Origin: a virus | Taxonomy: Duplodnaviria; Heunggongvirae; Uroviricota; Caudoviricetes | IMG/VR virus record: IMGVR_UViG_3300012943_000001 | Span: 103,743 to 167,742 of that record | Strand: one strand, 5' to 3' | Length of the DNA: 64,000 nucleotides | Shown here: positions 1 to 64,000 of the stretch, piece after piece | How positions within the stretch are numbered: position 1 is the first letter of the stretch | Layout: every line of letters starts with the position of its first letter | Made by a program: the position numbers and the translations under genes | Notes under the pieces: model-generated | What the model was told of the DNA's origin: nothing | The model's database searches: none | The model's input: only the letters and a program-made list of their open reading frames with translations

Positions 1-167
1 ATATGCGAGTTAAGCATGTGCAGGCGAAATGCGTCATAGAAGCTTACGAAAAATATTTAGCTCGTGGAGGATTTTATCTTACTAAATCAGACTGTGAAAA
101 ATTAAATCGTTTAGTCAAAAGAATCAAAAAGTCAAATCAAAGAGGTATTACATGTATCGTTTAGCAA
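1..167 (+). CDS. 3' end of an upstream gene (hypothetical, partial)
   Basis: Open frame 3 from the window edge to TAG at ~165-167; overlaps the next start. Confidence 0.3.
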
Positions 168-1024
168 TTATAGGGTCTCGAAAATTTTCAGATTATTCCT
201 TACTATGTGGTGAGATGGGCAAATTGCCCAAACCCGCACTCATCGTAAGTGGTGGAGCTAAAGGGGCAGATACTTTAGGCAAGAGGTATGCGGACGAGCA
301 TGGAGTACCTACGAAGATTTTCCCGGCTATCTGGCGTCCAGAAGGCGAGGGTGGCCCTATGGACAAAGGTGCGGGCATGAAGAGGAACGTCGATATCGTA
401 GACGAGTCCACCGCCGTTCTTGCGTTCTGGGACGGAGACTCTACAGGAACAATGCACAGTATCAACCTTTGTATTCTGAAGAAGAAGTTTGTCAAGATTG
501 TCTACACGGGTCTTCCAAAGAAGTTGGACGAGAAAGACATTTTCGGATTCTCTGGCAAGCACCGCTGGCTTAGTAACATGTGGCCTGTCGAGATTGAGGT
601 CAATGGTATCAAGTTCGACTCCGTAGAGAACGCGTATCAGGCTTGTAAGTTCGCTGGACAACTTGACCTTATCAAGAAGCTGTCTACAATGCCAGCTCTG
701 AAGACGAAGAGCGAAGCAAAAAAGCACATCGTCACAACGGTAGACTTCCACGGCAAGAAGGTCAAGTTCATGAAGATGCTTCTTAAGAAGAAGTTTGAGA
801 ACCCATGTCTACGTCAGAAGCTCTTGAATACTGGTACAATCCATATTGAAGAGACGAATACTTGGGGCGACGATTTCTGGGGATGCTGCCCGCAGGGTGT
901 GGGCGAAAATAATTTAGGCAAACTTCTTATGGAAATTAGGCAGGAGCTTGCTGATAATGCTACGTACAAATTCGAGCGTGCAGAGGAACGCCAACAAGCA
1001 TTAAAAGACGCACAGCAACCATGA
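152..1024 (+). CDS. SLOG (DUF2493-like) / NADAR (YbiA-like) fusion protein
   Basis: N-term IIGSRKF...IVSGGAKGADTLG (SLOG/DprA-like Rossmann); C-term KHRWLSNMWP...FDSVENAYQACKF (YbiA/NADAR motif). Confidence 0.7.
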   Translation: MYRLAIIGSRKFSDYSLLCGEMGKLPKPALIVSGGAKGADTLGKRYADEHGVPTKIFPAIWRPEGEGGPMDKGAGMKRNVDIVDESTAVLAFWDGDSTGTMHSINLCILKKKFVKIVYTGLPKKLDEKDIFGFSGKHRWLSNMWPVEIEVNGIKFDSVENAYQACKFAGQLDLIKKLSTMPALKTKSEAKKHIVTTVDFHGKKVKFMKMLLKKKFENPCLRQKLLNTGTIHIEETNTWGDDFWGCCPQGVGENNLGKLLMEIRQELADNATYKFERAEERQQALKDAQQP

Positions 1025-1836
1025 AGAAAATTCTAGTCATCGGAGATAGTTGTTTAGATGTATTCATTAAGGGAACGGTAAATCGCCTATGTCCAGAGGC
1101 TCCCGTTCCGGTCTTGAATCCTACGAGCAAGACCATCAATCAAGGGATGGCGGGAAACCTAGAGGCGAATCTCCGCACTCTTGGACCAGACAATGAAATC
1201 GTCTTCATTACGAATACGTGTTCAATCACAAAGACTCGTTATGTAGATACCGCATCCGGCTACATACTTTTGAGAGTAGACGAGAACGACAAAATCAAAG
1301 ACCCATTGACCCTTGAGAGTCTTTACAAGACACTTCTAGCAATTGACATGTCCTTGAAGGATTTTCACTCTATTGTGATTTCAGATTATGATAAAGGGTA
1401 TCTTCCGATAGATAATTTGGAGAGCATCATCTCTTGTATAAAGCAGCATACAGACGCCATTATCTTCATGGACACAAAGAAGATTTTGGGCAATTGGTCC
1501 AAACAAGTTGATATCGTCAAAATCAACTCGAAAGAGTATCAAGAGCAACTGAAGTATCATTACCATCCAGAAGACTACTGTAAGACCCTAATTGTTACAT
1601 TAGGGGCAAAAGGTTCACAAATTGTAAAAGGGGACCACGTTGTCCATGTCGAAGGTAAACGCGTAGAAGTCATGGATGTGAGCGGAGCCGGAGACACTTA
1701 TCTCGCAGCTTTGGTCACCATATATGTAAACAACGACCTCATACAAGGGGCGATGCGTTACGCTAATTTTGCGGCTGCGGTCGCAGTGTCTAAGCATGGA
1801 GTCGTAACAGTCAAAAATACAGAGGTGGAGGTTTAA
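1021..1836 (+). CDS. PfkB-family carbohydrate kinase (HldE/RfaE domain-I-like)
   Basis: ILVIGDSCLDVFI...RLCPEAPVPV N-term as in heptose-7-P kinase; GAGD motif (VSGAGDTYLAAL); ATGA overlap with the upstream gene. Confidence 0.65.
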   Translation: MKKILVIGDSCLDVFIKGTVNRLCPEAPVPVLNPTSKTINQGMAGNLEANLRTLGPDNEIVFITNTCSITKTRYVDTASGYILLRVDENDKIKDPLTLESLYKTLLAIDMSLKDFHSIVISDYDKGYLPIDNLESIISCIKQHTDAIIFMDTKKILGNWSKQVDIVKINSKEYQEQLKYHYHPEDYCKTLIVTLGAKGSQIVKGDHVVHVEGKRVEVMDVSGAGDTYLAALVTIYVNNDLIQGAMRYANFAAAVAVSKHGVVTVKNTEVEV

Positions 1837-2291
1837 TGGGAGTACAAAAGGAGGTCTTTACCTTCAAAAAACAAATCGGCGTAGGTAACGTGGGAGAGAA
1901 TTTATTCTTGAAGACCTATGCGGGTTCAACAAAGAGTACAGACCTCAAGTACGATTTCACTTATAAAGGTAAGAAGGTCGAACTAAAGACCGACACTTAC
2001 CCAATGGAAAAGACCTCGAATTTCTTTATGGAACAATACGGAAGTATTGAAGACAAGAAACTCGGCGGACCTTGGAGGGCGTCACAAGACGAAGTTGATT
2101 ATTTCGTATATCTATATCTGGCGGACAAGAAGTTTTTCTGGTTTGAAACCAAAAGTCTTGTGAAGTTCTTAGACGAATGCGTCAAAGATTTACGTGGCAA
2201 ATCTGTGTGGAACAGAGGCTATACAACATTTGGATTTGCGGTTCCAAGAGCTTTAGTAGACGATTTGATTATCAAGAGAGACCAAGCATGA
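1836..2291 (+). CDS. hypothetical protein
   Basis: 151-aa ORF, TAATG overlap with the upstream gene, no recognised motif. Confidence 0.5.
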   Translation: MGVQKEVFTFKKQIGVGNVGENLFLKTYAGSTKSTDLKYDFTYKGKKVELKTDTYPMEKTSNFFMEQYGSIEDKKLGGPWRASQDEVDYFVYLYLADKKFFWFETKSLVKFLDECVKDLRGKSVWNRGYTTFGFAVPRALVDDLIIKRDQA

Positions 2292-3058
2292 AAGAAATGT
2301 TATTCTCATACATAGGAGGTTCGTCGATGTACGGACTTCCTAAAGTAGAGAGTTCCGACAAGGACTACTACGCTATTGGCACCTACAAAGATTTAGGTGG
2401 CGAGGCTCGCCTGTACCCACGCAAGAGGTGGAATCAGAAGAAGCGTACTAAGGCATGGGACGTAGAATATATTGAGCTGTGTGCGTTCTTTACCTACCTA
2501 ATGAACGGGCATATCTTCTACGTAGAGTCTTTATTCGTTCCGAAGAACGCCGTGCATATCAAGAATGATAAGTTTGAGCGTTTGGTTCTAGACAACGTTC
2601 CCAAGCTAATAGACCGCAATCAAGTCCTCGACAATATCTTTGAGAACGCGGAGCATATACAGGCCAGAAACTTGGAATGGGTAGAACTTCTTCGAAGCAA
2701 GATTCTTCCTACCAACCCCGAGAAGAAAATTATAGCGGGCATAGAGAGGATGCATCAGGAATTTATTCGTAAGGGGTTCTTCCATAGAGATTATCTCCAT
2801 GCTATCAGAGTCGCATCATCATCCATATCATTGATGAAAGATGGCGTCTATGGTACGCAGCTCGCAGACTTCGACCCAGAGGCTTTTGAGTTTTGCAGTA
2901 GGTTGAAGCAAAGACCAGAAGATTTTGAGAAGAAGGACGTAGACCAATTCTTGGAATCTCGCCTAGACATACTAAAGAAATTCGACTTCATATTAGATGA
3001 CCAATTCGAATTCAACACGTCTTACGTGCAGTCAGTGATTAAGGAATTCTACCCTTGA
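2288..3058 (+). CDS. MNT-type (Pol-beta superfamily) nucleotidyltransferase
   Basis: GGSSMYGLPKVESSDKDYY matches the GS-x9-13-DhDh NTase motif; start moved to the ATG at 2288 (ATGA overlap) instead of 2177. Confidence 0.5.
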   Translation: MKEMLFSYIGGSSMYGLPKVESSDKDYYAIGTYKDLGGEARLYPRKRWNQKKRTKAWDVEYIELCAFFTYLMNGHIFYVESLFVPKNAVHIKNDKFERLVLDNVPKLIDRNQVLDNIFENAEHIQARNLEWVELLRSKILPTNPEKKIIAGIERMHQEFIRKGFFHRDYLHAIRVASSSISLMKDGVYGTQLADFDPEAFEFCSRLKQRPEDFEKKDVDQFLESRLDILKKFDFILDDQFEFNTSYVQSVIKEFYP

Positions 3059-3085
3059 CTCTTTTGACACTTCTGAGTAAGATAG
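3055..3085 (+). promoter_or_regulatory. sigma70-like promoter (CTTGACT...-10 TAAGAT) upstream of dnaE
   Basis: cccTTGACTcttttgacacttctgagTAAGATagg. Confidence 0.5.
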
Positions 3086-3088
3086 GGT

Positions 3089-5734
3089 ATGCCCTTTGCT
3101 GACAGCTTTAAGCCTTACGGAAACCTTGGATTACACGGCGTACGCCTTCCACAATTTCAAATTGAAAAGAAGTATTACGACCGCCTGAGCATTTCCGACA
3201 AGGCAGACAACGCAACCTTTCTTAAAGAGCTTTGCAGAAAAGCCTTCGTCGAGAAAGGTCTTGGGCAAGCAACTAACAAGGCGGAATACGAGGATAGAGC
3301 GAAGATGGAGCTGGAGGTTTTTAGAGACCTTGGCTTCACTGACTACGTACTTCTTATTTGGGACATTCTTAATTTCTGCCATGAGAATGATATTCCAGTA
3401 GGTCCGGGTCGTGGCTCTGCCGCAGGCTCTTTAGTCCTTTATTTAATTGGCATTACGAATATCGACCCAATTAAAAACGGATTATACTTCGAACGTTTCG
3501 TATCGAAGAGCCGTGCAAAGAAAACGGTCGTTGACGGCATTACGTACTTGGACGGCTCCCTCCTTCCCGACGTTGACTCTGACATTTGTTACTACAAGCG
3601 TTACAAGGTCATCGACTATATTCAGAACAAGTTCCCGGGCAGAACTTGCAAAATTCTCACGGTAAATACTCTGTCTGGCAAGCTCGTATTAAAGGAGGCG
3701 GTCAAGACCGTCCTTGAGTATGCGGAAGATGACGTTAAAGTATTAGCAGGCTACATTGAAAAGGTTTTCGGCGTAGTTGAGAGTCTACATAAAGCTGAAA
3801 CCAAAGAAGGTGAAATCAAGAAGTGGGTTAGTCTCCCTAAGAAGAAATATGAGTTTACAACCAATAAGCAGACATATGAGATTGCCCGCAAGCTAGAAGA
3901 CCTTCCAAAAAACTTTGGCGTCCACCCTTCCGCTCTCGTAGTCAGCTACGATAAGTTGGAGAACTTCTGCCCTGTCCAATTGGCGAAGGTTAAGAAGGAA
4001 GAAGAGGGTTCTGAAATCCATACCGTATCGGGATTCGATATGAACTGGGTGGCAGAGTTTGCAGTTAAGGTTGACGTACTTGGTCTCCGTTCCGTCTCCA
4101 TTGTGGATGACGTATGCAAAATGTTGAAGTTGGATATCAATAGCGTTGACCTAAGCGACCCGAAGATTTATCAACCACTTCAGGACTTGAGGACGCCGCA
4201 TGGTATTTTCCAAATCGAAGCGAATACCCAGTACAAGGCTTGCAAAGATGTAAAACCAAATAGTTTGGCGGAGGTGTCTGACCTTATGGCTCTCGCACGT
4301 CCGGGAGCCTTGGACTATATTAAGAACTATGTCGAAAACAAAGGTGGCAAAGAGGTGGTTAAAGTTCACCCTGAGCTAGACAAGATTCTCGGCGAGACTA
4401 AGAATGTGGCTTTGTATCAAGAGCAAATGATGCAGATTGCCCATAAAGTTTTTGGCTTCACACTTGATGAAGCTGAAATTTTGCGTCGTATCGTTGGTAA
4501 GAAGAAGGTAGACCAAATGCCTGAATGGAAGGAGAAAGTTTACAAGAAGGCTGAAGAAAACGGACTATCCAAAGAGATTGGCGATATGTATTGGAAGATT
4601 CTGGACGACTCTTCTAATTACTCATTCAACAAATCTCACTCTGTCAGCTATGCAACGCTGGCAACGTGGACTCTTTATCTGAAGTTTAATCATCCTCAAT
4701 ACTTCTTCCTCGCTCTTTTGAAGATGGCGAAACATGAGCCAAAGCCTCTTGAAGAAATTTCCAAGATTTCCAAGGAACTTCACTACTTCAATATAAAACT
4801 CCTGCCTCCTGATTTGCTGTTGAGCGATATGGAATTCCGCATCGAGGGTCGCGATATCCGTTACGGACTTGGCTCTATGAAGAGCGTGTCCGAAAAGACT
4901 ATGGCGGCATTGACGACATTTAGGAGTGAAGACGTTTCCAGCAAAGTGACTAACAAGTTTCAATTGTTCCAAGCAGCCAAACAGGCGAAGCTTAACATTG
5001 GCGTTCTGTCCGTTCTAATTCAAGCCGGTGCATTGGCGTCCCTAAAGGGAAGCCGTAGCTACAACGTCATGGAAGCTCAGGTCTTTAATAAACTCTCAGA
5101 CACAGAGAAGAGATTCTTATTAGATATGGGCGAAGAGTTTAACTATGATGTATTCGTGGCCCTAAAGACCATTGTCAAAGAGAAGAGGATGAGAGAGAAT
5201 GGCAAGACGCCAATCATCAAGGACACTCGTTACGCAACCATTCAAAAGCACTGCGAAAAATATCTGAAGATTTATCAGATGAACGCTAAGAACGAGCCGC
5301 TTGCAAACTGGTTCTTTGAAAATAAGCTGTTAGGTTATTCTTACAGCAGCACGCTTTATGATATCTTGAAAGGGGAAATTAAAGGGCTCTCCCCATTGGA
5401 AGACTTCGACACTTACGAACAGAATGATAAGGTTGTGTTTGCGGGCGTAGTCAAGGAAGCTAAAGCAAGCAAGAGCAAGAAGGGAAAGAATATGTTCCGT
5501 CTAGTTGTAGAAGACGGCAACAAATCTCTTGGGACAATCATGTTCGACCATACCTTTGACGAGTGGAAGATGGACCATAGGGATGAAGCGGGCAAACCAA
5601 TCTTTCCTGAAGAAGAGGATATTGTTGTCATCGTAGGCAAGAAATCTAATGACATTGTGTTTCTAGATAATATGACGGTACTAGACGGCAAAGTATACCT
5701 CAAGCTTTCTGAACTCAAAGACAAGGACGAATAA
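3089..5734 (+). CDS. dnaE: DNA polymerase III alpha (DnaE) catalytic core lacking an N-terminal PHP domain
   Basis: GPGRGSAAGSLVLYLIGITNIDP palm/fingers signature; 881 aa; the sigma70-like promoter and -10 TAAGAT lie just upstream. Confidence 0.8.
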   Translation: MPFADSFKPYGNLGLHGVRLPQFQIEKKYYDRLSISDKADNATFLKELCRKAFVEKGLGQATNKAEYEDRAKMELEVFRDLGFTDYVLLIWDILNFCHENDIPVGPGRGSAAGSLVLYLIGITNIDPIKNGLYFERFVSKSRAKKTVVDGITYLDGSLLPDVDSDICYYKRYKVIDYIQNKFPGRTCKILTVNTLSGKLVLKEAVKTVLEYAEDDVKVLAGYIEKVFGVVESLHKAETKEGEIKKWVSLPKKKYEFTTNKQTYEIARKLEDLPKNFGVHPSALVVSYDKLENFCPVQLAKVKKEEEGSEIHTVSGFDMNWVAEFAVKVDVLGLRSVSIVDDVCKMLKLDINSVDLSDPKIYQPLQDLRTPHGIFQIEANTQYKACKDVKPNSLAEVSDLMALARPGALDYIKNYVENKGGKEVVKVHPELDKILGETKNVALYQEQMMQIAHKVFGFTLDEAEILRRIVGKKKVDQMPEWKEKVYKKAEENGLSKEIGDMYWKILDDSSNYSFNKSHSVSYATLATWTLYLKFNHPQYFFLALLKMAKHEPKPLEEISKISKELHYFNIKLLPPDLLLSDMEFRIEGRDIRYGLGSMKSVSEKTMAALTTFRSEDVSSKVTNKFQLFQAAKQAKLNIGVLSVLIQAGALASLKGSRSYNVMEAQVFNKLSDTEKRFLLDMGEEFNYDVFVALKTIVKEKRMRENGKTPIIKDTRYATIQKHCEKYLKIYQMNAKNEPLANWFFENKLLGYSYSSTLYDILKGEIKGLSPLEDFDTYEQNDKVVFAGVVKEAKASKSKKGKNMFRLVVEDGNKSLGTIMFDHTFDEWKMDHRDEAGKPIFPEEEDIVVIVGKKSNDIVFLDNMTVLDGKVYLKLSELKDKDE

Positions 5735-6096
5735 TGTCACAAGAATTCTTGATGAACAGAAAGATTCTGGCTAGACATAAGCTTGTAGACTTCTATGGCT
5801 GCAACCCAAACATACTAAGCTTTTCAAAGTTCCTAGAACCTATCATGATGGAAGCGAGCCAGAAGGCTGGCTGCTTTATGGTTGGAGTGAAGGCTCACCA
5901 GTTTAATCCAGTAGGGGCGACCGTGGTTGTATTGGTTGCCGAATCGCACCTATCCATTCACACTTGGCCCGAACATCATAAGGCTCTCGTAGATATCTTC
6001 GCCTCTGGAGACCTAGACTTTGAGGCGGCAATCAATCATATTCACAACGCACTTCAAGCAACTTCACGTAAAGTGATAGACGTAGAAAGAGGATAA
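5734..6096 (+). CDS. speD: S-adenosylmethionine decarboxylase proenzyme (class 1b)
   Basis: ESHLSIHTWPE self-cleavage/pyruvoyl motif; ~120 aa. Confidence 0.8.
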   Translation: MSQEFLMNRKILARHKLVDFYGCNPNILSFSKFLEPIMMEASQKAGCFMVGVKAHQFNPVGATVVVLVAESHLSIHTWPEHHKALVDIFASGDLDFEAAINHIHNALQATSRKVIDVERG

Positions 6097-7583
6097 TGGA
6101 CGACTTCATATTTGAGGAGATTACTATTAACTCCCAAGGCAGAAATTTTGCCGCAGCAATCAAGGCGAAGGAACAGCTTTATAAATCGAAGAACATCGAG
6201 GTTTACGATACAGAAGCGTTTGGCCGCTGCCTGTATTTGGATGGCTCATTGCAGCTCTGCGAGAAATACGAGCACATGTACCATGAGGCTATCGTACATC
6301 CCGGACTGTACAACGTCCCTAGTCTTCAAAAGGTTTTGATTATTGGTGGTGGCGACGGAGGCACGCTCAGAGAGGTCTTGAAATATAAAGGTCTCAAGAA
6401 GGTCGTGTTCTGTGAAATCCTTCCTGAGATTGTAGATGTCTCTAGGCAACATCTGCCATTTACAAAGCTAGAAGATAGCTTGCAGAATCCTATCGTCGAA
6501 TTGGTTTATCAAGACGGTGCAAAATACGTACAGTCTACTAAAGAATACTTTGACGCAGTAATCGTAGACTGCTCAGACCCGCAAGGTAATTCTGAAGTCT
6601 TATACTCTAGAGAATTTTTGACAAATTGCAGAGAGAGAATTTCTCAGGATGGAAGCTTTGCCATACAAGCAACCAACGCATTTGTAAGAGACGCGTTCGT
6701 AAGAAAATTAGAGTACGAACTTCGTCGTATATTCGGTATGGTAAAGTATATGTTCGTGCCCATTCCTAGTTATGTTACAGGTGGCATAGGCTTCTTTTTC
6801 GCTGGGGATAGAAACAGCCCCAAAAGCGGCCTACCCGCAGACCTCAAGTTTATTAACGAGAGAACTATTGCGGCTGGGTTTGCAATGTGTCATGACGTAC
6901 TCTATAAAAACAAACTAGAAGAGTTGTTCGATAAATACTGCGAAACATTCCTTAACTGGAAAGAAAAGCTTAGTCCCGCAGAACTTGAATACGTGCTCAG
7001 TTCATTTCAGTTTGAAAGCGAGCCCGTGTCTGAAGAAGGGCAGGTCAAACATTTAGAGTTTGGACATTCTGTAATGAAGGGTGGCGTTAGCTGCGAATAC
7101 TTGACGGTCATGACTGAAGAGAACGACGAAGAGATGCAGCCTCTAACCAAAGAGCTTATCAAGAAAAGAAAAGCCGTTATTCCAAAAGGGCTGAAGGTGA
7201 AGGGAGTTCGATTCTGCACAATGTTTAAGACGTGTGAGTACATAATGGTTTTGACGTTGGACGAACTCCGTGTCCACTATCCAGAGCTTTATGCCAAGAA
7301 GCCAGACCGTTGTTACGATAAAGTTCGGGTGCATTTGGCGTATTCTAACACTAGGTTTTGCATGGCCTCTGCCGTATTTTCAGACCTCAGTCGCAGATAC
7401 TATGTCGGTATCATGGATTGGGAGGCGGAGCTTATTCGCCCCGGAACAGACATAAAGCTTACCAGAGACAAGTTGAATAGCTACGGAAAAGTTCTAATTG
7501 ACGCATTCGGAAGAGAAGGAGTCCGCCCTTACGAGGTAATCTGGAAAAACAAGGACTGCTACGACATCTCGTTCGCGGCATAA
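6096..7583 (+). CDS. speE: spermidine synthase-like aminopropyltransferase with a ~200-aa C-terminal extension
   Basis: VLIIGGGDGGTLREVLKY signature; DGAKY and VDCSDP motifs; C-terminal 200 aa unassigned. Confidence 0.75.
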   Translation: MDDFIFEEITINSQGRNFAAAIKAKEQLYKSKNIEVYDTEAFGRCLYLDGSLQLCEKYEHMYHEAIVHPGLYNVPSLQKVLIIGGGDGGTLREVLKYKGLKKVVFCEILPEIVDVSRQHLPFTKLEDSLQNPIVELVYQDGAKYVQSTKEYFDAVIVDCSDPQGNSEVLYSREFLTNCRERISQDGSFAIQATNAFVRDAFVRKLEYELRRIFGMVKYMFVPIPSYVTGGIGFFFAGDRNSPKSGLPADLKFINERTIAAGFAMCHDVLYKNKLEELFDKYCETFLNWKEKLSPAELEYVLSSFQFESEPVSEEGQVKHLEFGHSVMKGGVSCEYLTVMTEENDEEMQPLTKELIKKRKAVIPKGLKVKGVRFCTMFKTCEYIMVLTLDELRVHYPELYAKKPDRCYDKVRVHLAYSNTRFCMASAVFSDLSRRYYVGIMDWEAELIRPGTDIKLTRDKLNSYGKVLIDAFGREGVRPYEVIWKNKDCYDISFAA

Positions 7584-7589
7584 TTTTCC

Positions 7590-7620
7590 TTGACTTTCAG
7601 TTAAATGTCTGCATTACTCC
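7590..7620 (+). promoter_or_regulatory. conserved CTTGACTTT-type promoter
   Basis: ccTTGACTttcag...; upstream of the HNH gene. Confidence 0.4.
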
Positions 7621-7630
7621 TCGTACAACC

Positions 7631-8323
7631 ATGAAAATCGTAGCACCTCAAGACCGTACTACCCTTCTTCTTAACTCAGCGTACATGCCCATCAACATCA
7701 CGACGGCAAGGGCTGCGTTCAACCACGTCATTACGGGTAGAGTTAAGCCAATCGACCGCTTCGGTATGCCCCACGGCTTCCCAGAGGACGATAAAGGACA
7801 TCTTATCACGGACATCACCCAGCATTACTGGTTCTTGTTCAAGGACGTACTTGACGGTACGCAAGAGAAGGATGGCACCGTAACCCCTTATGACGAGCGG
7901 GATGGCATCTACTTTGCCAACCAACCCATTCTTCGAAGTGCCCAAGGCTCATGGCCTATTCCTACTATCGCTCTCACTACGAGTAAGTTTTTCCGCAACA
8001 AAACGAGCGGAAAGATTACAATTCAAAGGCTTGCGAAGCACTACAAGAACGTTTGCCAAATTTGTAACCAAAAGTTTCCAACGGCTCAACTTACCATTGA
8101 GCACGTCTTTGCCCGCTCGAAGGGTGGAGCTAACGACGAAACCAACTGCATTCCTACGTGCCAGCCATGTAATTCGCAGAAGGCGGACATCGTTCCATAC
8201 TTCGACAGCAATGGCGTGAACCTTGAAGACAAGATTCAACCTCTTCCTTCTTTCTTGGTTGCGAACCAATCAGACGCTCGTCCCGAGTGGAGTCAGTACA
8301 TCGTACCTACGTACAAGCACTAA
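7631..8323 (+). CDS. HNH endonuclease
   Basis: CQICNQKF...HVFARSKGGANDETNCIPTCQPCNSQK (HNH with Cys pairs). Confidence 0.7.
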   Translation: MKIVAPQDRTTLLLNSAYMPINITTARAAFNHVITGRVKPIDRFGMPHGFPEDDKGHLITDITQHYWFLFKDVLDGTQEKDGTVTPYDERDGIYFANQPILRSAQGSWPIPTIALTTSKFFRNKTSGKITIQRLAKHYKNVCQICNQKFPTAQLTIEHVFARSKGGANDETNCIPTCQPCNSQKADIVPYFDSNGVNLEDKIQPLPSFLVANQSDARPEWSQYIVPTYKH

Positions 8324-8330
8324 GCATCAA

Positions 8331-8370
8331 GCAAAGAATCTTTAACCGGGTTCTTTGCTTGACTTTTTGT
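8331..8370 (+). terminator. intrinsic terminator candidate (overlaps the next promoter)
   Basis: GCAAAGAA-(loop)-TTCTTTGC then TTGACTTTTTG. Confidence 0.4.
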
Positions 8371-8390
8371 AAACGATGGGTATCATGACT
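8359..8390 (+). promoter_or_regulatory. conserved CTTGACTTT-type promoter upstream of clpB
   Basis: gcTTGACTttttgtaaacgatgggTATCATgac. Confidence 0.45.
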
Positions 8391-8392
8391 AC

Positions 8393-10879
8393 ATGAACGA
8401 AAATCTGACGCCACGTCTTAAGGAACTTCTTAAAAGGGCTCGTAAGCGGGCCGTGGAACTTAAAAACGACTACATCGGAGTAGAGCACGTTTTCCTAGCT
8501 TGGCTAGAAGGAACTAGCTCAGGACAGTCTACGGACGTTCTTAAGAAAACGGGTGTTGCGTTTGATAAGATTAAAGAGCTTATCTACAGGGCAATCTTAC
8601 CAGAGGTAGGTAAGGAAGCAGATATTACGAAAGCTATTGACCTGAACGCAGAGCTTGTAGCCAATATAAAAGAAGCGAAGACTATTGCAGATAACATCGG
8701 CAATGAGTATGTAGGCATTGAACATTTTATCATAGCTCTCTTCAATAATGAAGACGGCTTGATTTTCAAAACGTTGGACAGCTTGTCTGTCAACGTCGTA
8801 GATGTTAAGAAAGCTATCTCAGACAGTCTTTCGACTAAAGAGGTTGAACGTACAAAAATTCCTTCTGGCGGTCCAGTTAAAGACGAGTCTGAAGGCAAGA
8901 CGGGTGGAGACTCCATGCTTCGAAAGTTCTCTATTGAACTTGTGGAGCGAGCGTCTAAAGGGGAGCTTGACCCGGTTATCGGTCGTGAGGACGAAGTTAA
9001 GCGTGTCATCAGAATTCTTGCTCGCAAGAAAAAGAACAATCCTGTCTTAGTTGGTTCTGCGGGTGTGGGTAAGACTTCTGTTGTCGAAGGCTTGGCCCTT
9101 CGTATCTACGAAAAGAACGTCCCTCTTGCTCTACAGGACAAACGCATCTTTGCGTTAGACCTTGGCCGCATGATTGCGGGTACGGTTTATAGAGGTCAGT
9201 TTGAAGAGCGTCTAAAGAAAATCATGGAGGAAGTGAAGGCGAATAAGAATTTTATCGTCTTCATCGACGAGCTTCACACGGTCATCGGAGCAGGTGGAGC
9301 AGAAGGCTCTATGGATGCCTCCAACATGATTAAGCCCGCTCTTGCACGTGGAGACTTCAATTGCATAGGTGCAACCACACTCGACGAATATAGGAAGTAC
9401 ATTGAAAAAGACCCAGCTTTGGAACGCAGATTCCAAGGCGTACATGTGGGAGAGCCTAACCCAAAAGATACCGTTCTTATCCTTAAGGGTGCGGCAAAGT
9501 CATATGAGAAGTTTCACGGCGTCAAGTATCCTCTAGAAGTCATCGAAGCAATTGTAGATTTGTCTACTCGCTTCATCAGAGATAGATTCCAACCCGACAA
9601 GAGCTTTGACGTTCTTGACGAAATTGGTGCGGCTGTAAAGCTTGCGAATGGTAAAGTCTCTGGTGATAGACTTGAGACGGAAACAAAGCTCACAGAAATC
9701 AAAAAACTTAAGGCTCAGGTTATCAAAGAAGAGAGATATGAAGAAGCGGGCAAACTCAAAGAAGAAGAGGCTCGTCTTGAATTCGAACTCGCAAAGTACA
9801 AAGATACGGAGAAGACGAAAAAGAGTGTAGTTAAACTTGCGGATGTCCACGAGGTTATTAGCAAGTGGACGGGAGTTCCCGTGGGTGAATTGAGCAAGTC
9901 TGATAAAGAGAAGCTTCTGAATATCGGGGCGACTCTCAAAGCGGTCGTAGTTGGTCAGGACGAAGCAGCAGACGCGGTTGCGAAGAGACTTAAGAAATAC
10001 AACACTCCACTCAAAGACGAGAAGCGTCCAATTGGTGGATTCCTGTTTGTAGGTCCAACGGGCAGCGGCAAGACACTACTTGCCCAAACCGTCGCAGTGA
10101 AACACTTTGGTACTGAAGCGGAGAAATGCTTCCTAGAACTCGACATGAGCGAGTACGTAGATTCTGTATCCGCGAACAGACTGATTGGTCCTCCTCCCGG
10201 ATATGTAGGTTATGATGAAGGCGGCACACTTACCAAGTTCGTAAGAGAGAATCCGTATTCAGTTATCTTGTTTGACGAAATTGAGAAGGCTCACTACCAA
10301 GTAAGACTCCTCCTTCTTCAAATCTTAGATAAGGGATGCTTGACAGACAACAAAGGCATTGTGGTCGATTTCAAGAACACAATCATCATCGCCACCACGA
10401 ACGAGGCTATGGACGTTGCAAAAAGCATGGGCTTTGGAACTGCGGAAAGTATCAAAGAAAGTGTGCGTTCAAATATGATTACAAAGCTCAAGCAAACTTT
10501 TTCGCCTGAGCTTATCAACAGATTTGAAATTGCTTTCTTCAATAAATTGACAAAAGACACCGCTCGCCAAGTGGCAGAACTTGAAATTGCAAAGCTGAAT
10601 GGACGCCTTATAAAAGCCAAAGCCAAAGTTAAATGCCAGCCTGACGCTCTCGACCTCATATTGAAGAAGGGTTTTGATGACACGCTAGGTGCAAGGAATA
10701 TGCGAAGCGAAGTGGAGCGTCTGATAGAAGATGCTTTGACAGATGATTTCCTTAAGGAGAATATACCAGAAAACAGTGTAATTGTATTCAGAGCGGAGAA
10801 TGATTCTCTCGCTTATGAAATAACAAAAGAAACATATGAACACACTACTTCTCGTATATCTAGTCTGGCTACCTCTTAG
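8393..10879 (+). CDS. clpB: ClpB/ClpA-family AAA+ chaperone (two nucleotide-binding domains)
   Basis: Clp_N repeat N-term; Walker A GSAGVGKT and GPTGSGKT; coiled-coil M-domain between the NBDs. Confidence 0.85.
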
Positions 10880-11057
10880 CACAGTCTTCTATGAAACAGT
10901 TAAGAAAGACCAAATCGTAAATAAGAAGAAGAAAGCCCTTTTCTTGGCTCTCACGCTTCCTTCTTCATGGTTCTTCGTTCTTAATGAAAGCGTAGCAAAG
11001 CTTGCAACAAAACTACCATTCGTCGCGAAAGTTGCGAAATGGTTTGTTAAGAAGTAA
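10836..11057 (+). CDS. small membrane protein (hypothetical)
   Basis: 73 aa, hydrophobic N-term [11 protein letters not shown]; overlaps the clpB 3' end. Confidence 0.3.
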   Translation: MNTLLLVYLVWLPLSTVFYETVKKDQIVNKKKKALFLALTLPSSWFFVLNESVAKLATKLPFVAKVAKWFVKK

Positions 11058-11064
11058 TCTTCTG

Positions 11065-11090
11065 GGCCGGTAGAAATACCGGCCTTTTTA
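11065..11090 (+). terminator. rho-independent terminator
   Basis: GGGCCGGTAgaaaTACCGGCC + TTTTTATT. Confidence 0.7.
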
Positions 11091-11093
11091 TTG

Positions 11094-11125
11094 TTGACTT
11101 TTTTGACATTGTGGATATTATAGAT
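11094..11125 (+). promoter_or_regulatory. conserved TTGACTTTT-type promoter
   Basis: tgTTGACTtttttgacattgtggatATTATAgat. Confidence 0.5.
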
Positions 11126-11179
11126 GATGAAATCCGCAGTAAGTGCGGCTTGTCTTAACAATCAAAAGAGGAAATACAT

Positions 11180-12082
11180 ATGGATATCCACGGATATTCC
11201 GCACACATTCTTGTGAATGGTCGGAAGGTAAAAGAGTATCGCCACAAGGGACTTACGTTCATTGAGGCCAAAGACGGAACAGAGTTTACCGTCGAAGTAA
11301 AGAATCATACAGGCCAGAGAATTTTGGCAATTGTATCGGTCGATGGACTAGATATCATCGACGGAAAATCGGCAACGAGCAAGTCTCGCGGTTATATCAT
11401 TAACCCGCATTCAGCAGATACATTCTCTGGATGGCGTCGAAGCAAAGAGCAGGTTGCTTCTTTCAAGTTCACAACTAAAGAGAAGAGCTATGCAACAGAG
11501 AAGGGCGAAGGTCAGAACAACGGTGTCATCGCAATCAGATTGATTGCGGAGAAACTTAAGCCGTTCATTCCACAGTTTGTCGCTCCCGCACCTGAACCGT
11601 ATCAATGGCCGTCTCAACCACGTACCCCATTCCTTCCTCCATCCTTTGGAGACCATGTGATTTCAGGTACATCAGCACCTACATTAGGTGGAGGAACAAC
11701 AACCAGCAACAGACCGCGTACTCGTGTAACGTATAGTGCTAACGGACTATTTGCAGGTCCAGCCACCAGAGGAGTACAACCAGCTCAGGCGGAAACGTTC
11801 AACTACTCTGTACAATCAACTAGTCTTAATGAAGAGTCTGTGGCAGTTGCGGGTGCATCATTTGATATGGGCACGGGTTGGGGCACAGCCAAAGAAGAGA
11901 AGGTTGTCGAAACTGAATTCGAATACGGCGTAGAGCTTGGCACATTAGAGTTCTTCTATGCAAGCCGCGACGCACTTAAAGCAATGGGTATTCCATTGGT
12001 AACGCAAAGAGAAGTCCCAGCCCTTCCACGAGGATTTAAGGACGCACCATACGCACAACCACCAAAAGACTGGAGAGGGTAA
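11180..12082 (+). CDS. hypothetical protein
   Basis: 300-aa ORF after a terminator plus promoter. Confidence 0.55.
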   Translation: MDIHGYSAHILVNGRKVKEYRHKGLTFIEAKDGTEFTVEVKNHTGQRILAIVSVDGLDIIDGKSATSKSRGYIINPHSADTFSGWRRSKEQVASFKFTTKEKSYATEKGEGQNNGVIAIRLIAEKLKPFIPQFVAPAPEPYQWPSQPRTPFLPPSFGDHVISGTSAPTLGGGTTTSNRPRTRVTYSANGLFAGPATRGVQPAQAETFNYSVQSTSLNEESVAVAGASFDMGTGWGTAKEEKVVETEFEYGVELGTLEFFYASRDALKAMGIPLVTQREVPALPRGFKDAPYAQPPKDWRG

Positions 12083-12083
12083 T

Positions 12084-12740
12084 ATGCAAAACAACATTTC
12101 AAAAACAGCAAAGAAAATCGCGAACCTTATCGTTGTAGATAGAAGTAGCTCCATGTCTACTATTAGAGACAAGGTTATCCTTGGCTTTAACGAGCAACTT
12201 CAAAGTATCAAAACGCTGGACGAAACAAATGGAACGAAAAGTTCTGTCAGCATCGTCTACTTTGATTCAGGCGTAGAAGTTCCAGTCACGAAAGCGGACC
12301 CATTAAGTTTGGAACCTCTTACATCGACAAGTTACGTGCCGAATGGTATGACTGCGTTCTACGATGGTCTTGCAATGGGTATTAAGAACTTGGAAGACGC
12401 CCTAGGTTCAGAGCTAGGTGAGACTGAAGTGCTTGTCACGACAATCACGGACGGTCAAGAGAACAGCTCTAGGAAATATACGGGCTCACAGGTCGCGGAC
12501 CTAATCAAACAGTTCCAAACGGACTACGGTTGGACCTTTAATTTCATTGGGGCAAACATTGATACCGAACAATTGGCACAGACTCTAAACGTCTCTGCAT
12601 CAAACGCTATCAACTTTGCAGCCACAGACGAAGGAACAAAAGTTGCATTCGACACTTTAAGAATGGCAAGAACTTCGTACTATACTAAGAAGCTTTCGGG
12701 AGAAGATACCACTCAGGACTTCTACTCGGGATTAAAATAA
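12084..12740 (+). CDS. von Willebrand factor A (vWA) domain protein
   Basis: MIDAS DxSxS motif (VVDRSSSMS). Confidence 0.7.
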   Translation: MQNNISKTAKKIANLIVVDRSSSMSTIRDKVILGFNEQLQSIKTLDETNGTKSSVSIVYFDSGVEVPVTKADPLSLEPLTSTSYVPNGMTAFYDGLAMGIKNLEDALGSELGETEVLVTTITDGQENSSRKYTGSQVADLIKQFQTDYGWTFNFIGANIDTEQLAQTLNVSASNAINFAATDEGTKVAFDTLRMARTSYYTKKLSGEDTTQDFYSGLK

Positions 12741-12754
12741 ATAACGTTACATAT

Positions 12755-13162
12755 ATGGAACTACAAGGTAAAATCATCCTTATCAAGGAAACAGAAACAG
12801 TCGGTGCGAATGGCTTTCAAAAGAGAGAGTTCGTAATCGAGACAGCGGACCAATACCCACAAAAGATTAAACTTGAATTCACAAAAGACAAGTGCGGCTT
12901 GCTCGACAACTATGCTGTCGGTGCAAACGTGAAGGTTGACTTCAATCTTAGGGGTTCAGAGTACAACGGTAAATACTACGTCACGGTTCAAGCGTGGAAG
13001 ATTGGTGCAGCAACGGCAGCAGCAGGTGGCTCCGCTCCACGTGCAGGTGGTCCAACGACCGCTCGCCGTCCAGCAGCAGGTCCACGTGCGGGAGGCTCAC
13101 CAGCCCCTCGTCAACCACAACCGCCTGTAAATGATGCAGGTGGCGAAGACGCACCGTGGTAA
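12755..13162 (+). CDS. DUF3127-like small OB-fold protein with a Pro/Ala/Gly-rich tail
   Basis: N-terminal 85 aa conserved-looking; C-term AAGGSAPRAGGPTTARRPAAG low complexity. Confidence 0.5.
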   Translation: MELQGKIILIKETETVGANGFQKREFVIETADQYPQKIKLEFTKDKCGLLDNYAVGANVKVDFNLRGSEYNGKYYVTVQAWKIGAATAAAGGSAPRAGGPTTARRPAAGPRAGGSPAPRQPQPPVNDAGGEDAPW

Positions 13163-13187
13163 TCGACTTGATTAGTGTATGATTTAT

Positions 13188-13216
13188 GGGGAGTCCAGAA
13201 ATGGACTCCCTTTTTG
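13188..13216 (+). terminator. rho-independent terminator
   Basis: GGGGAGTCCagaaaTGGACTCCC + TTTTT. Confidence 0.7.
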
Positions 13217-13217
13217 T

Positions 13218-13247
13218 TTGACAAATTCGAAAGCTTTGAGTAAGATG
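13218..13247 (+). promoter_or_regulatory. sigma70-like promoter (TTGACA ... TAAGAT)
   Basis: tTTGACAaattcgaaagctttgagTAAGATgcg. Confidence 0.5.
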
Positions 13248-13252
13248 CGTGG

Positions 13253-13825
13253 ATGCGTATAGCACTAGACTTAGACGGGGTACTCGTCAACTTCACCAAA
13301 GCGGCCTGTAAGAAGATGGGCGAACCGTATCCAAGCAAGCTAGTATTCCCTAGTTACTCGTGGATATTCGACAAGTACGGCAAGCAGTCTTGTTACAAGA
13401 GGCTTCGCGGCCACCACTTCTGGGTAGAGATGGAGAAGTATCCGTGGGCAGACAAGCTCGTGAGTCTTGTAGATGAATTGTCTGATGGCAATTGGATGTT
13501 TCTTACAAAGCCGATGAGAGACCCGTATTGTTTCTCTGGTAAAGCTGAATGGTTGATGAAACACTATCCACAATACATGGATAGACTGACTATCATCAGC
13601 GGACCTAAAGAAGAGTTCGTCAGGAATATGTATGATATTCTCATTGATGATAAACCTGAGAATATTCAGGAGTGGAGTAAGAGTGGAGGCAGTCCCTTTT
13701 ATTGGCACGAAGTATCCGATGACATAGACGACGAAGTTATTGAGGAAAGACTCGAAAAGCTTAAGAAGCATATTCTCGGTCTAGTAGAATACAAAGAACG
13801 CATGAGCGGCCACAAAGACTTTTAA
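13253..13825 (+). CDS. HAD-superfamily 5'(3')-deoxyribonucleotidase
   Basis: MRIALDLDGVLVNF (HAD motif I DxDGV). Confidence 0.7.
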   Translation: MRIALDLDGVLVNFTKAACKKMGEPYPSKLVFPSYSWIFDKYGKQSCYKRLRGHHFWVEMEKYPWADKLVSLVDELSDGNWMFLTKPMRDPYCFSGKAEWLMKHYPQYMDRLTIISGPKEEFVRNMYDILIDDKPENIQEWSKSGGSPFYWHEVSDDIDDEVIEERLEKLKKHILGLVEYKERMSGHKDF

Positions 13826-13840
13826 CTCAACCCATATCAT

Positions 13841-14287
13841 ATGAAAATCAGTATCGACGCAGACGACCTAGAACTCATTCTCCGCAAGCATAAAATCGAC
13901 CAGAAGGTCGCGGAGTTTATTGTCAAAGATGCAGAGCAAGTTGCAGAGGACAACAAGCCAGACCCAACGGGCAAGGCACCAAAAGCCAAGTATAAGTATT
14001 TGGTTGTAGCCTCAGACCCAGACGGCTTGATTCCAAACCTTGAGAACGTTCCAATGTGGGTGTTCAAAGTACCAGAGGAAGAAAAGCACACGGAAGTGAT
14101 GGCTCGCTTCTTCAAAGGTGTCTACGACTTCAATGCCAAGTCCAGAAAGGGTAGGAAGAATCCTATTAAGTCTGTGGGTGACGGTATCCAAGCGGTGGGT
14201 TCAAAGCACTTCAAACCAGCGAAGAGCCCAATCGTAACAAAGGAGCCAGTCATTGTTCTCGTCACTGATAACAAGATTCCTAACTGA
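13841..14287 (+). CDS. hypothetical protein
   Basis: 148-aa ORF. Confidence 0.5.
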   Translation: MKISIDADDLELILRKHKIDQKVAEFIVKDAEQVAEDNKPDPTGKAPKAKYKYLVVASDPDGLIPNLENVPMWVFKVPEEEKHTEVMARFFKGVYDFNAKSRKGRKNPIKSVGDGIQAVGSKHFKPAKSPIVTKEPVIVLVTDNKIPN

Positions 14288-14460
14288 CGCAATATAATTG
14301 CAATTGTAATATAGAGAAAGGAGATGACCGCACTCAGAAACTAAATTTCAAAATGTAGGAAACGAGAAGGCCGCAAGAATATATTTTCGTGTAACCTTCG
14401 ACGAGCGAGTATCACTCAAGAAGAGTGCGACCGCTTTAACGTTTTTATCAAATCTACACT

Positions 14461-15399
14461 ATGAAAATTAGTTCTATGAGAACCGACACACTGCATGTTG
14501 TCACGGTCATCTCCAATCCAATCAGATTCAAATCTCGTTATGCACTATACGAGAATTTCAAGAGACAAGTAGCTTGTGCGGGAGCGAAACTCTGGACGGT
14601 AGAAATCGCATTTGGCGATAGACCGTTTGAAGTTACTGAGGCGGGAAACCCATATCATCTTCAGCTACGAACCTTTGAGGAGTTGTGGCACAAAGAGAAT
14701 ATGATTAACCTCATGATTCAAAGACTACCTTTGGATTGGGAGTATGTAGCTTGGGTTGACGCAGACATTCTTTTCCACAGACCAGATTGGGTTGAAGAGA
14801 CCGTCCACCAACTTCAACATTATATGGTCATCCAAATGTTTAGTCATGCAATCGACTTGTGTCCAAACTACAAGTGCATGAAGCAGCACAACGGATTTGT
14901 ATGGTCCTATTTTCAAAATGGATTTGAGTCTCCAAAGGGCTACGGTTACAAGAAGTATGGCCTATGGCACCCGGGCTTTGCGTGGGCAGCGAGACGCGAA
15001 GCGATTGACACTCTTGGAGGTTTGATTGATTTTGGTATTTTGGGTGCAGGTGACAGACATATGGCAACGGCCCTTATCGGTTGCGTCGAAGACTCCGTTC
15101 CTCCAAACATTGGTAAGGCTTACTTGAATGAGCTTAAGATTTGGGAGAAGAGAGCGGCCAAGTTGGACAAAGATATTGGCTACATGGAAGGAACCATCAG
15201 TCACTATTGGCACGGTAAGAAGAAAGACAGAAGATATACAGAGCGTTGGAAGATTCTTATCGACAATCAATACGACCCTGACACAGACATCAAGAGAGAT
15301 TGGCAAGGTTTGTGGCAGCTTGCGGGCAATAAGCCAAGGCTTAGAGACCAAATCCGCTCTTACTTCAGAGCGAGAAACGAAGATTCAATCGACGTTTAA
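14461..15399 (+). CDS. putative GT-A fold glycosyltransferase
   Basis: DxD-like WVDADI after a beta-strand-rich N-term; weak. Confidence 0.45.
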   Translation: MKISSMRTDTLHVVTVISNPIRFKSRYALYENFKRQVACAGAKLWTVEIAFGDRPFEVTEAGNPYHLQLRTFEELWHKENMINLMIQRLPLDWEYVAWVDADILFHRPDWVEETVHQLQHYMVIQMFSHAIDLCPNYKCMKQHNGFVWSYFQNGFESPKGYGYKKYGLWHPGFAWAARREAIDTLGGLIDFGILGAGDRHMATALIGCVEDSVPPNIGKAYLNELKIWEKRAAKLDKDIGYMEGTISHYWHGKKKDRRYTERWKILIDNQYDPDTDIKRDWQGLWQLAGNKPRLRDQIRSYFRARNEDSIDV

Positions 15400-15407
15400 C
15401 AGTTTAA

Positions 15408-15436
15408 GACGCATCGTAAATGGTGCGTCTTTTTTC
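15408..15436 (+). terminator. rho-independent terminator
   Basis: AGACGCAtcgtaaatggTGCGTCT + TTTTTT. Confidence 0.65.
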
Positions 15437-15462
15437 TTGACTTTCGCAACAGGATAGGCAGA
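15437..15462 (+). promoter_or_regulatory. conserved CTTGACTTT-type promoter upstream of the PARP gene
   Basis: tcTTGACTttcgcaacaggataggcagaatg. Confidence 0.45.
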
Positions 15463-16866
15463 ATGCACGCTATGCCTATCCCTAGCGAATCCTTCGGAAC
15501 AAGTCCGTTCGACTCTAAGTTCGACGTAGTTAAATCTGTCACGCTTCAAATGACGGACTTTGCCGAGGGAAACAACAAGTTCTATCAGATGGAGCTGCAC
15601 AAGGGCGATAGCGGCAAGTTCCGCATCTTCTCCGCGTACGGACGCACGGGCAAGACTCCAGTGAAGGAAGAGCGTATTCCTCGTGACGAAGCTCACGCTA
15701 TCTCTGAGATGGATAAGATTCAAAAGTCCAAAGAGAAAAAGGGCTATCGCAAAGTAGATATGGTTGCGACGAACCACGGTACGGACGTAGGCAACGCGAA
15801 GATTCTTTCTCAGGATTTCAAGAAGGATAAGGTAGTTGCCCCAAACAAGAATCAAAAGGCCGCGATTCAGCTAGAAGCCTCCATTGTGGGATTGGTAGAA
15901 CGCCTGTACTCTGAGGCTGGACAAAGCTGTAAGAGCCAGCTTAACGGCTCCCTGCAATCGACCGCATCCAATCCTCTAGGTACGCTTTCTCTTACTCAGC
16001 TTCAGGAAGGTAAAGACATCATTCTGAAAGTTAACGCTCTTCTGTCACAGAAGAAAAGCCTTATCGACTCTATTGAGCCAGAGGTCGTCGAACTTTCAAA
16101 CGCGTTCTATAGTGCAATCCCCCAAGAAATCCCATTGCGTCCAAAAGATGCAGACGGGCGTAAGGAATGGATTCGTAGATTTGCTTTGAACAACTCAAAG
16201 ATTCTTGACGAAAAGAATGACTTGCTAGACCTGCTTGGCGACGTTAAAGGCATGATGGCTGGTTTCGCCACAGACGATATCGCCGTCAAGTATAACGAGC
16301 TGAATTGCAAAGTCGAAGTCGCTCCTACCGACAAGTTCCGTTGGGCCAAGGACTATTTGGAGTCTTCCCAGTCCCGCCACCACAATTGGAAGCTTATCGT
16401 TAAGAAAGTTTGGCAGATTGAAAGCAAAGGACAGAGCGGCTATCGTAGTACGGTAGAGAAGATTGGAAATGTCCAGCAACTTTTCCACGGCTCCCGTGCA
16501 TCAAATATCATGGGTATCTGCAAAAAAGGCTTGCTATTACGTCCGCCCGGTGCATATGTTACCGGAAGCATGTTCGGCAACGGTCTTTACTTTGCCGACC
16601 AATCCACAAAATCTTCTCAGTACGCCACCGCACGTTTCGGAGGAAGCTCCTCAAGCTATGGTAACTCGTATTTCATGTTCATTGCGGATGTCGCATTGGG
16701 CAAGATTATGAAGTATCAAGACTCCCAAAGCTATCTACAGAAAGCTCCTCACGGCTACGACTCTGTACAGGGCGAAAAGGGCCGCAGTCTAGTACACAAC
16801 GAATTTATCGTCTACGATATCAAACAAAACGAACTCAAATACTTAATCGAATTCGAACAAAGGTAA
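15463..16866 (+). CDS. poly(ADP-ribose) polymerase-like protein (WGR + PARP catalytic domain)
   Basis: H-Y-E triad: FHGSRASN, GNGLYFADQS, NEFIVYD; WGR-like FYQMELH...FSAYGRTGKT at the N-term. Confidence 0.8.
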   Translation: MHAMPIPSESFGTSPFDSKFDVVKSVTLQMTDFAEGNNKFYQMELHKGDSGKFRIFSAYGRTGKTPVKEERIPRDEAHAISEMDKIQKSKEKKGYRKVDMVATNHGTDVGNAKILSQDFKKDKVVAPNKNQKAAIQLEASIVGLVERLYSEAGQSCKSQLNGSLQSTASNPLGTLSLTQLQEGKDIILKVNALLSQKKSLIDSIEPEVVELSNAFYSAIPQEIPLRPKDADGRKEWIRRFALNNSKILDEKNDLLDLLGDVKGMMAGFATDDIAVKYNELNCKVEVAPTDKFRWAKDYLESSQSRHHNWKLIVKKVWQIESKGQSGYRSTVEKIGNVQQLFHGSRASNIMGICKKGLLLRPPGAYVTGSMFGNGLYFADQSTKSSQYATARFGGSSSSYGNSYFMFIADVALGKIMKYQDSQSYLQKAPHGYDSVQGEKGRSLVHNEFIVYDIKQNELKYLIEFEQR

Positions 16867-16869
16867 TAT

Positions 16870-17775
16870 ATGAAAATCGCACAACTCAAAGTCGGAGATA
16901 GAGTCTTTCTTGACGCGTCTCTTGGTAGGAAATGGGACGAAGGTCAGGACAATCCATACTCTGACGGCCAATACGGAAATCTGGATGGCGAAGTTACCGC
17001 TATCAAATCTACTTGGGTAGATGTCAAATGGGATAACGGTCAAATCAATAGCTATGGAGATAATGACCTTAACTTGGCAGCGAACAGGCCGCAGGCTCAC
17101 GCCCCAGCTTCCGCCGCTCCAAGCGTCACGGTCACTCCTACTGGAACGACCACTGCACCTGTAGCTTCCAAGCCAGCAGAGGCAAAGATTATCATTACGG
17201 CAGCGGCTTTGGCCCTCCCTGATTTGGAGACCGCTGTAGCAAGAGTCGTTTCCAAGTTCACGAACGATTCGTTGACATTCTCCGCCTATGATGTCACGTC
17301 TCGCCTTCGTCAGGAAATCAATTCGAAGCAAATCGAAATCTCCAGCATTCCAGTGTCCGATGTAGACGGCGTACAAACCCGTCGCATTGTTCACGCTGAC
17401 GTTCGCCCAATCGTCACTCGCCTTGTCGCGGGTATCCCAGCATACACAAAGCGTCTTAGTGCGAATGGTGACTACATTGAGTACGCAACAATCGTTCCTA
17501 CTCCAATCCGTACTGCGAAAGCTCCTACTGTTACGGTGACGCCAACCGCAACGACGACCTCTGGCGTCTTGGGCTCCAAGACATCCGCGTCTCCTCGTGC
17601 TCACAAAATCACGCAGGAATACGTTACGGCAAAGCGTACCACCACGCTTAAGGCAATCCAGAGCCGTATCAAAAACGACGCTCCAACGGTTCGAGAAATC
17701 GAAACGATTGCAGTGGGGCTCGGGTTCAAGGTCACACCAAAGACCCCGTACTACGCAACGGAAGTTTCAGTCTAA
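16870..17775 (+). CDS. hypothetical protein with Thr/Pro-rich internal repeats
   Basis: Two PxVTVTPTxTTT repeats ~140 aa apart. Confidence 0.5.
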   Translation: MKIAQLKVGDRVFLDASLGRKWDEGQDNPYSDGQYGNLDGEVTAIKSTWVDVKWDNGQINSYGDNDLNLAANRPQAHAPASAAPSVTVTPTGTTTAPVASKPAEAKIIITAAALALPDLETAVARVVSKFTNDSLTFSAYDVTSRLRQEINSKQIEISSIPVSDVDGVQTRRIVHADVRPIVTRLVAGIPAYTKRLSANGDYIEYATIVPTPIRTAKAPTVTVTPTATTTSGVLGSKTSASPRAHKITQEYVTAKRTTTLKAIQSRIKNDAPTVREIETIAVGLGFKVTPKTPYYATEVSV

Positions 17776-17783
17776 TCTACGAA

Positions 17784-17810
17784 CCCTCGAAGAAATTCGG
17801 GGGTTTTTTC
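17784..17810 (+). terminator. rho-independent terminator
   Basis: CCCTCGAAgaaaTTCGGGGG + TTTTTT. Confidence 0.65.
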
Positions 17811-17842
17811 TTGACTTCTAACCCAAAGTCTGGACACTGTAC
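17811..17842 (+). promoter_or_regulatory. conserved CTTGACTT-type promoter upstream of the macro gene
   Basis: tcTTGACTtctaacccaaagtctggacactgTACGTC. Confidence 0.4.
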
Positions 17843-17845
17843 GTC

Positions 17846-18337
17846 ATGATTACAGAACGAATCGGTAACCTTCTGACGGACCCGCAAGTGAACGTCATCG
17901 CTCACCAGTGTAATTGTTTCCATACAATGGGAGGAGGTATCGCTCGCATCATCGCTCAGATGTATCCTGAAGCCGTCCGTGCAGATAATGAAACCCCTCA
18001 CGGTGACGAAAGTAAGATGGGTACGTTCTCCGTAGCGACTGTACAGAGAGGCGATAAAAAAATCCGCATCGTCAATATGTATGGTCAATACAAGACGAGC
18101 AATACGGAGCGTATGACCCGATACGACGCTCTACACGACGCTCTTTTCGAGCTTGAGGCAACGATTCGTGCCAGCGTTAACGTAGACCAATACATTGTAG
18201 GAGTTCCCTACGGATTGGGCTCGGCTCTTGGCGGAGGTTCGTGGACCATTGTGCGGGCAATCCTCGAACGCATCTTTGGTAAATCGCCCGTCCAACTTCA
18301 TATTATTCGACTTCCTGATGTTCCAGACCTCGAATAA
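17846..18337 (+). CDS. macro domain protein (ADP-ribose binding / hydrolase)
   Basis: NVIAHQCNCFHTMGGGIARII matches the macro VNAAN...GGGV core. Confidence 0.75.
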   Translation: MITERIGNLLTDPQVNVIAHQCNCFHTMGGGIARIIAQMYPEAVRADNETPHGDESKMGTFSVATVQRGDKKIRIVNMYGQYKTSNTERMTRYDALHDALFELEATIRASVNVDQYIVGVPYGLGSALGGGSWTIVRAILERIFGKSPVQLHIIRLPDVPDLE

Positions 18338-18339
18338 GC

Positions 18340-18372
18340 TTGACTTTCCTAACACGTTAAAATACCGTCCAC
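18340..18372 (+). promoter_or_regulatory. conserved CTTGACTTTCC-type promoter upstream of pncA
   Basis: gcTTGACTttcctaacacgttaaaataccg. Confidence 0.45.
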
Positions 18373-18379
18373 TCGCAAC

Positions 18380-19180
18380 ATGAATATCCAACTCCTCATT
18401 ATCGACCCGCAGATTGACTTCTGCGACCCCAAAGGTGCCTTATCTGTCAAAGGTGCCGACCAAGACATGGTTCGCCTCGCCGCGATGATTAAGAAGCATC
18501 ACGCTTCCATCGACGACATCCGCGTGACTCTCGACAGTCACCAGAAAATCCACATCGCCCACCCAATCTGTTGGGTTGACGCACAAGGTAAACATCCTGC
18601 CCCTTTCACCCTCATTACTGAGGCGGACGTTGCGGGTAGCAGCCCGAAGTGGAAGGCTTACAATCCAGCTTGGCAGAAACGTCAAGTTGATTACGTCAAG
18701 GCTCTCAGCACGGGTGGCCGCTACGTTCTCGTTATCTGGCCTGAGCATTGCCTTATCGGCACGCCCGGTCACGCGGTATACCCAACCCTCGGCGAAGCCC
18801 TTGCGGTATGGCAGGACGAAAACTTCGGCATGATTGACTTCGTGACCAAAGGTTCGAATCCATTCACCGAACACTATAGCGTCGTCAAAGCGGACGTTCC
18901 CGATATCGGAGACCCGACTACAAATATCAACACCAGCTTCATCAAGCGTCTTGAAGATGCGGACGTGATTTTGGTTGCGGGTGAAGCTCTCTCGCACTGT
19001 GTCGCTAATTCGGTTCGCGATATCGCACTCGAATTCGGCGACGAACATATCAAGAAATTCGTTCTTCTTGAAGACGCAACAAGTCCAGTCACCGGCTTTG
19101 AAAAGATGGCCGACGACTTCGTGACAGAGATGAAGGCGAAGGGTATGCAAATCGCCAAGACCACGACCTTCTTCAAGTAA
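18380..19180 (+). CDS. pncA: isochorismatase-family amidase, nicotinamidase (PncA)-like
   Basis: IIDPQIDFC (Asp), SHCVANS (Cys) triad elements; 266 aa. Confidence 0.65.
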   Translation: MNIQLLIIDPQIDFCDPKGALSVKGADQDMVRLAAMIKKHHASIDDIRVTLDSHQKIHIAHPICWVDAQGKHPAPFTLITEADVAGSSPKWKAYNPAWQKRQVDYVKALSTGGRYVLVIWPEHCLIGTPGHAVYPTLGEALAVWQDENFGMIDFVTKGSNPFTEHYSVVKADVPDIGDPTTNINTSFIKRLEDADVILVAGEALSHCVANSVRDIALEFGDEHIKKFVLLEDATSPVTGFEKMADDFVTEMKAKGMQIAKTTTFFK

Positions 19181-19213
19181 GAGGTCTCAACGCCAATATC
19201 AATCTCTATATTT

Positions 19214-19951
19214 ATGCCTAAACTAATGGGTAAGAATGATTCCGTGGTACTTAGCACGGTATCGAATTTCGGGTTTTCAGGTACACGTCCTGAAGCCCTC
19301 GGTGCAAGCGAGTACACAATTGTGTCCATCGCTGTAGACATTTCGGGCTCTGTAGCAAGTTACGAAGCAAGTCTCGTAGAAGCCTACAAGAACATTATCG
19401 GCTCTTGCCGCAAGAATCCTCGTGCCGAAAATCTTCTGGTGCGTGGAGTGACCTTCAACGAAAATCTGAGCGAGTTGCACGGCTTTGTAGGTCTCGACAC
19501 TATCAAAGAAGACCAACTCAGTCTTCACGCTCACGGCGGCACAGCCCTCTTCGACTCTGCCTTGGAAGGTGTTGAAGCTCTTGGCAAGTACGGCAAGACG
19601 CTCTTCGATATGGACTATTTGGTCAATGGAGTTCTCTTCATTGTGACCGATGGCGACGACACAAGCTCCCGCCTCGCGTCCCCAGACAAGATTAAGGCCG
19701 CTTTGGAGAAGGTTCGCAAGACGGAAGTCCTCGAATCTATCAAAGTGATTCTTATCGGTGTGGGCGACCAGAACTCGGTTCAGCAATACCTCGACACTCT
19801 CCATAAGAACGCAGGTTTCGACCAGTTCGCGTGGATTGGTGGTGCAGATGCCAAAGCCCTCGCCAAGATGGCTGCATTCGTCAGCAACAGCATTAGCTCC
19901 AGTTCGCAGGCGTTGGGTACAGGTGGCCCATCCCAGAATCTTACAGTCTAA
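19214..19951 (+). CDS. vWA domain protein
   Basis: AVDISGSVAS MIDAS motif. Confidence 0.6.
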   Translation: MPKLMGKNDSVVLSTVSNFGFSGTRPEALGASEYTIVSIAVDISGSVASYEASLVEAYKNIIGSCRKNPRAENLLVRGVTFNENLSELHGFVGLDTIKEDQLSLHAHGGTALFDSALEGVEALGKYGKTLFDMDYLVNGVLFIVTDGDDTSSRLASPDKIKAALEKVRKTEVLESIKVILIGVGDQNSVQQYLDTLHKNAGFDQFAWIGGADAKALAKMAAFVSNSISSSSQALGTGGPSQNLTV

Positions 19952-20298
19952 TGTCTGAGGTATCCAAAGAGCTGGCTCAAAAGATAGCCGACGAAATCAG
20001 GGAGAAGCTTATCGAAAAGTACATCACTGTACTTAACGAGGCTTACGATGCGGACCCTGCGGCTATCCACGCCTTGCTCCTCAACAGGATTCCCTGTAAC
20101 GAAAAGCTCGCAAATCATCCTACGATTCAGGTCACTGAAGAAACCGTTCCAAAGCAAACGTACTATTCGGTTGGCGTACTAGGTCTACTAAATGGACTTA
20201 TTGCGTCAGCTACAGGTACGTGTGTGGCGGCGAAGTTCTCCGAGCCTGATAAGGAAGGGCGAGCGACGCTCCTAGGGTTTCAAAAATACAACGGATAA
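19951..20298 (+). CDS. hypothetical protein
   Basis: ATGTCTGA overlap with the upstream gene; followed by an intrinsic terminator. Confidence 0.5.
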   Translation: MSEVSKELAQKIADEIREKLIEKYITVLNEAYDADPAAIHALLLNRIPCNEKLANHPTIQVTEETVPKQTYYSVGVLGLLNGLIASATGTCVAAKFSEPDKEGRATLLGFQKYNG

Positions 20299-20303
20299 CC
20301 AAC

Positions 20304-20326
20304 GGGGAGGGTAACCTCCCCTTTTT
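20304..20326 (+). terminator. rho-independent terminator
   Basis: GGGGAGGgtaaCCTCCCC + TTTTT. Confidence 0.7.
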
Positions 20327-20331
20327 AATTT

Positions 20332-20634
20332 ATGAGTTCGCTATTTATAACGAAATCAAGGTACGACCATATCACTAACTTGTTCACTTCGCTATCTATG
20401 GAGAAGTATAAAGCGGGCGTACCTATGGGTAAAGAATTCGTCTTTGAACTTAAGAAGGATAAGTTCATGAGCCTACAAGAACACTTTGGAGAAAACGCAA
20501 AATCCTTTTTTGATTCAGCGATACAATCTGATGGATTCTACCTCGTAGATGACATAGGTGTTCTGTCGGGTTGGGCAGGTCTCCGCCATATCAGAAAAGG
20601 TAAAGTGACGAACTACATAACTTATAGGTCATAA
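20332..20634 (+). CDS. hypothetical protein
   Basis: 100-aa ORF. Confidence 0.45.
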   Translation: MSSLFITKSRYDHITNLFTSLSMEKYKAGVPMGKEFVFELKKDKFMSLQEHFGENAKSFFDSAIQSDGFYLVDDIGVLSGWAGLRHIRKGKVTNYITYRS

Positions 20635-20635
20635 T

Positions 20636-21139
20636 ATGGAATGCTATAGAATCGAGAACGCCACCGCTATTGGCGGACAAAGATTGGTGGGTGTAGATAT
20701 GAGCAGTTACCCAATCAAAAAGGGAAACTGTTTTGACGTAAAGGTGGGTGAGGAGTACGTAGGTATAGTTAATTTTGGAGCGGAGAATTTAAGAGAGCTT
20801 GTTAAGAGAGGTCTGACGTGGCCTATCAAAATCAAACGTCTCGCTTCTAACGTAGGTTTGATTGTGGACGAGCGTATCCCAGACCACTGGTATCAAGATA
20901 GATACTGTGAGGTATGCACTCCTGAAGCGTTCCTCAATCACTTCCAACTTATGCGGCGTGAGCGTGCGGTGGCACGTGGAGACCGTGAAATTCTACCGGG
21001 CGGATACGTAAGGTCTAGAATAGGTCCGAATCCCGTTTTTGACTACGTTGGAGAGAAAAAGATTGACTTTAAGAACTGGCATTTCAAGATAGAAACCGAA
21101 GTCGTGCAACAGTTCGGCGACGACGGCAAACCACTATGA
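20636..21139 (+). CDS. hypothetical protein
   Basis: 167-aa ORF. Confidence 0.5.
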   Translation: MECYRIENATAIGGQRLVGVDMSSYPIKKGNCFDVKVGEEYVGIVNFGAENLRELVKRGLTWPIKIKRLASNVGLIVDERIPDHWYQDRYCEVCTPEAFLNHFQLMRRERAVARGDREILPGGYVRSRIGPNPVFDYVGEKKIDFKNWHFKIETEVVQQFGDDGKPL

Positions 21140-21327
21140 CGATAGGCAAATACAAAGTCTACCCATTCGAGAAGGTCGAAACGATTGACGGCGTTTGGGG
21201 AGACTGGAAATGCGAGATAGAAGACACTGCGGGCAACCTCAGCATCGGCTATATCGAAGGCGACGGTGGCCTGTTCGAAGAATCTACACTCAAAGACGAA
21301 AACGGAAATCTTATTCCTCATGATTAA
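21136..21327 (+). CDS. hypothetical small protein
   Basis: 63 aa, ATGA overlap with the upstream gene. Confidence 0.4.
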   Translation: MTIGKYKVYPFEKVETIDGVWGDWKCEIEDTAGNLSIGYIEGDGGLFEESTLKDENGNLIPHD

Positions 21328-22174
21328 CACAGACTCATACTATGAAATTGGGGCCGGGCATGTCTTCAATCAAGACTATGCTGATAGCGGTTTCTTTACT
21401 ACTCCCGAGAATGGGAAGAAGTATTACTATGCCGTGGTATCTGATGGATGCTCTGGGTCGAAGGATAGTGACATCGGGGCTCGCTGGATGGCGAAGAATT
21501 TCCCTATCGTTGCACGTGCGGCTCTTATGGGTGAGACAAGCGTCTCTCTACGTGAGAACATCGAGCATGTTCTTGTAGAGAAGATGAAGTCTGAAGAGCG
21601 GCTTTGGTCGATTGCTGGCGAAGCGTACGACGCAACGCTCGTGGCGGTCATCTATGACGAGACCCTAGACGTACTTCATTCCTTCGCTTGGGGCGACGGA
21701 CATATCTTACTCGTAGCCAAAGAGGGCGTATCATTTCTTACTTCAATCAAGTATCGCTCTAACGCTCCATACTATCTATCGTATAGAGTTAGTGTAGATA
21801 GAGAGATGCGGTATGAAGAGTTTTTTGGAAACAATTATGCCGACGTTACCTACAATCTTCTTACGGACGAAAATATTGTCCGTGTTGTAGAGAAGGATGA
21901 ATTCAAAAAGAAGTTTGTGTATGACGAAGTTCCGGGGGCGTCAAAGCTTATCAAGCACGCTCTAGTTATGACCGATGGCGTAGAGACGTATCATAGAAAG
22001 TTCGATGTAGATACCACTATGTCTATGCGTAACGTCTTCAGTCAATTTTCACAATACAAAAACACTCACGGCGAGTTCGTCAAACGTAGAATGCAAAAGG
22101 TCAAGTCCTTCGCAGAGAAGGAAGAGTGGCAGCACTTTGACGACATCAGCGTGGCAACAATTAGTCTGGTATGA
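21320..22174 (+). CDS. PP2C/SpoIIE-like Ser/Thr phosphatase
   Basis: YYAVVSDGCSGSKDSD and LVMTDGVETY resemble PP2C metal-binding motifs; start taken at the ATG overlapping the upstream stop (ATGATTAA). Confidence 0.55.
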   Translation: MINTDSYYEIGAGHVFNQDYADSGFFTTPENGKKYYYAVVSDGCSGSKDSDIGARWMAKNFPIVARAALMGETSVSLRENIEHVLVEKMKSEERLWSIAGEAYDATLVAVIYDETLDVLHSFAWGDGHILLVAKEGVSFLTSIKYRSNAPYYLSYRVSVDREMRYEEFFGNNYADVTYNLLTDENIVRVVEKDEFKKKFVYDEVPGASKLIKHALVMTDGVETYHRKFDVDTTMSMRNVFSQFSQYKNTHGEFVKRRMQKVKSFAEKEEWQHFDDISVATISLV

Positions 22175-23049
22175 GCGACCACAAACCAATTCATTTTCAC
22201 GTCTACGACCCATCTACCTCTTTCTTCAAGTCGAGCAAGAACGATGCGGCCAAAAGATTCGTAGTGCTCTGTAACAATTCAGAGAACTGTGAGCTTCATA
22301 AGAAAGGCACGTGCATACTCAGAAGCTTTTGGGGAGGCGGATGTCCGTATGGATATTGTTCTAATGAAGAAGGCTATACAAGAAGAGCCAGAGGGTTTGG
22401 GACATGGATTCGCAAGCAGGGAGAGATGTATAAAGGCGTCCCGTCTATTTCATCGCCTCCGAAGAAGCTTGCGGTGGTGGGAGACTACATCTATATCCCG
22501 TACGCTCATGCAAACATGAACAAGGAAGTTCCTTTCCTTGGTCATGGTGGGTTTATGTCCTCTGGTAGCAACTTCATTAAGAAAGAGGATTGGACCATAC
22601 ATAATATTGCGAAGATAGTCGCGTTCCATCCACAAGCTTTGATGGGAGGCTATATCGACTCATATTGGAAAGAGGAAGTCCCCCTTTTCCTTTCTCACCT
22701 TGAAGAGGTAATGCCTGACATGTATAAAGAGTTGCTGGCGACATATCCGCAATTCATAAAAAGCTTCAATCTCCTCGCTCCCAAAAACTACGTAGGCCGC
22801 AAAGCTAAAGTAAAAACTCTTTCGCCATGTACGTTCCGTACTAAAGGTTCTCAAGACGGGGACTATAAAGTTACGTGGATTTGGGACGGGAAAGTATTGA
22901 AGACGGCTTCGGATTCGGTCTACCAGTCCATATGGGGAAGTGTCAATAAATATGAGAGTTTGGAAATGACGCTCATACCTAATGACGACTCCGTTATCGA
23001 AATCACAGACAACGCTCAGGTAAATGCTGGCACCGTATTCGTTGACTGA
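22171..23049 (+). CDS. Cys-rich hypothetical protein
   Basis: CNNSENCELHKKGTCILRSFWGGGCPYGYC cluster. Confidence 0.5.
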   Translation: MSDHKPIHFHVYDPSTSFFKSSKNDAAKRFVVLCNNSENCELHKKGTCILRSFWGGGCPYGYCSNEEGYTRRARGFGTWIRKQGEMYKGVPSISSPPKKLAVVGDYIYIPYAHANMNKEVPFLGHGGFMSSGSNFIKKEDWTIHNIAKIVAFHPQALMGGYIDSYWKEEVPLFLSHLEEVMPDMYKELLATYPQFIKSFNLLAPKNYVGRKAKVKTLSPCTFRTKGSQDGDYKVTWIWDGKVLKTASDSVYQSIWGSVNKYESLEMTLIPNDDSVIEITDNAQVNAGTVFVD

Positions 23050-25166
23050 TGTCTTTATTCAATAAAATACTTTCCGCATACGGGATACGTAAAGGCGTAG
23101 GGAAATCTTATTTCAATTTCAATCCATATCTACCGCCCCCACCGATACCAATGCCGCCAGTGGCGACGCCAATGCCCACACCGCCTCCTCCTATTACGCC
23201 AATAGGCAAGCCGTACAATCCTTGGGCGAATGTTAACGTAACTTTTAATCCATACACTCTAAATAATAAAAAGAATCTCCCGGCGTTAGGCGTGTCCGGT
23301 GCGTTCCCTACCTGCATGGTTACGGGTCTGTCATCGCCAAGTAGTGGAAGTTTTTGGCACACCTACGGCAGAAGTAATCCCATTTATCCTGCACCAGTTA
23401 GCTCCGAACTAGAAGCCGAAGAGTTCCAAACCCATTTTAGTAGAAACACCTCAGCACGAATTCCAACCAATATGCTAAACAACTTAACAGTTAACGGAAA
23501 GAAGCTTTCCCTTAAGCAGTCTGACTATAAAGCGTCGGGTGGTGAAGGCGTCGTGTATGTAAAGCACGGAGAAGCTTTCAAGATTTATCATAATCCAAGT
23601 AAGATGATTCCTGTAGGTAAGATTCAGGAACTCAAAGAACTTGCACTTGGAAATGTCTTGGGACCAACCGATATTATCTACGAAGGTAATGCTCCAGTTG
23701 GATTCGTCATGAAGTACGTAAGCGATTCAGAGTTCCTGTGCAAGTTGTTCACGAAGGGATTCCGTGACAAGAATCAAATTACGCACGACAATATTAACGG
23801 GCTCGTACTGAATATGCAGAAGACTTTGGAGCATATTCATACTAAGAAAATTTTGGTGGTAGATTACAACGAGATGAATTTCTTGGTGAACAACGCCTAC
23901 GACACCGTATATCATATCGACGTAGACTCATGGCAGACTCCATCATACCCAGCCACGGCAATCATGGAGTCGATTCGTGACCGCTCTATCAAGAATAATA
24001 AGTGGACTGAAGGCAGTGATTGGTTTAGCTTCGCCGTCGTTGCATTTCAATTGTACTTGGGATGTCATCCGTATAAAGGTCGTCATCCAGACTTTGCTCC
24101 AAAGGATTGGCTGAAGATGATGGACCAGAACGTAAGCATCTTCAATAAGCAATGCAGGCTTCCGCCCGCATCACAGACGCTTGACGCTATCCCAAAAGGT
24201 CACCTCAAATGGTTTGAAGGCGTCTTTGAACGTGGAGAAAGAAATGCTCCGCCTCTTCCAGACCAAATGCCAGCCTTGGCGAGACTCAAGCCTACTATTG
24301 TTCAGTCGAACGCGAAGTTTGATATTTCGGGCGTACGCAAGTATAGTTCGAACCTTCAGATGATTCGCTTCATTGACGGAATTTGCTATGCTCTTACTGA
24401 GACGGGAGTTTATGGAGACTCTAAAGAGTTCGCCACATTCGCAAAAGAAACCGGCTACGTTTCTCGTAGGACGGTTAAAGACATCGTGCCCGTACAGGGA
24501 GACTCGCCACTTATTATTGAGTGGAATAAGATTGCGGCAAAGCTTACCTACAAGACTTTTGCTGGCGTAGAGGTCGGAGCGATTGAGTCGAATGGCTTTT
24601 TCGTTTCCAATCGTTGCGTCTATACCGTGCTTCGTGACAGTTTGATTGAGGTCTCGTTTATAAATAAAGGCGTCAAGATAAACGCTCCGCAGCAATCAGT
24701 GGCGAACATCTTCCATAATCATCAAGTCTTTGACGGATTCGTAGCACAGAACATGCTTAACACTTGCCGCTTTGCCATTCCAGTGAAGGCGGGTCTGTGT
24801 GTCAATCTCCATATGAAGGAGCTGGACAAGTACCGCATCATTGACGGCAAGTATGAATCGGGCGTTCTTATCGTCATCGTCGAAAAATCGGGTAAGTACG
24901 ATAGGTTCACTTTCATCCTCGACAAAACCTTCAGCAGCTATACATATCGGAAGGAAGAGGGCGTGATTGCTTACGACATCAACTTCGCAGTTAAAGACAA
25001 CGGAGTGTGCGTCGCAACCAATGACGACAAGATTGAAGCTTTTGTTACCTACGACAAGGTAAAGCTTTTGGAGTCGCCACTAGACGACAACGAACCTTTG
25101 GTGGCGTTTAAGAACGACATTTACTTCTACGCGGGGGACGGCTTATTCAAGCTGGCATCTAAATAA
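23049..25166 (+). CDS. eukaryote-like (Hanks-type) protein kinase with a Pro-rich N-terminus and a C-terminal domain
   Basis: G-loop ASGGEGVVYVK, Lys AFKIY, catalytic loop VVDYNEMNFLV, DVDS (DFG-like). Confidence 0.6.
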   Translation: MSLFNKILSAYGIRKGVGKSYFNFNPYLPPPPIPMPPVATPMPTPPPPITPIGKPYNPWANVNVTFNPYTLNNKKNLPALGVSGAFPTCMVTGLSSPSSGSFWHTYGRSNPIYPAPVSSELEAEEFQTHFSRNTSARIPTNMLNNLTVNGKKLSLKQSDYKASGGEGVVYVKHGEAFKIYHNPSKMIPVGKIQELKELALGNVLGPTDIIYEGNAPVGFVMKYVSDSEFLCKLFTKGFRDKNQITHDNINGLVLNMQKTLEHIHTKKILVVDYNEMNFLVNNAYDTVYHIDVDSWQTPSYPATAIMESIRDRSIKNNKWTEGSDWFSFAVVAFQLYLGCHPYKGRHPDFAPKDWLKMMDQNVSIFNKQCRLPPASQTLDAIPKGHLKWFEGVFERGERNAPPLPDQMPALARLKPTIVQSNAKFDISGVRKYSSNLQMIRFIDGICYALTETGVYGDSKEFATFAKETGYVSRRTVKDIVPVQGDSPLIIEWNKIAAKLTYKTFAGVEVGAIESNGFFVSNRCVYTVLRDSLIEVSFINKGVKINAPQQSVANIFHNHQVFDGFVAQNMLNTCRFAIPVKAGLCVNLHMKELDKYRIIDGKYESGVLIVIVEKSGKYDRFTFILDKTFSSYTYRKEEGVIAYDINFAVKDNGVCVATNDDKIEAFVTYDKVKLLESPLDDNEPLVAFKNDIYFYAGDGLFKLASK

Positions 25167-25167
25167 A

Positions 25168-25539
25168 GTGTACAGGCTGACAGGTACGATTAGGTATGGT
25201 AACTCATGGGCGTGGGTGGAATGTCCTTATGACGTAGGGGCATACTACCGGCATATCGTCAAGTGGTTGAGCGGGAAACAACTCAGTTCTCCACTTAACG
25301 GGGCTCATATCACTCTGGTTGCTGGAAAATACGAAGCCAACGCGAGCACGCATCCAATGTGGAGGGCTCACGAAGGCAAGCCCATAAACTTTACTTACGG
25401 AGTCCTTTCCGGCATTGAAAGCTATTACTGGCTCACAATCGAGGAAGATTCTGAGTTGAGAAATTTTCGTCGCGAATTAGATTTACCGCCAGAGCTAAAG
25501 TGGCCCTTTCACCTAACGATTGGGAAAGAAAATCCTTGA
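25168..25539 (+). CDS. 2H phosphoesterase superfamily protein (LigT/CPDase/Acb1-like)
   Basis: Two H-x-T-x motifs: GAHITLV and PFHLTIG; 123 aa. Confidence 0.6.
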   Translation: MYRLTGTIRYGNSWAWVECPYDVGAYYRHIVKWLSGKQLSSPLNGAHITLVAGKYEANASTHPMWRAHEGKPINFTYGVLSGIESYYWLTIEEDSELRNFRRELDLPPELKWPFHLTIGKENP

Positions 25540-25568
25540 CTTTTGAAAACGACCGTAAAAGCTCGTCC
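25536..25568 (+). promoter_or_regulatory. conserved CTTGACTTTTGAAAAC-type promoter upstream of pncB
   Basis: ccTTGACTtttgaaaacgaccgtaaaagctcg. Confidence 0.45.
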
Positions 25569-25570
25569 GC

Positions 25571-26794
25571 ATGATTATCACTAGTCTCCTCGACCTCGAC
25601 CTGTATAAGCTGACGGTAGGCCAAGTCATCTTCAAAAACTTCCGCTTCGTCCGGGCGAAGTACCGCATGACGGTTCGCAATGGCAAGCAGATTAACTTCT
25701 GGCATGGAGACATCGCTCGCCAGATGGAAGTTGAGATTAAAGCTCTTGAAAACTTGAGTCTACAACCTGACGAGGCAGACTATCTTCGCAAGTTGGGTTT
25801 GGGATTCGAAGAGTCGTATCTACGTTTTCTTTCGAACAAGCCTATGGAAGGTTGCTTCGTTAGATACGTTCATCAAGAAAGCATAAAGTTTACAGACAAC
25901 GACTACGTTCCTGAAGTACATGGAGAATGGTGCAGAGCTATGCTTTACGAAATCTTCTGTCTTAGTATCGCGAATGAAATTTTCGCTAGGCAGTATTGCA
26001 GGTTCAATAATGTCAAATACGATTGGCTTACAGAGGCGGGAGAGGTTCGCCTTGCAAAGAAGATTGCATATCTTCAAGAACATAAAGCGGGAAACTACTG
26101 TAAACATCCGATGTCGATTTCGGAGTTCGGTACGCGTCGCCGGTTGAGTCATGCTTGGCAAGCTCATGTCGTCAAGGAACTCTATAGCAGCGGAGTAATC
26201 AATGCCACGAGTAACGTTTACTTCGGAAAGCTATTCGACATTCCTGTTCGCGGCACTTTCGGCCACGAGTTCACAATGGGTATGCAAGCCTTAACCCGCG
26301 TGCAAGACAGTCAGAAAGAAGCGTTGTGGCTTTGGCATAGAGAGTGGAATGGAAAGCTTTCACTTGCTTTAGACGATACGCTTGGCGATGCGAAGTTCGT
26401 CCAAGATTTTGATAAGGACTTAGCTATGGCTTATTCGGGCCTTCGTCACGATTCGGGCGAGCCAGAGGCGTGGACGGAAGACCGCATCACTATGTATCAT
26501 AGGCTCGACGTGAATCCAGAACAGAAGACTCTTTTGTACTCAGACGGGCTGGACGTTCATAAAGCGGTAGCACTACGCAACCTTGTGGGCTTACGAGCCA
26601 TTCCGAAGTTCGGTATCGGTACGAATTTTACCAACGATACGTTCTCGCCTGTCCCGCAGGTTGTCATGAAGATTGTTCATTGCAACGGTCAACATGTTGC
26701 AAAGCTTTCGAACAATCCCGCCAAGGCTTGCTGCGATGACCCTGAATATCTCCGCTACATCAAGCACATTTCGGGAGTGAAAGATTCAGCTTGA
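25571..26794 (+). CDS. pncB: nicotinate phosphoribosyltransferase
   Basis: N-term SLLDLDLYKLTVGQV typical of NAPRTase; 407 aa. Confidence 0.8.
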   Translation: MIITSLLDLDLYKLTVGQVIFKNFRFVRAKYRMTVRNGKQINFWHGDIARQMEVEIKALENLSLQPDEADYLRKLGLGFEESYLRFLSNKPMEGCFVRYVHQESIKFTDNDYVPEVHGEWCRAMLYEIFCLSIANEIFARQYCRFNNVKYDWLTEAGEVRLAKKIAYLQEHKAGNYCKHPMSISEFGTRRRLSHAWQAHVVKELYSSGVINATSNVYFGKLFDIPVRGTFGHEFTMGMQALTRVQDSQKEALWLWHREWNGKLSLALDDTLGDAKFVQDFDKDLAMAYSGLRHDSGEPEAWTEDRITMYHRLDVNPEQKTLLYSDGLDVHKAVALRNLVGLRAIPKFGIGTNFTNDTFSPVPQVVMKIVHCNGQHVAKLSNNPAKACCDDPEYLRYIKHISGVKDSA

Positions 26795-26822
26795 CTTTCC
26801 TAGAACGATTTTCATCCTCCTA
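26791..26822 (+). promoter_or_regulatory. conserved CTTGACTTTCC-type promoter upstream of nadE
   Basis: gcTTGACTttcctagaacgattttcatcc. Confidence 0.45.
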
Positions 26823-26826
26823 ACCC

Positions 26827-28545
26827 ATGAAAGTTCTCCTCGCCCAGCTTAATCCCGTCGTAGGTGACCTCGAAGGCAACTTTGCCAAGGTCCGCGAAGT
26901 CATTCTGAAGCACGCGGGCAGTCATGATTTGATTGTCTTTCCCGAGTTGACCCTCACTGGCTACCCGCCAAACGACCTGCTTCTCCGTAAGGGATTCGTG
27001 GACGAACAACTCGTCTACGTAGACAAGGTTCGCAAGCTTTCCTACCGTACGCCCGAATGCACCATCCTCATTGGTGCCGTGACGAACAATGAAGAGGTGG
27101 GTAAGCCTCTTCGCAACTCCGCCCTTGGGTTTAACAACGGACATCGTATCGTCACCTATCACAAGCAACTCCTCCCTACCTATAATATCTTCGACGAGAA
27201 TCGTTATTTTGAACCGGGCAATGGAGATGGTTGCGTCTTCCATATCAATACGAAGAAACACGGCAAGGTTGTCTTGGGTCTTCTTATTTGCGAAGACTGT
27301 TGGAATGATGAAGCTGTGTGCGACGCACCACTCTATCCAACCAATCCTGTTCAGAAGGTATTCGAGAACGAGTTCGACCTTCCTAAAGTACAGGCCGTCA
27401 TCACTCTCAACGCTTCCCCTTCGGACGTAGGCAAGCATTCGTATCGCTACACTATGTATTCGACTTTATCGGAGAAGTGTGGCGTGCCGTTCGTCTATGT
27501 TAATTCGGTAGGTGGGCAAGATTCGCTCGTGTTCGATGGACACAGTTTTGTTGTGGATGGCAAGTCGATTTGGTACGCCAAAGGATTTGTTGAAGACCTA
27601 TGGAGTGCGGAGATTCTGGTGCCACAGCCAAACATGCCCGCCCTTCAAGTCCCGCAGTATCATCGCGAGATGCTTATCATTGAGCATTTGAAGCTCGGCC
27701 TCAAAGACTATGTTACCAAGAACGGTTTTCAGAAGGTTGTTGTAGGTAGCTCGGGCGGCATTGATAGTGCCGTCGTACTCATGATTGCGAAGGAAGCCCT
27801 TGGTGCAGAGAACGTCTTTGCGGTTACTATGCCGTCGAAGTTTTCGAGTGAAGGTAGTTGGAAAGACTCGGAAGTCCTCTGTGATAACCTTGGCGTCAAG
27901 CTATACAACCGTCCAATCATCGACGAAGTTCTGGCTTCGATTGAAGCATTTAAGAAGTCGTTTGGTGTAGAGCCAAGCCGCATGACCATCGAGAATATGC
28001 AGGCCCGCATCCGTGGCCGCATCCTCATGGAGTTCAGCAATCATTTTGGTGCCCTCGTTCTATCGACTGGTAACAAATCGGAAATGAGTGTGGGTTACTG
28101 CACTATCTATGGTGACATGTGCGGTGGACTCAGCCTCATTGCAGACCTCTATAAGATGGAAGTCTATGCGGTCGCCAAGTTCCATAACGAGAATCATAGC
28201 GAGCCAATCATTCCTAAAGACATCGTGGACAAAGCCCCTTCGGCTGAACTCTGGGAAGGTCAGAAAGACACTGACAGCCTGCCTCCATATCCAGTCCTCG
28301 ACGCAGTTCTAAAGCTTTATTTGGAGCGTGACCTCATGTCGTACGAAGAGATTCAAGAGGCGAAGCTCCTTATCGAGAACATGAGCCTGAAGGATATCAA
28401 ACGAATCCTCAAGATGACGGACAACGCAGAGTTCAAACGTCGTCAGGCCGCACCTGTCATCCGTATTCATAAGCGTGCGTTCGGATTCGGTCGTAATCTA
28501 CCAATCACCCAACGCTACAAGGTCAGCTACGAAAACGTACTGTGA
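26827..28545 (+). CDS. nadE: glutamine-dependent NAD+ synthetase (nitrilase + NadE domains)
   Basis: MKVLLAQLNP nitrilase start; SGGIDSAVV PP-loop; 572 aa. Confidence 0.85.
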   Translation: MKVLLAQLNPVVGDLEGNFAKVREVILKHAGSHDLIVFPELTLTGYPPNDLLLRKGFVDEQLVYVDKVRKLSYRTPECTILIGAVTNNEEVGKPLRNSALGFNNGHRIVTYHKQLLPTYNIFDENRYFEPGNGDGCVFHINTKKHGKVVLGLLICEDCWNDEAVCDAPLYPTNPVQKVFENEFDLPKVQAVITLNASPSDVGKHSYRYTMYSTLSEKCGVPFVYVNSVGGQDSLVFDGHSFVVDGKSIWYAKGFVEDLWSAEILVPQPNMPALQVPQYHREMLIIEHLKLGLKDYVTKNGFQKVVVGSSGGIDSAVVLMIAKEALGAENVFAVTMPSKFSSEGSWKDSEVLCDNLGVKLYNRPIIDEVLASIEAFKKSFGVEPSRMTIENMQARIRGRILMEFSNHFGALVLSTGNKSEMSVGYCTIYGDMCGGLSLIADLYKMEVYAVAKFHNENHSEPIIPKDIVDKAPSAELWEGQKDTDSLPPYPVLDAVLKLYLERDLMSYEEIQEAKLLIENMSLKDIKRILKMTDNAEFKRRQAAPVIRIHKRAFGFGRNLPITQRYKVSYENVL

Positions 28546-28910
28546 ATAAACTCAGGGAAGCTAAGAGGCTCGTCAGGTCCGCAAAGACCAAAGCGGATTT
28601 GAAAGCTTTAGGATTTAGACAGACCCGGGTCTTTAATAGTACGGTGGACTTTATCTACATTCACCATGAGCTTCAAGCCGTGGTGAAAGAGTCGTGGATT
28701 GTAGGGGAACGCCCTCCACGTCGCTTACGAATTCCGACTGAGAGATTTTTCTGTCCAGCATTCAACAGGTTGGTAATACTACAACCCTTTGCAGATACAA
28801 GGGAAGGTGGTAGAGCTTTAGACCTACTGAGAGTTTCCTATCTCAGTGCCGACCCAAAGTCTTCGAATGCAGCTTGGTTTGACGGCAAACCCGTTTACAT
28901 CGACTGGTAA
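28542..28910 (+). CDS. hypothetical protein
   Basis: 122 aa, 4-bp overlap with the upstream gene. Confidence 0.5.
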   Translation: MNKLREAKRLVRSAKTKADLKALGFRQTRVFNSTVDFIYIHHELQAVVKESWIVGERPPRRLRIPTERFFCPAFNRLVILQPFADTREGGRALDLLRVSYLSADPKSSNAAWFDGKPVYIDW

Positions 28911-28913
28911 AGC

Positions 28914-28946
28914 TTGACATTCTGAAAAATTCAGCTACTCTCTGCA
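28914..28946 (+). promoter_or_regulatory. sigma70-like promoter (TTGACA) upstream of nadD
   Basis: gcTTGACAttctgaaaaattcagctactctctg. Confidence 0.4.
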
Positions 28947-28948
28947 CC

Positions 28949-29554
28949 ATGAGACGCAAAGCCATTTTGGGTGGAGCCTTTGACCCAATTCATAACGACC
29001 ATATCCGCATGGGCTACGGCATCATGTACATGGGACTGGTTAATGAAGTTCACTACACTCCTTGTTACAAACACAAGTTTGGCAAGGATATGGCAACCGT
29101 AGACCATCGTCTAGCTATGGGGTTCGAAGGTCTTCAGGAAGCAAGAAAGAAGTACGCGATGGACTTCCGACTTTCGAGAGAAGAGTTCCGAATTCAGCAC
29201 GAAGGCAGCACGTACGAATATCTAACTCAACATATTTATCCAAAGTATAAAGAAGCTCAAGACGAATACTACTTCGTCATTGGCTCTGACAACGCGGTCC
29301 AAATCGAAAAGTTTCATTGTTGGCAGGAGTTGATTAAAATTATCAACTTCATCGTTGTACGTAGAGACGGCTTTATGGCGTCGGGCAACGAATGGTTTAT
29401 GCAGAAGCCTCACCGCTTTGTTGACCTTGGGCTTGCAGGTCTTTCCTCAACTTTGATTCGCGATACGATAAAGAGTCAGGGTCATATCGGCATCAAAGAT
29501 ATGGTGCCCGAATCTGTCTACGAGTATATTACCAAGCACAATCTATACAAATGA
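28949..29554 (+). CDS. nadD: nicotinate/nicotinamide mononucleotide adenylyltransferase
   Basis: GGAFDPIHNDH (H/TxGH) motif; SDNAVQI. Confidence 0.75.
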   Translation: MRRKAILGGAFDPIHNDHIRMGYGIMYMGLVNEVHYTPCYKHKFGKDMATVDHRLAMGFEGLQEARKKYAMDFRLSREEFRIQHEGSTYEYLTQHIYPKYKEAQDEYYFVIGSDNAVQIEKFHCWQELIKIINFIVVRRDGFMASGNEWFMQKPHRFVDLGLAGLSSTLIRDTIKSQGHIGIKDMVPESVYEYITKHNLYK

Positions 29555-30081
29555 GCAAGAAAAATTACCCAATGCCTTCTATCACTGGTGACGTTATTGT
29601 ATATGACGTGTTTTACCAGAAGATTCTTCTTATCAAACGTAAGAAAGACCCGTTCGCCAATACGTGGGCTATCGTAGGCGGATTCTTCAATGCAGAGACG
29701 CATGACGAAGGCGTACAGGACGCATCGGTTGAGGCGGCAGCTATTCGTGAGCTGAAGGAAGAGACCAATATCGACCTCGCACAAATCACGCCTTTAGGCG
29801 GATGCACGTTCCGCTTTCTCACGCTCCAAGACGCTCCCGGTCGTGACCCTCGTGGCCGCGTCGTAACTGCGGTCTATACACTCCGCATTACGAGTGGACA
29901 GGTCATGGACAAGATTCGCGTGGAAGCCAAGCCGCTTGACGACGCTGAAGATATGAAGTGGTTTTCCATCTTTGAGCTTGTTGAAGAAGACAAGATTCCT
30001 TTGGCGTTTGACCATAGGGATTCGATTCGCCAACTCTTCTATCAAGAATTCGGAGGCAGACCGTGGCTGACGAAAAAGTAA
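29551..30081 (+). CDS. Nudix hydrolase (probable ADP-ribose pyrophosphatase)
   Basis: Nudix box GGFFNAETHDEGVQDASVEAAAIRELKEETNI; 4-bp overlap with nadD. Confidence 0.75.
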   Translation: MSKKNYPMPSITGDVIVYDVFYQKILLIKRKKDPFANTWAIVGGFFNAETHDEGVQDASVEAAAIRELKEETNIDLAQITPLGGCTFRFLTLQDAPGRDPRGRVVTAVYTLRITSGQVMDKIRVEAKPLDDAEDMKWFSIFELVEEDKIPLAFDHRDSIRQLFYQEFGGRPWLTKK

Positions 30082-30434
30082 CATGGGAAGGAACGTCTTT
30101 TGGCAAGGCTATAGACTCGCACGTAGCTGAAATCAAAGACTGGCCTTATGTTATTGTTTTTTGGTGCGGATTAAAGGAGCAAGAGTACAACGAAGCCGTC
30201 TTAAACAATACTGGATTCCCTTACGCCTTCCTGTCTTTAATGAAGGCGGACGGTCCAGACAAGGTAGAGAACTATGAGTTCATTTACTTTGTTAAGATGA
30301 CCGAGGAAATGTATGAGTCATACTTTGGCTCAATGTTTGCGTCAGCTTTCAAAACAACTTACTTTAGAATTTACTACAATGGAGACTTCGTTGGAGGATA
30401 CATCAAAAAACCCGTCACGCCGACCGGCGATTGA
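30063..30434 (+). CDS. hypothetical protein
   Basis: 123-aa ORF. Confidence 0.45.
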   Translation: MADEKVTWEGTSFGKAIDSHVAEIKDWPYVIVFWCGLKEQEYNEAVLNNTGFPYAFLSLMKADGPDKVENYEFIYFVKMTEEMYESYFGSMFASAFKTTYFRIYYNGDFVGGYIKKPVTPTGD

Positions 30435-30459
30435 GGGCGAGTATTATTCGAATATCTTA

Positions 30460-31074
30460 ATGTTGTCGCGGGAGAATAAACCTCTTGCTTCAATAGGGGA
30501 GAAACGTGCGAATTGGTATGTCCAGCGAAAAGGTTTGGCAGAAGACGTGCAGGATGAAGAAACTAAGAAACTCTTCCCGTCTTTTCGCCGCATCATTCGT
30601 CTTAAGTTCAAAGCTAAGATGGAAGACCGGACGGACCCGTTCTATCTAGAAGTTAAAGAGACGCAGTGCGTTGTTTGTGGTGGTAGAGAAAATCTCTCAC
30701 TTCATCACGTTGTTCCTTCGTGCGTTCGCAAACATTTTCCTGAAGAACATAAGAAACACTCGCATAGCTGGTGTGTTCTATTATGCTCCCACCATCATCA
30801 CCTCGCGGATAAGCTTGCTCTAGAGCTTCATGAACAAGAACTGAAGGATTTGGAGGAAGGTATCCGCCTACACGCGGCACAGGCCCGCGAAGCGTGGGGT
30901 CGAAACTTCATTGCTCGCCAAGGTGGGCTCGAAAAGGTGAAAGAGCTTTACCGAGAAAAGTTTCTTCAAATCGAACCTCAGCATCTTCCGTCAGGATTTC
31001 TCGAAGACCATCTAACGCTTGAGAAATTTCTTGACTTTCCAGAAACATCGTGCGACAATCCGCCCATCAGTTAA
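30460..31074 (+). CDS. Cys/His-rich zinc-binding (HNH-like) protein
   Basis: CVVCGG...LHHVVPSC...CSHHHH; start moved to the internal ATG to avoid overlap with the upstream ORF. Confidence 0.45.
   Translation: MLSRENKPLASIGEKRANWYVQRKGLAEDVQDEETKKLFPSFRRIIRLKFKAKMEDRTDPFYLEVKETQCVVCGGRENLSLHHVVPSCVRKHFPEEHKKHSHSWCVLLCSHHHHLADKLALELHEQELKDLEEGIRLHAAQAREAWGRNFIARQGGLEKVKELYREKFLQIEPQHLPSGFLEDHLTLEKFLDFPETSCDNPPIS
31031..31062 (+). promoter_or_regulatory. conserved CTTGACTTTCCAGAAAC-type promoter (inside the 3' end of the upstream ORF)
   Basis: tcTTGACTttccagaaacatcgtgcgacaatcc. Confidence 0.45.
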
Positions 31075-31083
31075 ATTCATTCT

Positions 31084-31341
31084 ATGAGATTCCTACTTAT
31101 CCCTCTCGTCCTCATCCTTCTCGTCTGGGTACTTATCAAGTTCTACAAGTCCCGCCGCGTCGATAAATTTTTAGACAGCGTAGTCACGAAGCCAACTCCC
31201 AACAGTGCGGAAGCTCTTGCTCAAGAGGTAGACCGCATCAAAGAGGAGGAGGAACGCACAAAACGAGCAATCGAAACCCGCAAGGAAGAAATCGCTCGCG
31301 AACACGACTCTCTGTCTAAACTAACAAAAAACACAAAATAA
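31084..31341 (+). CDS. small single-pass membrane protein with a coiled-coil
   Basis: LLIPLVLILLVWVLI TM then EEEERTKRAIETRKEE. Confidence 0.5.
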   Translation: MRFLLIPLVLILLVWVLIKFYKSRRVDKFLDSVVTKPTPNSAEALAQEVDRIKEEEERTKRAIETRKEEIAREHDSLSKLTKNTK

Positions 31342-31342
31342 C

Positions 31343-32680
31343 ATGTCCCTCCGCAACTCAGATTCAGAAGGCTTCGGCTCTTCTATCAAAGACAAGTTCA
31401 AGATTGGTGCAGGCATCTTCGCGGTGCTCATCGTACTCAGTCTTTTCTTCGGTGCCATTGGTAAGAACGATGACCAAAACTGGCAAGTCCTCCAATACCC
31501 GAACGGCAACGTCCAAGTCATCAACACTCCCGGTTACTACTTGAAGTGGTTCGGCTCCGTTACGACCTATCCTCGTAACTGGCAGGTCGAATACAACGCT
31601 CATGACGGAGCGGACTGGTCCACCAAAGTGACGTTTAATGATGGTGGCTGGGCTCATATGGATTCTATCATCCGTTTTGCCTCCCCATCTGACACTGACA
31701 AGCAGCGTGCATTCCATCGTTTGTTTGCCGGTAGCGAAAAGAATGTAGAGTCTGCTGTTTGGGCTCACTTGTCTGACGCTATGAAGTCCTCTGGACCAGT
31801 AATGTCCACGTCCGAACACCAATCTGCCCGCCGCTCTGAATTCAACGCACTCGTACAAGAGCAGCTTGATAAAGGTCTCTTCGAAATGAAGAAAGTTGAG
31901 AAGCAGCTTCTTGACCAGACCGACGAAAAGGGTAAGCCAATCACGGTCTACGCCACCGAAGTCCTCGTTGACAAGGAAGGTAAGTCCCTCGTTTCTAAAA
32001 CTTCTCCTCTTACAGATTTCGGCATCAAAATTACGCAGTTCTCTATTACGGATGTCCGCTATGACGAGCAGACCGTCAAGCAGTTCGTAACAAAGAAAGA
32101 AGCGTTCCTCGCCGCAGAAAACTCCAAAGCTCAACGCGAGAAGGAAGTTCAGGAACGTCTCATGGTTACCGAAAAGGGTCTTCGTGAGAAGGCTGAAGCT
32201 GAAGCCGCAGCTAACAAGCAAAAGGCCACAGAAGTTATCAATGCCCAACGTGAGAAAGAAGTCGCCGAACTCAACGCTAACCGTGAGAAGGTCGTCGCTG
32301 AAACCAACGCCGCTCGTGAATACGCCGTCGCCAAGCTCACTAAAGAGCAGGCTGAGGTTAAGGCAAATCAAGAGCTTGAAGTTGCCCGCATCGGTCGTCA
32401 AGCCGCTGAGGAAGACGCCAAGAAGCAGATTGTCCTCGCTCAGGCCAAGAAGGAAAGCATCGCCCTCGGTGGTGCAATTACAGAGCGTGACCGCGTGCTT
32501 GCCGAAATTAGCCGCGACCGCGACGTTCAGGTTGCAGCTCAGTTGTCCAAGATTGCTACACCTTCGACCATTATCAGCGGTGGTGGAGCAAATGGTGGTG
32601 GCGATACACAGTCCACTCTCATGAACCTCGTGCTTATGAAGAGCATGGGAGTTCTCCCAGAGACGCCAGCCAAGAAGTAA
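31343..32680 (+). CDS. SPFH/band-7 (prohibitin/HflK-like) membrane protein
   Basis: N-terminal TM, SPFH core, C-terminal Ala/Glu/Lys coiled-coil repeats (AQREKEV...). Confidence 0.75.
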   Translation: MSLRNSDSEGFGSSIKDKFKIGAGIFAVLIVLSLFFGAIGKNDDQNWQVLQYPNGNVQVINTPGYYLKWFGSVTTYPRNWQVEYNAHDGADWSTKVTFNDGGWAHMDSIIRFASPSDTDKQRAFHRLFAGSEKNVESAVWAHLSDAMKSSGPVMSTSEHQSARRSEFNALVQEQLDKGLFEMKKVEKQLLDQTDEKGKPITVYATEVLVDKEGKSLVSKTSPLTDFGIKITQFSITDVRYDEQTVKQFVTKKEAFLAAENSKAQREKEVQERLMVTEKGLREKAEAEAAANKQKATEVINAQREKEVAELNANREKVVAETNAAREYAVAKLTKEQAEVKANQELEVARIGRQAAEEDAKKQIVLAQAKKESIALGGAITERDRVLAEISRDRDVQVAAQLSKIATPSTIISGGGANGGGDTQSTLMNLVLMKSMGVLPETPAKK

Positions 32681-32702
32681 GGAAAGTCTAGTTAAGTTTA
32701 CA

Positions 32703-32730
32703 AGCCGCTCAGAAATGGGCGGCTTTTTGC
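32703..32730 (+). terminator. rho-independent terminator after the SPFH gene
   Basis: AGCCGCtcagaaatggGCGGCT + TTTTG. Confidence 0.6.
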
Positions 32731-32760
32731 TTGACAAATGCCAGAGGTTACCCATAGTGA
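32731..32760 (+). promoter_or_regulatory. sigma70-like promoter (TTGACA) after a terminator
   Basis: gcTTGACAaatgccagaggttacccaTAGTGAaat. Confidence 0.4.
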
Positions 32761-32956
32761 AATCATGTTCGGAAAAGCGTCTCAAGAGATTTCCAAATAC
32801 CTCACGACAGGTATGCATCACTCGACTAACGAGGCTCAGGAACGTGTGACTCAAATCATAGAGAAATGCGTGGCTGAAGAAGCTCGAAACCATACGCCTT
32901 CAGAATTTGCTATTAAGCTTTTCCAAATTGCATCCTCACCAGACTATTCCATATGA
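32738..32956 (+). CDS. hypothetical small protein
   Basis: The first ATG lies inside the promoter -35; the true start is more likely the internal ATG ~32765. Confidence 0.35.
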   Translation: MPEVTHSEIMFGKASQEISKYLTTGMHHSTNEAQERVTQIIEKCVAEEARNHTPSEFAIKLFQIASSPDYSI

Positions 32957-33426
32957 ACTTGTTCAATATTGAAAACGCTTTCGAGCGTAATAAAGCTCGC
33001 GGTTGGCCTACAACCTATTTCGCTATCGACATCCACGATACCATCTTCAAGGGTGCGTACAAACTCGACAACCCCGGCAAGACGTTCTATCCTTGGGCCA
33101 AGGAAGTGCTCCTCAATCTAACCAACAACCCGGGCGTCTCTATCATCCTCTACACCGCCAGCCACCACGGACCTGCCAGAGATGTAGAACGGTGGCTCTA
33201 TGAGCACGGAATACGCATTCTAGACATCAACCACAACCCGGACCATCGTAGCAACGAGCTGTGCGATTTCTCCAAGAAGTTTCACTTCGACGTTCTTTTG
33301 GATGACAAGGGCGGCTTTGAAGGCTGGCATGATTGGTTCCTTATCATGCATGAGTTGAAACGCATCGGTCAATGGGTAGACGAACCTAAAGCTACTGAGT
33401 CAAAGAAGTCACTCACAAAGAATTGA
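32953..33426 (+). CDS. hypothetical protein (possible HAD-like)
   Basis: FAIDIHDTIF weakly resembles HAD motif I. Confidence 0.45.
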   Translation: MNLFNIENAFERNKARGWPTTYFAIDIHDTIFKGAYKLDNPGKTFYPWAKEVLLNLTNNPGVSIILYTASHHGPARDVERWLYEHGIRILDINHNPDHRSNELCDFSKKFHFDVLLDDKGGFEGWHDWFLIMHELKRIGQWVDEPKATESKKSLTKN

Positions 33427-33427
33427 A

Positions 33428-33460
33428 CTTGACTTTCCGAACAGCTTGTCAATACTCAAC
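33428..33460 (+). promoter_or_regulatory. conserved CTTGACTTTCCGAAC-type promoter upstream of lemA
   Basis: acTTGACTttccgaacagcttgtcaatactc. Confidence 0.5.
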
Positions 33461-33476
33461 CAGCAATCTCAAAACT

Positions 33477-34061
33477 ATGAAAGCACTCATTATCGTAGGC
33501 GTAATCGCCCTCCTCGCTGGCCTTTGGGCTATAGCTAGTTACAACGGTCTCGTCAACAAAGACGTAGAGGTTCAAGAGAAGTGGGCTCAGGTAGAAAACG
33601 TCTACCAGCGTCGCTTCGACCTCATTCCTAACTTGGTTGAAACCGTAAAAGGTGCAGCCAACTTCGAAAAGTCCACCTTCGTGGAGGTCACTGAGGCTCG
33701 TGCCAAGGTAGGCCAAATCAGCGTGGACATGAAGAATGCGGCCCCAACCGTCGAACAGTTGAAGCAATTCCAGCAAGCTCAACAAGGCTTAGGTGCGGCA
33801 ATGTCCCGCCTTATCGCAGTTGCGGAAAATTATCCACAACTCAAAGCGAACGAGAACTTCCTCGCCCTTCAGACTCAAATCGAAGGTACAGAGAATCGCA
33901 TTTCAGTTGAGCGTCGTAATTATAACACGGTCGTAGCATCATACAATAGTGCGGTCCGTCGTTTCCCCGGTAACATTTTTGCGGGCATCTTTGGCTTCCA
34001 AGTCAAGGCTCCGTTCGAGTCTGAAAAGGGTGCCGATAAAGCTCCTAAAGTTTCCTTCTAA
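33477..34061 (+). CDS. lemA: LemA family membrane protein
   Basis: TM then YNGLV...EKWAQVENVYQRRFDLIPNLVETVKG (LemA hallmark); start taken at the internal ATG after the promoter. Confidence 0.8.
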   Translation: MKALIIVGVIALLAGLWAIASYNGLVNKDVEVQEKWAQVENVYQRRFDLIPNLVETVKGAANFEKSTFVEVTEARAKVGQISVDMKNAAPTVEQLKQFQQAQQGLGAAMSRLIAVAENYPQLKANENFLALQTQIEGTENRISVERRNYNTVVASYNSAVRRFPGNIFAGIFGFQVKAPFESEKGADKAPKVSF

Positions 34062-34771
34062 TGAAGAAGTTCCTTCTAGTCCTCTCTCTGTTTTGTGCGA
34101 CGTTCGCGTTTGCAGAGACAGACCTCGCGGCCCCAACTCGCCTCTTCACTGATAAAGCCAATGTAGTGTCTTCGGACGTTGCATTGGATGTTGAAGTGAA
34201 GCTCAATCAGCTCAACGAGGCAACCACGACTGAGTTCGCGGTCTATATTGTTCCGACGCTCGACACAGAGTCCAGCTTGGAAGACTATACACAACGTACG
34301 GCTCAACGCTGGGGCACGGGCAAAGCCGACAAGAACAATGGTCTCGTACTTTTCCTGTTCGCCAAAGACAGCGAAGGTTATAAACGCATTCGTTTCGAGA
34401 CTGGATATGGACTAGAAGGTGCGTTCCCGGACGCCAAGGCAAAGCTTATCATCGAGCGTGCTATCGTTCCCCTTCTGAAGGAAGATAAGTGGAATGAGGC
34501 TGTACAGGCAGGCGTAGATGCTGCCATCGCAGAAATCAAAGGTGAGTACGAGGTTCCAAAGGCTCCAAGCAATGCCAAACTATACCTCAAGCTTGGGGCG
34601 TTCCTTTTCGGTATCTGGCTCGTTTGTATTTGCATTTGGCCTAAATATACTTGGGAGATTACTTGTATGTTCCTCGACGTACTTTTGACCTCTTCAAAGA
34701 GTAGTGGCAGCAAGGGATACTCGGGCGGAGGCGGAAGCTTCGGTGGCGGTGGAGCGTCAGGGAAAGCTTAA
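34061..34771 (+). CDS. TPM-domain (TLP18.3/YgcG-like) phosphatase-fold protein
   Basis: Signal peptide, TPM core, C-terminal TM and Gly-rich tail; TAATGA overlap with lemA. Confidence 0.75.
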   Translation: MKKFLLVLSLFCATFAFAETDLAAPTRLFTDKANVVSSDVALDVEVKLNQLNEATTTEFAVYIVPTLDTESSLEDYTQRTAQRWGTGKADKNNGLVLFLFAKDSEGYKRIRFETGYGLEGAFPDAKAKLIIERAIVPLLKEDKWNEAVQAGVDAAIAEIKGEYEVPKAPSNAKLYLKLGAFLFGIWLVCICIWPKYTWEITCMFLDVLLTSSKSSGSKGYSGGGGSFGGGGASGKA

Positions 34772-34772
34772 C

Positions 34773-35030
34773 ATGGACCCAACTCCCCTTCATCAACAAT
34801 CCGTCCTATCGGTATGCCTTAAGCTCGTGGTATCCATTGGGATAGTCGTAACGATAGCGAACCTCGTTCCTGATAAGGTAGCGACGCTTCTTATGACGTG
34901 GAGCATTCTTGGCTTCATAGCTTTTCCTATCCAAACCACAACTGCGTTGTGGAAACATTTCCTTCATAGCCCTATAATAGGTTTCTATGAAATCTTAGAC
35001 CGCATTCAACAAAGGTTCTCCCGTGGATAA
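34773..35030 (+). CDS. small membrane protein
   Basis: Two predicted TM helices; start at the internal ATG just after the TPM stop. Confidence 0.4.
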   Translation: MDPTPLHQQSVLSVCLKLVVSIGIVVTIANLVPDKVATLLMTWSILGFIAFPIQTTTALWKHFLHSPIIGFYEILDRIQQRFSRG

Positions 35031-35235
35031 ACCTATCCTGCCTCAAGAGTACGCCCATGAGTGGACGATTACTATCAAAGCTGACGACCCAAAGGGAGCA
35101 ATGGATGCAGTATGGGCATGTTGGGAAGCTTGGCAAAAGAAAGTGGAGCCGCTTGGAGGGGCGTGTCCTGCGTGCATGGGCAATCGTATGACCTATGACG
35201 TTCATAAGACTAAATCACCTCCTAAAACAGAATAA
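35023..35235 (+). CDS. hypothetical small protein
   Basis: 70 aa, CPAC motif. Confidence 0.4.
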   Translation: MDKPILPQEYAHEWTITIKADDPKGAMDAVWACWEAWQKKVEPLGGACPACMGNRMTYDVHKTKSPPKTE

Positions 35236-35237
35236 TT

Positions 35238-35420
35238 ATGCTTAGAAATCAATATCTCCGTGCCCGCCACAAAGCCTTCAAAGCTCAAAAGAACTTCGAA
35301 AAACATCGCATAGGCGATTGGAGATGGTGTTATTGGTACGCCGTCCATAAGAAGTGGGCTATCAAAGCTGACAAACTTTCCTGTATGTCTACGGCTGAGA
35401 AGGCCGCAATCCTTTACTAA
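35238..35420 (+). CDS. hypothetical small basic protein
   Basis: 60 aa, Trp/Lys-rich. Confidence 0.4.
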   Translation: MLRNQYLRARHKAFKAQKNFEKHRIGDWRWCYWYAVHKKWAIKADKLSCMSTAEKAAILY

Positions 35421-35421
35421 C

Positions 35422-35895
35422 ATGACTCCAGTCCTCTATATCCTAATGCGTACCGACCTTCCTAGCATGAATGCTGGCAAGGCAATGGCTCAGGCATCGC
35501 ACGCTTCAAACGCTTTTGTTAAAATGGCGGAGGGAGACCTACATGAAATTCGTGCTCAAATGACAGAGCAATGGAAGACTGAAACCAGTCAGGGCTTTGG
35601 TACGGTTCTTGTTCTCGCAGCCACACAAAAGGAAATCGAGGATGCTGTAGAAGCGGCCAGACTCAATATGCTTATTGCGGGTCAAGTCACAGACCCAACA
35701 TACCCTTATCGAGTAGACAATATCGAAATCGCAAACCTCATTCCTACGTCTGTTGATACAGCTCCTCGCTCTGTACCTTTAGATACAAAGACTCCCGTAA
35801 CTCTCTATAGAAGAGAAGTGACTTGCGGCTTTATATTTGGCGACAAAGACGACTATGCTGGTGAGGTAGTCAAACATCTAAAGCTCCATCCATAG
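35422..35895 (+). CDS. PTH2-family peptidyl-tRNA hydrolase
   Basis: RTDLPSMNAGKAMAQASHAS matches the PTH2 R.DL...GK..AQ..HA core. Confidence 0.65.
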   Translation: MTPVLYILMRTDLPSMNAGKAMAQASHASNAFVKMAEGDLHEIRAQMTEQWKTETSQGFGTVLVLAATQKEIEDAVEAARLNMLIAGQVTDPTYPYRVDNIEIANLIPTSVDTAPRSVPLDTKTPVTLYRREVTCGFIFGDKDDYAGEVVKHLKLHP

Positions 35896-35899
35896 TTCA

Positions 35900-36781
35900 A
35901 TGAACGTAAAGTGGCTGATAGAGGACTTCGACGCGGACAACAAAATCTGGGAGACGGTCGCGGAGGTAAGACGCCTCGGCCTACCCTGTGAGATTGCTGA
36001 CTACTACAATTTCTATCTCAACGGCAACGTTGTAGAAGATGGGAAGAAGGTCTTGTCGAAGTTTCAGGATGACGATTGCGTCATCTTCCAAGGCTCCATT
36101 CAGCTCGCCCTCTGGATTAAGAGGAACAAGCCGTGGGTGCCGGGAATGTGGTTTGAACCTGAGAAGTTCAAATGCACGTACTTCTACTCGTACTTGGGTG
36201 AATTCCTATTCAATCAAGACTATATCTTTTCGACCATTGGAGAGTACAAGCGTCGTCGCGACATGTTCTACCACCTTGTTGGCAAGGATGATTGCTTGTT
36301 CATGCGTCCTGACAACGGGACGAAATCATTCACTGGTCAAATCTTTAAGAAGGAAACCCACAATACAGATTGGGCTTTCTTCGACACGTACACAAAGGCT
36401 GAAGACATTGTAGTCATTGCTCCACCAAAGCGTATTCACGCTGAGTATAGATTTGTCATAGGAGGCGACGAGATTGTAGGAGCGAGTATGTATCGCTATG
36501 AAGACAAGGCCCGCCTAATGCCGGGAGCCCCAAAGCGTGCTCATAATGTCGTCAAGGAAATCGTCAAGGTCATCAACAAAGACATGAAGATTGGAGCTAT
36601 GTATGTCGTTGACATAGCGGAAGACTACGATGACAAATACAGCCTCATGGAAATCAATTGCTTCAACTGTGCAGGTCTATACGAGACAGACAGGAAGGCG
36701 GTCGTAGCCGCAGCGAATCAACTCGCTTGGAACGAGTATCAAGAGTATATGAAGGTAGAAGAAGAGTTTTCTCAGTCTTAA
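35900..36781 (+). CDS. ATP-grasp fold enzyme (paralog 1)
   Basis: EYRFVIGGDEIVGASMYRY and MEINCFN resemble ATP-grasp B-loop / Mg-binding E-x-N. Confidence 0.55.
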   Translation: MNVKWLIEDFDADNKIWETVAEVRRLGLPCEIADYYNFYLNGNVVEDGKKVLSKFQDDDCVIFQGSIQLALWIKRNKPWVPGMWFEPEKFKCTYFYSYLGEFLFNQDYIFSTIGEYKRRRDMFYHLVGKDDCLFMRPDNGTKSFTGQIFKKETHNTDWAFFDTYTKAEDIVVIAPPKRIHAEYRFVIGGDEIVGASMYRYEDKARLMPGAPKRAHNVVKEIVKVINKDMKIGAMYVVDIAEDYDDKYSLMEINCFNCAGLYETDRKAVVAAANQLAWNEYQEYMKVEEEFSQS

Positions 36782-36784
36782 GAG

Positions 36785-37525
36785 ATGAAAACCATAGCAT
36801 ACATTCAGAAGGTTGGTGGCGAGTTCCCCAACATCAACTTTCTTACAGCTTATATTGCTCTGAAGAGATTCTTTGGATACAGGATTGTATTCTTTGAGAA
36901 CGTCGAAGAGATACTGGACTACGTAACTAAAGAGACGATTGTCTTTGGCGGCATTCCTGTTATGGATAAGGTCTTTAAGAGGCTTGGCGTCAATCCCATT
37001 ATCCCGTATTATCCTTATAGGCTAATAGATTTTACTGGACGCAAGGTCTGGAAGATGAGCGTCAAGAACGTTCGTCACGACGTTGAGAACGGAGCCGCAT
37101 TCTTTGTGAAGCCCGTAGAGGAAATGAAGAAGAGCTTCAACGGAATGATTATGTCGAAGTTCCTGCATCTTCTACCCATGCATCATTTAGACGAGGATGT
37201 TATGGTATGGTGTTCGGAAATCATCAAGCTCGAATCAGAGTACCGATGCTATATTCATAGAGAGCAGGGAGTGTTGGGTTGTAAGCATTATGCGGGCGAT
37301 TGGAAGAAGATGATTGATACATCCCTTCCTGAAGTAATGCGGCATATCTATTACGACAAGTCTCCTATCGCCTATAGTATCGACCTAGGAGTAACAGACA
37401 AGGGAGAGACCGTTCTCGTGGAATGTAATGACGCATTGTCACTTGGATGCTATGGCTTAGACCCTTCTTTGTATGGATGTATGATTGTAGACAGATGGAA
37501 AGAAATAATGAATGAGCCAAGGTAA
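36785..37525 (+). CDS. ATP-grasp fold enzyme (paralog 2)
   Basis: EYRCYIHREQ..., VLVECNDA motif; tandem to paralog 1. Confidence 0.55.
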   Translation: MKTIAYIQKVGGEFPNINFLTAYIALKRFFGYRIVFFENVEEILDYVTKETIVFGGIPVMDKVFKRLGVNPIIPYYPYRLIDFTGRKVWKMSVKNVRHDVENGAAFFVKPVEEMKKSFNGMIMSKFLHLLPMHHLDEDVMVWCSEIIKLESEYRCYIHREQGVLGCKHYAGDWKKMIDTSLPEVMRHIYYDKSPIAYSIDLGVTDKGETVLVECNDALSLGCYGLDPSLYGCMIVDRWKEIMNEPR

Positions 37526-37823
37526 GAAACAGGTCCGAAACAATTTCCGCGAATCCGTCTTCAAGAGAGATGGTTACAGATGCCGCGTATGCAAGAAGGT
37601 AGACGCTTTAGACGCTCACCACATCACGGACCGTAACGAGATGCCAAATGGCGGCTACGTCAAAGAGAACGGTATCAGCTTGTGTCCTGAGTGTCACCTC
37701 AAGGCAGAGAAGTTTCATATCTACGGCGGCAGAATCTATGAGACGGGCTTCCACCCCGACGACCTTTACAGACGCATCAACTCTTCAAAAGAAAAGGCGA
37801 CCAAAGCAAGTGAGCTACTATAA
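37512..37823 (+). CDS. HNH endonuclease (small)
   Basis: CRVCKK...AHHITDRNE...SLCPECH. Confidence 0.6.
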   Translation: MSQGKKQVRNNFRESVFKRDGYRCRVCKKVDALDAHHITDRNEMPNGGYVKENGISLCPECHLKAEKFHIYGGRIYETGFHPDDLYRRINSSKEKATKASELL

Positions 37824-37863
37824 ACCATCCTCCATCAAGCTCGTCGAATACAATCTCTTGAAG

Positions 37864-38211
37864 ATGTCGGACGAGAAAGTTTGGGCAAGACTTCTCCCTC
37901 TTACGCTTCCAATGGGTTTGGCAAGAGGAGCGTTCGAAGATATACAGTCTCGTAGTCATTCTTATGAGAAAGCAAAGATTTGCGTAGCTAAAGTGAATGG
38001 CCGCATTGTAGCGTGGGCATTCGTCAATAAGTTGGCGGGTATGACCTATTCCAGTTTGTGGGCGTTCACGCATCCATCTTATCGTCAAAAGGGATTACAG
38101 AGTGAGTACCTGATGCCGTACTGGGCCAAACGGGAAAAGAAATGCGGGTATCAGAACGACAACCTGCGTCGCAAGAAAACCTTTGCCGCTTACGAGCGAG
38201 CCAAAGCTTGA
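37864..38211 (+). CDS. GNAT-family N-acetyltransferase
   Basis: Motif A-like YRQKGLQSE; start at the internal ATG after the HNH stop. Confidence 0.5.
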   Translation: MSDEKVWARLLPLTLPMGLARGAFEDIQSRSHSYEKAKICVAKVNGRIVAWAFVNKLAGMTYSSLWAFTHPSYRQKGLQSEYLMPYWAKREKKCGYQNDNLRRKKTFAAYERAKA

Positions 38212-38240
38212 CTTTTTCGAAACGTTAGGGTATCTTAAAG
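38208..38240 (+). promoter_or_regulatory. conserved CTTGACTTTTTCGAAACG-type promoter upstream of dCMP deaminase
   Basis: gcTTGACTttttcgaaacgttagggTATCTTaaa. Confidence 0.5.
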
Positions 38241-38242
38241 GG

Positions 38243-38761
38243 ATGTCTGAAACCCTGCCAATCCCTTCATGGGACGAACTCTTCATGCGTCACGCCTATC
38301 TGATTGCGTCCAAGTCGAAAGACCAACGTACAAAGATTGGTGCAATCCTAGTAAGAGACAAACACGTCATTAGTGAAGGGTTTAACGGTCTGCCAATGGG
38401 TGTATGCGACCATGACCCTCTCCGCCAACTCCGCCCCGAAAAATACTTCTGGTTCGAACATGCTGAACGCAATTCCGTTTATTGTTGTGCCCGTTACGGC
38501 ATCCGCTCCGAAGGAGCTGTTATGTTTACTCAGGGCATCCCCTGTGCGGATTGTGCCAGAGCAGTTATTCAAGCGGGCGTATCCGAAGTCGTGGTTCATA
38601 AACAATGGCAGGAGTTTGAGACCAAGTTCTATTGGGAGAAATGGTTGGACTCCAGCAAGCGGTCTTCGGCAATGCTTAAAGAGGCGGGAATTCAAGTCAG
38701 AGTATATGATGGAGTTTTGGGACTCAAAGGTATGTTAGATGGGAAAGTGATAGATGTATGA
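38243..38761 (+). CDS. dCMP deaminase
   Basis: HAERNS and PCADCA zinc-binding motifs; start at the internal ATG downstream of the promoter. Confidence 0.8.
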   Translation: MSETLPIPSWDELFMRHAYLIASKSKDQRTKIGAILVRDKHVISEGFNGLPMGVCDHDPLRQLRPEKYFWFEHAERNSVYCCARYGIRSEGAVMFTQGIPCADCARAVIQAGVSEVVVHKQWQEFETKFYWEKWLDSSKRSSAMLKEAGIQVRVYDGVLGLKGMLDGKVIDV

Positions 38762-39087
38762 GCACTGCATACCACTTTATTATAAAGGAAATCGACTTAG
38801 TAGATGATTGCAGGCATAAAAGATACTTCAGACTCTCTTTAACAGGAACAAGAGCAATCACCAGCCTCAACTATTTCTTTTGGGGCACAAAACGCAGAAA
38901 CTACAAACCTAGCTACGTCAAAGGCACTCACCTGTACTATTGTCAAAGAGAGCATGAGTTTAACGAAGACCAAGAACGCCATAAGAAACAAAACCTTCAT
39001 TGGAAGGGCGAACTAATAGAGGTAGACTCTATCTGGGCATTCTATAAGGCAATCGGCTACGACTATAAGAAACAAAAATGGGTATGA
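38758..39087 (+). CDS. hypothetical protein
   Basis: 109 aa. Confidence 0.45.
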   Translation: MSTAYHFIIKEIDLVDDCRHKRYFRLSLTGTRAITSLNYFFWGTKRRNYKPSYVKGTHLYYCQREHEFNEDQERHKKQNLHWKGELIEVDSIWAFYKAIGYDYKKQKWV

Positions 39088-39470
39088 AACTAAAATTTAG
39101 AGTTTGGGATAGAAAACAATTTCGCTACCTTGCGACCGTAGATGGTTCTTGGTACGAGCTATTCTCCACCCGTGAAGAGTCTCTTCGAGTCGAACGCTCT
39201 GGTCAACGCGGCTTCCTATCTCTTGGGTACGCCATCCAAAGAGACGACCTCTTTATCGTCGAACAATATACTGGCGTAAACGATAACTACGGTACAGAAA
39301 TCTATCTCAACGACATCGTTGAAGTGAACGGGCAGAGCAGACGCATCGTCTATAGATACAGCGGTTTTTATTGCGAAGGTTCAGACTATGGGTTAAATAC
39401 TGTTTGGTTTAGAGGGGGAGACCCCAAAGTCGTAGCCTGTATGGCAGACACAATTCTTACAACATCATGA
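39078..39470 (+). CDS. YopX-like phage protein
   Basis: N-term MKLKFRVWDRKQ typical of the YopX family. Confidence 0.5.
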   Translation: MGMKLKFRVWDRKQFRYLATVDGSWYELFSTREESLRVERSGQRGFLSLGYAIQRDDLFIVEQYTGVNDNYGTEIYLNDIVEVNGQSRRIVYRYSGFYCEGSDYGLNTVWFRGGDPKVVACMADTILTTS

Positions 39471-40807
39471 TTCCATTGAATAAACTTAAAGCGGTCCATA
39501 TCTTTGGTGGAGGCACGGTCGCCCATATCACGAACCACTTCGCGGTATCTGCCCCTGCGTACGGAGCCACGGCCAGACAGCTTGAACTTATTATTCGTAC
39601 GAACGAGCATGGATGGTTTGACAACTGTTACACAGAGACGCATTTTACAAAGATGGCAGACCCGCAAGGCGACTCTAGGTTTGTCCTAGAGACTAATGAA
39701 GACGTTGCCGCCCGCATTGAAGGGTTGAAGAAAAGCCCGAACACTAAAGTTATCTTCTTTAACTGTGCGTTGGTAGATTGGACACCTACAGAAGGAACGT
39801 TGTGGCCTCGCGACGGCTCAGACAGTTACGAGAGTTTGAAAGCCGAGAGTCTTGGGAAGTATGGTCCTCGTCTTAATTCCAGAGACCATAGAGACATCGA
39901 CATTAGATTCAAACCTGCTGAGAAAATCATCTCCAACATTCGTAAAGGCCGCAAAGACATCTTCCTTGTAGGTTTCAAGACAACTTGCGGAGCGTCCAAG
40001 CAAGAGATGTTTGAGAAGGGACTCAGGCTTTGTAAGGAGGGTTCTGTTAATCTTGTCCTCGTAAATGATACAAAGACGCGTTGGAATATGATTGTAACGC
40101 CCGAAGAGGTGACTTATCATGAGACGAGCGACCGCATTGACGCCCTCCGCAACCTTGTCGAAATGGCGTGGCTTCGTTCTCAGCTTACATTCACTCAGTC
40201 AACAGTGATTGCAGGCGACCCCGTACCGTGGACAGACCCGCGAGTTCCTAGCTCGCTCCGTAAGATTGTAGACCACTGTGTAAGCGGCTCTGCGTATAAA
40301 GTGTTTAACGGTGCGACCGTAGGTCACTTTGCTTGTAAGCTTTCTGATACGGAATTCCTGACTTCAATCCGTAAGTCTGACTTCAATAAACTTTACGAGA
40401 ACGGTCTTGTCTATGTAAAGACGGACGGACCCGATAGCGTCATTGCTTACGGAGCGAAACCTTCAGTAGGTGGACAGTCTCAACGCATCGTCTTCAACGA
40501 CCATAAGGGTTTTGACTGTATCGTTCATTTCCATTGCCCACTTCGCCCCGGAAATCCGGGCAACATTCCAATCCGCTCTCAGCGTGAGGTAGAATGCGGC
40601 TCGCATCAATGCGGTAAGAATACTTCTGACGGTCTCGGTCATTTTACAGTAGCAAACAGCACGGGTTCGTATGTTATTAAAGCGGTCATGCTTGACCAGC
40701 ATGGCCCAAATATCGTCTTCCATAAAGACACGCCTCCTCGGCTCGTCATCGACTTTATTGAGAGAAATTTCGACCTCACGAAGAAGACGGGAGGCTATCA
40801 CCTATGA
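39467..40807 (+). CDS. hypothetical protein (446 aa)
   Basis: Gly-rich N-term VHIFGGGTVAHI (Rossmann-like?); Cys cluster near the C-term. Confidence 0.55.
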   Translation: MIPLNKLKAVHIFGGGTVAHITNHFAVSAPAYGATARQLELIIRTNEHGWFDNCYTETHFTKMADPQGDSRFVLETNEDVAARIEGLKKSPNTKVIFFNCALVDWTPTEGTLWPRDGSDSYESLKAESLGKYGPRLNSRDHRDIDIRFKPAEKIISNIRKGRKDIFLVGFKTTCGASKQEMFEKGLRLCKEGSVNLVLVNDTKTRWNMIVTPEEVTYHETSDRIDALRNLVEMAWLRSQLTFTQSTVIAGDPVPWTDPRVPSSLRKIVDHCVSGSAYKVFNGATVGHFACKLSDTEFLTSIRKSDFNKLYENGLVYVKTDGPDSVIAYGAKPSVGGQSQRIVFNDHKGFDCIVHFHCPLRPGNPGNIPIRSQREVECGSHQCGKNTSDGLGHFTVANSTGSYVIKAVMLDQHGPNIVFHKDTPPRLVIDFIERNFDLTKKTGGYHL

Positions 40808-41169
40808 GTCCGATTAAACAAAAAATCGCAATCGCGGAAGCGTGTGGTTGGGCGTGGCTTATGTACAATGCACGTCCCGTTCTGTTTGACGCGGACTTTT
40901 GGGCCAAGCATCCAGAAACAAAGAAGCACCAAATCACCGCAGAAGAATTGGCGGACTCGTATCAATTAGAGATTGGGATGGGCGGTCTTCCCGACTATCT
41001 AAACGACTTAAACGCAATGCACGAGGCGGAGAAGTTTTTAACATCAACAGACCTAGGTTGGAAATATATTGAAGTTCTTAAGAAAGTGACTTTCGAATTG
41101 CCTTGGTGTGCGACGGCCCGTCAACGAGCAGAAGCATTCCTTAAAACACTCGACCTTTGGACATCGTGA
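40804..41169 (+). CDS. hypothetical protein
   Basis: 121 aa. Confidence 0.5.
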   Translation: MSPIKQKIAIAEACGWAWLMYNARPVLFDADFWAKHPETKKHQITAEELADSYQLEIGMGGLPDYLNDLNAMHEAEKFLTSTDLGWKYIEVLKKVTFELPWCATARQRAEAFLKTLDLWTS

Positions 41170-41843
41170 GATACGAAGACAAAACACTTGAATTTAGGCA
41201 CTTTCTAAAAACCAACCTTCCGGGTCATGAAGCACTCGTTGATTACGTACTTCTGAATCCGAAGTTTATGTTATGGAGCGGCTGTTCTCATAAAGACCGC
41301 CATCATTACGGTATTGGTGGACTTCAATATCATACGTGGGAAGTTGTTCACCTTTGTAATGTGAACGCCTACACTATGGACATAATATGTAAGGGTAAGA
41401 AGGAGATAAATAAAGTTGTACTTCTCCTCGCCGCTTTGTATCATGACGTAGGCAAGATGTGGGATTATGTACCCGTAAAACCTTCAAGGCCCTCGGAAGA
41501 CTCTCCTGTAAGAGAGGTTGATTTTCAAGGATTGCAAGACTACGCAAGAAATGGAGCGGCAGACTTTATTCAATGGAAAGGTGCCAGTCACAAACGTACT
41601 ATCCATCATATTTCCCGCTCTGGTGTCGAATGGACTAAAGCTGTAACTCAGACTGGCGTGGGCAAAGAGATTGAAGACGAGGTTCTTCATTGCATCCTTT
41701 CCCACCACGGCCAAAGAGAGTGGGGCTCACCAGTTGCACCAAAGAGTCGTGAAGCATGGATGCTATTCCTTTGTGACGGCATCAGTGCAAGAATGAACGA
41801 CGCGGATTCATTTGATATGAAGGGGCAGGTTAAAAACGTATAA
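41157..41843 (+). CDS. HD-domain phosphohydrolase
   Basis: H...LLAALYHDVGK HD motif. Confidence 0.65.
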   Translation: MDIVRYEDKTLEFRHFLKTNLPGHEALVDYVLLNPKFMLWSGCSHKDRHHYGIGGLQYHTWEVVHLCNVNAYTMDIICKGKKEINKVVLLLAALYHDVGKMWDYVPVKPSRPSEDSPVREVDFQGLQDYARNGAADFIQWKGASHKRTIHHISRSGVEWTKAVTQTGVGKEIEDEVLHCILSHHGQREWGSPVAPKSREAWMLFLCDGISARMNDADSFDMKGQVKNV

Positions 41844-42118
41844 TGGGCGTCCAATACGAAACCTTCATGGGTGGTTACACTCCGATATGTAACAACTGCG
41901 GGGTTTCTCTATGTTGGGATATCAGTCCAAATGATTACGAAGAAGATAAAGACTTCTGGGAACAGTGGACTTGCAAAGATTGTAATCCGAACTATCAAGG
42001 AGCCTTAAAACGTTGGAGAGTCGAAAATGTCAAACGAACTAGAAGCGGAAGCGGCAAGACTGAAGGTCATACAAGACAAGGACCAGAAATGGCGAAAAGG
42101 CCCAAAGATAACACGTAA
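41843..42118 (+). CDS. small zinc-ribbon protein
   Basis: CNNCG...CKDC; 3' end overlaps the next gene. Confidence 0.4.
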   Translation: MGVQYETFMGGYTPICNNCGVSLCWDISPNDYEEDKDFWEQWTCKDCNPNYQGALKRWRVENVKRTRSGSGKTEGHTRQGPEMAKRPKDNT

Positions 42119-42329
42119 AGATATAGACCTTGCAATTAAGAACGGAGGCGAATTAAGAATGCCTCCAGACGAATTCGAGCAAGTAGACAAGACAATTAAA
42201 TTTGGAAAGCACAAAGGCAAAACATATAGCTTCGTATACAAAAACGATTCAAGATGGTTCTATTGGGCTATGGACAACATCCAAGGGTTCAGAGCCAAAG
42301 CAGAGGCGGCAAAATATCAAAATGATTAA
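42027..42329 (+). CDS. small protein with an FGKHKGKTY motif
   Basis: Good RBS GGAGAG-8nt-ATG; shares a FG.[HY]KG.TY...W motif with 42806..42997. Confidence 0.45.
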   Translation: MSNELEAEAARLKVIQDKDQKWRKGPKITRKDIDLAIKNGGELRMPPDEFEQVDKTIKFGKHKGKTYSFVYKNDSRWFYWAMDNIQGFRAKAEAAKYQND

Positions 42330-42816
42330 GAAATTTAGAGTAAGAGACATGGCACGCAAGTGCTGGTTAGATACCACAGAAACGTCACTACACGCGTTTA
42401 CAGACTACTTCATAGACTTTAGTGGTCTTGTCAGGGCGACCGAAGGGGCTATAGGAGAGTCTTCTAAAATGGAGTATGCGAATTTAGACCATACAGATTA
42501 TGGAGTGCGTCCTATAGTCTTTACAAGAGAAGAGGAACGCTTCAAGGTCCAGCAATACATCGGAATGAAGGACAAGGACGGTAAGGAAATCTTCGAGGGT
42601 GATATTGTAGGAGGGTTTGGCCGCGAATTTGTAGTCGAATTTGGCATTGCCCGACGTACTATAGGTAGTGGTACGTCCGCTTACGAGATTGACATTCCCT
42701 GTTTCTATTTCCTAGATACATCTACAAGCGAGAAAGTCTTTCCTATATGCGAGACAGACTCCCGCCTTCACGACCTAGCCTCCTTAACTATTACTGGCAC
42801 TATATTTGATAAGTAA
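42322..42816 (+). CDS. YopX-like phage protein (second paralog)
   Basis: MIKKFRVRDMARK N-term; start at the internal ATG overlapping the upstream stop. Confidence 0.5.
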   Translation: MIKKFRVRDMARKCWLDTTETSLHAFTDYFIDFSGLVRATEGAIGESSKMEYANLDHTDYGVRPIVFTREEERFKVQQYIGMKDKDGKEIFEGDIVGGFGREFVVEFGIARRTIGSGTSAYEIDIPCFYFLDTSTSEKVFPICETDSRLHDLASLTITGTIFDK

Positions 42817-42997
42817 AATGGTACTTCTTATTGGCGACGAATCCAACGCGACGCCAGCTTCAGATAACAAACTAACATTCGGTTGCTATAAGGGACAAAC
42901 TTATCAGTGGCTTTACGAAAACGACGGGGAATATTGGACATGGTGTATGAAAAACGTGTCGTGGTTCAGAGATAAGGTAAACAAACTAGTGTGCTGA
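42806..42997 (+). CDS. small protein with an FGCYKGQTY motif
   Basis: Paralogous motif to 42027..42329. Confidence 0.4.
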   Translation: MISKMVLLIGDESNATPASDNKLTFGCYKGQTYQWLYENDGEYWTWCMKNVSWFRDKVNKLVC

Positions 42998-43005
42998 AAT
43001 TGGTC

Positions 43006-43038
43006 TTGACTTTCCCAAAACACCACCAACACTGACCG
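43006..43038 (+). promoter_or_regulatory. conserved CTTGACTTTCCCAAAAC-type promoter upstream of the RNA ligase gene
   Basis: tcTTGACTttcccaaaacaccaccaacactg. Confidence 0.45.
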
Positions 43039-43041
43039 CTT

Positions 43042-44154
43042 ATGAAAATCGTCCTCTCAGATATCGACCCAGAGTCTTTCATGGTTCATCCGCACGAGAT
43101 TGCGGGTGAGACCTGCTATCTGGTTCAGCCTATCCATATCGGTGCAAAGTGGACCAAATCCAACTTGCACCAACGGTCCTCCGTGTGGAACGCTCAGGGC
43201 GAACTCGTTTCCGCTTCCTTCAAGAAATTCTTCAATTGGGCAGAGCAGCCAGACCTTGCATACACTCCTTTCTCCCTGACGGCGAACGGTGGATGTGAGT
43301 TGATTGAGAAAATCGACGGTTCTACTCTTATCGTTTCGAGGTATAAGGGCCAGACTATCATCCGTACTCGTGGTACAACCGACGCCTCTAAACTCGACAA
43401 CGGTCATGAAATCGAGTGGTTGAAAGACAAGTATCCTCGTGCGTTCAAGTTCCCAGATAAAGATGGGAATGACTACGAGACCGCACCGTACTCATTGATT
43501 TATGAGTGGGTATCTCCAGAGAATAAAATCGTATTGAATTATGGTGAAGACCCAGACATTTATTTGACTGCGGTTATCAACCATGACACCTATACACTTT
43601 GGCCTCAAGACGAAGTAGATGTTCTCGCAACCCTTCTTCTAGTGAAACGTCCAGCTCGCTATAACTTCGCGTCCGTGGCAGAAATGCTTGCGGCTGTCGA
43701 AGACCTAAAGGGCAAGGAAGGTCTCTGCGTCTACTGTAACAAGGGTCAAGATATCCGTAAGGTTAAGTCCGCATGGTATCTCGCGTTGCACCGTATGAAG
43801 ACGGAGTTTGGTTCGTACGAGCGTGTAGTAGACTTCTACTTCACGATGAACAAGCCAACCTATCAGGAATACTACCAGTTCATTGTAGATAACTACGATT
43901 TCGAATTGGCAGAGCAGTGCCGTGGTCATATCTCAAAGGTATGCGACGGCATGAAAGAGGTTGCCGTTCTGATTGCGGCTATGACCGAAAAGGTTGAACC
44001 ACTCCGTACGAAGTCCCGCAAGGATGCAGCCGCAGTAATTCTTCAAGCTTATGGCTTGACAAATCGCTCAGGCATGGCATTCTCCATCCTCGACAACAAG
44101 CCACTCAAGGTAGACGACTACAAAAAACTCCTGTACCAAGTAACGAAGGACTAA
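43042..44154 (+). CDS. ATP-dependent RNA/DNA ligase-family nucleotidyltransferase (Rnl-like)
   Basis: Motif I EKIDGS, motif IV EGLCVY, motif V RKVKS. Confidence 0.6.
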   Translation: MKIVLSDIDPESFMVHPHEIAGETCYLVQPIHIGAKWTKSNLHQRSSVWNAQGELVSASFKKFFNWAEQPDLAYTPFSLTANGGCELIEKIDGSTLIVSRYKGQTIIRTRGTTDASKLDNGHEIEWLKDKYPRAFKFPDKDGNDYETAPYSLIYEWVSPENKIVLNYGEDPDIYLTAVINHDTYTLWPQDEVDVLATLLLVKRPARYNFASVAEMLAAVEDLKGKEGLCVYCNKGQDIRKVKSAWYLALHRMKTEFGSYERVVDFYFTMNKPTYQEYYQFIVDNYDFELAEQCRGHISKVCDGMKEVAVLIAAMTEKVEPLRTKSRKDAAAVILQAYGLTNRSGMAFSILDNKPLKVDDYKKLLYQVTKD

Positions 44155-44155
44155 A

Positions 44156-44479
44156 ATGATTCCCGACAAGCTCCTTAATCTCAGCTATACCAAGCACGCG
44201 ATTAGGGAAGCTTGTTGCGAACGTTTTGGTAGTATAGAGCATCGTCCCAAGAATTTTATAAAGGTGGGTTGCAAGGCGGTGACCGAAAGTGCAGAGAAGC
44301 CTAACGTTATCAAAGCTACCTATATCTATGACGACTGGCGAGATGTCATTTTAGTCATAGACACCATAACTAAAACCGTAATTACAAACTACCTCAAACC
44401 CGCCCAAAACAAAGGCGTATTCAAAGGTCGATTTCGAATTCAGCCAAAGCATGAGCTACAAACTTTTTCTCGACGATGA
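44156..44479 (+). CDS. hypothetical protein
   Basis: 107 aa. Confidence 0.45.
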   Translation: MIPDKLLNLSYTKHAIREACCERFGSIEHRPKNFIKVGCKAVTESAEKPNVIKATYIYDDWRDVILVIDTITKTVITNYLKPAQNKGVFKGRFRIQPKHELQTFSRR

Positions 44480-44813
44480 ACGCATTCCTCAAAAAGTTTT
44501 TTGGGTTCCGCTTCCACTAGGCCCTTGGGTAATTGTCCGTTCTTACAACGAGTTCGTAGAGCACATCACAAAGAACGGTCTACCTGAGTTCATCTCTTTT
44601 GACCACGATTTATCCTTCGAAGACCAGAACGTTGGGGGAAAATCCCCAGACGAATACAAGGAAAAGACCGGGATGCACTGTGCTCACTGGCTGGTTAACT
44701 TTTGCCTTGACAATAACCTCAAGTGTCCTAACTTCACGGTCCACAGTATGAATCCAGTTGGTGCCAGAAACATCCGCTGCCTCCTCCAAGACTTTATCAT
44801 CTCACAAGAATGA
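44451..44813 (+). CDS. hypothetical protein
   Basis: 120 aa. Confidence 0.45.
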   Translation: MSYKLFLDDERIPQKVFWVPLPLGPWVIVRSYNEFVEHITKNGLPEFISFDHDLSFEDQNVGGKSPDEYKEKTGMHCAHWLVNFCLDNNLKCPNFTVHSMNPVGARNIRCLLQDFIISQE

Positions 44814-45262
44814 CGCTTTCAAATCTAGCTTTCAAACTCGCCGTGTTCTACCACGAGGGACAGACGCGTGAAAACGGTGTACCGTATATCACTCACCCTA
44901 TCGCCGTGGCAGAGATTGCCGTCGAATCAGTTGGCAACCTCTATTCTGAGGAAGTCATCGACATCATCAAAGCAATCGCTGACCTCCACGACGTTTTAGA
45001 AGACTGCGAAAAGAAGGGTGCGAGTGTCCAGTCTCTCAAGGAAAGCTTTAAGGGCTTCGCCAGAGCTGACGACGTAATCGACGCCGTAGTTTGCCTCACG
45101 AAAGTTGCGGGCGAATCATATTTCGTATATCTACAACGTGTCAAAGCTAACGAGTTTGCCAGAATCGTCAAGCTCGCAGACCTCCAACATAACCTCGGCG
45201 ACCTGCCTCCGGGCAAACGCCGAGACAAGTATCTCCTCGCTCAGTATTTCCTCCTCAACTAA
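44810..45262 (+). CDS. small alarmone hydrolase (RelA/SpoT HD domain, Mesh1-like)
   Basis: FYHEGQTRENGVPYITHP and LHDVLEDC match (p)ppGpp hydrolase HD motifs; 150 aa. Confidence 0.7.
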   Translation: MTLSNLAFKLAVFYHEGQTRENGVPYITHPIAVAEIAVESVGNLYSEEVIDIIKAIADLHDVLEDCEKKGASVQSLKESFKGFARADDVIDAVVCLTKVAGESYFVYLQRVKANEFARIVKLADLQHNLGDLPPGKRRDKYLLAQYFLLN

Positions 45263-45263
45263 A

Positions 45264-45938
45264 ATGAAGATTCCAAAGTTCGATACAGTTAAGACGAAGA
45301 TTTTCTTCGGAAGCGACTTCCACTTGTCGCACAAGCAGCCATTCATTTGGCAGGCACGTGGCTTCAATTCGATTGAGGAGCACGCTAATTTCATCATTGA
45401 CGAGACGAACAAGGTTGTTGGTGAAGACGACATCCTGTTTTACTTGGGCGATTTCTCGCTCAACTCGACGCCTGACGAGACGCGTGCATACTTCCGTCGA
45501 TTCAAGACGAAGCACATCTATTACATTTGGGGCAACCACGAGTCCAACACTTGGGCTATCTATCAGGACGCAATCCGGGAGAAGTTCAAGGGTCTTCCAT
45601 TCGTGCCTCCAGAGGTTTATCATTTCACATGGGAGAACGTGACGTTCTTTGGTAAGAGCCTTATGGTTAATATCAATGGACAAATCGTAATCCTATCGCA
45701 CTTCGCCCATTACATTTGGGATACGATGCAGCACGGTGCGTGGAATATTTGCGGCCATAGTCATGGCAACTGTGCGGAGCTTGTACCAGAGGCGGCATTT
45801 GGTAAGGTTCTAGACGTTGGCGTGGATGTCGCCGTAAAGCTCAACGCAAGTCCTGTCGTATCGTTTGAAGAGGTGGAGGAAATCCTCTACAAGAAGGCGA
45901 TTCAAGTTCGAGACCATCACAATAAGCAGACAACATGA
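45264..45938 (+). CDS. calcineurin-like metallophosphoesterase (polynucleotide 3'-phosphatase candidate)
   Basis: GDFHL, GDF, GNHE motifs; start at the internal ATG immediately after the upstream stop. Confidence 0.7.
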   Translation: MKIPKFDTVKTKIFFGSDFHLSHKQPFIWQARGFNSIEEHANFIIDETNKVVGEDDILFYLGDFSLNSTPDETRAYFRRFKTKHIYYIWGNHESNTWAIYQDAIREKFKGLPFVPPEVYHFTWENVTFFGKSLMVNINGQIVILSHFAHYIWDTMQHGAWNICGHSHGNCAELVPEAAFGKVLDVGVDVAVKLNASPVVSFEEVEEILYKKAIQVRDHHNKQTT

Positions 45939-46414
45939 TTTCAGAGTTCCATATGTTAGTTGGTATCGTTGGCTCTGGCAAGAGCACGTTATGCAAGAAG
46001 TTACTTGTAGATAAGCAAGCGACTCTTGTCAGCTCTGACGATATACGCCTAGAGGTTTGTGGCAACATGACAGACCAATCCAAGAATGGCTTAATCTTTA
46101 CAAAGATTATTCCTGAGAGGATTAAGGCTGGACTGAAGGCGGGCAACGTTGTGTACGACGCAACGAACTATAACCGCAAGTCTCGCCGTGAGTGGTTGAC
46201 TCTAGCCAAGTCTCTAGGTGCGAGGACGGTAGTTCATCAAATGCTAACCCCATTCGATGAGTGCCGTCGTCGTAATGCCGCACGCCTAGAGCGTGTTGTG
46301 CCTGACTTCGTAATCGACAAGATGGTTGCGGGTTGGGAAGCTCCAGACATGAACATCGAGAAAATCGACGAAATCATCCTAGTATCTGAGAGTGGCGTTG
46401 CGAAAGTTGCTTGA
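45935..46414 (+). CDS. pnk: polynucleotide 5'-kinase domain protein (T4 Pnk kinase-like)
   Basis: P-loop GIVGSGKST; VVYDATNYNRKSRREW resembles the T4 Pnk DxTN...R segment. Confidence 0.7.
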   Translation: MISEFHMLVGIVGSGKSTLCKKLLVDKQATLVSSDDIRLEVCGNMTDQSKNGLIFTKIIPERIKAGLKAGNVVYDATNYNRKSRREWLTLAKSLGARTVVHQMLTPFDECRRRNAARLERVVPDFVIDKMVAGWEAPDMNIEKIDEIILVSESGVAKVA

Positions 46415-46442
46415 CTTTCCCGCCATTCTCGGTACTCTTAAC
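46411..46442 (+). promoter_or_regulatory. conserved CTTGACTTTCC-type promoter
   Basis: gcTTGACTttcccgccattctcggTACTCTtaa. Confidence 0.45.
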
Positions 46443-46465
46443 GTTTTACCTAATCAAATCTTACT

Positions 46466-46933
46466 ATGTCCAAAATCAATCTCGCCAAAGCCCTCAAAGT
46501 CAAAAATTCCCTTATCAGCGAAATCAATCGCTCCAAGGCTGTCTTTGCTCGTGAAAACTCCCGTAAGGAAGGCTCCACGTCCAAGGTTGACCGCGAACAG
46601 CTCTGGGACCAAATCTCCGTCAAAACCCAGCAGTTGGTCAAGCTGAAGGGGCAAATCGCCGCCGCGAACATTGCCATCTATCCAACGCTTGCCCTTATGG
46701 AGGAGGCTAAGTCTGCAATCACGTTCCTACAGCAGCTCAATACTACAGACGGAAAGGTCGTTGAGCATAGCCGCTATGGTACGGGTCCAAACCTTGAGAC
46801 GAACTTCTCCGCCTTCATCACGCAAGATGGGGTGGATAAGAGGGTCAACGAGTTTCAGAAGATTATCGAAGACGCACAAGATGCGGTGGACGCCTATAAC
46901 GCAACCACATTCATCGAAGTCTCATTCGTCTAA
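46466..46933 (+). CDS. hypothetical protein
   Basis: 155 aa after the promoter at 46411. Confidence 0.5.
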   Translation: MSKINLAKALKVKNSLISEINRSKAVFARENSRKEGSTSKVDREQLWDQISVKTQQLVKLKGQIAAANIAIYPTLALMEEAKSAITFLQQLNTTDGKVVEHSRYGTGPNLETNFSAFITQDGVDKRVNEFQKIIEDAQDAVDAYNATTFIEVSFV

Positions 46934-47151
46934 CACTTTGGGCCGCTGGTTCGGCGTCTAACAGGCACGGGAGTATTTTAATGACGAAAGTCATTGGAAA
47001 TCTATCTATAACGATAATGATAAGGAGTAAAGGCTTCGGCCCTAATAAGGTTCAACGCTCATGAACTCAAAAGTTATCAATTAAAGATTAAGAATCAAAA
47101 CTCTGTTTCCCTCACGTTTGTTATTCGCCGGATTAGCGGTTCATTTATTTT

Positions 47152-47304
47152 ATGATAAGATTCGCCATCGCGTTCTTATTGGGAGCGGCAGTCGCACTTT
47201 GGTTCCCCTTGTTTATCAAGGCGGTCCTCTGCCTCATTGGGTACGTAATCGTTGCGTCCTTAGCTACTCTCCTCTTCTTGGCTATCGTGGGTAGCAAGGC
47301 TTGA
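47152..47304 (+). CDS. small hydrophobic peptide (~50 aa, two TM)
   Basis: Manual ORF MIRFAIAFLLGAAVALWFPLF...; not in the ORF track (<60 aa). Confidence 0.35.
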   Translation: MIRFAIAFLLGAAVALWFPLFIKAVLCLIGYVIVASLATLLFLAIVGSKA

Positions 47305-47332
47305 CTTTACTGAAACGGCTACTAGAATGAAT
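47301..47332 (+). promoter_or_regulatory. conserved CTTGACTTTACTGAAACG-type promoter (-10 TAGAAT)
   Basis: gcTTGACTttactgaaacggctacTAGAATgaa. Confidence 0.55.
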
Positions 47333-47355
47333 TTCATGATTAACTCCCAACCCTA

Positions 47356-47649
47356 ATGGCTATTGTCAAAACAACCCGCTATTACCTGAATGTTTTTGGA
47401 AGCATTCAGAGAGACTTCAAGACTACAGCGTCCGAAGGCTCCAACAATAGAGACGACGTATTCGAATATACATTCCCAAACGACGAACTATTCTTTCAGC
47501 ATTTTTATCGACTCAATATCAAAACCGCTCAGGGCAAACTTCTAAAGGGTAAAACCTTGGTGGGGGTCTATACAAGAAGGGGTCTGGAAAAGAAAGACCG
47601 CCCTCGCCCCCGAATGAACAGCCAAAAATTCAGAGAACGCGACGAATGA
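47356..47649 (+). CDS. hypothetical protein
   Basis: 97 aa after the promoter at 47301. Confidence 0.45.
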   Translation: MAIVKTTRYYLNVFGSIQRDFKTTASEGSNNRDDVFEYTFPNDELFFQHFYRLNIKTAQGKLLKGKTLVGVYTRRGLEKKDRPRPRMNSQKFRERDE

Positions 47650-47858
47650 AAAAAGCATTTACATTAGTGGAAATCATGGTCGTCGTTTGTATCATAGGGG
47701 TTGTAGCCGCTATGGCAATTCCCGCCTTTCAAAAGCTCAAAGAGAGTAAAGCGAATGCAGATAAACGCAGGTCTCCACACAGAGTCGAACAAGTACAATC
47801 CTATACTCCTCCCGAGGAAATCATAATCAACGGTTATAAATATCGCCTAGTAAGGTAA
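47646..47858 (+). CDS. type IV pilin-like (prepilin N-terminal methylation motif) small protein
   Basis: KKAFTLVEIMVVVCIIGVVAAMAIP is a canonical class III signal / pilin N-terminus. Confidence 0.5.
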   Translation: MKKAFTLVEIMVVVCIIGVVAAMAIPAFQKLKESKANADKRRSPHRVEQVQSYTPPEEIIINGYKYRLVR

Positions 47859-47860
47859 CA

Positions 47861-48889
47861 ATGGCAGTGGCAAGAAAATTAGCGTCCATCCAAAAAATTC
47901 TAGACATACTTCCCCATGCAAACGCGGACACGTTAGAGATTGCCCGCGTCTTGGGTTGGAAGGTTTGCGTCAAGAAGGGCGAGTTCAAAGTAGGAGACTA
48001 CTGTGTCTACATGGAGATTGACTCTATGTTGCCGCAGAAACCTGAGTTTGAATTCCTTCGTTCCAAAGGATTCAGGATTAAAACCGTCAGGCTCCGTGGA
48101 GAAGTGTCTCAGGGCATCGCATTCCCACTATCTATCCTTGATGGATATAAGGTTCACGACCAGCATCAGGAGATACCTTACTTAGAAGATTTGGATGTCA
48201 CTGAGCTTATTGGCGTCGTCAAGTACGAGCCCGCAATCCACTTCGCTATTGGCGGAGAGATTAAGGGTCATTTCCCAGAGTTTTTGAAGAAGACGGACGA
48301 GACCCGCATCCAAGCCTTTCCTCGTCTCCTAGACCGCTACAAGGGCGAACGCTTCTACGTTACAGAGAAGTTGGACGGCTCTTCCATGACCGTATATTTC
48401 AAAGACGGTATGTTTGGTATTTGCAGTCGTAACTACGAACTTAGAGAGACTGAAGGTAACGCTCTATGGGCAACCGCAAAGAGGCTCCACCTACCCGAGA
48501 AACTTACGGCTTTTGGTCGCAATATTGCGATTCAGGGTGAGCTTATCGGTCCGGGCATCCAAGGTAACAAATACAAGGTCAAAGAACATCAGTTCCGTCC
48601 GTTCAACGCTATCAACATCAATGAGGCGAAACGTATTGGAGCTGTCGAACTGTTCTCTTTGTGCTCTGCACTAGACCTAGAGCCCGTTCCTGTAATCGAC
48701 TTCTGGTTCGTTCTTAACCATACTGTAGACGATATAGTGTCGTACGCAGAGGGTAAGAGTGCTTTGAATTCAAACACGGAAAGAGAGGGTGTCGTCATTC
48801 GTTACATCGAAGAGAAGTACGACGAAGACATTGGAGACTTGAGCTTCAAAGTCATCAGCCCTAACTTCCTGCTTAAATCAGACGAGTAA
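47861..48889 (+). CDS. RNA ligase, DRB0094/Rnl5 family
   Basis: N-terminal OB LASIQKI...ADTLEIARVLGWKVCVKKGEFKVGDYCVYMEIDS; motif I EKLDGSS. Confidence 0.75.
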   Translation: MAVARKLASIQKILDILPHANADTLEIARVLGWKVCVKKGEFKVGDYCVYMEIDSMLPQKPEFEFLRSKGFRIKTVRLRGEVSQGIAFPLSILDGYKVHDQHQEIPYLEDLDVTELIGVVKYEPAIHFAIGGEIKGHFPEFLKKTDETRIQAFPRLLDRYKGERFYVTEKLDGSSMTVYFKDGMFGICSRNYELRETEGNALWATAKRLHLPEKLTAFGRNIAIQGELIGPGIQGNKYKVKEHQFRPFNAININEAKRIGAVELFSLCSALDLEPVPVIDFWFVLNHTVDDIVSYAEGKSALNSNTEREGVVIRYIEEKYDEDIGDLSFKVISPNFLLKSDE

Positions 48890-48890
48890 T

Positions 48891-49412
48891 ATGCTGGCAC
48901 CGGCCTATGACCATAAAGACAATCTCTCAGAGGTCTGGGTTCAGTATTCGACGCATCCAGACTTCAAATTCTGGAATGCGGAGCCAACATATCATTTCAC
49001 TCCAGACATTTACCCTACTCAAAAGAAAGAAGAGTGGGTAAGCGTAGATGATAGCGGCAAGATTCATGGCTACTTCTGTGCGTGGGTAGACAAGAACACG
49101 TTCTGCCTCAATGATATTGGCATAGTAAGGTTTGTGGAAGGTAAGCGGTTTTCGCTTGACTTTTGCAGGTACATTGCTAGTATCAGGAAACGGTACAGGC
49201 TAGCACGTTGGGCTTGTATCGAAGGCAATCCCGCCTCAGCGTCTTATGACCATATGGTCAAGTTGCTAGGCGGCAAAAAGGTCGGAACGTTCACCAATAA
49301 GGTGCGGCTATCTGATGGCCAATTCTACAACGAAACTTGGTACGAAGCTCCGGGCGTTGTGCCGCTAAAAAATTACTTCAATGCTAAGAAACAAGCAGAC
49401 CGACAAGGATAA
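48891..49412 (+). CDS. hypothetical protein
   Basis: 173 aa. Confidence 0.5.
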   Translation: MLAPAYDHKDNLSEVWVQYSTHPDFKFWNAEPTYHFTPDIYPTQKKEEWVSVDDSGKIHGYFCAWVDKNTFCLNDIGIVRFVEGKRFSLDFCRYIASIRKRYRLARWACIEGNPASASYDHMVKLLGGKKVGTFTNKVRLSDGQFYNETWYEAPGVVPLKNYFNAKKQADRQG

Positions 49413-50049
49413 AAGCATTCTCAAGCTTCAAAGAGAGTTGAGCCGTCTATGGCAAGCTAAGTGGAACTATCCGCTAATTGAAGTGGACGTTCCATATCAA
49501 AACGGTTGGACGAAATCATTCGAACTTCGTGACGACATTTCCCGTCGTACAGACGCGGCGGTATTCAAGAAGATTCTGAAAAGGATTAACTCTAAAGTAT
49601 TTTGCCGAACCAAGAACTTCCTAAAACGAGATGGTACAGCAATCCCTCATGACCTAGACGTAATTGGAGTAAATGAGTGGGAGGGTTTGGGTTGGCCTGA
49701 GCATTACAAGAAGTATTTCTATTTTGGCTACATCATTCGCCACCGCCGCATTATTAAATGCTATAGCTTCATTAACTCCTACTATTTCGTAGATAAGATT
49801 GAGCCTCATATCATAACTCATCAACGCGTCGTTATTCCTCAAGTAGAATCTCGCATTGCAGAGATTCGTGCAAAGATGAGTCGTGGTCTATGGAATAGAC
49901 TGAATAATCTCAAGGGATGTCGTCGTATGTCTGACGACTGGCGTCTTTCTAAACAGCGAGCTTTTGAAGCTTTGAACACTAAAGAAATCGAAGATATCCG
50001 CTACGAGTCTATCCGTTTCAACCCTTACAAAGACCAAACCAATGATTGA
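49381..50049 (+). CDS. hypothetical protein
   Basis: 222 aa. Confidence 0.5.
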   Translation: MLRNKQTDKDKSILKLQRELSRLWQAKWNYPLIEVDVPYQNGWTKSFELRDDISRRTDAAVFKKILKRINSKVFCRTKNFLKRDGTAIPHDLDVIGVNEWEGLGWPEHYKKYFYFGYIIRHRRIIKCYSFINSYYFVDKIEPHIITHQRVVIPQVESRIAEIRAKMSRGLWNRLNNLKGCRRMSDDWRLSKQRAFEALNTKEIEDIRYESIRFNPYKDQTND

Positions 50050-50446
50050 CCCTATCGTAATCAAAGAGACCCAAGTCCATCATAAAGGCTGGGGTAAAGA
50101 AGTATGGATTGCCAACAACGCAAAATATTGCGGCAAAATACTCTATTTCAACAAGGGTGCAGAATTTTCCATGCACTACCATATGCTGAAGCATGAGACT
50201 TTTTACATTCTTAGTGGCAAGATTGTTTTACGAGGATTCGACCTGAGCGACGCCACCCCGCACGAAGAGACCTACGGACCGGGCACGGTCATCGTAATCC
50301 CCGCAGGAAACCCACACAAGATTTTCGCCATCGAAGAGACCGTCGTCATCGAAGTAAGTACGCAACACTTTGAGGATGACTCGTATAGGATTCAGAGGGG
50401 CGACTCTCAGAAGACCGTCTTCGCCGAGGCGGTAAGAACCGCTTGA
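50042..50446 (+). CDS. cupin-fold protein
   Basis: MHYHMLKHETFYILSG ... NPHKI (cupin metal-site pattern). Confidence 0.6.
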   Translation: MIDPIVIKETQVHHKGWGKEVWIANNAKYCGKILYFNKGAEFSMHYHMLKHETFYILSGKIVLRGFDLSDATPHEETYGPGTVIVIPAGNPHKIFAIEETVVIEVSTQHFEDDSYRIQRGDSQKTVFAEAVRTA

Positions 50447-50475
50447 CTTTCTGGAAACGCTAGGGAGAATGTAAA
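50443..50475 (+). promoter_or_regulatory. conserved CTTGACTTTCTGGAAACG-type promoter
   Basis: gcTTGACTttctggaaacgctagggaGAATGTaaa. Confidence 0.5.
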
Positions 50476-50477
50476 AC

Positions 50478-50933
50478 ATGCAGTTAACCGAATTCGTAAA
50501 ACAAACAGTCCGCAACTTCGACTCGACCGTAAAAAAAGCCGAGGAAAAAGCGGAAGAGATAGAAGCCGCCAAAAGCTGTGCAAAAGATGAATTATCTAAA
50601 TATCTAGAATGCTATATTGAAGAGTTCGTTCTTGAAGGTCGTGTAGTGACCTACCCTCGTCCTCGCAACCTTAAAATCTCATTCGACAATCATGAGGTCG
50701 TCTCAATTTCAATTACGAATCATGAACTGGGGTGCCGCGTAGTAATAAACTGCCCTCTATCCGATAAACACAGCGACACGTTTGCATTTCGAGTTAGCTC
50801 CAAAGAAGATGTAGACACGCTATTTACCAAGAAAGATAATCTCGACCTATTAACTTTAATCAAACAATCTATCTTAAATCATTTCAACTCTGGCGTAAAA
50901 ATCGTTCTTGACTCAGTTCTAAGTAGGTTATAA
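50478..50933 (+). CDS. hypothetical protein
   Basis: 151 aa after the promoter at 50443. Confidence 0.5.
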   Translation: MQLTEFVKQTVRNFDSTVKKAEEKAEEIEAAKSCAKDELSKYLECYIEEFVLEGRVVTYPRPRNLKISFDNHEVVSISITNHELGCRVVINCPLSDKHSDTFAFRVSSKEDVDTLFTKKDNLDLLTLIKQSILNHFNSGVKIVLDSVLSRL

Positions 50934-50934
50934 T

Positions 50935-51330
50935 ATGTCTCCAGCAGAAGTCATCAAGCTTTGGAAATCAATCGAACAAGAAAAACAATTTAAGGACGCA
51001 CTCAAAGAAAGCGGGTTTCGTTACATAGGAAGCGGGCTAGAGTCCGTGGTGTATGCAAAGCCTCGGTCAGAGTTTGTAGTTAAAGTTTGTGATGGTAGGA
51101 TAGCGACCCATAAATTAAAAGACCCACAATTAGAAAAATATCGACTAGGCTACATTTTTACAAACAGACGAAAAAGCGTCGGTATTCAAATGCGAGTAAA
51201 TAGGTCCAACCGTTATAGAGCTTGGGCTCAGATTAGAGACTCGGTAAATACAGACCTTTCTGAATTTGACATACATCAACAAAATGTAGGCTGGTATAAA
51301 GGTAAGCCCGTAATCATTGACTACGTATGA
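50935..51330 (+). CDS. hypothetical protein
   Basis: 131 aa. Confidence 0.5.
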   Translation: MSPAEVIKLWKSIEQEKQFKDALKESGFRYIGSGLESVVYAKPRSEFVVKVCDGRIATHKLKDPQLEKYRLGYIFTNRRKSVGIQMRVNRSNRYRAWAQIRDSVNTDLSEFDIHQQNVGWYKGKPVIIDYV

Positions 51331-51776
51331 AAACTAGGTATAAGGTAGCTATTAGCATCATCGCTCTCGCATTAACCGCACACTTCTTTAAGATTTGTAC
51401 GTACTCAGCGTATTACGCAGGCAAATTAGATGGAGCAAAAGAAAATGGCGACTATGTTATTCAGGTCAATAAGCAGGCGGCAAAGGAAAGGCAAGAAGGC
51501 ATCAAGAGTGACTGGATAAAGATTCTCACCCCAGACGGCAGAGCTTATTATAAGACAGATTTGGCCGCTCCTACGCTCTTTGTGGAGCAGATGGACTACG
51601 TTTCATTCGACAAGGGAACCTACGCCTTCAAACCGCAAGACTTCGATATCTTTGAAATCTTCTACATCGTCCACAATCATCCTGATGACGGCATCAAGTT
51701 TGAAGTACCGGCTCAGGAAGACCCAGAGGATTCAATCCCTGAAGGTAAGTATGGCGGCAAGTTTCGTCTTCTTTGA
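51327..51776 (+). CDS. hypothetical membrane-anchored protein
   Basis: N-terminal TM VAISIIALALTAHF. Confidence 0.5.
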   Translation: MKTRYKVAISIIALALTAHFFKICTYSAYYAGKLDGAKENGDYVIQVNKQAAKERQEGIKSDWIKILTPDGRAYYKTDLAAPTLFVEQMDYVSFDKGTYAFKPQDFDIFEIFYIVHNHPDDGIKFEVPAQEDPEDSIPEGKYGGKFRLL

Positions 51777-51784
51777 AAAGTCTC

Positions 51785-51815
51785 TTGACAAATCGACCAA
51801 ACCAGATATACTCTA
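51785..51815 (+). promoter_or_regulatory. sigma70-like promoter (TTGACA ... TATACT)
   Basis: tcTTGACAaatcgaccaaaccagaTATACTcta. Confidence 0.5.
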
Positions 51816-51833
51816 GCACATCAAGTTTAACAT

Positions 51834-52058
51834 ATGGCGTTCACACTCAAATCCAAAAAATCTCTCTCGACGATTCTCTCGTCTTTTCAAAAAACACTTG
51901 CAGAGCTTCAAGTTCTAACCGAAGCAAACCAAGCTGAGGTAGCAACCAATCAGACGAGGATAGCGTCTCTTCAGGAGACCAACGCAAATCTCGACGCAGA
52001 GACGAAACAGGCGGCAGTGGTGGCGACAAACCTCAAGTCAATCTTGGGTCAACAGTAA
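51834..52058 (+). CDS. small coiled-coil protein
   Basis: 74 aa; promoter at 51785. Confidence 0.4.
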   Translation: MAFTLKSKKSLSTILSSFQKTLAELQVLTEANQAEVATNQTRIASLQETNANLDAETKQAAVVATNLKSILGQQ

Positions 52059-52145
52059 GTTCTTTCAAATAAACAATTTAAGCGAATTTTGTGGAGTGTG
52101 CAAACCGTGCTTCACAGGGGAAAAGATTAGTGTTCTAAGTTTTGA

Positions 52146-52176
52146 GTTGACAAACGGTTCGAAAATTTCCTCAGAT
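52146..52176 (+). promoter_or_regulatory. sigma70-like promoter (TTGACAAACGG)
   Basis: gagTTGACAaacggttcgaaaatttcctcag. Confidence 0.4.
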
Positions 52177-52192
52177 TTCTAAAAATAAAGCT

Positions 52193-52225
52193 TGATTTTC
52201 GAAACATTCAGTGTAATATAGGTTG
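52193..52225 (+). promoter_or_regulatory. conserved CTTGATTTTCGAAAC-type promoter (-10 TAATAT) upstream of the tRNA-array leader
   Basis: gcTTGATTttcgaaacattcagtgTAATATagg. Confidence 0.5.
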
Positions 52226-52429
52226 TAGAAAATTAAGAAAGCAGCAGATGTATAAAACAATTTCCAGTTCATTTAGTAACCCGGCCTCTTCAAGAGCTGC
52301 CCTACCGTTGTCCCATCTCTGGGTCCGCGTAGGAAATCAAGAAGATAAGGGTAATCAGGGTCTCTCTAAGAAAGAGATATAAGGAATAACAAAACACTTT
52401 TGTAATCCGAATATCGTAAAACTTAAAGA

Positions 52430-52460
52430 GGCCCAAGAAGAAATTCTTGGGTCTTTTTTA
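52430..52460 (+). terminator. rho-independent terminator
   Basis: GGCCCAAGAAgaaaTTCTTGGGTC + TTTTTTATT. Confidence 0.7.
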
Positions 52461-52657
52461 TTAACAATTCTCAGGTTGTCGGTAACCACAAAACCGACAC
52501 TAACGTCCGAAGTCACAGTAGGGCGTCCAAACCAGAAGTGCGTCTAGTTTAACTAGGGCCGCTGAGAGGGACGAAACAAATGCCAAGTTTTACGGTATTG
52601 GATTATGTAATAGGTGGCGTCGCGGCCTTGCTCTATATGAGCAGAACGGCGACAAAT

Positions 52658-52733
52658 GGGGATGTAGCTCAGTTGGTAGAGCACCTGCTTTGCAAGCAGA
52701 TTGTCGCAGGTTCGACCCCTGTCATCTCCACCA
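52658..52733 (+). tRNA. tRNA-Ala(TGC)
   Basis: GGGGATGTAGCTCAG...TTCGACC...CTCCACCA; loop TTTGCAA; G3:U70. Confidence 0.8.
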
Positions 52734-52782
52734 TTTCATTGACGCGGTTGTTACTACACGGGTTAGTCAGGAAGTAACATTT

Positions 52783-52858
52783 GGGGGCAAAGCATTGCTG
52801 GCAATGCGTCTGTCTTGCACACAGAAAACTGCGGGTTCGACTCCCGCTGTCTCCACCA
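52783..52858 (+). tRNA. tRNA-Ala(TGC)-like, atypical D-arm
   Basis: GGGGGCA...loop CTTGCAC...TTCGACT...TGTCTCCACCA; G3:U70 present. Confidence 0.5.
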
Positions 52859-52992
52859 ATTTCGTATCAGTGAGTTCAATAGCAAAAGCCGCAAGGTGAA
52901 GTAACTATTATTCATAAGCTCTGTCTGAGCAAGTCGGGTTAAAATCCGAAAGCTGATACAAGCCCGCATATAGGTTGCGGGTGTTAATTTAT

Positions 52993-53067
52993 GGCCCGGT
53001 AGTTTAGAAGTTAGAATACCTGTCTTTCACACAGGAGATGAGGGAGCGTTACCCTCTCGGGCTACCA
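52993..53067 (+). tRNA. tRNA-Glu(TTC)-like, unusual T-loop
   Basis: Loop CTTTCAC; D-loop TAGAAGTTAG as in Glu; T-loop AGCGTTA non-canonical. Confidence 0.45.
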
Positions 53068-53150
53068 TTTATATGACGGCGTAGAGGTTCGGTATTACTA
53101 CGACTCGTAGATACCGTCATTAGCTTGAGATTAGATACCTCAAGCGTTAA

Positions 53151-53240
53151 GGAGAGGTGTCAGAGCGGTTTATTGAGTCTGTCTTGAAAACAGAAGGGTT
53201 GTAAAAGGCCCCGTGGGTTCAAATCCCACCCTCTCCTCCA
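53151..53240 (+). tRNA. tRNA-Ser(TGA), type II
   Basis: GGAGAGG...loop CTTGAAA...long variable arm...TTCAAAT...CCTCTCCTCCA. Confidence 0.75.
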
Positions 53241-53297
53241 TTTTTCTGTTGTGAATGTTCAGCGGGCCTAGCGACCCGCCTATAGAGTGAGCAATGG

Positions 53298-53323
53298 GAA
53301 GCAACTAGCGGGTTGCTTTTTGT
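53298..53323 (+). terminator. rho-independent terminator candidate inside the tRNA array
   Basis: GAAGCAACtagcggGTTGCTT + TTTTG. Confidence 0.5.
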
Positions 53324-53397
53324 GTCAGAAAGGGCACGATATAAAAGACGAATACGATGGAACGCGGTCGTCTCTAAATAATACGGAGTTCCACCAC

Positions 53398-53487
53398 GGA
53401 GAGTTGGGCGAGTGGTTTATGCCGAGACTTTGCTAAAGTCTTGCTGCCGAAAGGTGGCCGGGGGTTCGAATCCCTCATTCTCCGCCA
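53398..53487 (+). tRNA. tRNA-Ser(GCT), type II
   Basis: Loop TTGCTAA, long variable arm, TTCGAAT T-loop, CCA. Confidence 0.7.
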
Positions 53488-53491
53488 ATTT

Positions 53492-53567
53492 GGTTGTATA
53501 GTGTAAAGGTCGCATTGGTAGATTGTCAATCTACAGGTCGGGGTTCAACTTCCCCGTACAACCGCCA
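53492..53567 (+). tRNA. tRNA-Asp(GTC)
   Basis: Loop TTGTCAA; TTCAACT T-loop; ...CAACCGCCA. Confidence 0.7.
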
Positions 53568-53573
53568 ATTTAT

Positions 53574-53647
53574 GGTTCCATCGTTCAACGGATAGGACAG
53601 CATCCTTCTAAGTTGCATATGGGGGTTCGATTCCCTCTGGAACTACC
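53574..53647 (+). tRNA. tRNA-Arg(TCT)
   Basis: Loop CTTCTAA, stem GCATC/GTTGC (one U.U); TTCGATT. Confidence 0.65.
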
Positions 53648-53652
53648 ATTTA

Positions 53653-53728
53653 TAGAGTCATCGTTCAACGGATAGGACTTAAGTTTCCTAAACTTAGTAT
53701 CAGGGTTCGATTCCCTGTGACTCTACCA
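53653..53728 (+). tRNA. tRNA-Arg(CCT)
   Basis: Stem TAAGT/ACTTA, loop TTCCTAA; TTCGATT; ACCA. Confidence 0.7.
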
Positions 53729-53738
53729 TTCAGTTTAT

Positions 53739-53814
53739 GGACGATTAGCACAGCGGCTAATGCACCTGCTTTACACGCAGGCTACCGGGGGTTCGAGTCC
53801 GTCATCGTCTACCA
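53739..53814 (+). tRNA. tRNA-Val(TAC)
   Basis: Loop TTTACAC; TTCGAGT; ...CGTCTACCA. Confidence 0.7.
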
Positions 53815-53926
53815 TTTAGGTTTGCTCACCAGCCTTTGTAATAGTGAGTCTTTTGATGATTAAGGTGAAAATCATCCAGTATACATAGTGGATTATGTCA
53901 TCGTCTTCTTTACGATAAAAGAAAAT

Positions 53927-54001
53927 GGGTTGTAAGCATAGGTGGCGATGCTCTAGGCTCTTAACCTTGAGAACGGGGTTCGATTCCCCGACAACCCACC
54001 A
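53927..54001 (+). tRNA. tRNA-Lys(CTT)
   Basis: GGGTTGT...loop CTCTTAA...TTCGATT...ACAACCCACCA. Confidence 0.65.
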
Positions 54002-54005
54002 TTTT

Positions 54006-54078
54006 GACGCGTTAGCCAAGCGGCAAGGCGGCTCTCTGCAAAAGGGTCTAGACTGGTTCGACTCCAGTACGTGTCTCC
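54006..54078 (+). tRNA. tRNA-Cys(GCA)
   Basis: Loop CTGCAAA; GGTTCGACTCC; discriminator U + CCA as in Cys. Confidence 0.7.
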
Positions 54079-54125
54079 AATTATGAATTATAAGGAAAGA
54101 GAAAATAGAAACGCAGAATAGTTAT

Positions 54126-54199
54126 TGGCCTATGATGTAATGGTAGCGTCTTCGCTTGATAGGCGAATGGTTAGGGTTCGATTCCCTGTAGGCCAACCA
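54126..54199 (+). tRNA. tRNA-Ile(GAT)
   Basis: Stem TTCGC/GCGAA, loop TTGATAG; TTCGATT; ...GGCCAACCA. Confidence 0.65.
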
Positions 54200-54274
54200 G
54201 TTTATGACTCGACACCGTTGTGGCGAAAACCTTTTTGAAGGTTAATAACTCGCTCTTCGCTTTAGAGTCTCTTT

Positions 54275-54351
54275 GGAAATATAGCTCAACTGGTTAGAGC
54301 AGCATCCTTTTAAGTTGTTGGTTGTGGGTTCGAGTCCCGCTATTTCCACCA
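54275..54351 (+). tRNA. tRNA-Lys(TTT)
   Basis: GGAAATATAGCTCAACTGG...loop CTTTTAA...TTCGAGT...TATTTCCACCA. Confidence 0.7.
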
Positions 54352-54484
54352 ATTTCCGTTAGTAGTAACACCCCTATAATTAGACGAACCTTAAGTCATC
54401 GCTCTTTTTGAAGCTGGGACTACGTGTTTACTCGTAGTAAATAGTCTCGTGTGGAAACGAGTAGCTACGACGGAATTAGTTTAT

Positions 54485-54558
54485 GGACCTTTAGTGTAAT
54501 GTAGCACGAGAACCTTTGAAGTTCTCCAGTGTAGGTTCAAGTCCTACGGGGTCTGCCA
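54485..54558 (+). tRNA. tRNA-Gln(TTG)
   Basis: Stem AGAAC/GTTCT, loop CTTTGAA; discriminator G; TTCAAGT. Confidence 0.6.
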
Positions 54559-54563
54559 ATTTT

Positions 54564-54637
54564 GGGTTTATGGTGTAATGGCTGCACAGCGTCCTTTTAA
54601 GTCGTATGTCACGGTTCGAGTCCGTGTAGACCCACCA
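54564..54637 (+). tRNA. tRNA-Lys(TTT), second divergent copy
   Basis: Stem GCGTC/GTCGT (U.U), loop CTTTTAA; TTCGAGT; ACCA. Confidence 0.55.
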
Positions 54638-54643
54638 ATTTAT

Positions 54644-54718
54644 TGTTCTATTGTGTAATGGTTAGCACGGCATCCTTTGAAGTTGCTTGTCCTCGTTCGA
54701 ATCGAGGTAGAACAGCCA
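54644..54718 (+). tRNA. tRNA-Gln(TTG), second copy (U1:A72, G73)
   Basis: TGTTCTA...loop CTTTGAA...TTCGAAT...TAGAACAGCCA. Confidence 0.65.
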
Positions 54719-54813
54719 GTCTCCAACGGCGGGTAGGCCCGTCAAACAATATAGGAAGTCCTAACAAAACATATATCAGAAGGAGTAGGTGAAATCTTCT
54801 GAGCTTCCACTAT

Positions 54814-54888
54814 GCAAGTGTCGTCCAATGGATAGGACATCAGATTACGAATCTGAGAACGGGGGTTCGACTCCCTCCACTTGTACCA
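54814..54888 (+). tRNA. tRNA-Arg(ACG)
   Basis: Stem TCAGA/TCTGA, loop TTACGAA; TTCGACT; ACCA. Confidence 0.65.
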
Positions 54889-54894
54889 ATTTAT

Positions 54895-54970
54895 GGATAC
54901 GTGAGATAATGGAAGTCTGCTTGTCTTCGAAACAAGTTCTATGTAGGTTCGAGTCCTACCGTGTCCACCA
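54895..54970 (+). tRNA. tRNA-Arg(TCG)
   Basis: Stem CTTGT/ACAAG, loop CTTCGAA; TTCGAGT. Confidence 0.6.
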
Positions 54971-55114
54971 ATTTGCGGTCATACCGCAGCGTTTAGTAGT
55001 AATAGTTGCGAAGCAAAGTTCAATGCCGCATGTTAAAGTCAAAGTCTTCTTTGTAAAGATGATGAGCCCAGTACGGGTAATGTGCGAAACGTTTAAGCTA
55101 GACGTAGAATTTAT

Positions 55115-55209
55115 AGAGGGGTCGCATAGTTGGCCTAGTGCGTTCGCTTGGAAAGCGAATGGTCGGTTAAAAACCCGGCCCGCGAGTTCGAATCTCGCTC
55201 CCTCTGCCA
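55115..55209 (+). tRNA. tRNA-Ser(GGA), type II
   Basis: Loop TTGGAAA; long variable arm; TTCGAAT; ...CCCTCTGCCA. Confidence 0.65.
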
Positions 55210-55219
55210 AGTTTCTTAT

Positions 55220-55306
55220 GGAGATGACGCCGCAATTGGTAGCGGTATTCGGCTGTAAACCGAACGCCTTCGGGCACTGTGGGTTCGAATCCCTCCAGCT
55301 CCACCA
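55220..55306 (+). tRNA. tRNA-Tyr(GTA), type II
   Basis: Loop CTGTAAA; variable hairpin GCC-TTCG-GGC; one acceptor mismatch. Confidence 0.6.
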
Positions 55307-55311
55307 TTTAT

Positions 55312-55397
55312 GGGAGTCATGACAATCGGCTAGTCGCTTCGCTGTAAACGAAGTAACCCGCGAAGGGTGGCAGGTTCAATTCCTGCGGCTCCCACCA
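55312..55397 (+). tRNA. tRNA-Tyr(GTA), second divergent copy
   Basis: Stem CTTCG/CGAAG, loop CTGTAAA; variable ACCC-GCGA-AGGGT; TTCAATT. Confidence 0.6.
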
Positions 55398-55404
55398 AGT
55401 TTAT

Positions 55405-55479
55405 AGGGTGTTCGTCCAATTGGTAGGACAACTGTCTCCAAAATAGTGAATCTCGGTTCAAGTCCGAGGCACCCTGCCA
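55405..55479 (+). tRNA. tRNA-Trp(CCA)
   Basis: Loop CTCCAAA; discriminator G; TTCAAGT. Confidence 0.65.
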
Positions 55480-55558
55480 CCTTCCGACGCCCGTCTATAG
55501 ACTCGTCTATAGCTTGCGAAGAAGTTTGTGCGTTTGGGTTCGCCTTAAAAAGCCCTAT

Positions 55559-55633
55559 GGGATGGTAGCTCCAATGTAGAGCAGATGCCTGAAGAGCATC
55601 GTGTTGTCGGTTCAAGTCCGACCCTTCCCACCA
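55559..55633 (+). tRNA. tRNA-Phe(GAA)
   Basis: Stem GATGC/GCATC, loop CTGAAGA; TTCAAGT; ACCA. Confidence 0.65.
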
Positions 55634-55639
55634 ATTTAT

Positions 55640-55716
55640 TATGTCGAACGAACCATCGGTTGGACGACCTGACTGTTAATCAGGTGAAGCAAGTTCGAAC
55701 CTTGCCGACATAGCCA
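55640..55716 (+). tRNA. tRNA-Asn(GTT)-like, atypical D-arm
   Basis: Stem CCTGA/TCAGG, loop CTGTTAA; TTCGAAC; GCCA end; D-stem poorly paired. Confidence 0.4.
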
Positions 55717-55722
55717 TTTTAT

Positions 55723-55799
55723 TCCGCGTTAGCTCAGTTGGCAGTAGCGAGTGTCTGTTAAACACTAGGTCGTACGTTCGAACCGTACACGCGGAGCCA
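55723..55799 (+). tRNA. tRNA-Asn(GTT)
   Basis: TCCGCGTTAGCTCAGTTGG...loop CTGTTAA...TTCGAAC...ACGCGGAGCCA. Confidence 0.75.
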
Positions 55800-55839
55800 A
55801 ATTTCAGTTGAAAAATTAACGAGTCCTGTTAATATCAGG

Positions 55840-56391
55840 ATGTCGGTTCAATCAGATAGGGTCAAACTTTGGAGAAAACAAACCAAGCTACGTATCGTTC
55901 AGGCGATGGGTGGAAAGTGTCAGTGTTGCGGATACAACAAATGTGTAGACGCCTTAGAGATTCATCACCTAGACCCAGAGGAGAAGTCCTTTACGGTCTC
56001 TGCATTAAGAGCGAATCACGGAAGCTGGGACTCCATAGTGAAAGAACTTAGAAAGTGTGTAATGCTTTGCGGCATCTGTCACGCAGAGTACCACGCGGGC
56101 ATGAGAGAAATTCCCGCAGACGCCCAAAGATTCAACGAAGAATACGTTGACTACAAAGCGTTGGGCAAAGAAAAGAGTTTCTGCCCAATTTGTAAAGAAG
56201 AGAAAGAGGAGTTCAACAAAACATGCTCGTACAAGTGTGCGGCTGTATACAAGGCTCCAATAGATTGGTCTAAGTACGACTTGAAGAAAATGTACGTGGA
56301 CGAAAAGAAAACTCAAACAGAGATTGGCACAATAGTTGGCCTGTCTGATGTTGCGGTTAGTAAGCGACTTAAAAAGTTGGGTCTCAAATAA
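55840..56391 (+). CDS. HNH homing-type endonuclease
   Basis: CQCCGYNKCVDALEIHHLDP...CGICHAEYH; inserted between tRNA genes. Confidence 0.7.
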   Translation: MSVQSDRVKLWRKQTKLRIVQAMGGKCQCCGYNKCVDALEIHHLDPEEKSFTVSALRANHGSWDSIVKELRKCVMLCGICHAEYHAGMREIPADAQRFNEEYVDYKALGKEKSFCPICKEEKEEFNKTCSYKCAAVYKAPIDWSKYDLKKMYVDEKKTQTEIGTIVGLSDVAVSKRLKKLGLK

Positions 56392-56398
56392 TTTTTAT

Positions 56399-56477
56399 AC
56401 GAACGTAGTGCTAGTCTGGTTAAGCGACTCGATTTGGAATCGAGATTTCGCGGGTTCAAATCCCGCCGTTCGTACCA
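56399..56477 (+). tRNA. tRNA-Pro(TGG)
   Basis: Stem CTCGA/TCGAG, loop TTTGGAA; TTCAAAT; ...CGTTCGTACCA. Confidence 0.55.
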
Positions 56478-56496
56478 TTTGTTAGTGTTAGTATAT

Positions 56497-56574
56497 CCGT
56501 CATTAGCGTAATCTGGCTATCGCGTTTCGTTTGGGGCGAAGAGACTGCTGGTTCGAATCCAGCATGGCGGACCA
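56497..56574 (+). tRNA. tRNA-Pro(TGG), second copy
   Basis: Loop TTTGGGG; TTCGAAT; ...ATGGCGGACCA; long D-loop. Confidence 0.5.
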
Positions 56575-56579
56575 TTTAT

Positions 56580-56652
56580 TCACTCGTAGTTTAGTATAAA
56601 ATTCCCTCGCTTTAGAGGGTGACACGCGGCTTATAACCCGTCGAGTGAGCCA
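56580..56652 (+). tRNA. tRNA-like gene with a 6-nt anticodon loop (GCTTTA)
   Basis: Perfect acceptor TCACTCG/CGAGTGA + GCCA; stem CCCTC/GAGGG closes a 6-nt loop; no GG in the D-loop. Confidence 0.35.
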
Positions 56653-56717
56653 TTCTTGCAAGACCGTGAAGCTTGAGGTTGCAACCTTGAGTGAGTGACG
56701 GAAAGCGAAACGTACGT

Positions 56718-56790
56718 GGTGAAGTAACCCAGTGGAAGAGGTAGGCCCGTTAAAGGGCCTCAAGCGTTGGTTCGAATCCAACCTTTGCCG
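56718..56790 (+). tRNA. tRNA-like gene with a 6-nt anticodon loop (GTTAAA), no encoded CCA
   Basis: Acceptor GGTGAAG/CTTTGCC (2 G.U); stem GGCCC/GGGCC; T-arm GTTGG-TTCGAAT-CCAAC. Confidence 0.35.
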
Positions 56791-56875
56791 TATGCGTACT
56801 GAGTAGCATAACTTTATCTAGTGGTTCGCCACTTAGAACCTTCAGGTCTCCATGAAGCAAAACCGGAGACATTAT

Positions 56876-56952
56876 GGGCGTGTGGCGTAATTGGTAAACG
56901 CGTTTGACTCAAAATCAAAATTCTGTCGGTTCGAGTCCGACCTCGCCTACCA
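56876..56952 (+). tRNA. tRNA with anticodon CAA (Leu-like decoding) but a class I body
   Basis: Stem TTTGA/TCAAA, loop CTCAAAA; TTCGAGT; ...CTCGCCTACCA; one acceptor mismatch. Confidence 0.45.
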
Positions 56953-56956
56953 CTTT

Positions 56957-57087
56957 GGGGAGTTAGTTAAAAACTAATCATCCACTTCGACATTTCTCTG
57001 GCAACAGTAGCTATGAAGAGGATTACATCGGAAAAACAAATGCCTGTAAAGCGTTAATAGGAGGTTCGAATCCTCCACTCCCCACCA
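56957..57087 (+). tRNA. elongated tRNA-like gene (~131 nt) with an internal insertion
   Basis: GGGGAGT...(approx 70-nt insert)...GGAGGTTCGAATCCTCC ACTCCCC A CCA; perfect 7-bp acceptor. Confidence 0.35.
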
Positions 57088-57150
57088 ATTTACTTTTCAA
57101 CGCTCGAAGTCCTACGGGACAAGGGCCGAAAAGAAACAGAAAGGATAACA

Positions 57151-57237
57151 ATGGAATTCGTAACTATTGCTATCGCTGCTTATGCGGTTATCGGTTTGCT
57201 ATATCAAATGGCAAAAGCGTACCCGGCAGTTAAATAA
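57151..57237 (+). CDS. small hydrophobic peptide (28 aa)
   Basis: RBS AGGATAACA-ATG; MEFVTIAIAAYAVIGLLYQMAKAYPAVK; followed by an intrinsic terminator. Confidence 0.3.
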   Translation: MEFVTIAIAAYAVIGLLYQMAKAYPAVK

Positions 57238-57246
57238 GAAAACAAA

Positions 57247-57278
57247 TGGGGGCGGCTCTGTAATGGGGTCGCCCCTTT
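57247..57278 (+). terminator. rho-independent terminator after the small peptide ORF
   Basis: GGGGGCGGCtctgtaatggggtCGCCCC + TTTCTATT. Confidence 0.5.
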
Positions 57279-57282
57279 CTAT

Positions 57283-57358
57283 TGATGAATGGTGTAACTG
57301 GCAACACGCTTGATTCTGACTCAAGAGACTCTAGGTTCAACTCCTAGTTCATCAGCCA
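57283..57358 (+). tRNA. tRNA-Gln(CTG) (U1:A72, G73)
   Basis: TGATGAA...stem CTTGA/TCAAG, loop TTCTGAC...TTCAACT...TTCATCAGCCA. Confidence 0.7.
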
Positions 57359-57364
57359 ATTTAT

Positions 57365-57442
57365 GGACGCGTAGCTCAGTTATGTAAGAGCATCGGCTTG
57401 AAACACCGAGGGTCGGCGACTCAGCATCGCCCACGTCCACCA
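57365..57442 (+). tRNA. tRNA-Phe(GAA)-like, non-canonical T-loop
   Basis: GGACGCGTAGCTCAG...loop TTGAAAC; T-loop CTCAGCA; ACCA. Confidence 0.4.
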
Positions 57443-57448
57443 GTTTAT

Positions 57449-57563
57449 GGGCGTCTAGTGTTGAATCCGTAACTCGTACGGAAGTTGAAATACAAGGAAG
57501 CACATCGCGTAGTTGAAGAACGATGACCGCGAAGGTACGGGTTCAAATCCCGAACGTCCACCA
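57449..57563 (+). tRNA. elongated tRNA-like gene (~115 nt)
   Basis: GGGCGTC...CGTAC[~55 nt]GTACG...GGGTTCAAATCCCG AACGTCC A CCA. Confidence 0.3.
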
Positions 57564-57709
57564 CTTTTAGCGACCGCACCAGCTTACGTGAAGATTCGTA
57601 CATTTCGAAGCGTGGACGCACGTGTAGGACCGCAGGCCCCTATATCTTTCGGTATAGAGATTTCCCTGAGACGGGCCGCTAAACAATTTCCAGTAGTCAC
57701 AGTCAGACA

Positions 57710-57781
57710 TTCATCGTAGCTTAATGGTTAAGCAATTGTCTCAAACACAGTATATTGTAGGTTCAAATCCTACCGATACCG
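57710..57781 (+). tRNA. tRNA-like (loop CTCAAAC), weak acceptor, no CCA
   Basis: D-arm GCTT-AATGGTTA-AAGC; T-arm GTAGG-TTCAAAT-CCTAC; acceptor only 4 bp. Confidence 0.3.
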
Positions 57782-57823
57782 CAAGGTATTACCTGTCTGG
57801 CAAATTTTCTCTGGAAAATCTTT

Positions 57824-57898
57824 GGTTGTATAGCTCAATGGTTGAGCAATCTCTTGATAAGGGATAGGTTGTCGGTTCGAACCCGGCTGCAACCACCA
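57824..57898 (+). tRNA. tRNA-Ile(GAT), second copy
   Basis: GGTTGTATAGCTCAATGG...loop TTGATAA...TTCGAAC...TGCAACCACCA. Confidence 0.7.
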
Positions 57899-57943
57899 AT
57901 TCTCTGTTGGCTTGACGGAGCTAAAAATATTGAGCCTTCTTAT

Positions 57944-58021
57944 GGTGTCGTAGGTGTAATTGGCTTTGCATACTAGACTGTGAATCTGGGGGAACGAATT
58001 CGAATTTCGTACGACACACCA
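57944..58021 (+). tRNA. tRNA-His(GTG) with encoded G-1
   Basis: G-GTGTCGT...loop CTGTGAA...TTCGAAT...ACGACACACCA. Confidence 0.7.
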
Positions 58022-58026
58022 TTTAT

Positions 58027-58103
58027 GGCCGTTTAGCCCAATTGGCAGAGGCGTCTGCCTTAGAAGCAGAATGTTGAGGGTTCGAGTCCCTTGGCGGCTA
58101 CCA
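58027..58103 (+). tRNA. tRNA with anticodon TAG (Leu-like decoding), short variable arm
   Basis: Stem TCTGC/GCAGA, loop CTTAGAA; TTCGAGT; ...GGCGGCTACCA. Confidence 0.5.
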
Positions 58104-58267
58104 CTTTAAGGTACTAAAATGTTTTTACTACCTACAGATACTAAAACTATGGAGGATGCTATGACAATGCTAAACGCGAAAGAGAGCAAGCACATCACGG
58201 GCTTGACAATCGGAAGTTAAAGAGAGTTAGGGTTAGAGAACACCATCATAGAGATTACGATTTCTAT

Positions 58268-58624
58268 TTGAGTTATGGAGATATGCTTAAACGCTTTCCC
58301 GTAACTAAGCAAGGCGACCCAGAAGGCTACGACCCAATTCAATGCTACGTCCTAATCGACTCGCATGGAGAACGGAGCGGGCCTCACCCTTGCAATGACC
58401 CTGACACTTTAGACAAAGTTTTAAGAGGCAAAGAGAACGTAAACCTGCAAATCAAAATGTGGGTTGAGTCAGTAATGGACAGCACTCTTTGGCCTGAAGA
58501 AGTGAAAGAGTATACGAAAGATTATCCTGAGTGGGTATTCAAATCGTTCCTCAATCAATTGCATAGAGAGATAGTTAAGAAGATAGGATTCGTTCCTACC
58601 TTTATGAAAGTTTCGCCGCAGTGA
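58268..58624 (+). CDS. hypothetical protein
   Basis: 118-aa ORF (TTG start) between tRNA genes. Confidence 0.45.
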   Translation: MSYGDMLKRFPVTKQGDPEGYDPIQCYVLIDSHGERSGPHPCNDPDTLDKVLRGKENVNLQIKMWVESVMDSTLWPEEVKEYTKDYPEWVFKSFLNQLHREIVKKIGFVPTFMKVSPQ

Positions 58625-58635
58625 TGCGGCTTTGT

Positions 58636-58712
58636 GGCCGGATGACGGAATTGGCATACGTATTGGTCTAAGAAGCCAAGTTTTGTGGGTTCGACTCCCA
58701 CTTCGGCTACCA
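58636..58712 (+). tRNA. tRNA, anticodon read as AAG (uncertain)
   Basis: Stem TTGGT/GCCAA, loop CTAAGAA; TTCGACT; ...TTCGGCTACCA. Confidence 0.4.
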
Positions 58713-58717
58713 CTTTT

Positions 58718-58809
58718 GGGAGTGTAATGTAATGTAGCATCGCACGTTTTATAAACGTGGTGCAGTAGATAACTGCCGAGTATGGGTTCAAGTCCCTTCG
58801 CTCCTACCA
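58718..58809 (+). tRNA. type II tRNA with anticodon read as TAT (unusual)
   Basis: Stem CACGT/ACGTG, loop TTTATAA; variable hairpin GCAGT-AGATA-ACTGC; TTCAAGT; ACCA. Confidence 0.4.
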
Positions 58810-58810
58810 T

Positions 58811-58953
58811 GAGAGTGAGGTGTAATGGTTGCACGTTGACGATAGCAGGCGAAAATATGAGTGAAGCTGGCTAATAACCAACCGCTCCTCAAAGCATAGC
58901 TGTAAGTCTTGAAACATGTCAAAGGAATGGGTCCGAATCCCACGCTCTCTCCA
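58811..58953 (+). tRNA. elongated tRNA-like gene (~143 nt)
   Basis: GAGAGTG...(approx 80-nt insert)...TGGGTCCGAATCCCA CGCTCTC T CCA. Confidence 0.3.
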
Positions 58954-59047
58954 ATTTTGTGAGGGTAGGATAGGTTGTTGCAAATGATAATGTCTTTAGG
59001 TAACTTGCCGCGTAAAGAGTCCTATCTCGAATCACAATCAATTTTAT

Positions 59048-59122
59048 GGCGATATCTTCTAATGGCTAGGAAGGCTGGTTCTCAACCAGATAATCGGGGT
59101 TCGATTCCCCGTATCGCTACCA
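59048..59122 (+). tRNA. tRNA-Glu(CTC)-like
   Basis: GGCGATA...loop TTCTCAA (4-bp stem)...TTCGATT...TATCGCTACCA. Confidence 0.45.
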
Positions 59123-59337
59123 ATTTATGGCGAAGTGCGAGAAAGCTTTAAGTCGCGGTTAAAGTGCAGTGCTTAATAAGCCACTTACGTCACCAATTTA
59201 TAAATACACTCTAGTATCAAATTTCCAGACAGCATAACGAGCGGTTCGACTCCGCCCGAGCATCCCTAAGAAGATGCCGAGGGAACGCTGGAGAACATTT
59301 CTAACTTGAAAAATAGTTAGAGACGGATATAATTCGG

Positions 59338-59721
59338 ATGAAACAAAAGATTTTGAAACTCCTATCCGAAGGAAAGAGTCAGAAGGAAGTGGTAAGACTG
59401 TTGGGTTGCTCATCGGCGACGGTCTGGTATCATTCCTCAGATAAAGCGAAAGCAATAGTTCTACGGAACAACGCAAAGAACAAAACCGACTCTAAGAGAA
59501 GATTGAAAGAAGAGTTCGGAGGAAAGTGTATGTGTTGTGGATACAACAAAAGCTTCAGAGCGTTACACTTTCATCATAAAGACCCGTCTAAAAAGGACGA
59601 CGATATCAATAGCCTTGTAAGTAGAGGTCAGATTACACAAGCACGAGAAGAAGCAAAGAAATGCGTTCTTGTCTGTGCAAACTGCCACGCGGAAATCCAC
59701 GAAGGTATCCGCACCATATAA
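59338..59721 (+). CDS. HNH homing-type endonuclease (paralog of 55840..56391)
   Basis: CMCCGYNKSFRALHFHHKDP...CANCHAEIH. Confidence 0.7.
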   Translation: MKQKILKLLSEGKSQKEVVRLLGCSSATVWYHSSDKAKAIVLRNNAKNKTDSKRRLKEEFGGKCMCCGYNKSFRALHFHHKDPSKKDDDINSLVSRGQITQAREEAKKCVLVCANCHAEIHEGIRTI

Positions 59722-59864
59722 TTTCAGTAGTTACGTAGAGACTTTCATCGTCTATTAAACGAGTGTTTGTGAGGTTCGAATCCCACTCGCCCCACCATTT
59801 ATGGGGCGATACGCAAATGGTAAAGCGGCTAAAATCGTCTCTGCAATTTTTCTCTGAAAACTAA

Positions 59865-59940
59865 GCTGTAGAAGTTCAAAAGGTTGAACGACTCATTGGT
59901 AATGAGTAGGCAGCGGGTTCGATTCCCGCCTATAGCTCCA
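59865..59940 (+). tRNA. tRNA-Thr(GGT)
   Basis: GCTGTAG...GTTC/GAAC D-stem...stem ACTCA/TGAGT, loop TTGGTAA...TTCGATT...CTATAGCTCCA. Confidence 0.7.
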
Positions 59941-59988
59941 CTTTCAACTTGAAGATTACGCCCCTTTGGCGTATAATCTTTAAGACAT

Positions 59989-60064
59989 GCACCAGTATCA
60001 TAGCGGCTAATGAGCTACTTTGCCAAAGTAGATATCGCGGGTTCGAATCCCGCCTGATGCACCA
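59989..60064 (+). tRNA. tRNA-Gly(GCC)
   Basis: Stem CTACT/AGTAG, loop TTGCCAA; TTCGAAT; ...CTGATGCACCA. Confidence 0.65.
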
Positions 60065-60068
60065 ATTT

Positions 60069-60332
60069 ATGATTAAAAGACTAATAGGCCGATTTCAAAT
60101 CTGGCGTTTCAAACGTCAAAACCCAAAGAAAGCGATTGACGTAGAGATGCCCAATTCCGCTCCAGTTGTTGGCCGCTTTGAACTTAAGCCTTCAGGTCTA
60201 GATATTAATTGGCTATCAGAACCTACGCAAAGATTTCCTTACAAAGAGTCTTCACTTAACGAGTGGAAATTTCAGTGGGAAAAAGAGCGTATGAGATTGA
60301 TTAAGGTTGACCAACCTGAAAAAACTTCGTAA
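60069..60332 (+). CDS. hypothetical protein (88 aa)
   Basis: Start moved to the ATG (MIKRLIGRF) immediately after tRNA-Gly; the track ORF start lies inside the tRNA. Confidence 0.45.
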   Translation: MIKRLIGRFQIWRFKRQNPKKAIDVEMPNSAPVVGRFELKPSGLDINWLSEPTQRFPYKESSLNEWKFQWEKERMRLIKVDQPEKTS

Positions 60333-60522
60333 CATGGCCGAGCGTGAATATACAGAAGTTGGAGACGGAGTTTACTTAGGTAAGACCGGCCCTATAGAAG
60401 AAGGAGACATCGCTCCGCCAAATTCTAAAAGTCGTCGATGGGTTACGCAAAAGGGTCTAGAAGACGCGGGTGGACAATTCAAAGACGGTAAGAAAGTTCC
60501 TCCTACAGAGACAGACATATAA
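60307..60522 (+). CDS. hypothetical small protein
   Basis: 71 aa, TTG start, overlaps the upstream ORF end. Confidence 0.35.
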   Translation: MTNLKKLRNMAEREYTEVGDGVYLGKTGPIEEGDIAPPNSKSRRWVTQKGLEDAGGQFKDGKKVPPTETDI

Positions 60523-60530
60523 CATTTTTC

Positions 60531-60605
60531 GCGGGATTCATATATCGGCTATTATGTGAGTTTTCCAAACTTGACAGGTGGGTTCGACTCCCTCATCCCG
60601 CACCA
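60531..60605 (+). tRNA. tRNA-Gly(TCC)
   Basis: GCGGGAT...stem TGAGT/ACTTG, loop TTTCCAA...TTCGACT...ATCCCGCACCA. Confidence 0.55.
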
Positions 60606-60609
60606 TTTC

Positions 60610-60685
60610 GCATCGGTAACTCAATAGGTAGAGTGTCTGTGCTCCACACAGAAGGCTGCGGGTTCAATTCCTGTCCGGTGCTCCA
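60610..60685 (+). tRNA. tRNA with an ambiguous anticodon loop (GCTCCAC; TCC or 5-nt loop CTCCA)
   Basis: GCATCGG...ACTC/GAGT D-stem...TTCAATT...CCGGTGCTCCA. Confidence 0.4.
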
Positions 60686-60692
60686 ATTTCAA

Positions 60693-60768
60693 GCTGACAT
60701 AGCACAACTGGCGGTGCGTTTCTTTCGTAAAGAAAAGGTTGAGGGTTCAAATCCCTCTGTTAGCTCCA
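60693..60768 (+). tRNA. tRNA-Thr(CGT)
   Basis: Stem TTTCT/AGAAA, loop TTCGTAA; TTCAAAT; ...TGTTAGCTCCA. Confidence 0.65.
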
Positions 60769-60774
60769 TTTTAT

Positions 60775-60851
60775 GCAGGTTCTAGGGATGCTGGCTTCCC
60801 GTTTAGGCTCATAACCTTTATGTCGTGGTTCAATTCCATATCCTGCTTCCA
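60775..60851 (+). tRNA. tRNA-Met/Ile2(CAT)
   Basis: Loop CTCATAA; TTCAATT; ...TCCTGCTTCCA. Confidence 0.55.
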
Positions 60852-60854
60852 TTT

Positions 60855-61001
60855 ATGATAGAGTTATCTAGGACAGAAATCATTCGTTTCATTTGCGATA
60901 GAAGAGCTGTACATGAAGGAAGAATGACAAAAGAAGTCTTTTACGCAAAGTACAAAGAGTACGTTGACGAAAGGCCGCACCTTAAGAAACGATATAAATA
61001 A
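60855..61001 (+). CDS. small ORF (~48 aa) between tRNA genes
   Basis: MIELSRTEIIRFICDRRAVHEGRMTKEVFYAKYKEYVDERPHLKKRYK; manual. Confidence 0.25.
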   Translation: MIELSRTEIIRFICDRRAVHEGRMTKEVFYAKYKEYVDERPHLKKRYK

Positions 61002-61004
61002 TTT

Positions 61005-61080
61005 GCCGCTGAAGTTCATATGGGTGAACGCCTCACTTGTAATGAGGATGTAGTCAGTTCAAATCTGACCTGTGGCTCCA
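61005..61080 (+). tRNA. tRNA-Thr(TGT)
   Basis: GCCGCTG...stem CCTCA/TGAGG, loop CTTGTAA...TTCAAAT...CTGTGGCTCCA. Confidence 0.65.
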
Positions 61081-61083
61081 TTT

Positions 61084-61170
61084 GCCGAATTGGCTCAGTG
61101 GCAACAGCACCGCTTTTGTAAAGCGGCGAGGGAAACCTCTACGTCGGTTCGAGTCCGACATTCGGCTCCA
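61084..61170 (+). tRNA. type II Leu-like tRNA, anticodon loop TTTGTAA (assignment uncertain)
   Basis: GCCGAATTGGCTCAGTGG (Leu-like 5' end); variable hairpin GAGG-GAAA-CCTC; TTCGAGT; ...ATTCGGCTCCA. Confidence 0.5.
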
Positions 61171-61539
61171 CTATCTCACTCTCTTTGAGTCTGAGTTCAA
61201 ATTGCGAAAGTTAGGAGTAAGAGAATGACAGTTTGGACACAGTAGTTCTAAATTCTCTTCCCAACTATTTTCTGCGTTACCGTCGATATGATTAACTTCT
61301 AAAGGTACAAGTTGAGTAACGGGATGTTTGGCTGACCAGCCGCACTTGCAGCATTTAGAATTGTATTTCTGAAATAGATACTTACGAACGAATGGTTTTA
61401 TTTTCTTGGTTATTCCTGTCCAACCGATAAGCTCACGAGCTTGCCAAGTCCTGACGCTATTTTCGTAAGTCGTTTTTCCCTGACATTTTAGGGAGCAATA
61501 TTTCTTTTTAGCAGGAGCGTTACAACAGATACAAACCAT
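61171..61539 (-). CDS. HNH endonuclease
   Basis: CPNCH, NHIDGN, multiple Cys pairs; the only clear minus-strand gene, flanking the tRNA array. Confidence 0.65.
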   Translation of the reverse strand: MVCICCNAPAKKKYCSLKCQGKTTYENSVRTWQARELIGWTGITKKIKPFVRKYLFQKYNSKCCKCGWSAKHPVTQLVPLEVNHIDGNAENSWEENLELLCPNCHSLTPNFRNLNSDSKRVR

Positions 61540-61768
61540 GCTGATTATAACTTTAACCTCGCAACTTTCAACAATTTCTGTGATGTGGTTAGCTTAGAAG
61601 CAGCGAGCCTTAATGAGTGTCGATGTTCCCCGCAGGTGTAAAGATTGCGGACCAAAACATCTTAAACAATTGACCCGTGTGTGATAACAATTCGATAGGG
61701 GATGTTTATCGGTGGTCTGTCGAATGGTCACCAGACTTTGGCGTAACAGCACGCGTCCAGAATTCCTC

Positions 61769-61800
61769 TTGACTCTTTTGACAAGGATTACTAGGATAAA
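61769..61800 (+). promoter_or_regulatory. sigma70-like promoter with tandem TTGACT/TTGACA
   Basis: tcTTGACTcttttgacaaggattacTAGGATaaa. Confidence 0.45.
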
Positions 61801-61803
61801 GAG

Positions 61804-62442
61804 GTGAAGTACCTCTTAGTTCTACTGGCTCTTTTGGTCGCGGTTCCTGCGGCTCTTATCCTCACCGATGACCGTAAAGAAGTTAAGGTAGGTTACGAGT
61901 CAGCCCGCGAAGAAATGATTCGCAAGCTCCGTAAGCACGAACAACATATTAGAGAATTGGATGGAGATTACGAGTTCCAAAAGTACCGCGTAAACTACAT
62001 TAGGCGTTCAAAGCAACTTTGTGACTACATAAGGACTCAAGACGTAAAGTTCTACGAAGGCAATGAAGACCATGCCGTAGCTTATGTTAAAGGATTTGCG
62101 AGCTGGTTGCCCCGCAGTGGCATCTACATCAATCCAGCGTTTCTCAGCCAACTCCAAAGTGGAGATGTGATGACGCAACAAGTAATTTTGAATGAGTTAA
62201 GTCATATGGCGTTTTGGGCTGAAGACGCTCCCGTAGGTAATTGGGAGGATTTGCCCCGAGCTAAACTAGCCGACTATTCGGACTGGTACGACGCTTTGAT
62301 TATGTTTGGAGATAGGCAAGAGTATCTAGATAAAATCATTTTAGGGAAAAGTCTTGACTTTACTAACAGAATCCGTATGATTAAGTCATCATGGCAAGAA
62401 CTCATAAATCCATTCTTTCGGGCTCCAAAGGTCGCTTTGTAG
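61804..62442 (+). CDS. secreted/periplasmic hypothetical protein
   Basis: GTG start; signal/TM LLVLLALLVAVPAALIL; promoter at 61769. Confidence 0.55.
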   Translation: MKYLLVLLALLVAVPAALILTDDRKEVKVGYESAREEMIRKLRKHEQHIRELDGDYEFQKYRVNYIRRSKQLCDYIRTQDVKFYEGNEDHAVAYVKGFASWLPRSGIYINPAFLSQLQSGDVMTQQVILNELSHMAFWAEDAPVGNWEDLPRAKLADYSDWYDALIMFGDRQEYLDKIILGKSLDFTNRIRMIKSSWQELINPFFRAPKVAL

Positions 62443-62621
62443 CCATCAACGTACATAACACCAGAATCGACGACACTACGTTCGTCGGCAAGGTACTCAG
62501 GGTCTCCCCTCAGTATGTTACGATTCAATCTTTCGCCAACGCAGGCTTTAAGGGCGGCTTTGAAACCGTTCGCAGAGTCCGCAAGTTTCACAGAGACTCT
62601 ATCGTCTCCGTAACGGGCTAA
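62391..62621 (+). CDS. hypothetical small protein
   Basis: 76 aa, overlaps the upstream gene by ~50 nt. Confidence 0.3.
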   Translation: MARTHKSILSGSKGRFVAINVHNTRIDDTTFVGKVLRVSPQYVTIQSFANAGFKGGFETVRRVRKFHRDSIVSVTG

Positions 62622-62712
62622 CCAATTTGTCAGTAGCTAGGGCCAGACATTCATCGTTATTATCAAAACAACCAAAAACTGTCTACCCATTTTTCTCTGA
62701 CGAAAATTTTTC

Positions 62713-62913
62713 ATGGAAGTAAAAGAACTAGAAGGCAAGGTCGATAAGCTCAGAGCTGACATCATGCATCTCATAAGAGAATTCAAGCGTGAAACGAACT
62801 ACTCTGTAAGCGAAATCGAAGATATGACCGTTCAAACAATAAGCGGCCCGCCTGAAGTTGTTCACCTCCATATAACGGTCTCTTATGATGGACAATCAAC
62901 CTTCAGAAAGTAA
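62713..62913 (+). CDS. hypothetical small protein
   Basis: 66 aa. Confidence 0.35.
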   Translation: MEVKELEGKVDKLRADIMHLIREFKRETNYSVSEIEDMTVQTISGPPEVVHLHITVSYDGQSTFRK

Positions 62914-63100
62914 ACCAAACCTCACAAGATTAGAGGAGTGGTGTAAGCAGGAACAAGAGAAGGGTCTAATCCACGCTCACGTTTCGCATCTCACCAATGA
63001 AGACGTAGAGAGCTGGAATAAGCTGACTGAAGAAGAGCGGGCGAAGCAAGTCATGGACCTTATCGAGGCTCCCACCGTCCCTGACCCAGATTTCTTTTAA
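62885..63100 (+). CDS. hypothetical small protein
   Basis: 71 aa acidic; followed by a double-hairpin terminator. Confidence 0.35.
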   Translation: MMDNQPSESKPNLTRLEEWCKQEQEKGLIHAHVSHLTNEDVESWNKLTEEERAKQVMDLIEAPTVPDPDFF

Positions 63101-63120
63101 CTTTGGTTCGCAAGAATCGA

Positions 63121-63190
63121 ATGGTGGAGGGTGCCAAATCTGGCACCCCTAGCCCCTCCCTAAAAAAGAGGGGTTTAATTTTTTAAGAAA
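63121..63190 (+). terminator. tandem hairpins + T-tract terminator
   Basis: GGTGCCAaatcTGGCACC, CCCCTCcctaaaaaaGAGGGG then TTTAATTTTTT. Confidence 0.55.
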
Positions 63191-63207
63191 GTTCGTATAA
63201 CAAGAAT

Positions 63208-63444
63208 ATGAGCGAGAGCGAACAGATGCGGGCCGAACTTCAAGAGACCTTGAATAAACTTCGTAGCAGATGCGAAGAGAAAAGGGGAATCTGGATAGAG
63301 ACGGACTACGAAGACCTTTGTGTTTACATGGACTCTGCTTTATTCTATTTAGAATTGAATGAGTTCGCGAACTGCGTCAAAGAGATTCAGTACGCTATTG
63401 ACCTCGTAAAGAAATGCGAAGAGGACGTGGGTCCACAAATTTAA
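63208..63444 (+). CDS. hypothetical small protein
   Basis: 78 aa. Confidence 0.4.
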   Translation: MSESEQMRAELQETLNKLRSRCEEKRGIWIETDYEDLCVYMDSALFYLELNEFANCVKEIQYAIDLVKKCEEDVGPQI

Positions 63445-63445
63445 T

Positions 63446-63775
63446 ATGGATAAAGTAAAACAAGAAGTTGCAAGTTACATAGAGAATATTCTCAGAGTAT
63501 GCTATCACGATTGCTCCGATTCGGCTGAGGAGGCCGAGAAGTACGAAGCCCGTTTCAACGCCCGCAACGACGATACGATGACTATAGCAGCTTATATTGA
63601 AGAATTCGCTTTAGACATATACGCAGAGAAGTTCCAAGCTATCTACGACGCGGATTTGAAAGATTGTTCTTACTACGATACGAAGAAAGAGTTGGAAAAT
63701 CCTGTGTTTAGTTTACCAGTACCTCTTGAGAAGATTTGGGACAAACTCAAATTAGACGAGAGACATAAGAAATAA
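63446..63775 (+). CDS. hypothetical protein
   Basis: 109 aa. Confidence 0.45.
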   Translation: MDKVKQEVASYIENILRVCYHDCSDSAEEAEKYEARFNARNDDTMTIAAYIEEFALDIYAEKFQAIYDADLKDCSYYDTKKELENPVFSLPVPLEKIWDKLKLDERHKK

Positions 63776-63779
63776 TTTT

Positions 63780-63857
63780 AGGGTGTTAGCTCAGTTGGTT
63801 TAGAGCGTTTGCCTGTCACGCAAAAGGTCGCGGGTTCGAGTCCCGTACATCCTGCCA
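63780..63857 (+). tRNA. tRNA-Asp(GTC)
   Basis: AGGGTGTTAGCTCAGTTGG...loop CTGTCAC...GGTCGCGGGTTCGAGTCCCGT...ACATCCTGCCA. Confidence 0.75.
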
Positions 63858-63861
63858 GTTT

Positions 63862-64000
63862 ATGAATACATATAGTTATATTTTACTCACATACATCGAC
63901 GGCAAAACCCACAAGTTCGTCTATAACGACGTGAACAAATGTAGAAAGATATTCGGAGAATATAGAAAACGTATTCAAGATGACAAGGAAAAGGGGATTT
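63862..64000 (+). CDS. hypothetical protein, 5' partial (runs off the window)
   Basis: ATG 5 nt after the tRNA; open to the window end. Confidence 0.3.
   Translation, partial: MNTYSYILLTYIDGKTHKFVYNDVNKCRKIFGEYRKRIQDDKEKGI

Follow-up and report, generated by a model that had tools for sequence, protein, structure and literature searches.

A predicted deamidated NAD+ recycling cluster beside PARP and macro domain genes in an uncultured jumbo phage

We consider it probable, taking the whole of the mechanism proposed below into account, that the stretch of DNA analyzed here (64,000 nt, hereafter the window) belongs to an uncultured jumbo phage that encodes a self-contained NAD+ recycling loop within a larger NAD+/ADP-ribose island. 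The phage is about 205 kb in size (contig of 205,482 bp), and its PncA, PncB, NadD and NadE genes make up a predicted deamidated route that leads in four steps from nicotinamide to NAD+, a reading that holds up on analysis. Profile matches, conserved catalytic residues and conserved synteny argue both for this route and for an accompanying Nudix hydrolase of the ADP-ribose (ADPR) pyrophosphatase type. The gene order recurs in four related phage contigs (L001, L003, L005 and L088), with protein identities of 38-77%, and the clustering is therefore not a matter of chance.

In the proposed mechanism, cleavage of NAD+ by the phage PARP or by host NADases would release nicotinamide and the ADP-ribose unit. 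The PncA-like nicotinamidase would convert nicotinamide to nicotinate, which PncB would combine with PRPP to form NaMN; NaMN would then be converted to NaAD by NadD, either the phage copy where present or the host's essential enzyme, and a two-domain NadE would complete the return to NAD+ with glutamine. In addition, the macro domain would free ADP-ribose from modified targets, and the Nudix enzyme would split free ADP-ribose into AMP and ribose-5-phosphate, able to feed ATP and PRPP. The genes would be read as separate short units, each from a CTTGACT-type promoter approximately 36 nt 5' of the ATG, and the purpose of the loop would be the upkeep of NAD+ during infection, whichever consumer is at work.

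Enzymes of the predicted route

The ORFs named in the initial annotation were all located where it had placed them, on the + strand, and catalytic residues are kept in all five enzymes (PncA, PncB, NadD, NadE and Nudix) as judged from alignments with PDB structures. The assignment of four of them to the PncB, NadE, NadD and Nudix families was borne out by profiles, with PncB and NadE above equivalog cut-offs and Nudix matching PF00293, while NadD matched its family below the cut-off. The gene for PncB, nicotinate phosphoribosyltransferase, lies at 25571-26794 (+), and its predicted reaction, from nicotinate and PRPP to NaMN, is based on profiles and residues. In the NCBIfam profile search the protein scored 324 bits against the TIGR01514 equivalog (cut-off 269.6), both NAPRTase_N and NAPRTase of Pfam were matched, and it aligned over its full length with PDB 1yir (E 3e-59), with the histidine of the GHE motif (H232) kept; this phosphoribosyltransferase is thus of the NAPRTase class and not of the Nampt class. 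NadE, a glutamine-dependent NAD+ synthetase predicted on the same grounds to convert NaAD to NAD+, is encoded at 26827-28545 (+). It combines CN_hydrolase and NAD_synthase domains, reached 572 bits with NF010588 (cut-off 479) and matched PDB 5kha (E 1e-102). The Glu-Lys-Cys triad (E40, K113 and C155) and the SGGIDS ATP loop (309-314) are both present, as expected for a synthetase of the glutaminase type.

The NadD-type nicotinate-mononucleotide adenylyltransferase (28949-29554, +), predicted to convert NaMN to NaAD, is a divergent protein and its gene is an accessory one in the phage clade. Its best score, 109 bits with NF000840, is below the cut-off of 150, but all profile matches are NadD, and the PDB matches are likewise exclusively NadD (best 1kam, E 5e-18), a class assignment that in sequence terms does not tell a preference for NaMN from one for NMN. 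The motifs GGAFDPIH15NDH18 and S166-STLIR are present and both motif histidines are kept; the Gly of HxGH is replaced by Asp in the window phage and L005, and by Ser in L088. Overlapping nadD by 4 bp, the next gene (29551-30081, +) encodes a stand-alone Nudix hydrolase of the NadM-Nudix/NrtR clade, predicted to be an ADPR pyrophosphatase yielding AMP and ribose-5-phosphate. This protein scored 56 bits with PF00293, its best NCBIfam matches were NrtR and the Nudix half of NadM-Nudix, and its PDB matches were 2fml, 3gz8, 2qjt and 2qjo. The catalytic glutamates of REx2EE are intact (RELKEET, 66-72). With 176 aa, the protein terminates just past the AFDH motif and therefore lacks the wHTH domain of NrtR. 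A loop is inserted in the Nudix box between GGF and the REx2EE helix, and because of this loop the substrate could differ from ADPR.

The first step of the route was attributed in the initial annotation to a PncA-like gene upstream, and this gene was found at 18380-19180 (+), with a CTTGACT motif at 18339. It encodes a divergent PncA/Pnc1-like protein of the isochorismatase fold, a predicted nicotinamidase that would convert nicotinamide to nicotinate. Its HMM scores are weak (17.6 against a cut-off of 27 in Pfam; 35 against 174 bits in NCBIfam), yet its top PDB matches are nicotinamidases (2h0r, E 2.6e-4) and all six catalytic and metal residues align with yeast Pnc1: D9, K157 and C207 with the triad D8/K122/C167, and D52, H54 and H123 with the Zn ligands D51/H53/H94. 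The phage protein carries an insertion of approximately 55 residues relative to Pnc1, and its orthologues in L001, L003 and L005 are 63-77% identical to it.

Transcription layout and two small proteins

The motif CTTGACT occurs 21 times against 10.4 expected, a count reached in none of 100 shuffles, and for 9 of 16 cases its distance to the ATG is 35-38 nt. Each gene of the cluster had been assigned its own CTTGACT promoter, which is true of pncB (25535-25541, +; 36 nt 5' of the ATG and overlapping the stop codon of the preceding 2H gene) and nadE (26790-26796, +; 37 nt), and of nadD with the variant CTTGACA (28913-28919, +; 36 nt); the 2H gene, orf122 and the Nudix gene are without the motif. 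The genes had also been described as consecutive and joined by 4-bp overlaps. Such overlaps were confirmed at nadE/orf122 and nadD/nudix only, with gaps of 31-38 nt at 2H-pncB, pncB-nadE and orf122-nadD, and a conserved gene for a 122-aa protein, orf122, had been overlooked between nadE and nadD. As promoter motifs start internal genes and gaps separate genes, a single operon, as first proposed, was rejected, and the cluster is better described as a run of short transcription units. No convincing intrinsic terminator was found within 25.1-30.1 kb. The promoter layout suggests leaderless mRNAs, and it accounts for the errors in public gene calls for this lineage.

Two small conserved proteins were brought to light by the cluster. 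The first, a miniature 2H phosphoesterase of 123 aa (25168-25539, +), has two invariant HxT/S motifs and the duplicated beta-alpha-beta lobes of the 2H fold, which place it in this superfamily. Its gene begins 1 nt past the stop codon of a kinase-like gene, and it seems to close the unit upstream of it instead of belonging with the NAD genes. Acb1 is the closest solved structure; orthology with Acb1 is unproven, the structural likeness being generic to the 2H fold. The second, orf122 (28542-28910, +), overlaps nadE by 4 bp and encodes a protein with a kinase-like core, in which just the Lys / Asp-x4-Asn / Asp core of the protein-kinase-like fold is retained; K49, D104, N109 and D121 are invariant.

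The ADP-ribose island, its relatives and its possible purpose

A PARP of the phage's own, as the initial annotation had supposed, is present at 15463-16866 (+), with CTTGACT at 15436. This 467-aa PARP-like ADP-ribosyltransferase, a predicted NAD+ consumer, is composed of WGR, PARP regulatory and PARP catalytic domains, all above the Pfam cut-offs (PARP 120.7, WGR 52.4 and PARP_reg 38.6 bits), and its H-Y-E triad is intact (H342, Y376 and the E of HNEF), as expected for a PARP. Orthologues with 71-75% identity are found at the corresponding place in L003 and L005. The macro domain gene (17846-18337, +; CTTGACT at 17810), which is also conserved in L003 and L005, encodes a stand-alone domain predicted to be an ADP-ribose or ADPR-1''-phosphate hydrolase (phrog_335, E 4e-37; NCBIfam DarG macro, 37 bits, below the cut-off). 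A SLOG-NADAR gene, the second ADP-ribose-related gene of the window, is found at 152-1024.

The genes of the window, L003 and L005 follow the order PARP, o301, macro, PncA, vWA, PP2C, kinase-like, 2H, PncB, NadE, orf122 family, NadD (in some) and Nudix. The PncA-to-Nudix part is kept in L001, and PncB-NadE-orf122-NadD in L088. The presence of PARP, macro and PncA in one conserved island supports a link between the predicted salvage route and PARP. NadD was observed in three of the five genomes (the window phage, L005 and L088) and the clusters of L001 and L003 lack it; the route encoded by the phage is thus incomplete in some members of the clade. A Francisella-type route, with NadE acting on NaMN, is unlikely in these relatives, NadE being of the standard two-domain glutamine-dependent type. 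Nudix is present in L001, L003 and L005, and L088 ends before its position. IMG/VR, when searched for NadD of the phage clade, yielded no match.

As all five enzymes belong to ordinary bacterial housekeeping families and the window ORFs that were scanned include no recognized virion structural gene, we considered whether the window might be cellular DNA without a role specific to the phage, either a bacterial contig that was binned wrongly or a passenger block acquired recently from a host. This is very improbable. NadE scans of genome and metagenome contigs returned almost exclusively cellular NadE from many phyla, just 36-47% identical, whereas phage-clade orthologues are 62-69% identical; the same scans added one phage-clade fragment (L088) and a duplicate of L001, and pointed to no host. 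Furthermore, the window contains an array of 42 tRNA genes, HNH endonucleases, RNA ligases and many PHROG-only families, every ORF given a function is on the + strand, an IMG/VR viral contig is syntenic with it, and independent samples have yielded contigs of 205-222 kb. No match was obtained when the cluster was compared by megablast with 50,697 phage records, and a close cultured relative is hence lacking.

Bacteria commonly fight phages by depleting NAD+, and a counter-defence role for the phage-encoded cluster is plausible. The cluster might be kept mainly to rebuild NAD+ after attack by host NADase defences (Thoeris, DSR, SIR2-HerA, SEFIR and others), as a functional analogue of the NARP1-3 pathways via nicotinate; this purpose, put forward in the initial annotation, is possible but far from assured. 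Its entry point would be nicotinamide, a product of the defence NADases, by way of the conserved PncA; ADPR, their other product, is also predicted to be disposed of; phage NAD+ rebuilding is already established as counter-defence for three other enzyme sets; and the closest solved structure of the adjoining 2H enzyme is Acb1. However, the literature searched holds no experimental support for a counter-defence role of any phage PncB/NadE cluster, NadD is dispensable in relatives, and the tight conserved linkage is with a phage PARP, an NAD+ consumer, rather than with known anti-defence genes. The Nudix is predicted to destroy the ADPR that NARP1 reuses, and four enzymatic steps stand against the two-gene NARP1-3. 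Running the route uses up PRPP, glutamine and no fewer than two ATP, with one more spent if PncB is coupled to ATP hydrolysis; this expense and the four steps may make it slow when NAD+ is depleted acutely.

The cluster may instead mainly sustain phage ADP-ribosylation: as PARP uses up NAD+ it would set free nicotinamide, itself a PARP inhibitor, with PncA removing this inhibitor, the route regenerating NAD+, and macro and Nudix clearing ADP-ribose; this purpose, too, is possible but far from assured. The fixed relative order of PARP, macro, PncA and PncB-NadE-Nudix in the window, L003 and L005, the intact PARP triad and the second ADP-ribose-related gene are in its favor, and PARP is also listed as an NAD+ consumer for NAD-jumbo phages (PMC11662467). 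However, among 16 PARP-positive records of the phage collection, only LR756511 and LR756500 also appeared in the PncB and NadE searches, the PncB-NadE clusters of MT835470 and LR756501 had no PARP match, and no PARP was found in the 21.7 kb examined of the 94-kb L001 contig. Moreover, the two halves of the island are set apart by unrelated genes (vWA, PP2C and kinase-like) that span approximately 6 kb. A more elaborate proposal, which we regard as unlikely, is a closed virus-encoded NAD+/ADP-ribose economy (PARP as writer, macro as eraser, Nudix for ADPR disposal and a full return from nicotinamide to NAD+) in which 2H and orf122 are built-in miniature enzymes, processing ADP-ribose-derived or cyclic-nucleotide molecules (e.g., Appr>p or immune signals) or phosphorylating a pathway intermediate; phages would then have a fourth NAD+-based counter-defence, with a mechanism distinct from the others.

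Comparison with known systems

The reading as a deamidated route stood with respect to enzyme families, residues and synteny, but the claim of a new kind of pathway was overstated, since similar clusters are already on record; the present cluster is a good example but not the first. Complete Preiss-Handler sets have been described in jumbo phages, with a pncB-nadD-nadE cluster in Kuafu_71, by annotation only (PMC11662467, Microbiome 2024). As a phage larger than 200 kb with pncB, nadD and nadE all present, the window phage belongs to the NAD-jumbo phages as defined there, i.e., those that encode at least one NAD+ synthesis route in full. It shares with the Kuafu_71-type phages a jumbo genome, clustered pncB/nadD/nadE genes and NAD+ consumers such as PARP, the evidence being annotation only in both (PMC11662467). 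The window phage differs in its unrelated lineage, with no megablast match to phage records, and in an island that adds PncA, a NadM-type Nudix and conserved synteny with PARP and macro; Nudix and macro are unmentioned in that study, and pncA appears in its discussion only (PMC11662467). Similarly, PncA, PncB, NadE and NadD lie within 5 kb in MT835470 (an unannotated 117-kb GenBank phage from human feces), and in LR756501 (an unannotated 735-kb huge phage) PncB and NadE are approximately 0.8 kb apart, with a PncA-like gene approximately 7 kb off. Their proteins are 21-35% identical to those of the window, with NadE matching in the synthetase domain only (query residues 285-485 and 294-457, respectively), and the window Nudix, 2H, orf122 and PARP had no tblastn match in the 17-kb stretches of these two genomes examined.

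None of the experimentally validated NARP1-3 pathways runs through the deamidated PncB/NadE route, and our literature search returned no named 'NARP4' and no experimental phage PncB/NadE counter-defence. Among the island ORFs scanned, the defining pairs of NARP1-3 (Adps + Namat, Nampt + NMNAT and PnuC + NadR) had no match. NARP2, as in KVP40 with NadV and NatV (Nampt and NMNAT-Nudix), is also a phage salvage from nicotinamide, and the adenylyltransferase and ADPR-pyrophosphatase-type Nudix that are fused in NatV are adjacent overlapping genes in the window. However, NARP2 is amidated and takes two steps via NMN, whereas the window route would be deamidated and take four via nicotinate, NaMN and NaAD; its phosphoribosyltransferase matches the NAPRTase equivalog and its adenylyltransferase is NadD-type, not NadM-type. 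NARP1 (Adps and Namat) and NARP3 (PnuC and NadR) have the same proposed outcome, restored NAD+, but no enzyme in common with the window cluster. NARP1 reuses ADPR rather than destroying it, NARP3 imports nicotinamide riboside, and both are experimentally validated as counter-defence, a role that is putative for the window cluster.

The three proven phage answers to NAD+ depletion are thus amidated or ADPR-reusing shortcuts, and phage deamidated clusters are known by annotation only, which raises the question of whether so long a route counters NADase defences or feeds phage ADP-ribosylation. A chemical counterpart is the bacterial pyridine nucleotide cycle (PncA-PncB-NadD-NadE), with the same four families in the same order; unlike it, the window set is virus-encoded, carries a phage-specific promoter motif, lies beside PARP and macro, and has NadD as an optional member. 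The lineage therefore offers a compact, well-conserved example in which PncA, PncB, an optional NadD, NadE and Nudix are placed beside PARP and a macro domain.

Enzymes of the NAD+ genes

The initial annotation described a Preiss-Handler NAD+ salvage operon at 25168-30081, and all of the ORFs that it named are indeed present on the plus strand at the positions described. PncB and NadE are the best-supported of the predicted enzymes and are clearly identified by profile searches. The pncB gene (25571-26794, +) encodes a nicotinate phosphoribosyltransferase with the Pfam domains NAPRTase_N and NAPRTase, scoring 324 bits on the NCBIfam equivalog TIGR01514 (cut-off 269.6), and nadE (26827-28545, +) encodes a two-domain (CN_hydrolase and NAD_synthase) glutamine-dependent NAD+ synthetase, scoring 572 bits on NF010588 (cut-off 479). 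Alignment to solved structures revealed that H232 of the GHE motif is kept in PncB, and that E40, K113, C155 and the SGGIDS loop are present in NadE.

The remaining assignments were made at the family level. The NadD-type ORF (28949-29554, +) matches NadD models alone, all below their trusted cut-offs (best score 109 versus 150), and the structure-based alignment found GGAFDPIH15NDH18 and SSTLIR. In this phage clade, which has further nadD copies in the related contigs L005 (14520-15128) and L088 (3454-4029), NadD carries Asp or Ser where the HxGH nucleotidyltransferase motif has a conserved Gly. The Nudix protein (29551-30081, +), with the catalytic RELKEET present in the same type of alignment, has NrtR and the Nudix portion of NadM-Nudix enzymes as its best matches. 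For the PncA said to lie nearby (18380-19180, +), HMM scores are poor (17.6 bits on the Pfam model; 35 bits on the PncA model, cut-off 174), but the best PDB matches are nicotinamidases, and alignment with yeast Pnc1 showed that the Asp-Lys-Cys triad and the Asp-His-His metal site are fully kept. Taken together, profile matches and catalytic residues support the initial annotation in its gene content and in its reading of the pathway, whereas its details of the operon were partly in error.

Short transcription units and promoter-like motifs

The genes had been described as consecutive, 4-bp-overlapping members of one operon, each with its own CTTGACT promoter. Overlaps of 4 bp were found at only two junctions, nadE/orf122 and nadD/nudix; at the remaining junctions, 31-38 nt separate the genes. 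The 122-aa orf122 (28542-28910), located between nadE and nadD, had been overlooked and is regarded as a real gene because it is conserved in relatives. The exact CTTGACT precedes pncB and nadE, but nadD is preceded by CTTGACA, and no motif of this type was found ahead of the 2H phosphoesterase-fold gene (123 aa, 25168-25539), orf122 or the Nudix gene. The motif is real: against 10.4 expected copies, the window has 21 (19 of them on the plus strand), a count not attained in any of 100 shuffles. The internal motifs and the junctions thus indicate a series of short units, pncB, nadE-orf122 and nadD-nudix, rather than a single operon. The 2H gene starts 1 base past the end of the 705-aa kinase-like gene upstream, which it overlaps by 4 bp in relatives, and its stop codon is overlapped by the pncB promoter motif. 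The most plausible reading places the 2H gene last in the upstream unit.

The promoter-like motif, CTTGACTTT(C/T), enriched as above with 21 copies, was observed at positions including 3054, 8358, 15436, 17810, 18339, 25535, 26790, 28913, 38207, 43005 and 50442. In 9 of 16 cases, the motif begins 35-38 nt ahead of the downstream ATG, and no Shine-Dalgarno sequence accompanies 14 of the 16. As this spacing puts the ATG at the expected start of a sigma-70-type transcript, leaderless mRNAs are suggested. The lack of ribosome-binding sites is also the likely cause of faulty public gene calls in this phage lineage. The public annotation of the source contig starts pncB internally, giving a 356-aa product, calls an antisense 90-aa ORF where the pncB 5' end lies, and omits both the 2H gene and orf122; in L005, the call in the PncA region (4283-5128) is on the wrong strand.

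A conserved NAD+/ADP-ribose island

The NadE protein of the window is identical to one encoded on the source contig, a 205,482-bp ENA metagenome sequence. Every ORF given a function in the window is on the plus strand, as is an array of 42 tRNA genes with several duplicates (52658-63857), for one of which (56717-56791) ARAGORN reported an undetermined, two-base anticodon. The window also encodes a DnaE-like Pol III alpha (3089-5734), a 495-aa spermidine-synthase-domain protein (6096-7583), a ClpB-like double AAA+ chaperone (8393-10879), two adjacent R2K ATP-grasp proteins (35900-37525), two RNA ligases (Rnl1-like, 43042-44154; PHA02142-type, 47861-48889), HNH endonucleases and many PHROG-only families. 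No near relative was found among deposited phages. Four contigs proved to be related: L001 (an IMG/VR viral contig), L003 (a 222-kb NCBI metagenome-assembled contig), L005 (a 208-kb JGI contig) and L088 (a 4-kb fragment).

Translated comparison revealed a conserved order of PARP, a 301-aa protein, macro, PncA, vWA-like, PP2C, (a 292-aa protein), kinase-like and 2H, followed by PncB, NadE, one or two orf122 paralogues, NadD or nothing, Nudix, HNH and SPFH. The NAD genes thus constitute one half of a conserved NAD+/ADP-ribose island of ~15 kb. NadD is encoded in the window, L005 and L088, three of the five genomes in this group, and is absent from the cluster in L003 and L001; in the latter, NadE is immediately followed by Nudix. 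The PARP1-like protein (15463-16866, +) combines an H-Y-E triad with WGR, regulatory and catalytic domains that all exceed the Pfam cut-offs; its identity is 71-75% in relatives and 24-30% over the full length to PARPs of Xanthomonas, Stenotrophomonas, Klebsiella and Cellulophaga phages. Between the island halves (19214-25166), the vWA-like, PP2C (21266-22174) and kinase-like genes are all kept in relatives, the last encoding the 705-aa protein (23049-25166) with a weak protein-kinase match and a proline-rich N-terminus. A second ADP-ribose-related gene pair (152-1836) lies ~14 kb upstream of PARP, in which a SLOG (YAcAr)-NADAR fusion (152-1024) overlaps a PfkB-family sugar kinase (1021-1836) by 4 bp. 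Downstream of the NAD cluster are an SPFH/Band-7 protein (31343-32680; counterparts in L001, L003 and L005), a LemA protein (33423-34061) and a TPM-domain protein (34061-34771), the latter two with counterparts in L005.

Predicted NAD+ recycling and known phage systems

The simplest reading of the cluster, with activities predicted from sequence, is an NAD+ recycling loop, the chemical steps of which are established for the PncA, PncB, NadD, NadE, macro and Nudix families. NAD+ cleavage by the phage PARP or host NADases would release nicotinamide, which PncA would deamidate to nicotinate; PncB would join nicotinate and PRPP into NaMN, the NadD of the phage or the host would adenylate NaMN to NaAD, and NadE would use glutamine to amidate NaAD to NAD+. 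The macro domain may free ADP-ribose from modified targets, and Nudix may convert it into AMP and ribose-5-phosphate. Such a loop could be a putative NAD+ buffer against host NADase defences, as originally proposed, or could sustain the phage's own PARP, an enzyme that is inhibited by nicotinamide. Within the lineage, supply to PARP is favoured by the conserved association of the cluster with PARP and macro; outside it, however, most PARP-bearing phages are without PncB and NadE, and some other phages carry PncB-NadE clusters that gave no PARP match. We therefore give the two purposes, which are not mutually exclusive, similar weight.

Three phage pathways have been experimentally validated, NARP1 (Adps and Namat), NARP2 (Nampt and NMNAT) and NARP3 (PnuC and NadR), and their enzymes differ from those of the window. 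PncB and NadE are not mentioned in the original NARP preprint, and the Aravind-group surveys of 2021 and 2022 listed NadV/NadM/NadR as the sole route. A complete salvage or Preiss-Handler route was reported in 174 of 668 gut jumbo phages, together with a named pncB-nadD-nadE cluster in the jumbo phage Kuafu_71, and PARP was counted among phage NAD+ consumers (PMC11662467, Microbiome 2024). Among unannotated GenBank records, MT835470 carries PncA, PncB, NadE and NadD inside 5 kb, and the 735-kb phage LR756501 has PncB and NadE spaced by ~0.8 kb with a PncA-like gene ~7 kb off; in Atu_ph07 and LR756511, both PncB and NadE are present and unlinked. Clusters of this kind are therefore already known at the annotation level, so the proposal of a distinct new phage route was overstated, and the window cluster is a further example in an unrelated lineage. 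Compared with the known clusters, it adds a full-length glutamine-dependent NadE, synteny with PARP and macro, and a stand-alone NadM-type Nudix overlapping nadD, the nadD/nudix pair being a split analogue of the NadM-Nudix fusion in KVP40-type phages. It provides a clean, conserved candidate for asking whether the long deamidated route is a fourth phage NAD+ restoration strategy or a service to the phage PARP.

What the first reader, a model, noticed from the sequence alone, without database searches (positions are those of the whole stretch)
25168..25539. Minimal 2H phosphoesterase: candidate Acb1-like cyclic-oligonucleotide nuclease or Appr>p cyclic phosphodiesterase
The 123-aa protein carries two H-x-T-x motifs (HITL, HLTI) diagnostic of the 2H superfamily. 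2H enzymes include LigT/CPDase, which hydrolyses ADP-ribose 1'',2''-cyclic phosphate upstream of macro-domain phosphatases. They also include the phage anti-CBASS nuclease Acb1. The gene sits at the head of the NAD operon and near the macro and PARP genes. That fits either ADP-ribose-derivative processing or degradation of immune second messengers (cGAMP or gcADPR-like).
Basis: partly seen in the sequence, partly recalled or inferred. Interest (0 to 1): 0.8.

Follow-up and report, generated by a model that had tools for sequence, protein, structure and literature searches.

The report
Minimal 2H phosphoesterase in jumbo phage
This small phage gene does encode a stripped-down 2H phosphoesterase, but it belongs to an already catalogued, untested jumbo-phage family (2H-SAK) whose partners elsewhere point to tRNA/RNA end repair, not to the Acb1 immune-signal nucleases.

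Summary

It belongs to the computationally defined Pfam family PF22547 (2H-SAK). The protein itself is sub-threshold (16 vs 27 bits), but 68 of 70 homologues hit the family. About 1,555 representatives exist, almost all stand-alone proteins from jumbo phages. None has been solved or characterised.

It is not an Acb1 family member. Profile-profile probability is 18%, covering one lobe only, and it has no C-terminal lid.

The position next to the NAD genes is conserved only in this phage clade, where the gene is translationally coupled to the upstream Ser/Thr kinase. Across 29 lineages, neighbours are mostly tRNA/RNA-repair genes: YqeY (7 lineages, plus one fusion), HAD_SAK_2, CCA-adding enzyme, RNA ligase/DUF2828, PTH2 and Thg1. 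NUDIX and macro genes come second.

Best reading: a 2',3'-cyclic phosphodiesterase that heals cleaved tRNA/RNA ends. Hydrolysis of ADP-ribose 1'',2''-cyclic phosphate is the main rival. This is a new member of a known kind, of modest interest.

The parts
25168..25539 (+). Gene for a 123-aa stand-alone minimal 2H phosphoesterase (2H-SAK-like clade)
25306..25317 (+). First H-x-T-x motif (H47-I-T-L), at the start of strand β3 (residues 47-51)
   Evidence: Sequence. H47 is invariant in alignments A1 and A2. Strand assignment from the model.
25510..25521 (+). Second H-x-T-x motif (H115-L-T-I, followed by invariant G119), at the start of the last strand (residues 115-121)
   Evidence: Sequence. H115 and G119 are invariant and T117 is conserved in at least 90% of sequences. 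This motif aligns to the Acb1 HxT motif in hhalign.
25468..25476 (+). Codons for R101-E102-L103 in helix 95-103. R101 is invariant across the family and is a likely phosphate-binding residue (inference).
   Evidence: Invariant column R101 and nearly invariant E103. Helix assignment from the model.
23049..25166 (+). Context: 705-aa Ser/Thr-kinase-like gene whose stop lies 1 nt before the 2H start codon, indicating translational coupling
   Evidence: Pkinase hit, E 8e-7. In relatives L004, L091 and L092 the stop and start overlap by 4 nt.
25571..30081 (+). Context: NAD+ salvage genes. NAPRTase 25571-26794, Gln-dependent NadE 26827-28545, unknown 28542-28910, NMNAT-like 28949-29554, NUDIX 29551-30081.
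   Evidence: Pfam. The same gene order occurs in L004, L091 and L092.
43042..48889 (+). Context: separate RNA-repair cassette. Rnl1-like ligase 43042-44154, cREC 44451-44813, HD 44810-45262, Metallophos 45105-45938, P-loop kinase 45935-46414, PHA02142-type RNA ligase 47861-48889. These are candidate pathway partners or functional competitors of the 2H enzyme.
   Evidence: Pfam.

Best explanation
The gene encodes an active, stand-alone, minimal 2H phosphoesterase of the 2H-SAK clade. Shown here: the protein has a pseudo-symmetric double β-β-α-β fold, and each half ends in a strand that begins with an invariant H-x-T motif. Inferred from the established 2H mechanism (LigT/ThpR, CPDase, CNPase): the two histidines act as general acid and base in metal-independent hydrolysis of a 2',3'-cyclic phosphate to a phosphomonoester. 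The most likely substrate is the 2',3'-cyclic-phosphate end left on tRNA or other RNA by metal-independent host anticodon nucleases or RNase effectors. The opened end would then be dephosphorylated (by a HAD-SAK, HD or metallophosphatase enzyme) and resealed by the phage RNA ligases or rebuilt by the CCA-adding enzyme. In this phage clade the gene has been placed between a kinase/PP2C module and an NAD+ salvage block. That placement is lineage-specific and does not define the family's function.
Confidence: 0.45

Rival explanations
1. The enzyme is an ADP-ribose 1'',2''-cyclic phosphate (Appr>p) phosphodiesterase. It would open the cyclic phosphate made during NAD+-dependent removal of RNA 2'-phosphates (by KptA/Tpt1 or sirtuin-type enzymes) or during other ADP-ribose chemistry. 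A macro domain and a NUDIX enzyme would then finish the breakdown, and the adjacent NAD+ salvage genes would replace the NAD+ consumed.
Against: No KptA/Tpt1 was found among the window ORFs scanned against Pfam (most + strand ORFs of at least 100 aa). NAD-gene adjacency occurs in only 1 of 29 lineages. NUDIX and macro enrichment is marginal (p about 0.03-0.05 under assumed copy numbers). The YqeY fusion and the HAD_SAK_2 pairing point to a tRNA/RNA substrate.
Confidence: 0.22
2. The enzyme is an Acb1-like anti-defence nuclease. It would degrade host cyclic oligonucleotide immune signals (CBASS cGAMP or cA3, or type III CRISPR cOA), working together with NAD+ replenishment against NADase effectors.
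Against: hhalign of the family profile against an Acb1 alignment gives 18% probability over one lobe only, and 0.5% against T4 Acb1 alone. There is no C-terminal lid and no equivalents of W147 or E141, because the protein ends 8 residues after H115 (PMC9117128). BFVD Acb1 models match at only E 0.2-0.8. No homologue hit any Acb1 model in Pfam or NCBIfam. Family neighbours are RNA-repair genes, not anti-defence genes.
Confidence: 0.12
3. The protein has some other 2H role or is non-catalytic. Examples are a 2'-5' ligase or phosphodiesterase activity, a nucleotide- or RNA-binding adaptor (like the AKAP18 2H domain), or a partner or regulator of the translationally coupled Ser/Thr kinase.
Against: Strict invariance of both histidines, T117, R101 and G119 across about 1,500 diverged representatives argues for catalysis. 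The kinase neighbour is absent outside this clade.
Confidence: 0.15

Closest known systems
Pfam PF22547 '2H-SAK' (2H phosphoesterase domain of Swiss Army Knife RNA-repair proteins; a computationally defined family)
   Same: The length matches (profile of 124 positions against 123 aa). Both have two H-x-T/S motifs. Of 70 homologues, 68 hit the model. UniRef names a homologue 'Swiss Army Knife 2H phosphoesterase domain-containing protein'. Family members pair with HAD_SAK_2 genes in L019 and L022.
   Different: The window protein itself scores below Pfam's gathering threshold (16.1 against 27 bits, E 0.014). It is stand-alone rather than part of a multidomain SAK protein. In this clade it sits beside kinase and NAD genes, not beside HAD-SAK.
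LigT/ThpR and bacterial or archaeal RNA 2',3'-cyclic phosphodiesterases (e.g. PH0099 1vgj, drCPDase 5h7f, YjcG 2d4g)
   Different: The window protein is about 60 residues shorter, having lost the peripheral helices and strands. Sequence identity is 13-17%, and there is no significant sequence match to any PDB chain.
Phage anti-CBASS nuclease Acb1 (T4 gp57B; FBB1 Acb1, PDB 7t26/7t27)
   Different: There is no family-level sequence relationship. There is no C-terminal lid and no equivalents of W147 or E141 (PMC9117128). The genomic setting differs: Acb1 sits next to the tail-fibre chaperone gene 57A.
Plant and yeast Appr>p cyclic phosphodiesterase (A. thaliana CPDase 1fsi/1jh6; yeast Cpd1)
   Different: The known enzymes are about 180 aa. 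There is no sequence-level relationship, and no KptA/Tpt1 source of Appr>p was found in the window.

Membership tests
2H phosphoesterase superfamily | Two H-x-T/S-x motifs, each conserved across homologues | tested here: met
   HITL (residues 47-50) and HLTI (115-118) are present. H47 and H115 are invariant and T117 is conserved in at least 90% of 70 sequences.
2H phosphoesterase superfamily | Bilobed, pseudo-symmetric α+β fold with each HxT motif on a central β-strand | tested here: met
2H phosphoesterase superfamily | Histidine-dependent, metal-independent cyclic phosphodiesterase or 2'-5' activity | not testable with these tools
   Requires an enzyme assay with H47A and H115A mutants.
Pfam PF22547 2H-SAK | Score at or above the Pfam gathering threshold (27 bits) | tested here: not met
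   The window protein scores 16.1 bits, E 0.014, covering residues 42-121 and profile positions 33-119 of 124.
Pfam PF22547 2H-SAK | Homology to family members by transitive or profile search | tested here: met
   The profile of alignment A1 retrieves 334 proteins, many pre-annotated with PF22547. Of 70 A2 members, 68 hit PF22547, best E 1.2e-9.
Pfam PF22547 2H-SAK | Association with SAK-type HAD phosphatase or other RNA-repair components | tested here: inconclusive
   This is met in other lineages: HAD_SAK_2 is adjacent in L019 and L022 and lies within 6 kb in 4 of 29 lineages, and RNA ligase with DUF2828 occurs in GAP32-like phages. In this window no HAD_SAK was found, and the RNA-repair cassette lies 18 kb away.
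Acb1 anti-CBASS nucleases | Sequence-family membership (BLAST or profile similarity to T4/FBB1 Acb1) | tested here: not met
   hhalign probability is 0.5% against T4 Acb1 and 18% against a six-sequence Acb1 alignment, over one lobe only.
Acb1 anti-CBASS nucleases | C-terminal lid (residues 145-152) with W147, and E141 contacting adenine | tested here: not met
   The protein ends at residue 123, 8 residues after H115, and most family members end 6-10 residues after the second motif. Feature definition from PMC9117128.
Acb1 anti-CBASS nucleases | Cleavage of 3'3'-cGAMP or cA3 and rescue from CBASS | not testable with these tools
   Needs biochemical and plaque assays.
Appr>p cyclic phosphodiesterase (CPDase/Cpd1 type) | Co-occurrence with a source of Appr>p (KptA/Tpt1) and a downstream macro phosphatase | tested here: inconclusive
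   No PTS_2-RNA/KptA hit was found among the scanned window ORFs. A macro-like gene is present at 17846-18337 (weak). Only 64 kb of a genome larger than 200 kb is visible.

The most novel reading that the evidence does not exclude
In this phage clade the minimal 2H enzyme may have been recruited as an anti-defence enzyme. It is translationally coupled to a Ser/Thr kinase and heads a complete NAD+ salvage block. In this reading it would destroy a nucleotide immune signal or a toxic cyclic-phosphate by-product (a cyclic oligonucleotide, a 2',3'-cNMP alarmone or an ADPr-derived cyclic phosphate), while the neighbouring genes rebuild the NAD+ pool. That would be a combined module that erases the signal and refills NAD+, distinct from both Acb1 and the known NAD-reconstitution pathways.
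Probability: 0.1. Interest if true: 0.7.

Novelty: new member of a known kind. Interest (0 to 1): 0.35.

Why it matters
The finding puts a name and a confident fold on a gene that is annotated 'hypothetical' in every deposited jumbo-phage genome carrying it. It also corrects an attractive but unsupported Acb1 reading. The family has about 1,500 representatives at 50% identity, is almost exclusive to very large phages, and is entirely uncharacterised. The recurrent 2H/YqeY linkage, including one fusion, suggests a concrete and testable model. In that model a tRNA-binding YqeY module delivers a minimal cyclic phosphodiesterase to cleaved tRNAs. If confirmed, it would add a step to how jumbo phages resist anticodon nucleases. 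The gene's placement beside a full Preiss-Handler NAD+ pathway makes this phage clade a useful case for studying how RNA repair, ADP-ribose clean-up and NAD+ replenishment are co-organised.

Tried and rejected
- **DNA similarity:** megablast of 23000-30000 against the phage collection found no match, so no close sequenced relative exists there.
- **Sequence search of PDB:** neither the single protein nor the 70-sequence profile found a true relative. The only hits were spurious ones to phosphoketolase and capsid VP1.
- **afdb50 library:** unavailable.
- **NCBIfam:** nothing meaningful.
- **Literature:** searches for 2H-SAK, PF22547 and HAD_SAK found no papers. The Burroughs and Aravind 2016 NAR paper that defined SAK domains is not held, so what I say about it rests on Pfam descriptions and on later papers from the same group.
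- **The search for related loci:** the 70-sequence alignment failed for lack of conserved stretches. Alignment A1 gave only 9 loci. A subgroup alignment, A3, gave 60 loci.
- **Bacterial and archaeal genomes:** the genome-contig scan found 1 locus, on a MAG contig. The family is effectively phage-restricted, at least for the A3 subgroup patterns.
- **BLAST-level neighbour clustering:** no partner was conserved in more than 3 of 29 lineages. Domain-level searches were needed.
- **Gene calling:** my first crude caller lost genes and was rewritten twice.
- **Promoter and terminator scan:** counts did not exceed shuffled expectation, apart from one strong terminator at 20304-20321, so no operon boundary could be defined.
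- **Longer family members:** apart from the P0134 2H-YqeY fusion, they showed no recognisable extra domain by eye. Pfam searches were exhausted before these could be scanned.

Full report
**1. The observation**

ORF 25168-25539 (+ strand, GTG start, 123 aa) is present as described.
- HITL is residues 47-50 (nt 25306-25317) and HLTI is residues 115-118 (nt 25510-25521).
- Two H-h-[ST]-h motifs arise in only 0.06% of shuffles of this protein.
- The gene is real and under constraint. A 99%-identical 123-aa protein and about ten homologues at 55-64% identity exist in metagenomes.
- In a 70-sequence alignment spanning 24-63% identity, H47, R101, H115 and G119 are invariant. G6, Y10, W14, Y26, Y27, P42, W65, E103 and T117 are nearly so.

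**2. Fold and family**

- By sequence alone the protein gives only a sub-threshold Pfam hit to PF22547 '2H-SAK' (E 0.014, 16.1 bits against 27). It also matches a PHROG of unknown function (E 1e-13). No PDB sequence matches.
- A profile search found 334 relatives, many pre-annotated with PF22547.
- Scanned individually, 68 of 70 aligned homologues hit 2H-SAK, 10 hit LigT_PEase and 4 hit 2_5_RNA_ligase2.
- AlphaFold2 run with this alignment gives a very confident model (pLDDT 96.4, pTM 0.89). It has two β-β-α-β units, and each ends in a strand that starts with the HxT histidine.
- The 2H assignment is therefore solid. 'Minimal' is also fair, since known 2H enzymes run 140-230 aa.

**3. Distribution**

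- An exhaustive profile search finds 1,555 representatives at 50% identity (1,069 at E ≤ 1e-10). Nearly all are stand-alone proteins of 120-170 aa.
- In GenBank phages, the 22 records with a match are all jumbo phages of 337-595 kb. They include Bacillus phage G gp116, RsoM2USA_56, GAP32_178, CBB, Munch, 7t3, Serratia BF and the Erwinia SNUABM phages. Every homologue is annotated 'hypothetical'.
- A scan of 185,579 species genomes found one MAG contig.
- The window is itself jumbo-phage-like, with 42 tRNA genes.

**4. Is it an Acb1?**

It is not, at the family level.
- I built an Acb1 alignment from T4 57B and five diverse homologues.
- hhalign against the family profile gives 18% probability. 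The alignment covers only one β-α-β(HxT) lobe, and it pairs our C-terminal lobe with Acb1's N-terminal lobe. This is superfamily-level pseudo-symmetry, not orthology.
- Acb1 grips its substrate with a C-terminal lid (residues 145-152, W147) and E141 (PMC9117128). This protein stops 8 residues after H115.
- BFVD Acb1 models match only at E 0.2-0.8. The best viral structural matches are uncharacterised proteins from a marine phage and from giant viruses.

**5. Genomic context in this phage**

- The start codon lies 1 nt after the stop of a 705-aa Ser/Thr-kinase-like gene. That gene is preceded by a 292-aa unknown and a PP2C phosphatase.
- Downstream, after 31 nt, come NAPRTase, Gln-dependent NadE, a 122-aa unknown, an NMNAT-like gene and NUDIX.
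- PARP (WGR, PARP_reg and catalytic domains) is at 15463-16866. A macro-like gene is at 17846-18337 (Pfam E 0.04). An isochorismatase-like gene, possibly a nicotinamidase, is at 18380-19180.
- Three relatives whose 2H proteins are 55-63% identical (L004, L091, L092) keep the kinase, 2H, NAPRTase, NadE and NUDIX order. In each, the 2H start overlaps the kinase stop by 4 nt.
- No promoter or terminator signal sets the gene apart. The only strong terminator is at 20304-20321.
- 'Head of the NAD operon' is therefore one way to describe a long co-directional gene string. In that string the 2H gene is tied at least as tightly to the kinase as to the NAD genes.

**6. Genomic context across the family**

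I collected 84 loci and grouped them into 29 lineages at 60% identity of the 2H protein.
- BLAST clustering of neighbours found no partner in more than 3 lineages.
- A Pfam census of the ±3 genes gave GGACT 4, YqeY 3, and DUF2828/DUF7788, HAD_SAK_2, HD_4 and AAA_33 at 2 each.
- Iterated HMM searches within ±6 kb gave the following lineage counts:

| Partner | Lineages (of 29) |
|---|---|
| YqeY | 7 |
| NUDIX | 7 |
| Macro | 5 |
| HAD_SAK_2 | 4 |
| CCA-adding enzyme | 4 |
| PHA02142-type RNA ligase | 3 |
| PTH2 | 2 |
| Thg1 | 2 |
| DUF2828 | 2 |
| HPF | 2 |
| NAPRTase | 1 (this clade only) |

- Fourteen of 29 lineages have at least one tRNA/RNA-related partner, and nine have NUDIX or macro.
- Three arrangements are especially telling:
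  - RNA ligase, DUF2828, then the 2H gene in GAP32-, BF- and Munch-like phages.
  - Metallophos, HAD_SAK_2, then the 2H gene, with Thg1 nearby, in L019.
  - PTH2, the 2H gene, HAD_SAK_2, then the CCA-adding enzyme in L022.
- YqeY lies two genes downstream, 300-400 nt away, in three separate lineages (L021, L043, L063).
- One protein, P0134, is a 2H-YqeY fusion. Its C-terminal half hits PDB YqeY 8xjg at E 1.6e-9.
- YqeY-type domains are tRNA-binding modules in GatB and in Deinococcus GlnRS (PMC2811023, PMC1865053).
- Under the rough assumption of one YqeY per 350-kb genome, 7 of 29 against about 1 expected gives p of about 5e-5. NUDIX and macro are only marginally enriched, at p about 0.03-0.05.
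- These figures ignore shared ancestry among lineages and should be read as indicative only.

**7. Mechanism**

*Shown:* a 2H fold, invariant catalytic-type residues, and recurrent linkage to tRNA/RNA-repair genes.

*Inferred:* by analogy with LigT/ThpR, CPDase and CNPase, the two histidines catalyse metal-independent hydrolysis of a 2',3'-cyclic phosphate. The preferred substrate would be the cyclic-phosphate end of tRNA or other RNA cut by host metal-independent nucleases. Dephosphorylation and religation or CCA repair would follow. This matches the role assigned to jumbo-phage 2H enzymes in comparative-genomic work (PMC7824862, PMC9503650).

*Caveat for this window:* a separate cassette already offers candidate cyclic-phosphate processors. 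It comprises an Rnl1-like ligase (43042-44154), cREC (44451-44813, E 3e-22), HD, Metallophos, a P-loop kinase (45935-46414) and a second RNA ligase (47861-48889). The 2H gene lies 18 kb away from it, among NAD/ADP-ribose genes.

I therefore hold the RNA-end reading at about 0.45. The rivals stand at:
- hydrolysis of ADP-ribose 1'',2''-cyclic phosphate, a by-product of NAD-dependent RNA repair: about 0.22;
- Acb1-like degradation of an immune signal: about 0.12;
- other or non-catalytic roles: about 0.15.

**8. Novelty and verdict**

The Acb1 reading fails the membership tests. The Appr>p reading survives as a rival. The argument from NAD-operon position is clade-specific.

The protein is a divergent member of an already catalogued, purely computational family (2H-SAK), so I rate it a new member of a known kind with modest interest. 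The 2H/YqeY linkage was not found in the literature I could search. It is the most useful new lead, because it gives a direct test of a tRNA-targeted role.

Noticed in passing
window 18380-19180, 25571-30081: A near-complete Preiss-Handler NAD+ route is encoded by a phage. It comprises an isochorismatase-like gene (possibly nicotinamidase PncA, weak E 0.004), NAPRTase, glutamine-dependent NadE, an NMNAT-like cytidylyltransferase and NUDIX. The order is conserved in three related metagenomic phages. It differs from the Nampt-based and Adps/Namat-based phage NAD+ pathways that I recall from the literature.
   Followed up: partly
window 15463-16866 and 17846-18337: A eukaryote-like PARP with WGR, PARP regulatory and catalytic domains (E 7e-35). 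A macro-like protein lies 1 kb downstream (Pfam E 0.04), and its L004 orthologue is recovered by a phage macro profile.
   Followed up: partly
window 43042-48889: An RNA-repair cassette: Rnl1-like ligase, a 107-aa unknown, a cREC cyclic-phosphate-processing receiver domain (E 3e-22), HD, calcineurin-like phosphoesterase, a P-loop (AAA_33) kinase, and a second PHA02142-type RNA ligase.
   Followed up: partly
window 52658-63857: An array of 42 tRNA genes. It includes one call with an undetermined two-base anticodon (56717-56791), a 92-nt tRNA-Ile(tat) (58718-58809) and an 87-nt tRNA-Thr(tgt) (61084-61170). These could carry introns or be miscalls. HNH/HTH genes are interspersed.
   Followed up: no
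window 152-1836: A fusion of a YAcAr/SLOG domain with a NADAR domain (290 aa), followed by a PfkB-family sugar kinase. This is another NAD/ADP-ribose-processing module.
   Followed up: no
window 21266-25166: A PP2C phosphatase, a 292-aa unknown and a 705-aa protein with a proline-rich N-terminus and a Ser/Thr kinase core. The module is conserved upstream of the 2H gene in L004 and L091, and the kinase stop is coupled to the 2H start.
   Followed up: partly
window 5734-7583; 3089-5734; 8393-10879: Polyamine synthesis genes (AdoMet decarboxylase and spermidine synthase), a DNA polymerase III alpha subunit and a ClpB-like double-AAA chaperone, all phage-encoded.
   Followed up: no
window 31343-34771: An SPFH/Band-7 protein (445 aa) whose gene is almost fully overlapped by a 509-aa antisense ORF (31364-32893). 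A LemA and TPM-domain pair follows (33423-34771).
   Followed up: no
window 35422-37525: A PTH2-type peptidyl-tRNA hydrolase followed by two paralogous R2K-clade ATP-grasp genes.
   Followed up: no
L021 6001-7208; L043 and L063 (2H at 6001, YqeY about 350 nt downstream); protein P0134: A conserved triad in three phage lineages: the 2H gene, a ~115-aa ORF and YqeY. There is also a single-polypeptide 2H-YqeY fusion. The function of the intervening small ORF is unknown.
   Followed up: partly
A4 neighbour set (±3 genes in 29 lineages): GGACT (AIG2-like gamma-glutamyl cyclotransferase) domains were the most frequent Pfam family among immediate neighbours, in 4 lineages. I could not identify which loci or explain the association.
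   Followed up: no
window 20304-20321: A strong bidirectional GC-rich hairpin, GGGGAGGGTAACCTCCCC, followed by a T-run. It is the only convincing intrinsic terminator in 20-32 kb and probably marks the start of the long transcription unit that contains the 2H gene.
   Followed up: no

Follow-up and report, generated by a model that had tools for sequence, protein, structure and literature searches.

The contig of a metagenomic jumbo phage of about 205 kb carries genes for the repair of RNA ends, which raises the question of whether these genes act as one system and, if so, what that system mends. In the window (the whole 64,000-nt stretch of the contig that was analyzed), a first-pass annotation had described the interval 43042-48889 as an RNA-repair and translation-rescue module. 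Our analyses confirmed the observation and partly supported the interpretation, while several specifics proved wrong or unsupported. The genes named in the interval are real plus-strand ORFs lying where they had been placed, or close by, each with a significant profile match (Table 1), and sequence comparison showed the catalytic motifs to be intact in all six named genes. The gene list was incomplete, as it had passed over cREC, a 107-aa ORFan, a DIP1984-like gene of 155 aa, a 97-aa ORF, a 70-aa ORF with a pilin motif, and a structured non-coding RNA. The core cassette runs Rnl1, 107-aa ORF, cREC, SAH, MPE, PNK, all on the plus strand, with spacings between these six genes of +1, -29, -4, +1, and -4 nt, and the Rnl5 gene follows 1.4 kb downstream. 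Close spacing is usual for phage genes and by itself counts for little as evidence of one system. Taking all of the evidence below, we consider the cassette likely to be an RNA repair set, most likely for tRNA, with which the phage counters RNA-cutting nucleases of its host.

Table 1. Features of the repair block and its surroundings, with positions in the window.
Feature	Position	Strand	Evidence and remarks
PTH2-type peptidyl-tRNA hydrolase	35422..35895	+	PF01981 E=1.9e-9; context, 7 kb upstream
YhaM/Cas3-HD-like HD protein, 228 aa	41157..41843	+	PF01966 E=8.3e-8; outside the interval
Rnl1-family RNA ligase (Rnl1), 370 aa	43042..44154	+	PF09511 E=2.1e-16, 60.9 bits (cut-off 28.3)
107-aa ORF	44156..44479	+	3' end overlaps cREC start by 29 nt
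cREC ("cyclic-phosphate processing receiver" domain), 120 aa	44451..44813	+	PF20274 E=3.2e-22, 79.5 bits (cut-off 27)
Small RelA/SpoT-type HD hydrolase (SAH), 150 aa	44810..45262	+	TIGR00691 N-terminus E=4.7e-12
Stand-alone metallophosphoesterase (MPE), 224 aa	45264..45938	+	Pfam E=1.7e-4; phrog_547 E=1.4e-35
Polynucleotide 5'-kinase-like P-loop kinase (PNK), 159 aa	45935..46414	+	AAA_33 E=1.3e-21
DIP1984-like protein (p155), 155 aa	46466..46933	+	NF038048 E=9.4e-5, full length
Conserved structured RNA, ~210 nt	46937..47147	+	Folding and covariation; begins 4 nt past p155 stop codon
Strongly hydrophobic ORF, 50 aa	47152..47304	+	60% aa identity to equivalent ORF, L089 only
Two small ORFs, 97 aa (p97) and 70 aa (p70)	47356..47858	+	Before Rnl5 in clade members
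Rnl5 (DraRnl/NgrRnl-type, DRB0094) RNA ligase, 342 aa	47861..48889	+	TIGR02306 204 bits (cut-off 151)
Array of 42 tRNA genes	52658..63857	+	ARAGORN; context, 3.8 kb downstream of Rnl5

Both ligases belong to the families first proposed for them. Rnl1 carries its nucleotidyl-lysine motif, KIDGS, at aa 90 (nt 43309-43323), matches phrog_562 over aa 37-357 (E=1e-37), and aligns with T4 Rnl1 (2c5u; E=4.5e-5) in motifs I, IV, and V. Its divergence from T4 RnlA shows in a TIGR02308 score of 53.8 bits, far under the equivalog cut-off of 242. In T4, Rnl1 homologues have an additional role in tail-fibre attachment, and the PHROG label of the family includes that function. Rnl5 combines KLDGSS at aa 170 (nt 48368-48385) with the anticipated N-terminal OB domain (PF21189, PHA02142 OB; E=1.7e-32), also matches PF09414 (E=3.1e-24), and aligns over its full length with Naegleria NgrRnl (5cot; E=3.2e-68, residues 4-334).

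Among the candidates for healing RNA ends, cREC is the component of the cassette most specific to cyclic-phosphate ends. Residues D8, D9, D51, D53, H98, and S99 are invariant, and the protein is predicted to be a 2',3'-cyclic phosphodiesterase, a catalytic role that was itself proposed as a prediction (Iyer et al., 2021; PMC7824862). A split kinase/phosphatase pair had also been claimed, and MPE does adjoin a P-loop kinase, overlapping it by 4 nt. However, we rejected a Pnkp/lambda-phosphatase type for MPE, which is instead of the aq_1665/COG4186 type. Comparison of 30 homologues showed all five metallophosphoesterase motifs to be conserved, their residues being invariant except for the nearly invariant Asp of the first motif (D18). 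Since aq_1665, the closest solved structure, has no known function, the substrate of MPE can be suggested only by its neighbor genes, which make it a candidate 3'-/2'-phosphatase or cyclic phosphodiesterase. PNK displays GSGKST at aa 13 and D35 and R38 within SSDDIR, and it matches the kinase region of bacterial Pnkp (TIGR04075; E=2e-15). Although described as T4-Pnk-like, its best solved relative is the kinase domain of C. thermocellum Pnkp (4gp6; E=1.7e-9), with which the P-loop, SSD..R, DATN, and RN..R align, ahead of PSTK (4e-6) and T4 Pnk (8e-5). The HD phosphohydrolase attributed to the module is probably the 228-aa HD protein that lies outside the interval; it is of nuclease type (YhaM/Cas3-HD-like) as judged from sequence, its C-terminal HD part matching YhaM (9h3f; E=1.5e-10). 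This protein precedes the cassette in L089, L090, L091, and L258 as well, and occurred near cREC in just one of 41 cREC-anchored clusters. The PTH2 gene is located where it had been reported and is followed by two R2K ATP-grasp genes (R2K_2 and R2K_3 matches). Among the ORFs scanned, which were part of those in the window, there were none for Hen1, RtcB, RlaP, or CCA-adding enzymes.

The cassette is common to five further contigs (L089, L090, L091, L258, and L259), with MPE protein identity falling from 76% to about 56%. Except for L259, these contigs span the cassette, and all four keep the order Rnl1, cREC, SAH, MPE, PNK, and the contig of L089 stops before Rnl5. The whole region, including genes for dCMP deaminase, YopX, and Cupin proteins, is syntenic within this clade, reflecting vertical inheritance. 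To look beyond it, linkage was counted on IMG/VR viral contigs within ±10 kb of an anchor gene, dereplicated at 80% anchor identity. Around cREC (41 clusters) we found MPE in 14, Rnl5 in 10, PNK in 10, and Rnl1 in nine, whereas MPE (38 clusters) was accompanied by Rnl1 in 15 (often adjacent), PTH2 in six, Rnl5 in six, PNK in five, cREC in four, and R2K in three. Fisher tests against the SAH-anchored set, a rough control, gave p = 3e-5 to 3e-4 for Rnl1, MPE, and PNK. Neighboring PNK and MPE genes occur with either one first, depending on the lineage (L187, the L219 cluster of 24 contigs, and L092). Of the more distant MPE homologues, that of L093 has a 2H-phosphoesterase-like gene nearby and that of L094 a CCA-adding-type nucleotidyltransferase. 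Since MPE, cREC, PNK, Rnl1, Rnl5, and PTH2 recur as neighbors on many unrelated viral contigs, a system for both end-healing and sealing is supported. The cassette also matches the jumbo-phage RNA-repair systems of Iyer et al. (2021), which combine ATP-dependent ligases, PNK, cRec/2H/HAD phosphoesterases, and PTH2, with "calcineurin-like and HD-like" phosphatases in a few phages. The original reading of the block as a healing-and-sealing toolkit in a translation-rescue context thus draws support from intact catalytic residues, packing, recurrent linkage, and this match.

SAH is a special case. It was annotated as Mesh1-like, and it is indeed of RelA/SpoT type, with HDVLED at aa 60-65; however, it is closer by sequence to Aph1 (7smg; 7e-10) and the Rel hydrolase domain (TtRel; 2e-8) than to MESH1 (8e-5). 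Pfam HD_4 reached 21.4 bits, under its cut-off of 27.2. Across 32 homologues, H15, Q18, H29, H60, D61, E64, K121, D124, and N128 are invariant and R20 and D65 nearly so, and all eleven are invariant in the clade orthologues and in PaSpo of phage SSU5, with which SAH has every catalytic residue in common. In each of the five clade members whose contig includes the junction of cREC and MPE, SAH occupies it, and in the sixth, L259, which is cut just upstream of SAH, it still directly precedes MPE. Outside the clade, SAH was found within 10 kb in none of the 79 dereplicated cREC- or MPE-anchored IMG/VR clusters, and a ligase or MPE lay within 10 kb in only 5 of 45 SAH-anchored clusters. SAH is an addition specific to this clade and does not generally belong to such modules.

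Two roles can be weighed for it. We put at slightly short of an even chance that SAH is a plain hydrolase of (p)ppGpp and/or (p)ppApp, functionally independent of the surrounding repair genes, in which case it would blunt the stringent response of the host or (p)ppApp made by toxins. Its RSH hydrolase motifs are all intact and its best solved relatives are hydrolases of (p)ppApp and (p)ppGpp; its homologues, in 479 phage records, are common stand-alone genes, mostly in small temperate phages without repair genes, and are also carried by large phages without repair neighbors. Iyer et al. (2021) list an "HD-alarmone PDEase" carried by jumbo phages among counter-nucleotide devices, apart from RNA repair. 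Nevertheless, the substrate of SAH is not callable from sequence: with Arg at Aph1 D24 and Gly at D116, it is without the Aph1 specificity signature, and it is ~30 aa shorter than MESH1. A plain alarmone hydrolase would also leave unexplained the fixed clade position between two repair phosphoesterases, kept despite divergence of the SAH sequence (about 39-53% identity in three aligned clade orthologues). That position is in favor of SAH being an integral repair enzyme that removes the 3'-pyrophosphate put on tRNA CCA ends by toxic small alarmone synthetases (toxSAS: CapRel, FaRel2, and PhRel), a role which we nonetheless hold to be unlikely. MESH1, ATfaRel, and PaSpo do strip the tRNA 3'-pyrophosphate added by toxSAS (bioRxiv 10.1101/2021.04.30.441581, 10.1101/2024.07.05.602228), a Pnk-like 3'-phosphatase role for RSH hydrolases was noted by Kurata et al., and R20 (GQxR) is common to SAH and PaSpo, but the two proteins are just 29% identical. 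Looser independent cases bring SAH near repair genes in L045 (Rnl1, a different MPE, then SAH), L094 (the nucleotidyltransferase, SAH, and MPE within 4 kb), L008 (SAH, an RNA ligase, and a homologue of the 228-aa HD protein), and Pakpunavirus Adele (PNK gene 025, ligase 026, SAH 032); against this stand the 79 clusters lacking SAH and the 5 of 45, which is about chance proximity for large phages.

It is very improbable that the genes adjoin by ancestry alone in an accessory region and serve no single pathway, being used instead to process DNA nicks, to mature the phage's own 42 tRNAs, or to attach tail fibres as T4 Rnl1 does, since clade synteny, the PHROG label, and the nearby tRNA array are in its favor but the same families occur together in many lineages with differing gene orders and surrounding genes, a recurrent pattern that is unexpected from ancestry alone and fits the known repair logic of T4 and jumbo phages.

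Between PNK and Rnl5 lies a part of the block of a different kind. The p155 gene follows PNK in four clade contigs (L089, L090, L258, and L259) and is missing in L091; its profile retrieves 1630 representative clusters. The AF2 model (pLDDT 88.3) has three long helices and a small sheet, and by fold it matches only 3kdq, a protein of unknown function from C. diphtheriae. In the RNA that follows, the 5' and 3' ends pair as a ~23-bp closing helix, succeeded by a U-rich tract, and enclose hairpins capped by GAAA and UUCG loops, together with a core that is single-stranded and contains GAUAAnGAUAAUGA and repeated U(C/U)AAA. Its minimum free energy of -68.1 kcal/mol (z=-5.26) was equaled by none of 200 shuffles. 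Homologues follow p155 in four clade members, and a covariance model located the RNA after p155 homologues in 14 further IMG/VR loci and 5 of 5 MAG loci. In an alignment of 13 sequences, 83% of cells were paired vs. 58% in shuffles and 36-42% in slid controls, and 48 of 54 pairs had double changes vs. 29.8±3.0. The RNA matches no Rfam family; it is previously undescribed, strongly supported by covariation, and recurs in distant phages and MAGs.

The block also has several small ORFs. For the 107-aa ORF, which had no match in Pfam, PHROGs, NCBIfam, or PADLOC, a homologue was found solely in the closest relative, L089 (2.9e-50), and different small ORFs fill its slot in other clade members. The 50-aa hydrophobic ORF has no family match and is an uncertain gene call. 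The order p97-p70-Rnl5 is kept in L091, L258, and L259, and p70 has a type IV pilin-like N-terminal methylation motif (N_methyl PF07963; E=1.3e-5).

Returning to the repair set, its enzymatic activities, the way its three phosphoesterases divide the work, its natural substrate, and the host defence that it counters are inferred. After cleavage of tRNAs or other RNAs by host nucleases, 2',3'-cyclic phosphate and 5'-OH ends would remain. Cyclic phosphates would be opened by cREC and/or MPE, which would then take off the remaining 3'/2' phosphate, and the 5'-OH would be phosphorylated by the Pnkp-type kinase. Rnl1 could then close breaks in single-stranded loops, e.g., the anticodon loop, and Rnl5 duplex nicks having a 3'-OH RNA strand. 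SAH would most likely remove 3'-pyrophosphates, either on (p)ppGpp/(p)ppApp or on tRNA 3'-CCA ends that toxic alarmone synthetases have altered; if SAH were a repair enzyme, the cassette would mend two tRNA lesions, i.e., cut anticodon loops and blocked 3' ends. The upstream PTH2 and downstream tRNA genes would be part of the same translation-rescue theme. RNA-repair cassettes are a common form of phage counter-defence, of which examples from jumbo phages have already been described; what is new in the block is the undescribed structured RNA paired with a DIP1984-like protein.

Every gene that the first-pass annotation had named proved to be real and statistically secure, judging by the ORFs and profile matches in the window. 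Absent from its list was the gene for a "cyclic-phosphate processing receiver" (cREC) domain protein. The core cassette consists of an Rnl1-family RNA ligase, a 107-aa ORF, cREC, a small RelA/SpoT-type HD hydrolase (SAH), a metallophosphoesterase (MPE), and a P-loop kinase (PNK), with an Rnl5 ligase 1.4 kb downstream. From Rnl1 to PNK, the intergenic gaps are +1, -29, -4, +1, and -4 nt. The + strand carries nearly all of the window's genes, and the window itself is part of a jumbo phage contig of 205,482 bp (ENA metagenome contig ERZ27256383:k141_2352669). No near-identical DNA was found among 50,697 deposited phage records, the window matched no contig but its own ENA one, and the nearest deposited relatives of individual genes were those of uncultured megaphages; in one of these, LR756501, relatives of Rnl5 (50% identity) and cREC (45%) are separated by 130 kb. 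For most cassette genes (43022-48890), the 20 nt that precede the start codon contain no recognizable Shine-Dalgarno sequence, and the phage's host may belong to a lineage with weak Shine-Dalgarno usage. Scans for promoter and terminator consensus sequences were uninformative, promoter-like sites being no commoner than in shuffles, and PADLOC returned no relevant match in the window.

Features of the cassette and its surroundings (window positions unless a contig of the same clade or another fetched contig, L-number, is named), with copies of the structured RNA, among others
Feature	Position	Strand	Basis
NAPRTase, then glutamine-dependent NAD synthetase	25571-28545	+	CN_hydrolase + NAD_synthase
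LemA family protein, then TPM-domain protein	33423-34771	+	E=2.4e-57; E=6e-32
PTH2, then two paralogous R2K-clade ATP-grasp genes	35422-37525	+	
HD protein, 228 aa	41157-41843	+	YhaM HD domain 9h3f E=1.5e-10
Rnl1-family ligase, 370 aa	43042-44154	+	PF09511 E=2.1e-16; phrog_562 E=1e-37; T4 Rnl1 2c5u E=4.5e-5
ORFan, 107 aa	44156-44479	+	no match in any library
cREC domain protein	44451-44813	+	PF20274 E=3.2e-22
SAH, RelA/SpoT-type HD hydrolase, 150 aa	44810-45262	+	RSH motifs, PDB matches
MPE, 224 aa	45264-45938	+	five metal-binding motifs, fold
PNK, P-loop kinase, 159 aa	45935-46414	+	4gp6, TIGR04075
p155, DIP1984-like, 155 aa	46466-46933	+	NF038048
Gap, 422 nt, containing structured RNA	46934-47355		
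Structured RNA	46937-47147	+	
Hydrophobic ORF, 50 aa	47152-47304	+	two predicted membrane helices
Two small ORFs, one with pilin-type N_methyl motif	47356-47858	+	
Pilin-motif ORF, 70 aa	47646-47858	+	PF07963 E=1.3e-5
Rnl5 ligase, 342 aa	47861-48889	+	TIGR02306 204 bits (cut-off 151); NgrRnl 5cot E=3e-68
tRNA array, 42 genes	52658-63857	+	ARAGORN
tRNA call, two-base anticodon, undetermined	56717-56791		
Structured RNA, L089	9576-9786		
Structured RNA, L090	9644-9849		
Structured RNA, L258	8466-8678		
Structured RNA, L259	2377-2593		
Structured RNA, L017	13226-13460		
Distant MPE homologue and neighbors, L092	1-13600		

Both ligases were borne out as first described. The Rnl-family enzyme scored 60.9 bits against RNA_lig_T4_1 (gathering score 28.3), with the KIDGS of motif I at residue 90, and its EGLCVY (motif IV) and KVKS (motif V) aligned to T4 Rnl1. 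At 27% identity or less to any phage record, and at 53.8 bits against the T4 RnlA equivalog model TIGR02308 (cut-off 242), it is, on sequence comparison, a divergent family member and no RnlA equivalog. The second ligase, which had been assigned to the Rnl5/DRB0094 family by its KLDGSS motif and N-terminal OB domain, exceeded the TIGR02306 cut-off, carries PF21189 (the OB domain) and the nucleotidyltransferase domain PF09414, and aligned with Naegleria NgrRnl from residue 4 to residue 334 of 342, a span that takes in the OB domain and the lysine of KLDGSS. Among solved structures, PNK is closest to the kinase domain of Pnkp from Clostridium thermocellum (4gp6, E=1.7e-9), to which its P-loop GSGKST, SSD35DIR38, DATN, and RN..R segments align. 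Since the next solved relatives were seryl-tRNA(Sec) kinase and T4 Pnk, and TIGR04075 also matched (2e-15), PNK belongs to the polynucleotide- and tRNA-directed branch of P-loop kinases. No HAD-type (DxDxT) 3'-phosphatase domain was found on the kinase, whose 159 residues hold no further domain.

PNK and the calcineurin-like MPE gene before it had initially been read as a split Pnkp. The two genes are indeed adjacent and the calcineurin-like fold was confirmed, but structure rules out an origin of this MPE as a split-off Pnkp phosphatase: it is not the kinase-fused, lambda-phosphatase-clade domain that defines bacterial Pnkp. Its five motifs (DxH, GD, GNH(E/D), H, and GHxH) are conserved in 30 homologues, D18 being nearly invariant and the rest invariant, and a sequence search of the PDB gave zero matches. 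The cREC protein scored 79.5 bits against PF20274 (cut-off 27), with D8, D9, D51, and D53 invariant. Its cyclic-phosphate phosphodiesterase activity is a published prediction (PMC7824862), and our literature search found no biochemical report of this activity. The HD phosphohydrolase placed by the first-pass annotation within the block is a real gene, most probably the 228-aa protein, but this lies outside the interval and is YhaM/Cas3-HD-like, resembling the YhaM HD domain without the N-terminal OB domain of YhaM. In the clade it keeps a syntenic place ahead of the cassette, it also lies near an SAH and an RNA ligase in contig L008, and it could act in trimming RNA 3' ends.

Within its phage clade, the window was compared with five more contigs (L089, L090, L091, L258, and L259), their MPE identities ranging from 76% down to ~56%. 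In four, Rnl1 is followed by one to three small ORFs, which vary, and then by cREC, SAH, MPE, and PNK in this order; the fifth, L259, is truncated just ahead of SAH. All but L089, which ends first, have Rnl5 downstream; insertions between the end of PNK and Rnl5 vary, and L091 has neither the DIP1984-like gene p155 nor its RNA. The 70-aa ORF with a type IV pilin-like N-terminal methylation motif is kept directly upstream of Rnl5 in L091, L258, and L259. Since this common order is vertical synteny, linkage was examined outside the clade. Using profiles of SAH, cREC, and MPE, we fetched 80 IMG/VR loci each (±10 kb), scored all module proteins, and dereplicated the loci at 80% anchor identity. 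Among 41 cREC-anchored clusters, MPE was found within 10 kb in 14, Rnl5 and PNK in 10 each, and Rnl1 in 9, while the 38 MPE-anchored clusters held Rnl1 in 15 (often directly adjacent), PTH2 and Rnl5 in 6 each, PNK in 5, cREC in 4, and R2K ATP-grasp in 3; SAH was found in no cluster of either set. Within 10 kb of SAH (45 clusters), Rnl5 was present in three, Rnl1 and MPE in one each, and cREC and PNK in none. The cREC and MPE linkages were significant (Fisher p 3e-5 to 3e-4) against the SAH set, a rough and imperfect control given the many small temperate phages among its loci. The order of the genes varied between lineages and PNK-MPE adjacency occurred in either order, which argues for functional rather than inherited linkage. 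Therefore, the recurrence across lineages indicates that MPE, cREC, PNK, Rnl1, and Rnl5, with PTH2 nearby, form a recurrent RNA-repair association. The same association was described in jumbo phages by Iyer et al. (2021), with calcineurin-like and HD-like phosphatases in a few (PMC7824862), and the present cassette is a further member of this already described kind.

The aq_1665/COG4186-type MPE has no assigned function, and its strong guilt-by-association link to Rnl1, PNK, cREC, and PTH2 suggests a testable role in RNA end-healing. Distant homologues adjoin PNK and an RtcR-like activator (L092), a 2H-like phosphoesterase (L093), or a CCA-adding-type nucleotidyltransferase and SAH (L094). The L092 copy (JGI 3300072492 contig, 220 kb) sits in a dense conflict-gene neighborhood that includes a PNK-like kinase, an RtcR-like sigma-54 activator AAA+, NUDIX, PARP, DNA ligase, DUF2828/DUF7788, YAcAr, and PLD-like genes. 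The recurrence of PTH2 and R2K genes near this MPE family hints at a wider translation-rescue neighborhood.

The SAH retains all RSH motifs (HxGQxR, HP, HD..ED, and K.AD..N). Across 32 homologues, no variation was found at H15, Q18, H29, H60, D61, E64, K121, D124, and N128, R20 and D65 were nearly invariant, and all eleven motif residues were invariant among the clade orthologues and PaSpo, the experimentally studied SAH of phage SSU5. The expected HD_4 match held in part: the protein scored 21.4 bits, below the gathering score of 27.2, but its catalytic motifs are intact, its N-terminus was matched by TIGR00691 (E=4.7e-12), and most of its homologues carry PF13328. Its description as Mesh1-like did not hold, as the matches to MESH1 (8e-5 and 4e-4) were weaker than those to Aph1 (7smg, 7e-10, the best in the PDB) and Thermus Rel (TtRel, 2e-8), and it has 150 aa against ~179 aa in MESH1. 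Aph1 is similar in length (149 aa) and has the RSH catalytic residues and HD fold in common with it. The signature residues of Aph1 are D24, R96, D116, R119, K133, and Y134 (PMC10083569); aligned with 7smg, the SAH has R20 at D24 and G130 at D116, which rules out an Aph1-type, (p)ppApp-specific enzyme, while R96 is kept as R110 and a K-Y pair is present (K140 and Y141). The GQxR arginine is shared with PaSpo and Rel; PaSpo is 213 aa long and only 29% identical. Taken together, the residue pattern and PDB ranking indicate that the SAH is neither Aph1-type nor specifically Mesh1-like, and its substrate is not callable from sequence. SAHs hydrolyse (p)ppGpp and (p)ppApp, and MESH1, ATfaRel, and SSU5 PaSpo also strip from tRNA CCA ends the 3'-pyrophosphate added by toxic small alarmone synthetases (toxSAS: FaRel2, CapRel, PhRel) (10.1101/2021.04.30.441581; 10.1101/2024.07.05.602228).

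Is the SAH a general partner of RNA repair? The linkage counts rule this out, as SAH was found in 0 of 79 cREC- or MPE-anchored clusters, and a ligase or MPE lay near only 5 of 45 SAH clusters, a frequency close to chance capture by a ±10 kb window in a 100-200-kb genome. Homologues, which a single-sequence scan of viral contigs missed entirely and which required a profile, mostly stand alone; they come from 479 phage records, many of which are temperate phages of Streptococcus, Pasteurella, or Listeria. Large phages too carry SAH without repair neighbors; among three further large contigs, one had a ligase and two did not. Loose co-localizations of SAH and ligase were seen in L045, L008, L094, L019/L087/L088, and Pakpunavirus Adele (genes 025, 026, and 032), the PNK-ligase-SAH arrangement of the last resting on published gene numbering. 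The SAH is a clade-specific insertion into the repair core.

Immediately 3' of p155 begins a ~210-nt structured RNA, and homologous stretches follow p155 in L089, L090, L258, and L259. The 422-nt gap is as conserved in L089 DNA as the flanking genes (77% identity, 291 nt), and the fold of 46934-47151 is much more stable than expected from shuffling (-68.1 kcal/mol, z=-5.26; none of 200 shuffles was as stable). Each clade copy folds with a ~20-23-bp closing helix of its 5' and 3' ends, the arm sequences of which differ. When the five clade copies were aligned by a covariance model made from three clade sequences, 89% of cells were paired, with double compensatory changes in 28 of 54 pairs; no shuffle was as high and slid controls gave 33-47% paired. 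With 13 diverse sequences, 83% of cells paired versus 58% in shuffles (slid controls, 36-42%) and double changes occurred in 48 of 54 pairs versus 29.8±3.0 in shuffles. Both alignments are fitted to the model's own structure and come from a small sample, and the model's E-values are rough. The closing helix is rich in G-U pairs, which points to the + strand, and a U-rich tract (UAUUUUAU) lies 3' of it, so that the helix may also serve as a terminator. Conservation is highest in a single-stranded part that consists of GAUAAnGAUAAUGA and five or six U(C/U)AAA repeats ~10 nt apart. No Rfam 15 family matched the RNA (best RAGATH-17, 21.4 bits against 102.3, E=1.4), a wider Rfam scan gave nothing there, and ARAGORN called no tRNA. 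Right after the RNA lies a very hydrophobic 50-aa ORF, kept in L089 only (60% aa identity), which could be a small membrane peptide or no gene at all.

The p155 family comprises proteins of ~150 aa in 1630 representative clusters and is related to DIP1984 (NF038048). Its sole structural match, 3kdq, is uncharacterised, and a literature search on DIP1984, DUF6847, and 3KDQ found nothing relevant. Among 40 p155-anchored IMG/VR loci, 28 had an ORF-free gap of 170-260 nt directly 3' of the gene, the median fold z of the 260 nt downstream was -2.9, and RNA-repair genes lay within 6 kb of p155 in ~10. The same architecture recurs in an unrelated contig, L017 (z=-4.0). The covariance model, though built from only three clade sequences, detected + strand copies of the RNA in another 14 IMG/VR loci and in 5 of 5 MAG loci, which came from a narrow p155 alignment search and include Planctomycetota (57-61% GC) and deltaproteobacterial contigs. 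Where the full model matched, the RNA starts a few to ~60 nt past the stop codon. No p155 homologue was found in cultured phages, only in two uncultured megaphages, where the model barely detected the RNA (one partial match, E=0.09). We therefore regard the RNA as a candidate for a new family, paired with a protein family that is itself an orphan.

As to what p155 and its RNA do, we tentatively consider, with a probability that we put low, that they are an undescribed phage RNP, or a protein/3'-UTR-derived RNA unit, recruited by the clade into the repair cassette and possibly aiding the repair enzymes, so that together with an SAH acting on tRNA 3' ends several attacks on translation would be countered. 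By analogy, a p155-RNA unit working with the repair enzymes could be a Y-RNA/Ro-like scaffold. The Ro60/Y-RNA (Rsr-YrlA) pair of bacterial RNA-repair operons likewise has an ncRNA of ~200 nt with a long 5'-3' closing helix inside an RNA-repair cluster; in contrast, the RNA of the phage had no Rfam Y-RNA/YrlA match, no TROVE/Ro60 gene was seen nearby, and it is paired with a DIP1984-like, helical protein of 155 aa. The likeness is one of architecture and serves as a lead only. Alternatively, the RNA could be a decoy or sponge, its repeated single-stranded U(C/U)AAA and GAUAA motifs soaking up a host RNA-cleaving or RNA-binding defence factor.

In phage T4, Pnkp and Rnl1 repair tRNA and so counter the PrrC anticodon nuclease. 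The logic here is the same, healing of 2',3'>P and 5'-OH ends followed by Rnl1-family sealing, and the window has an Rnl1 homologue as well as a P-loop polynucleotide kinase, with D35 and R38, that is homologous to the T4 one. However, T4 Pnkp fuses its kinase to a HAD-type (DxD) 3'-phosphatase, whereas the window's kinase stands alone and phosphate removal is predicted for cREC, MPE, and perhaps the HD enzyme; the second ligase is Rnl5 instead of Rnl2. Members of the Rnl5 family prefer nicked-duplex substrates, which for the window's enzyme is assumed from its family. Unlike DraRnl (DRB0094) and Naegleria NgrRnl, it is phage-encoded. The Pnkp-Hen1 system of C. thermocellum has the kinase domain most similar to PNK and, likewise, a binuclear MPE as putative end-healing partner, but the window has no kinase-phosphatase-ligase fusion, and no match to Hen1 was found among ~55 window ORFs scanned against Pfam. 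The jumbo-phage cRec systems (PMC7824862) share ATP-dependent RNA ligases, PNK, cRec, PTH2, many tRNAs, and occasional calcineurin-like or HD phosphatases with the window, which is a further instance. That paper names Rnl1 and Rnl2 as ligases where the window has Rnl5 as its second, regards the RelA/SpoT-type hydrolase as a counter-nucleotide device in its own right where the window has it inside the healing gene string, and, in the sections consulted, makes no mention of a DIP1984-like gene with a structured RNA.

From gene identity, motif integrity, and linkage, which are established, we infer the enzyme activities and targets. Cleavage of tRNA or other RNA by a host nuclease would leave 2',3'>P and 5'-OH ends; the phosphate would be opened and taken off by cREC and/or MPE, the 5' end phosphorylated by PNK, and loop breaks sealed by Rnl1 and nicks in duplex regions by Rnl5. 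SAH would remove 3'-pyrophosphates, either from alarmones or from toxSAS-modified tRNA, and PTH2 and the tRNA array would complement repair. This array (~11 kb) holds duplicates of Ala-UGC, Lys-UUU, Gln-UUG, Tyr, Pro, and Gly-UCC (two each) and two unusually long calls (Ile-UAU, 92 nt; Thr-UGU, 87 nt), and ARAGORN called no Met or His tRNA within the window. Elsewhere in the window, NAPRTase adjoins NAD synthetase as a phage NAD+ salvage/synthesis pair, which plausibly counters NAD+-depleting defences, and the LemA and TPM-domain genes form a bacterial-type membrane gene pair in a phage.

The cassette core brings little conceptual gain, being one more phage RNA-repair set, yet it is a clean and compact example. 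What distinguishes it is that an aq_1665-type MPE recurs as healing partner, that the SAH is fixed within the string of healing genes, and that p155 and the RNA come as a unit. With its place between two healing enzymes, the SAH is a natural case for asking whether phage SAHs have the tRNA 3' end, rather than free alarmones, as their substrate. For the DIP1984-like family, with ~1600 representative clusters and a solved structure, the RNA gives a handle on an orphan: in the IMG/VR viral and MAG contigs sampled, these genes are usually followed by a covariation-supported RNA, a candidate new RNA class.
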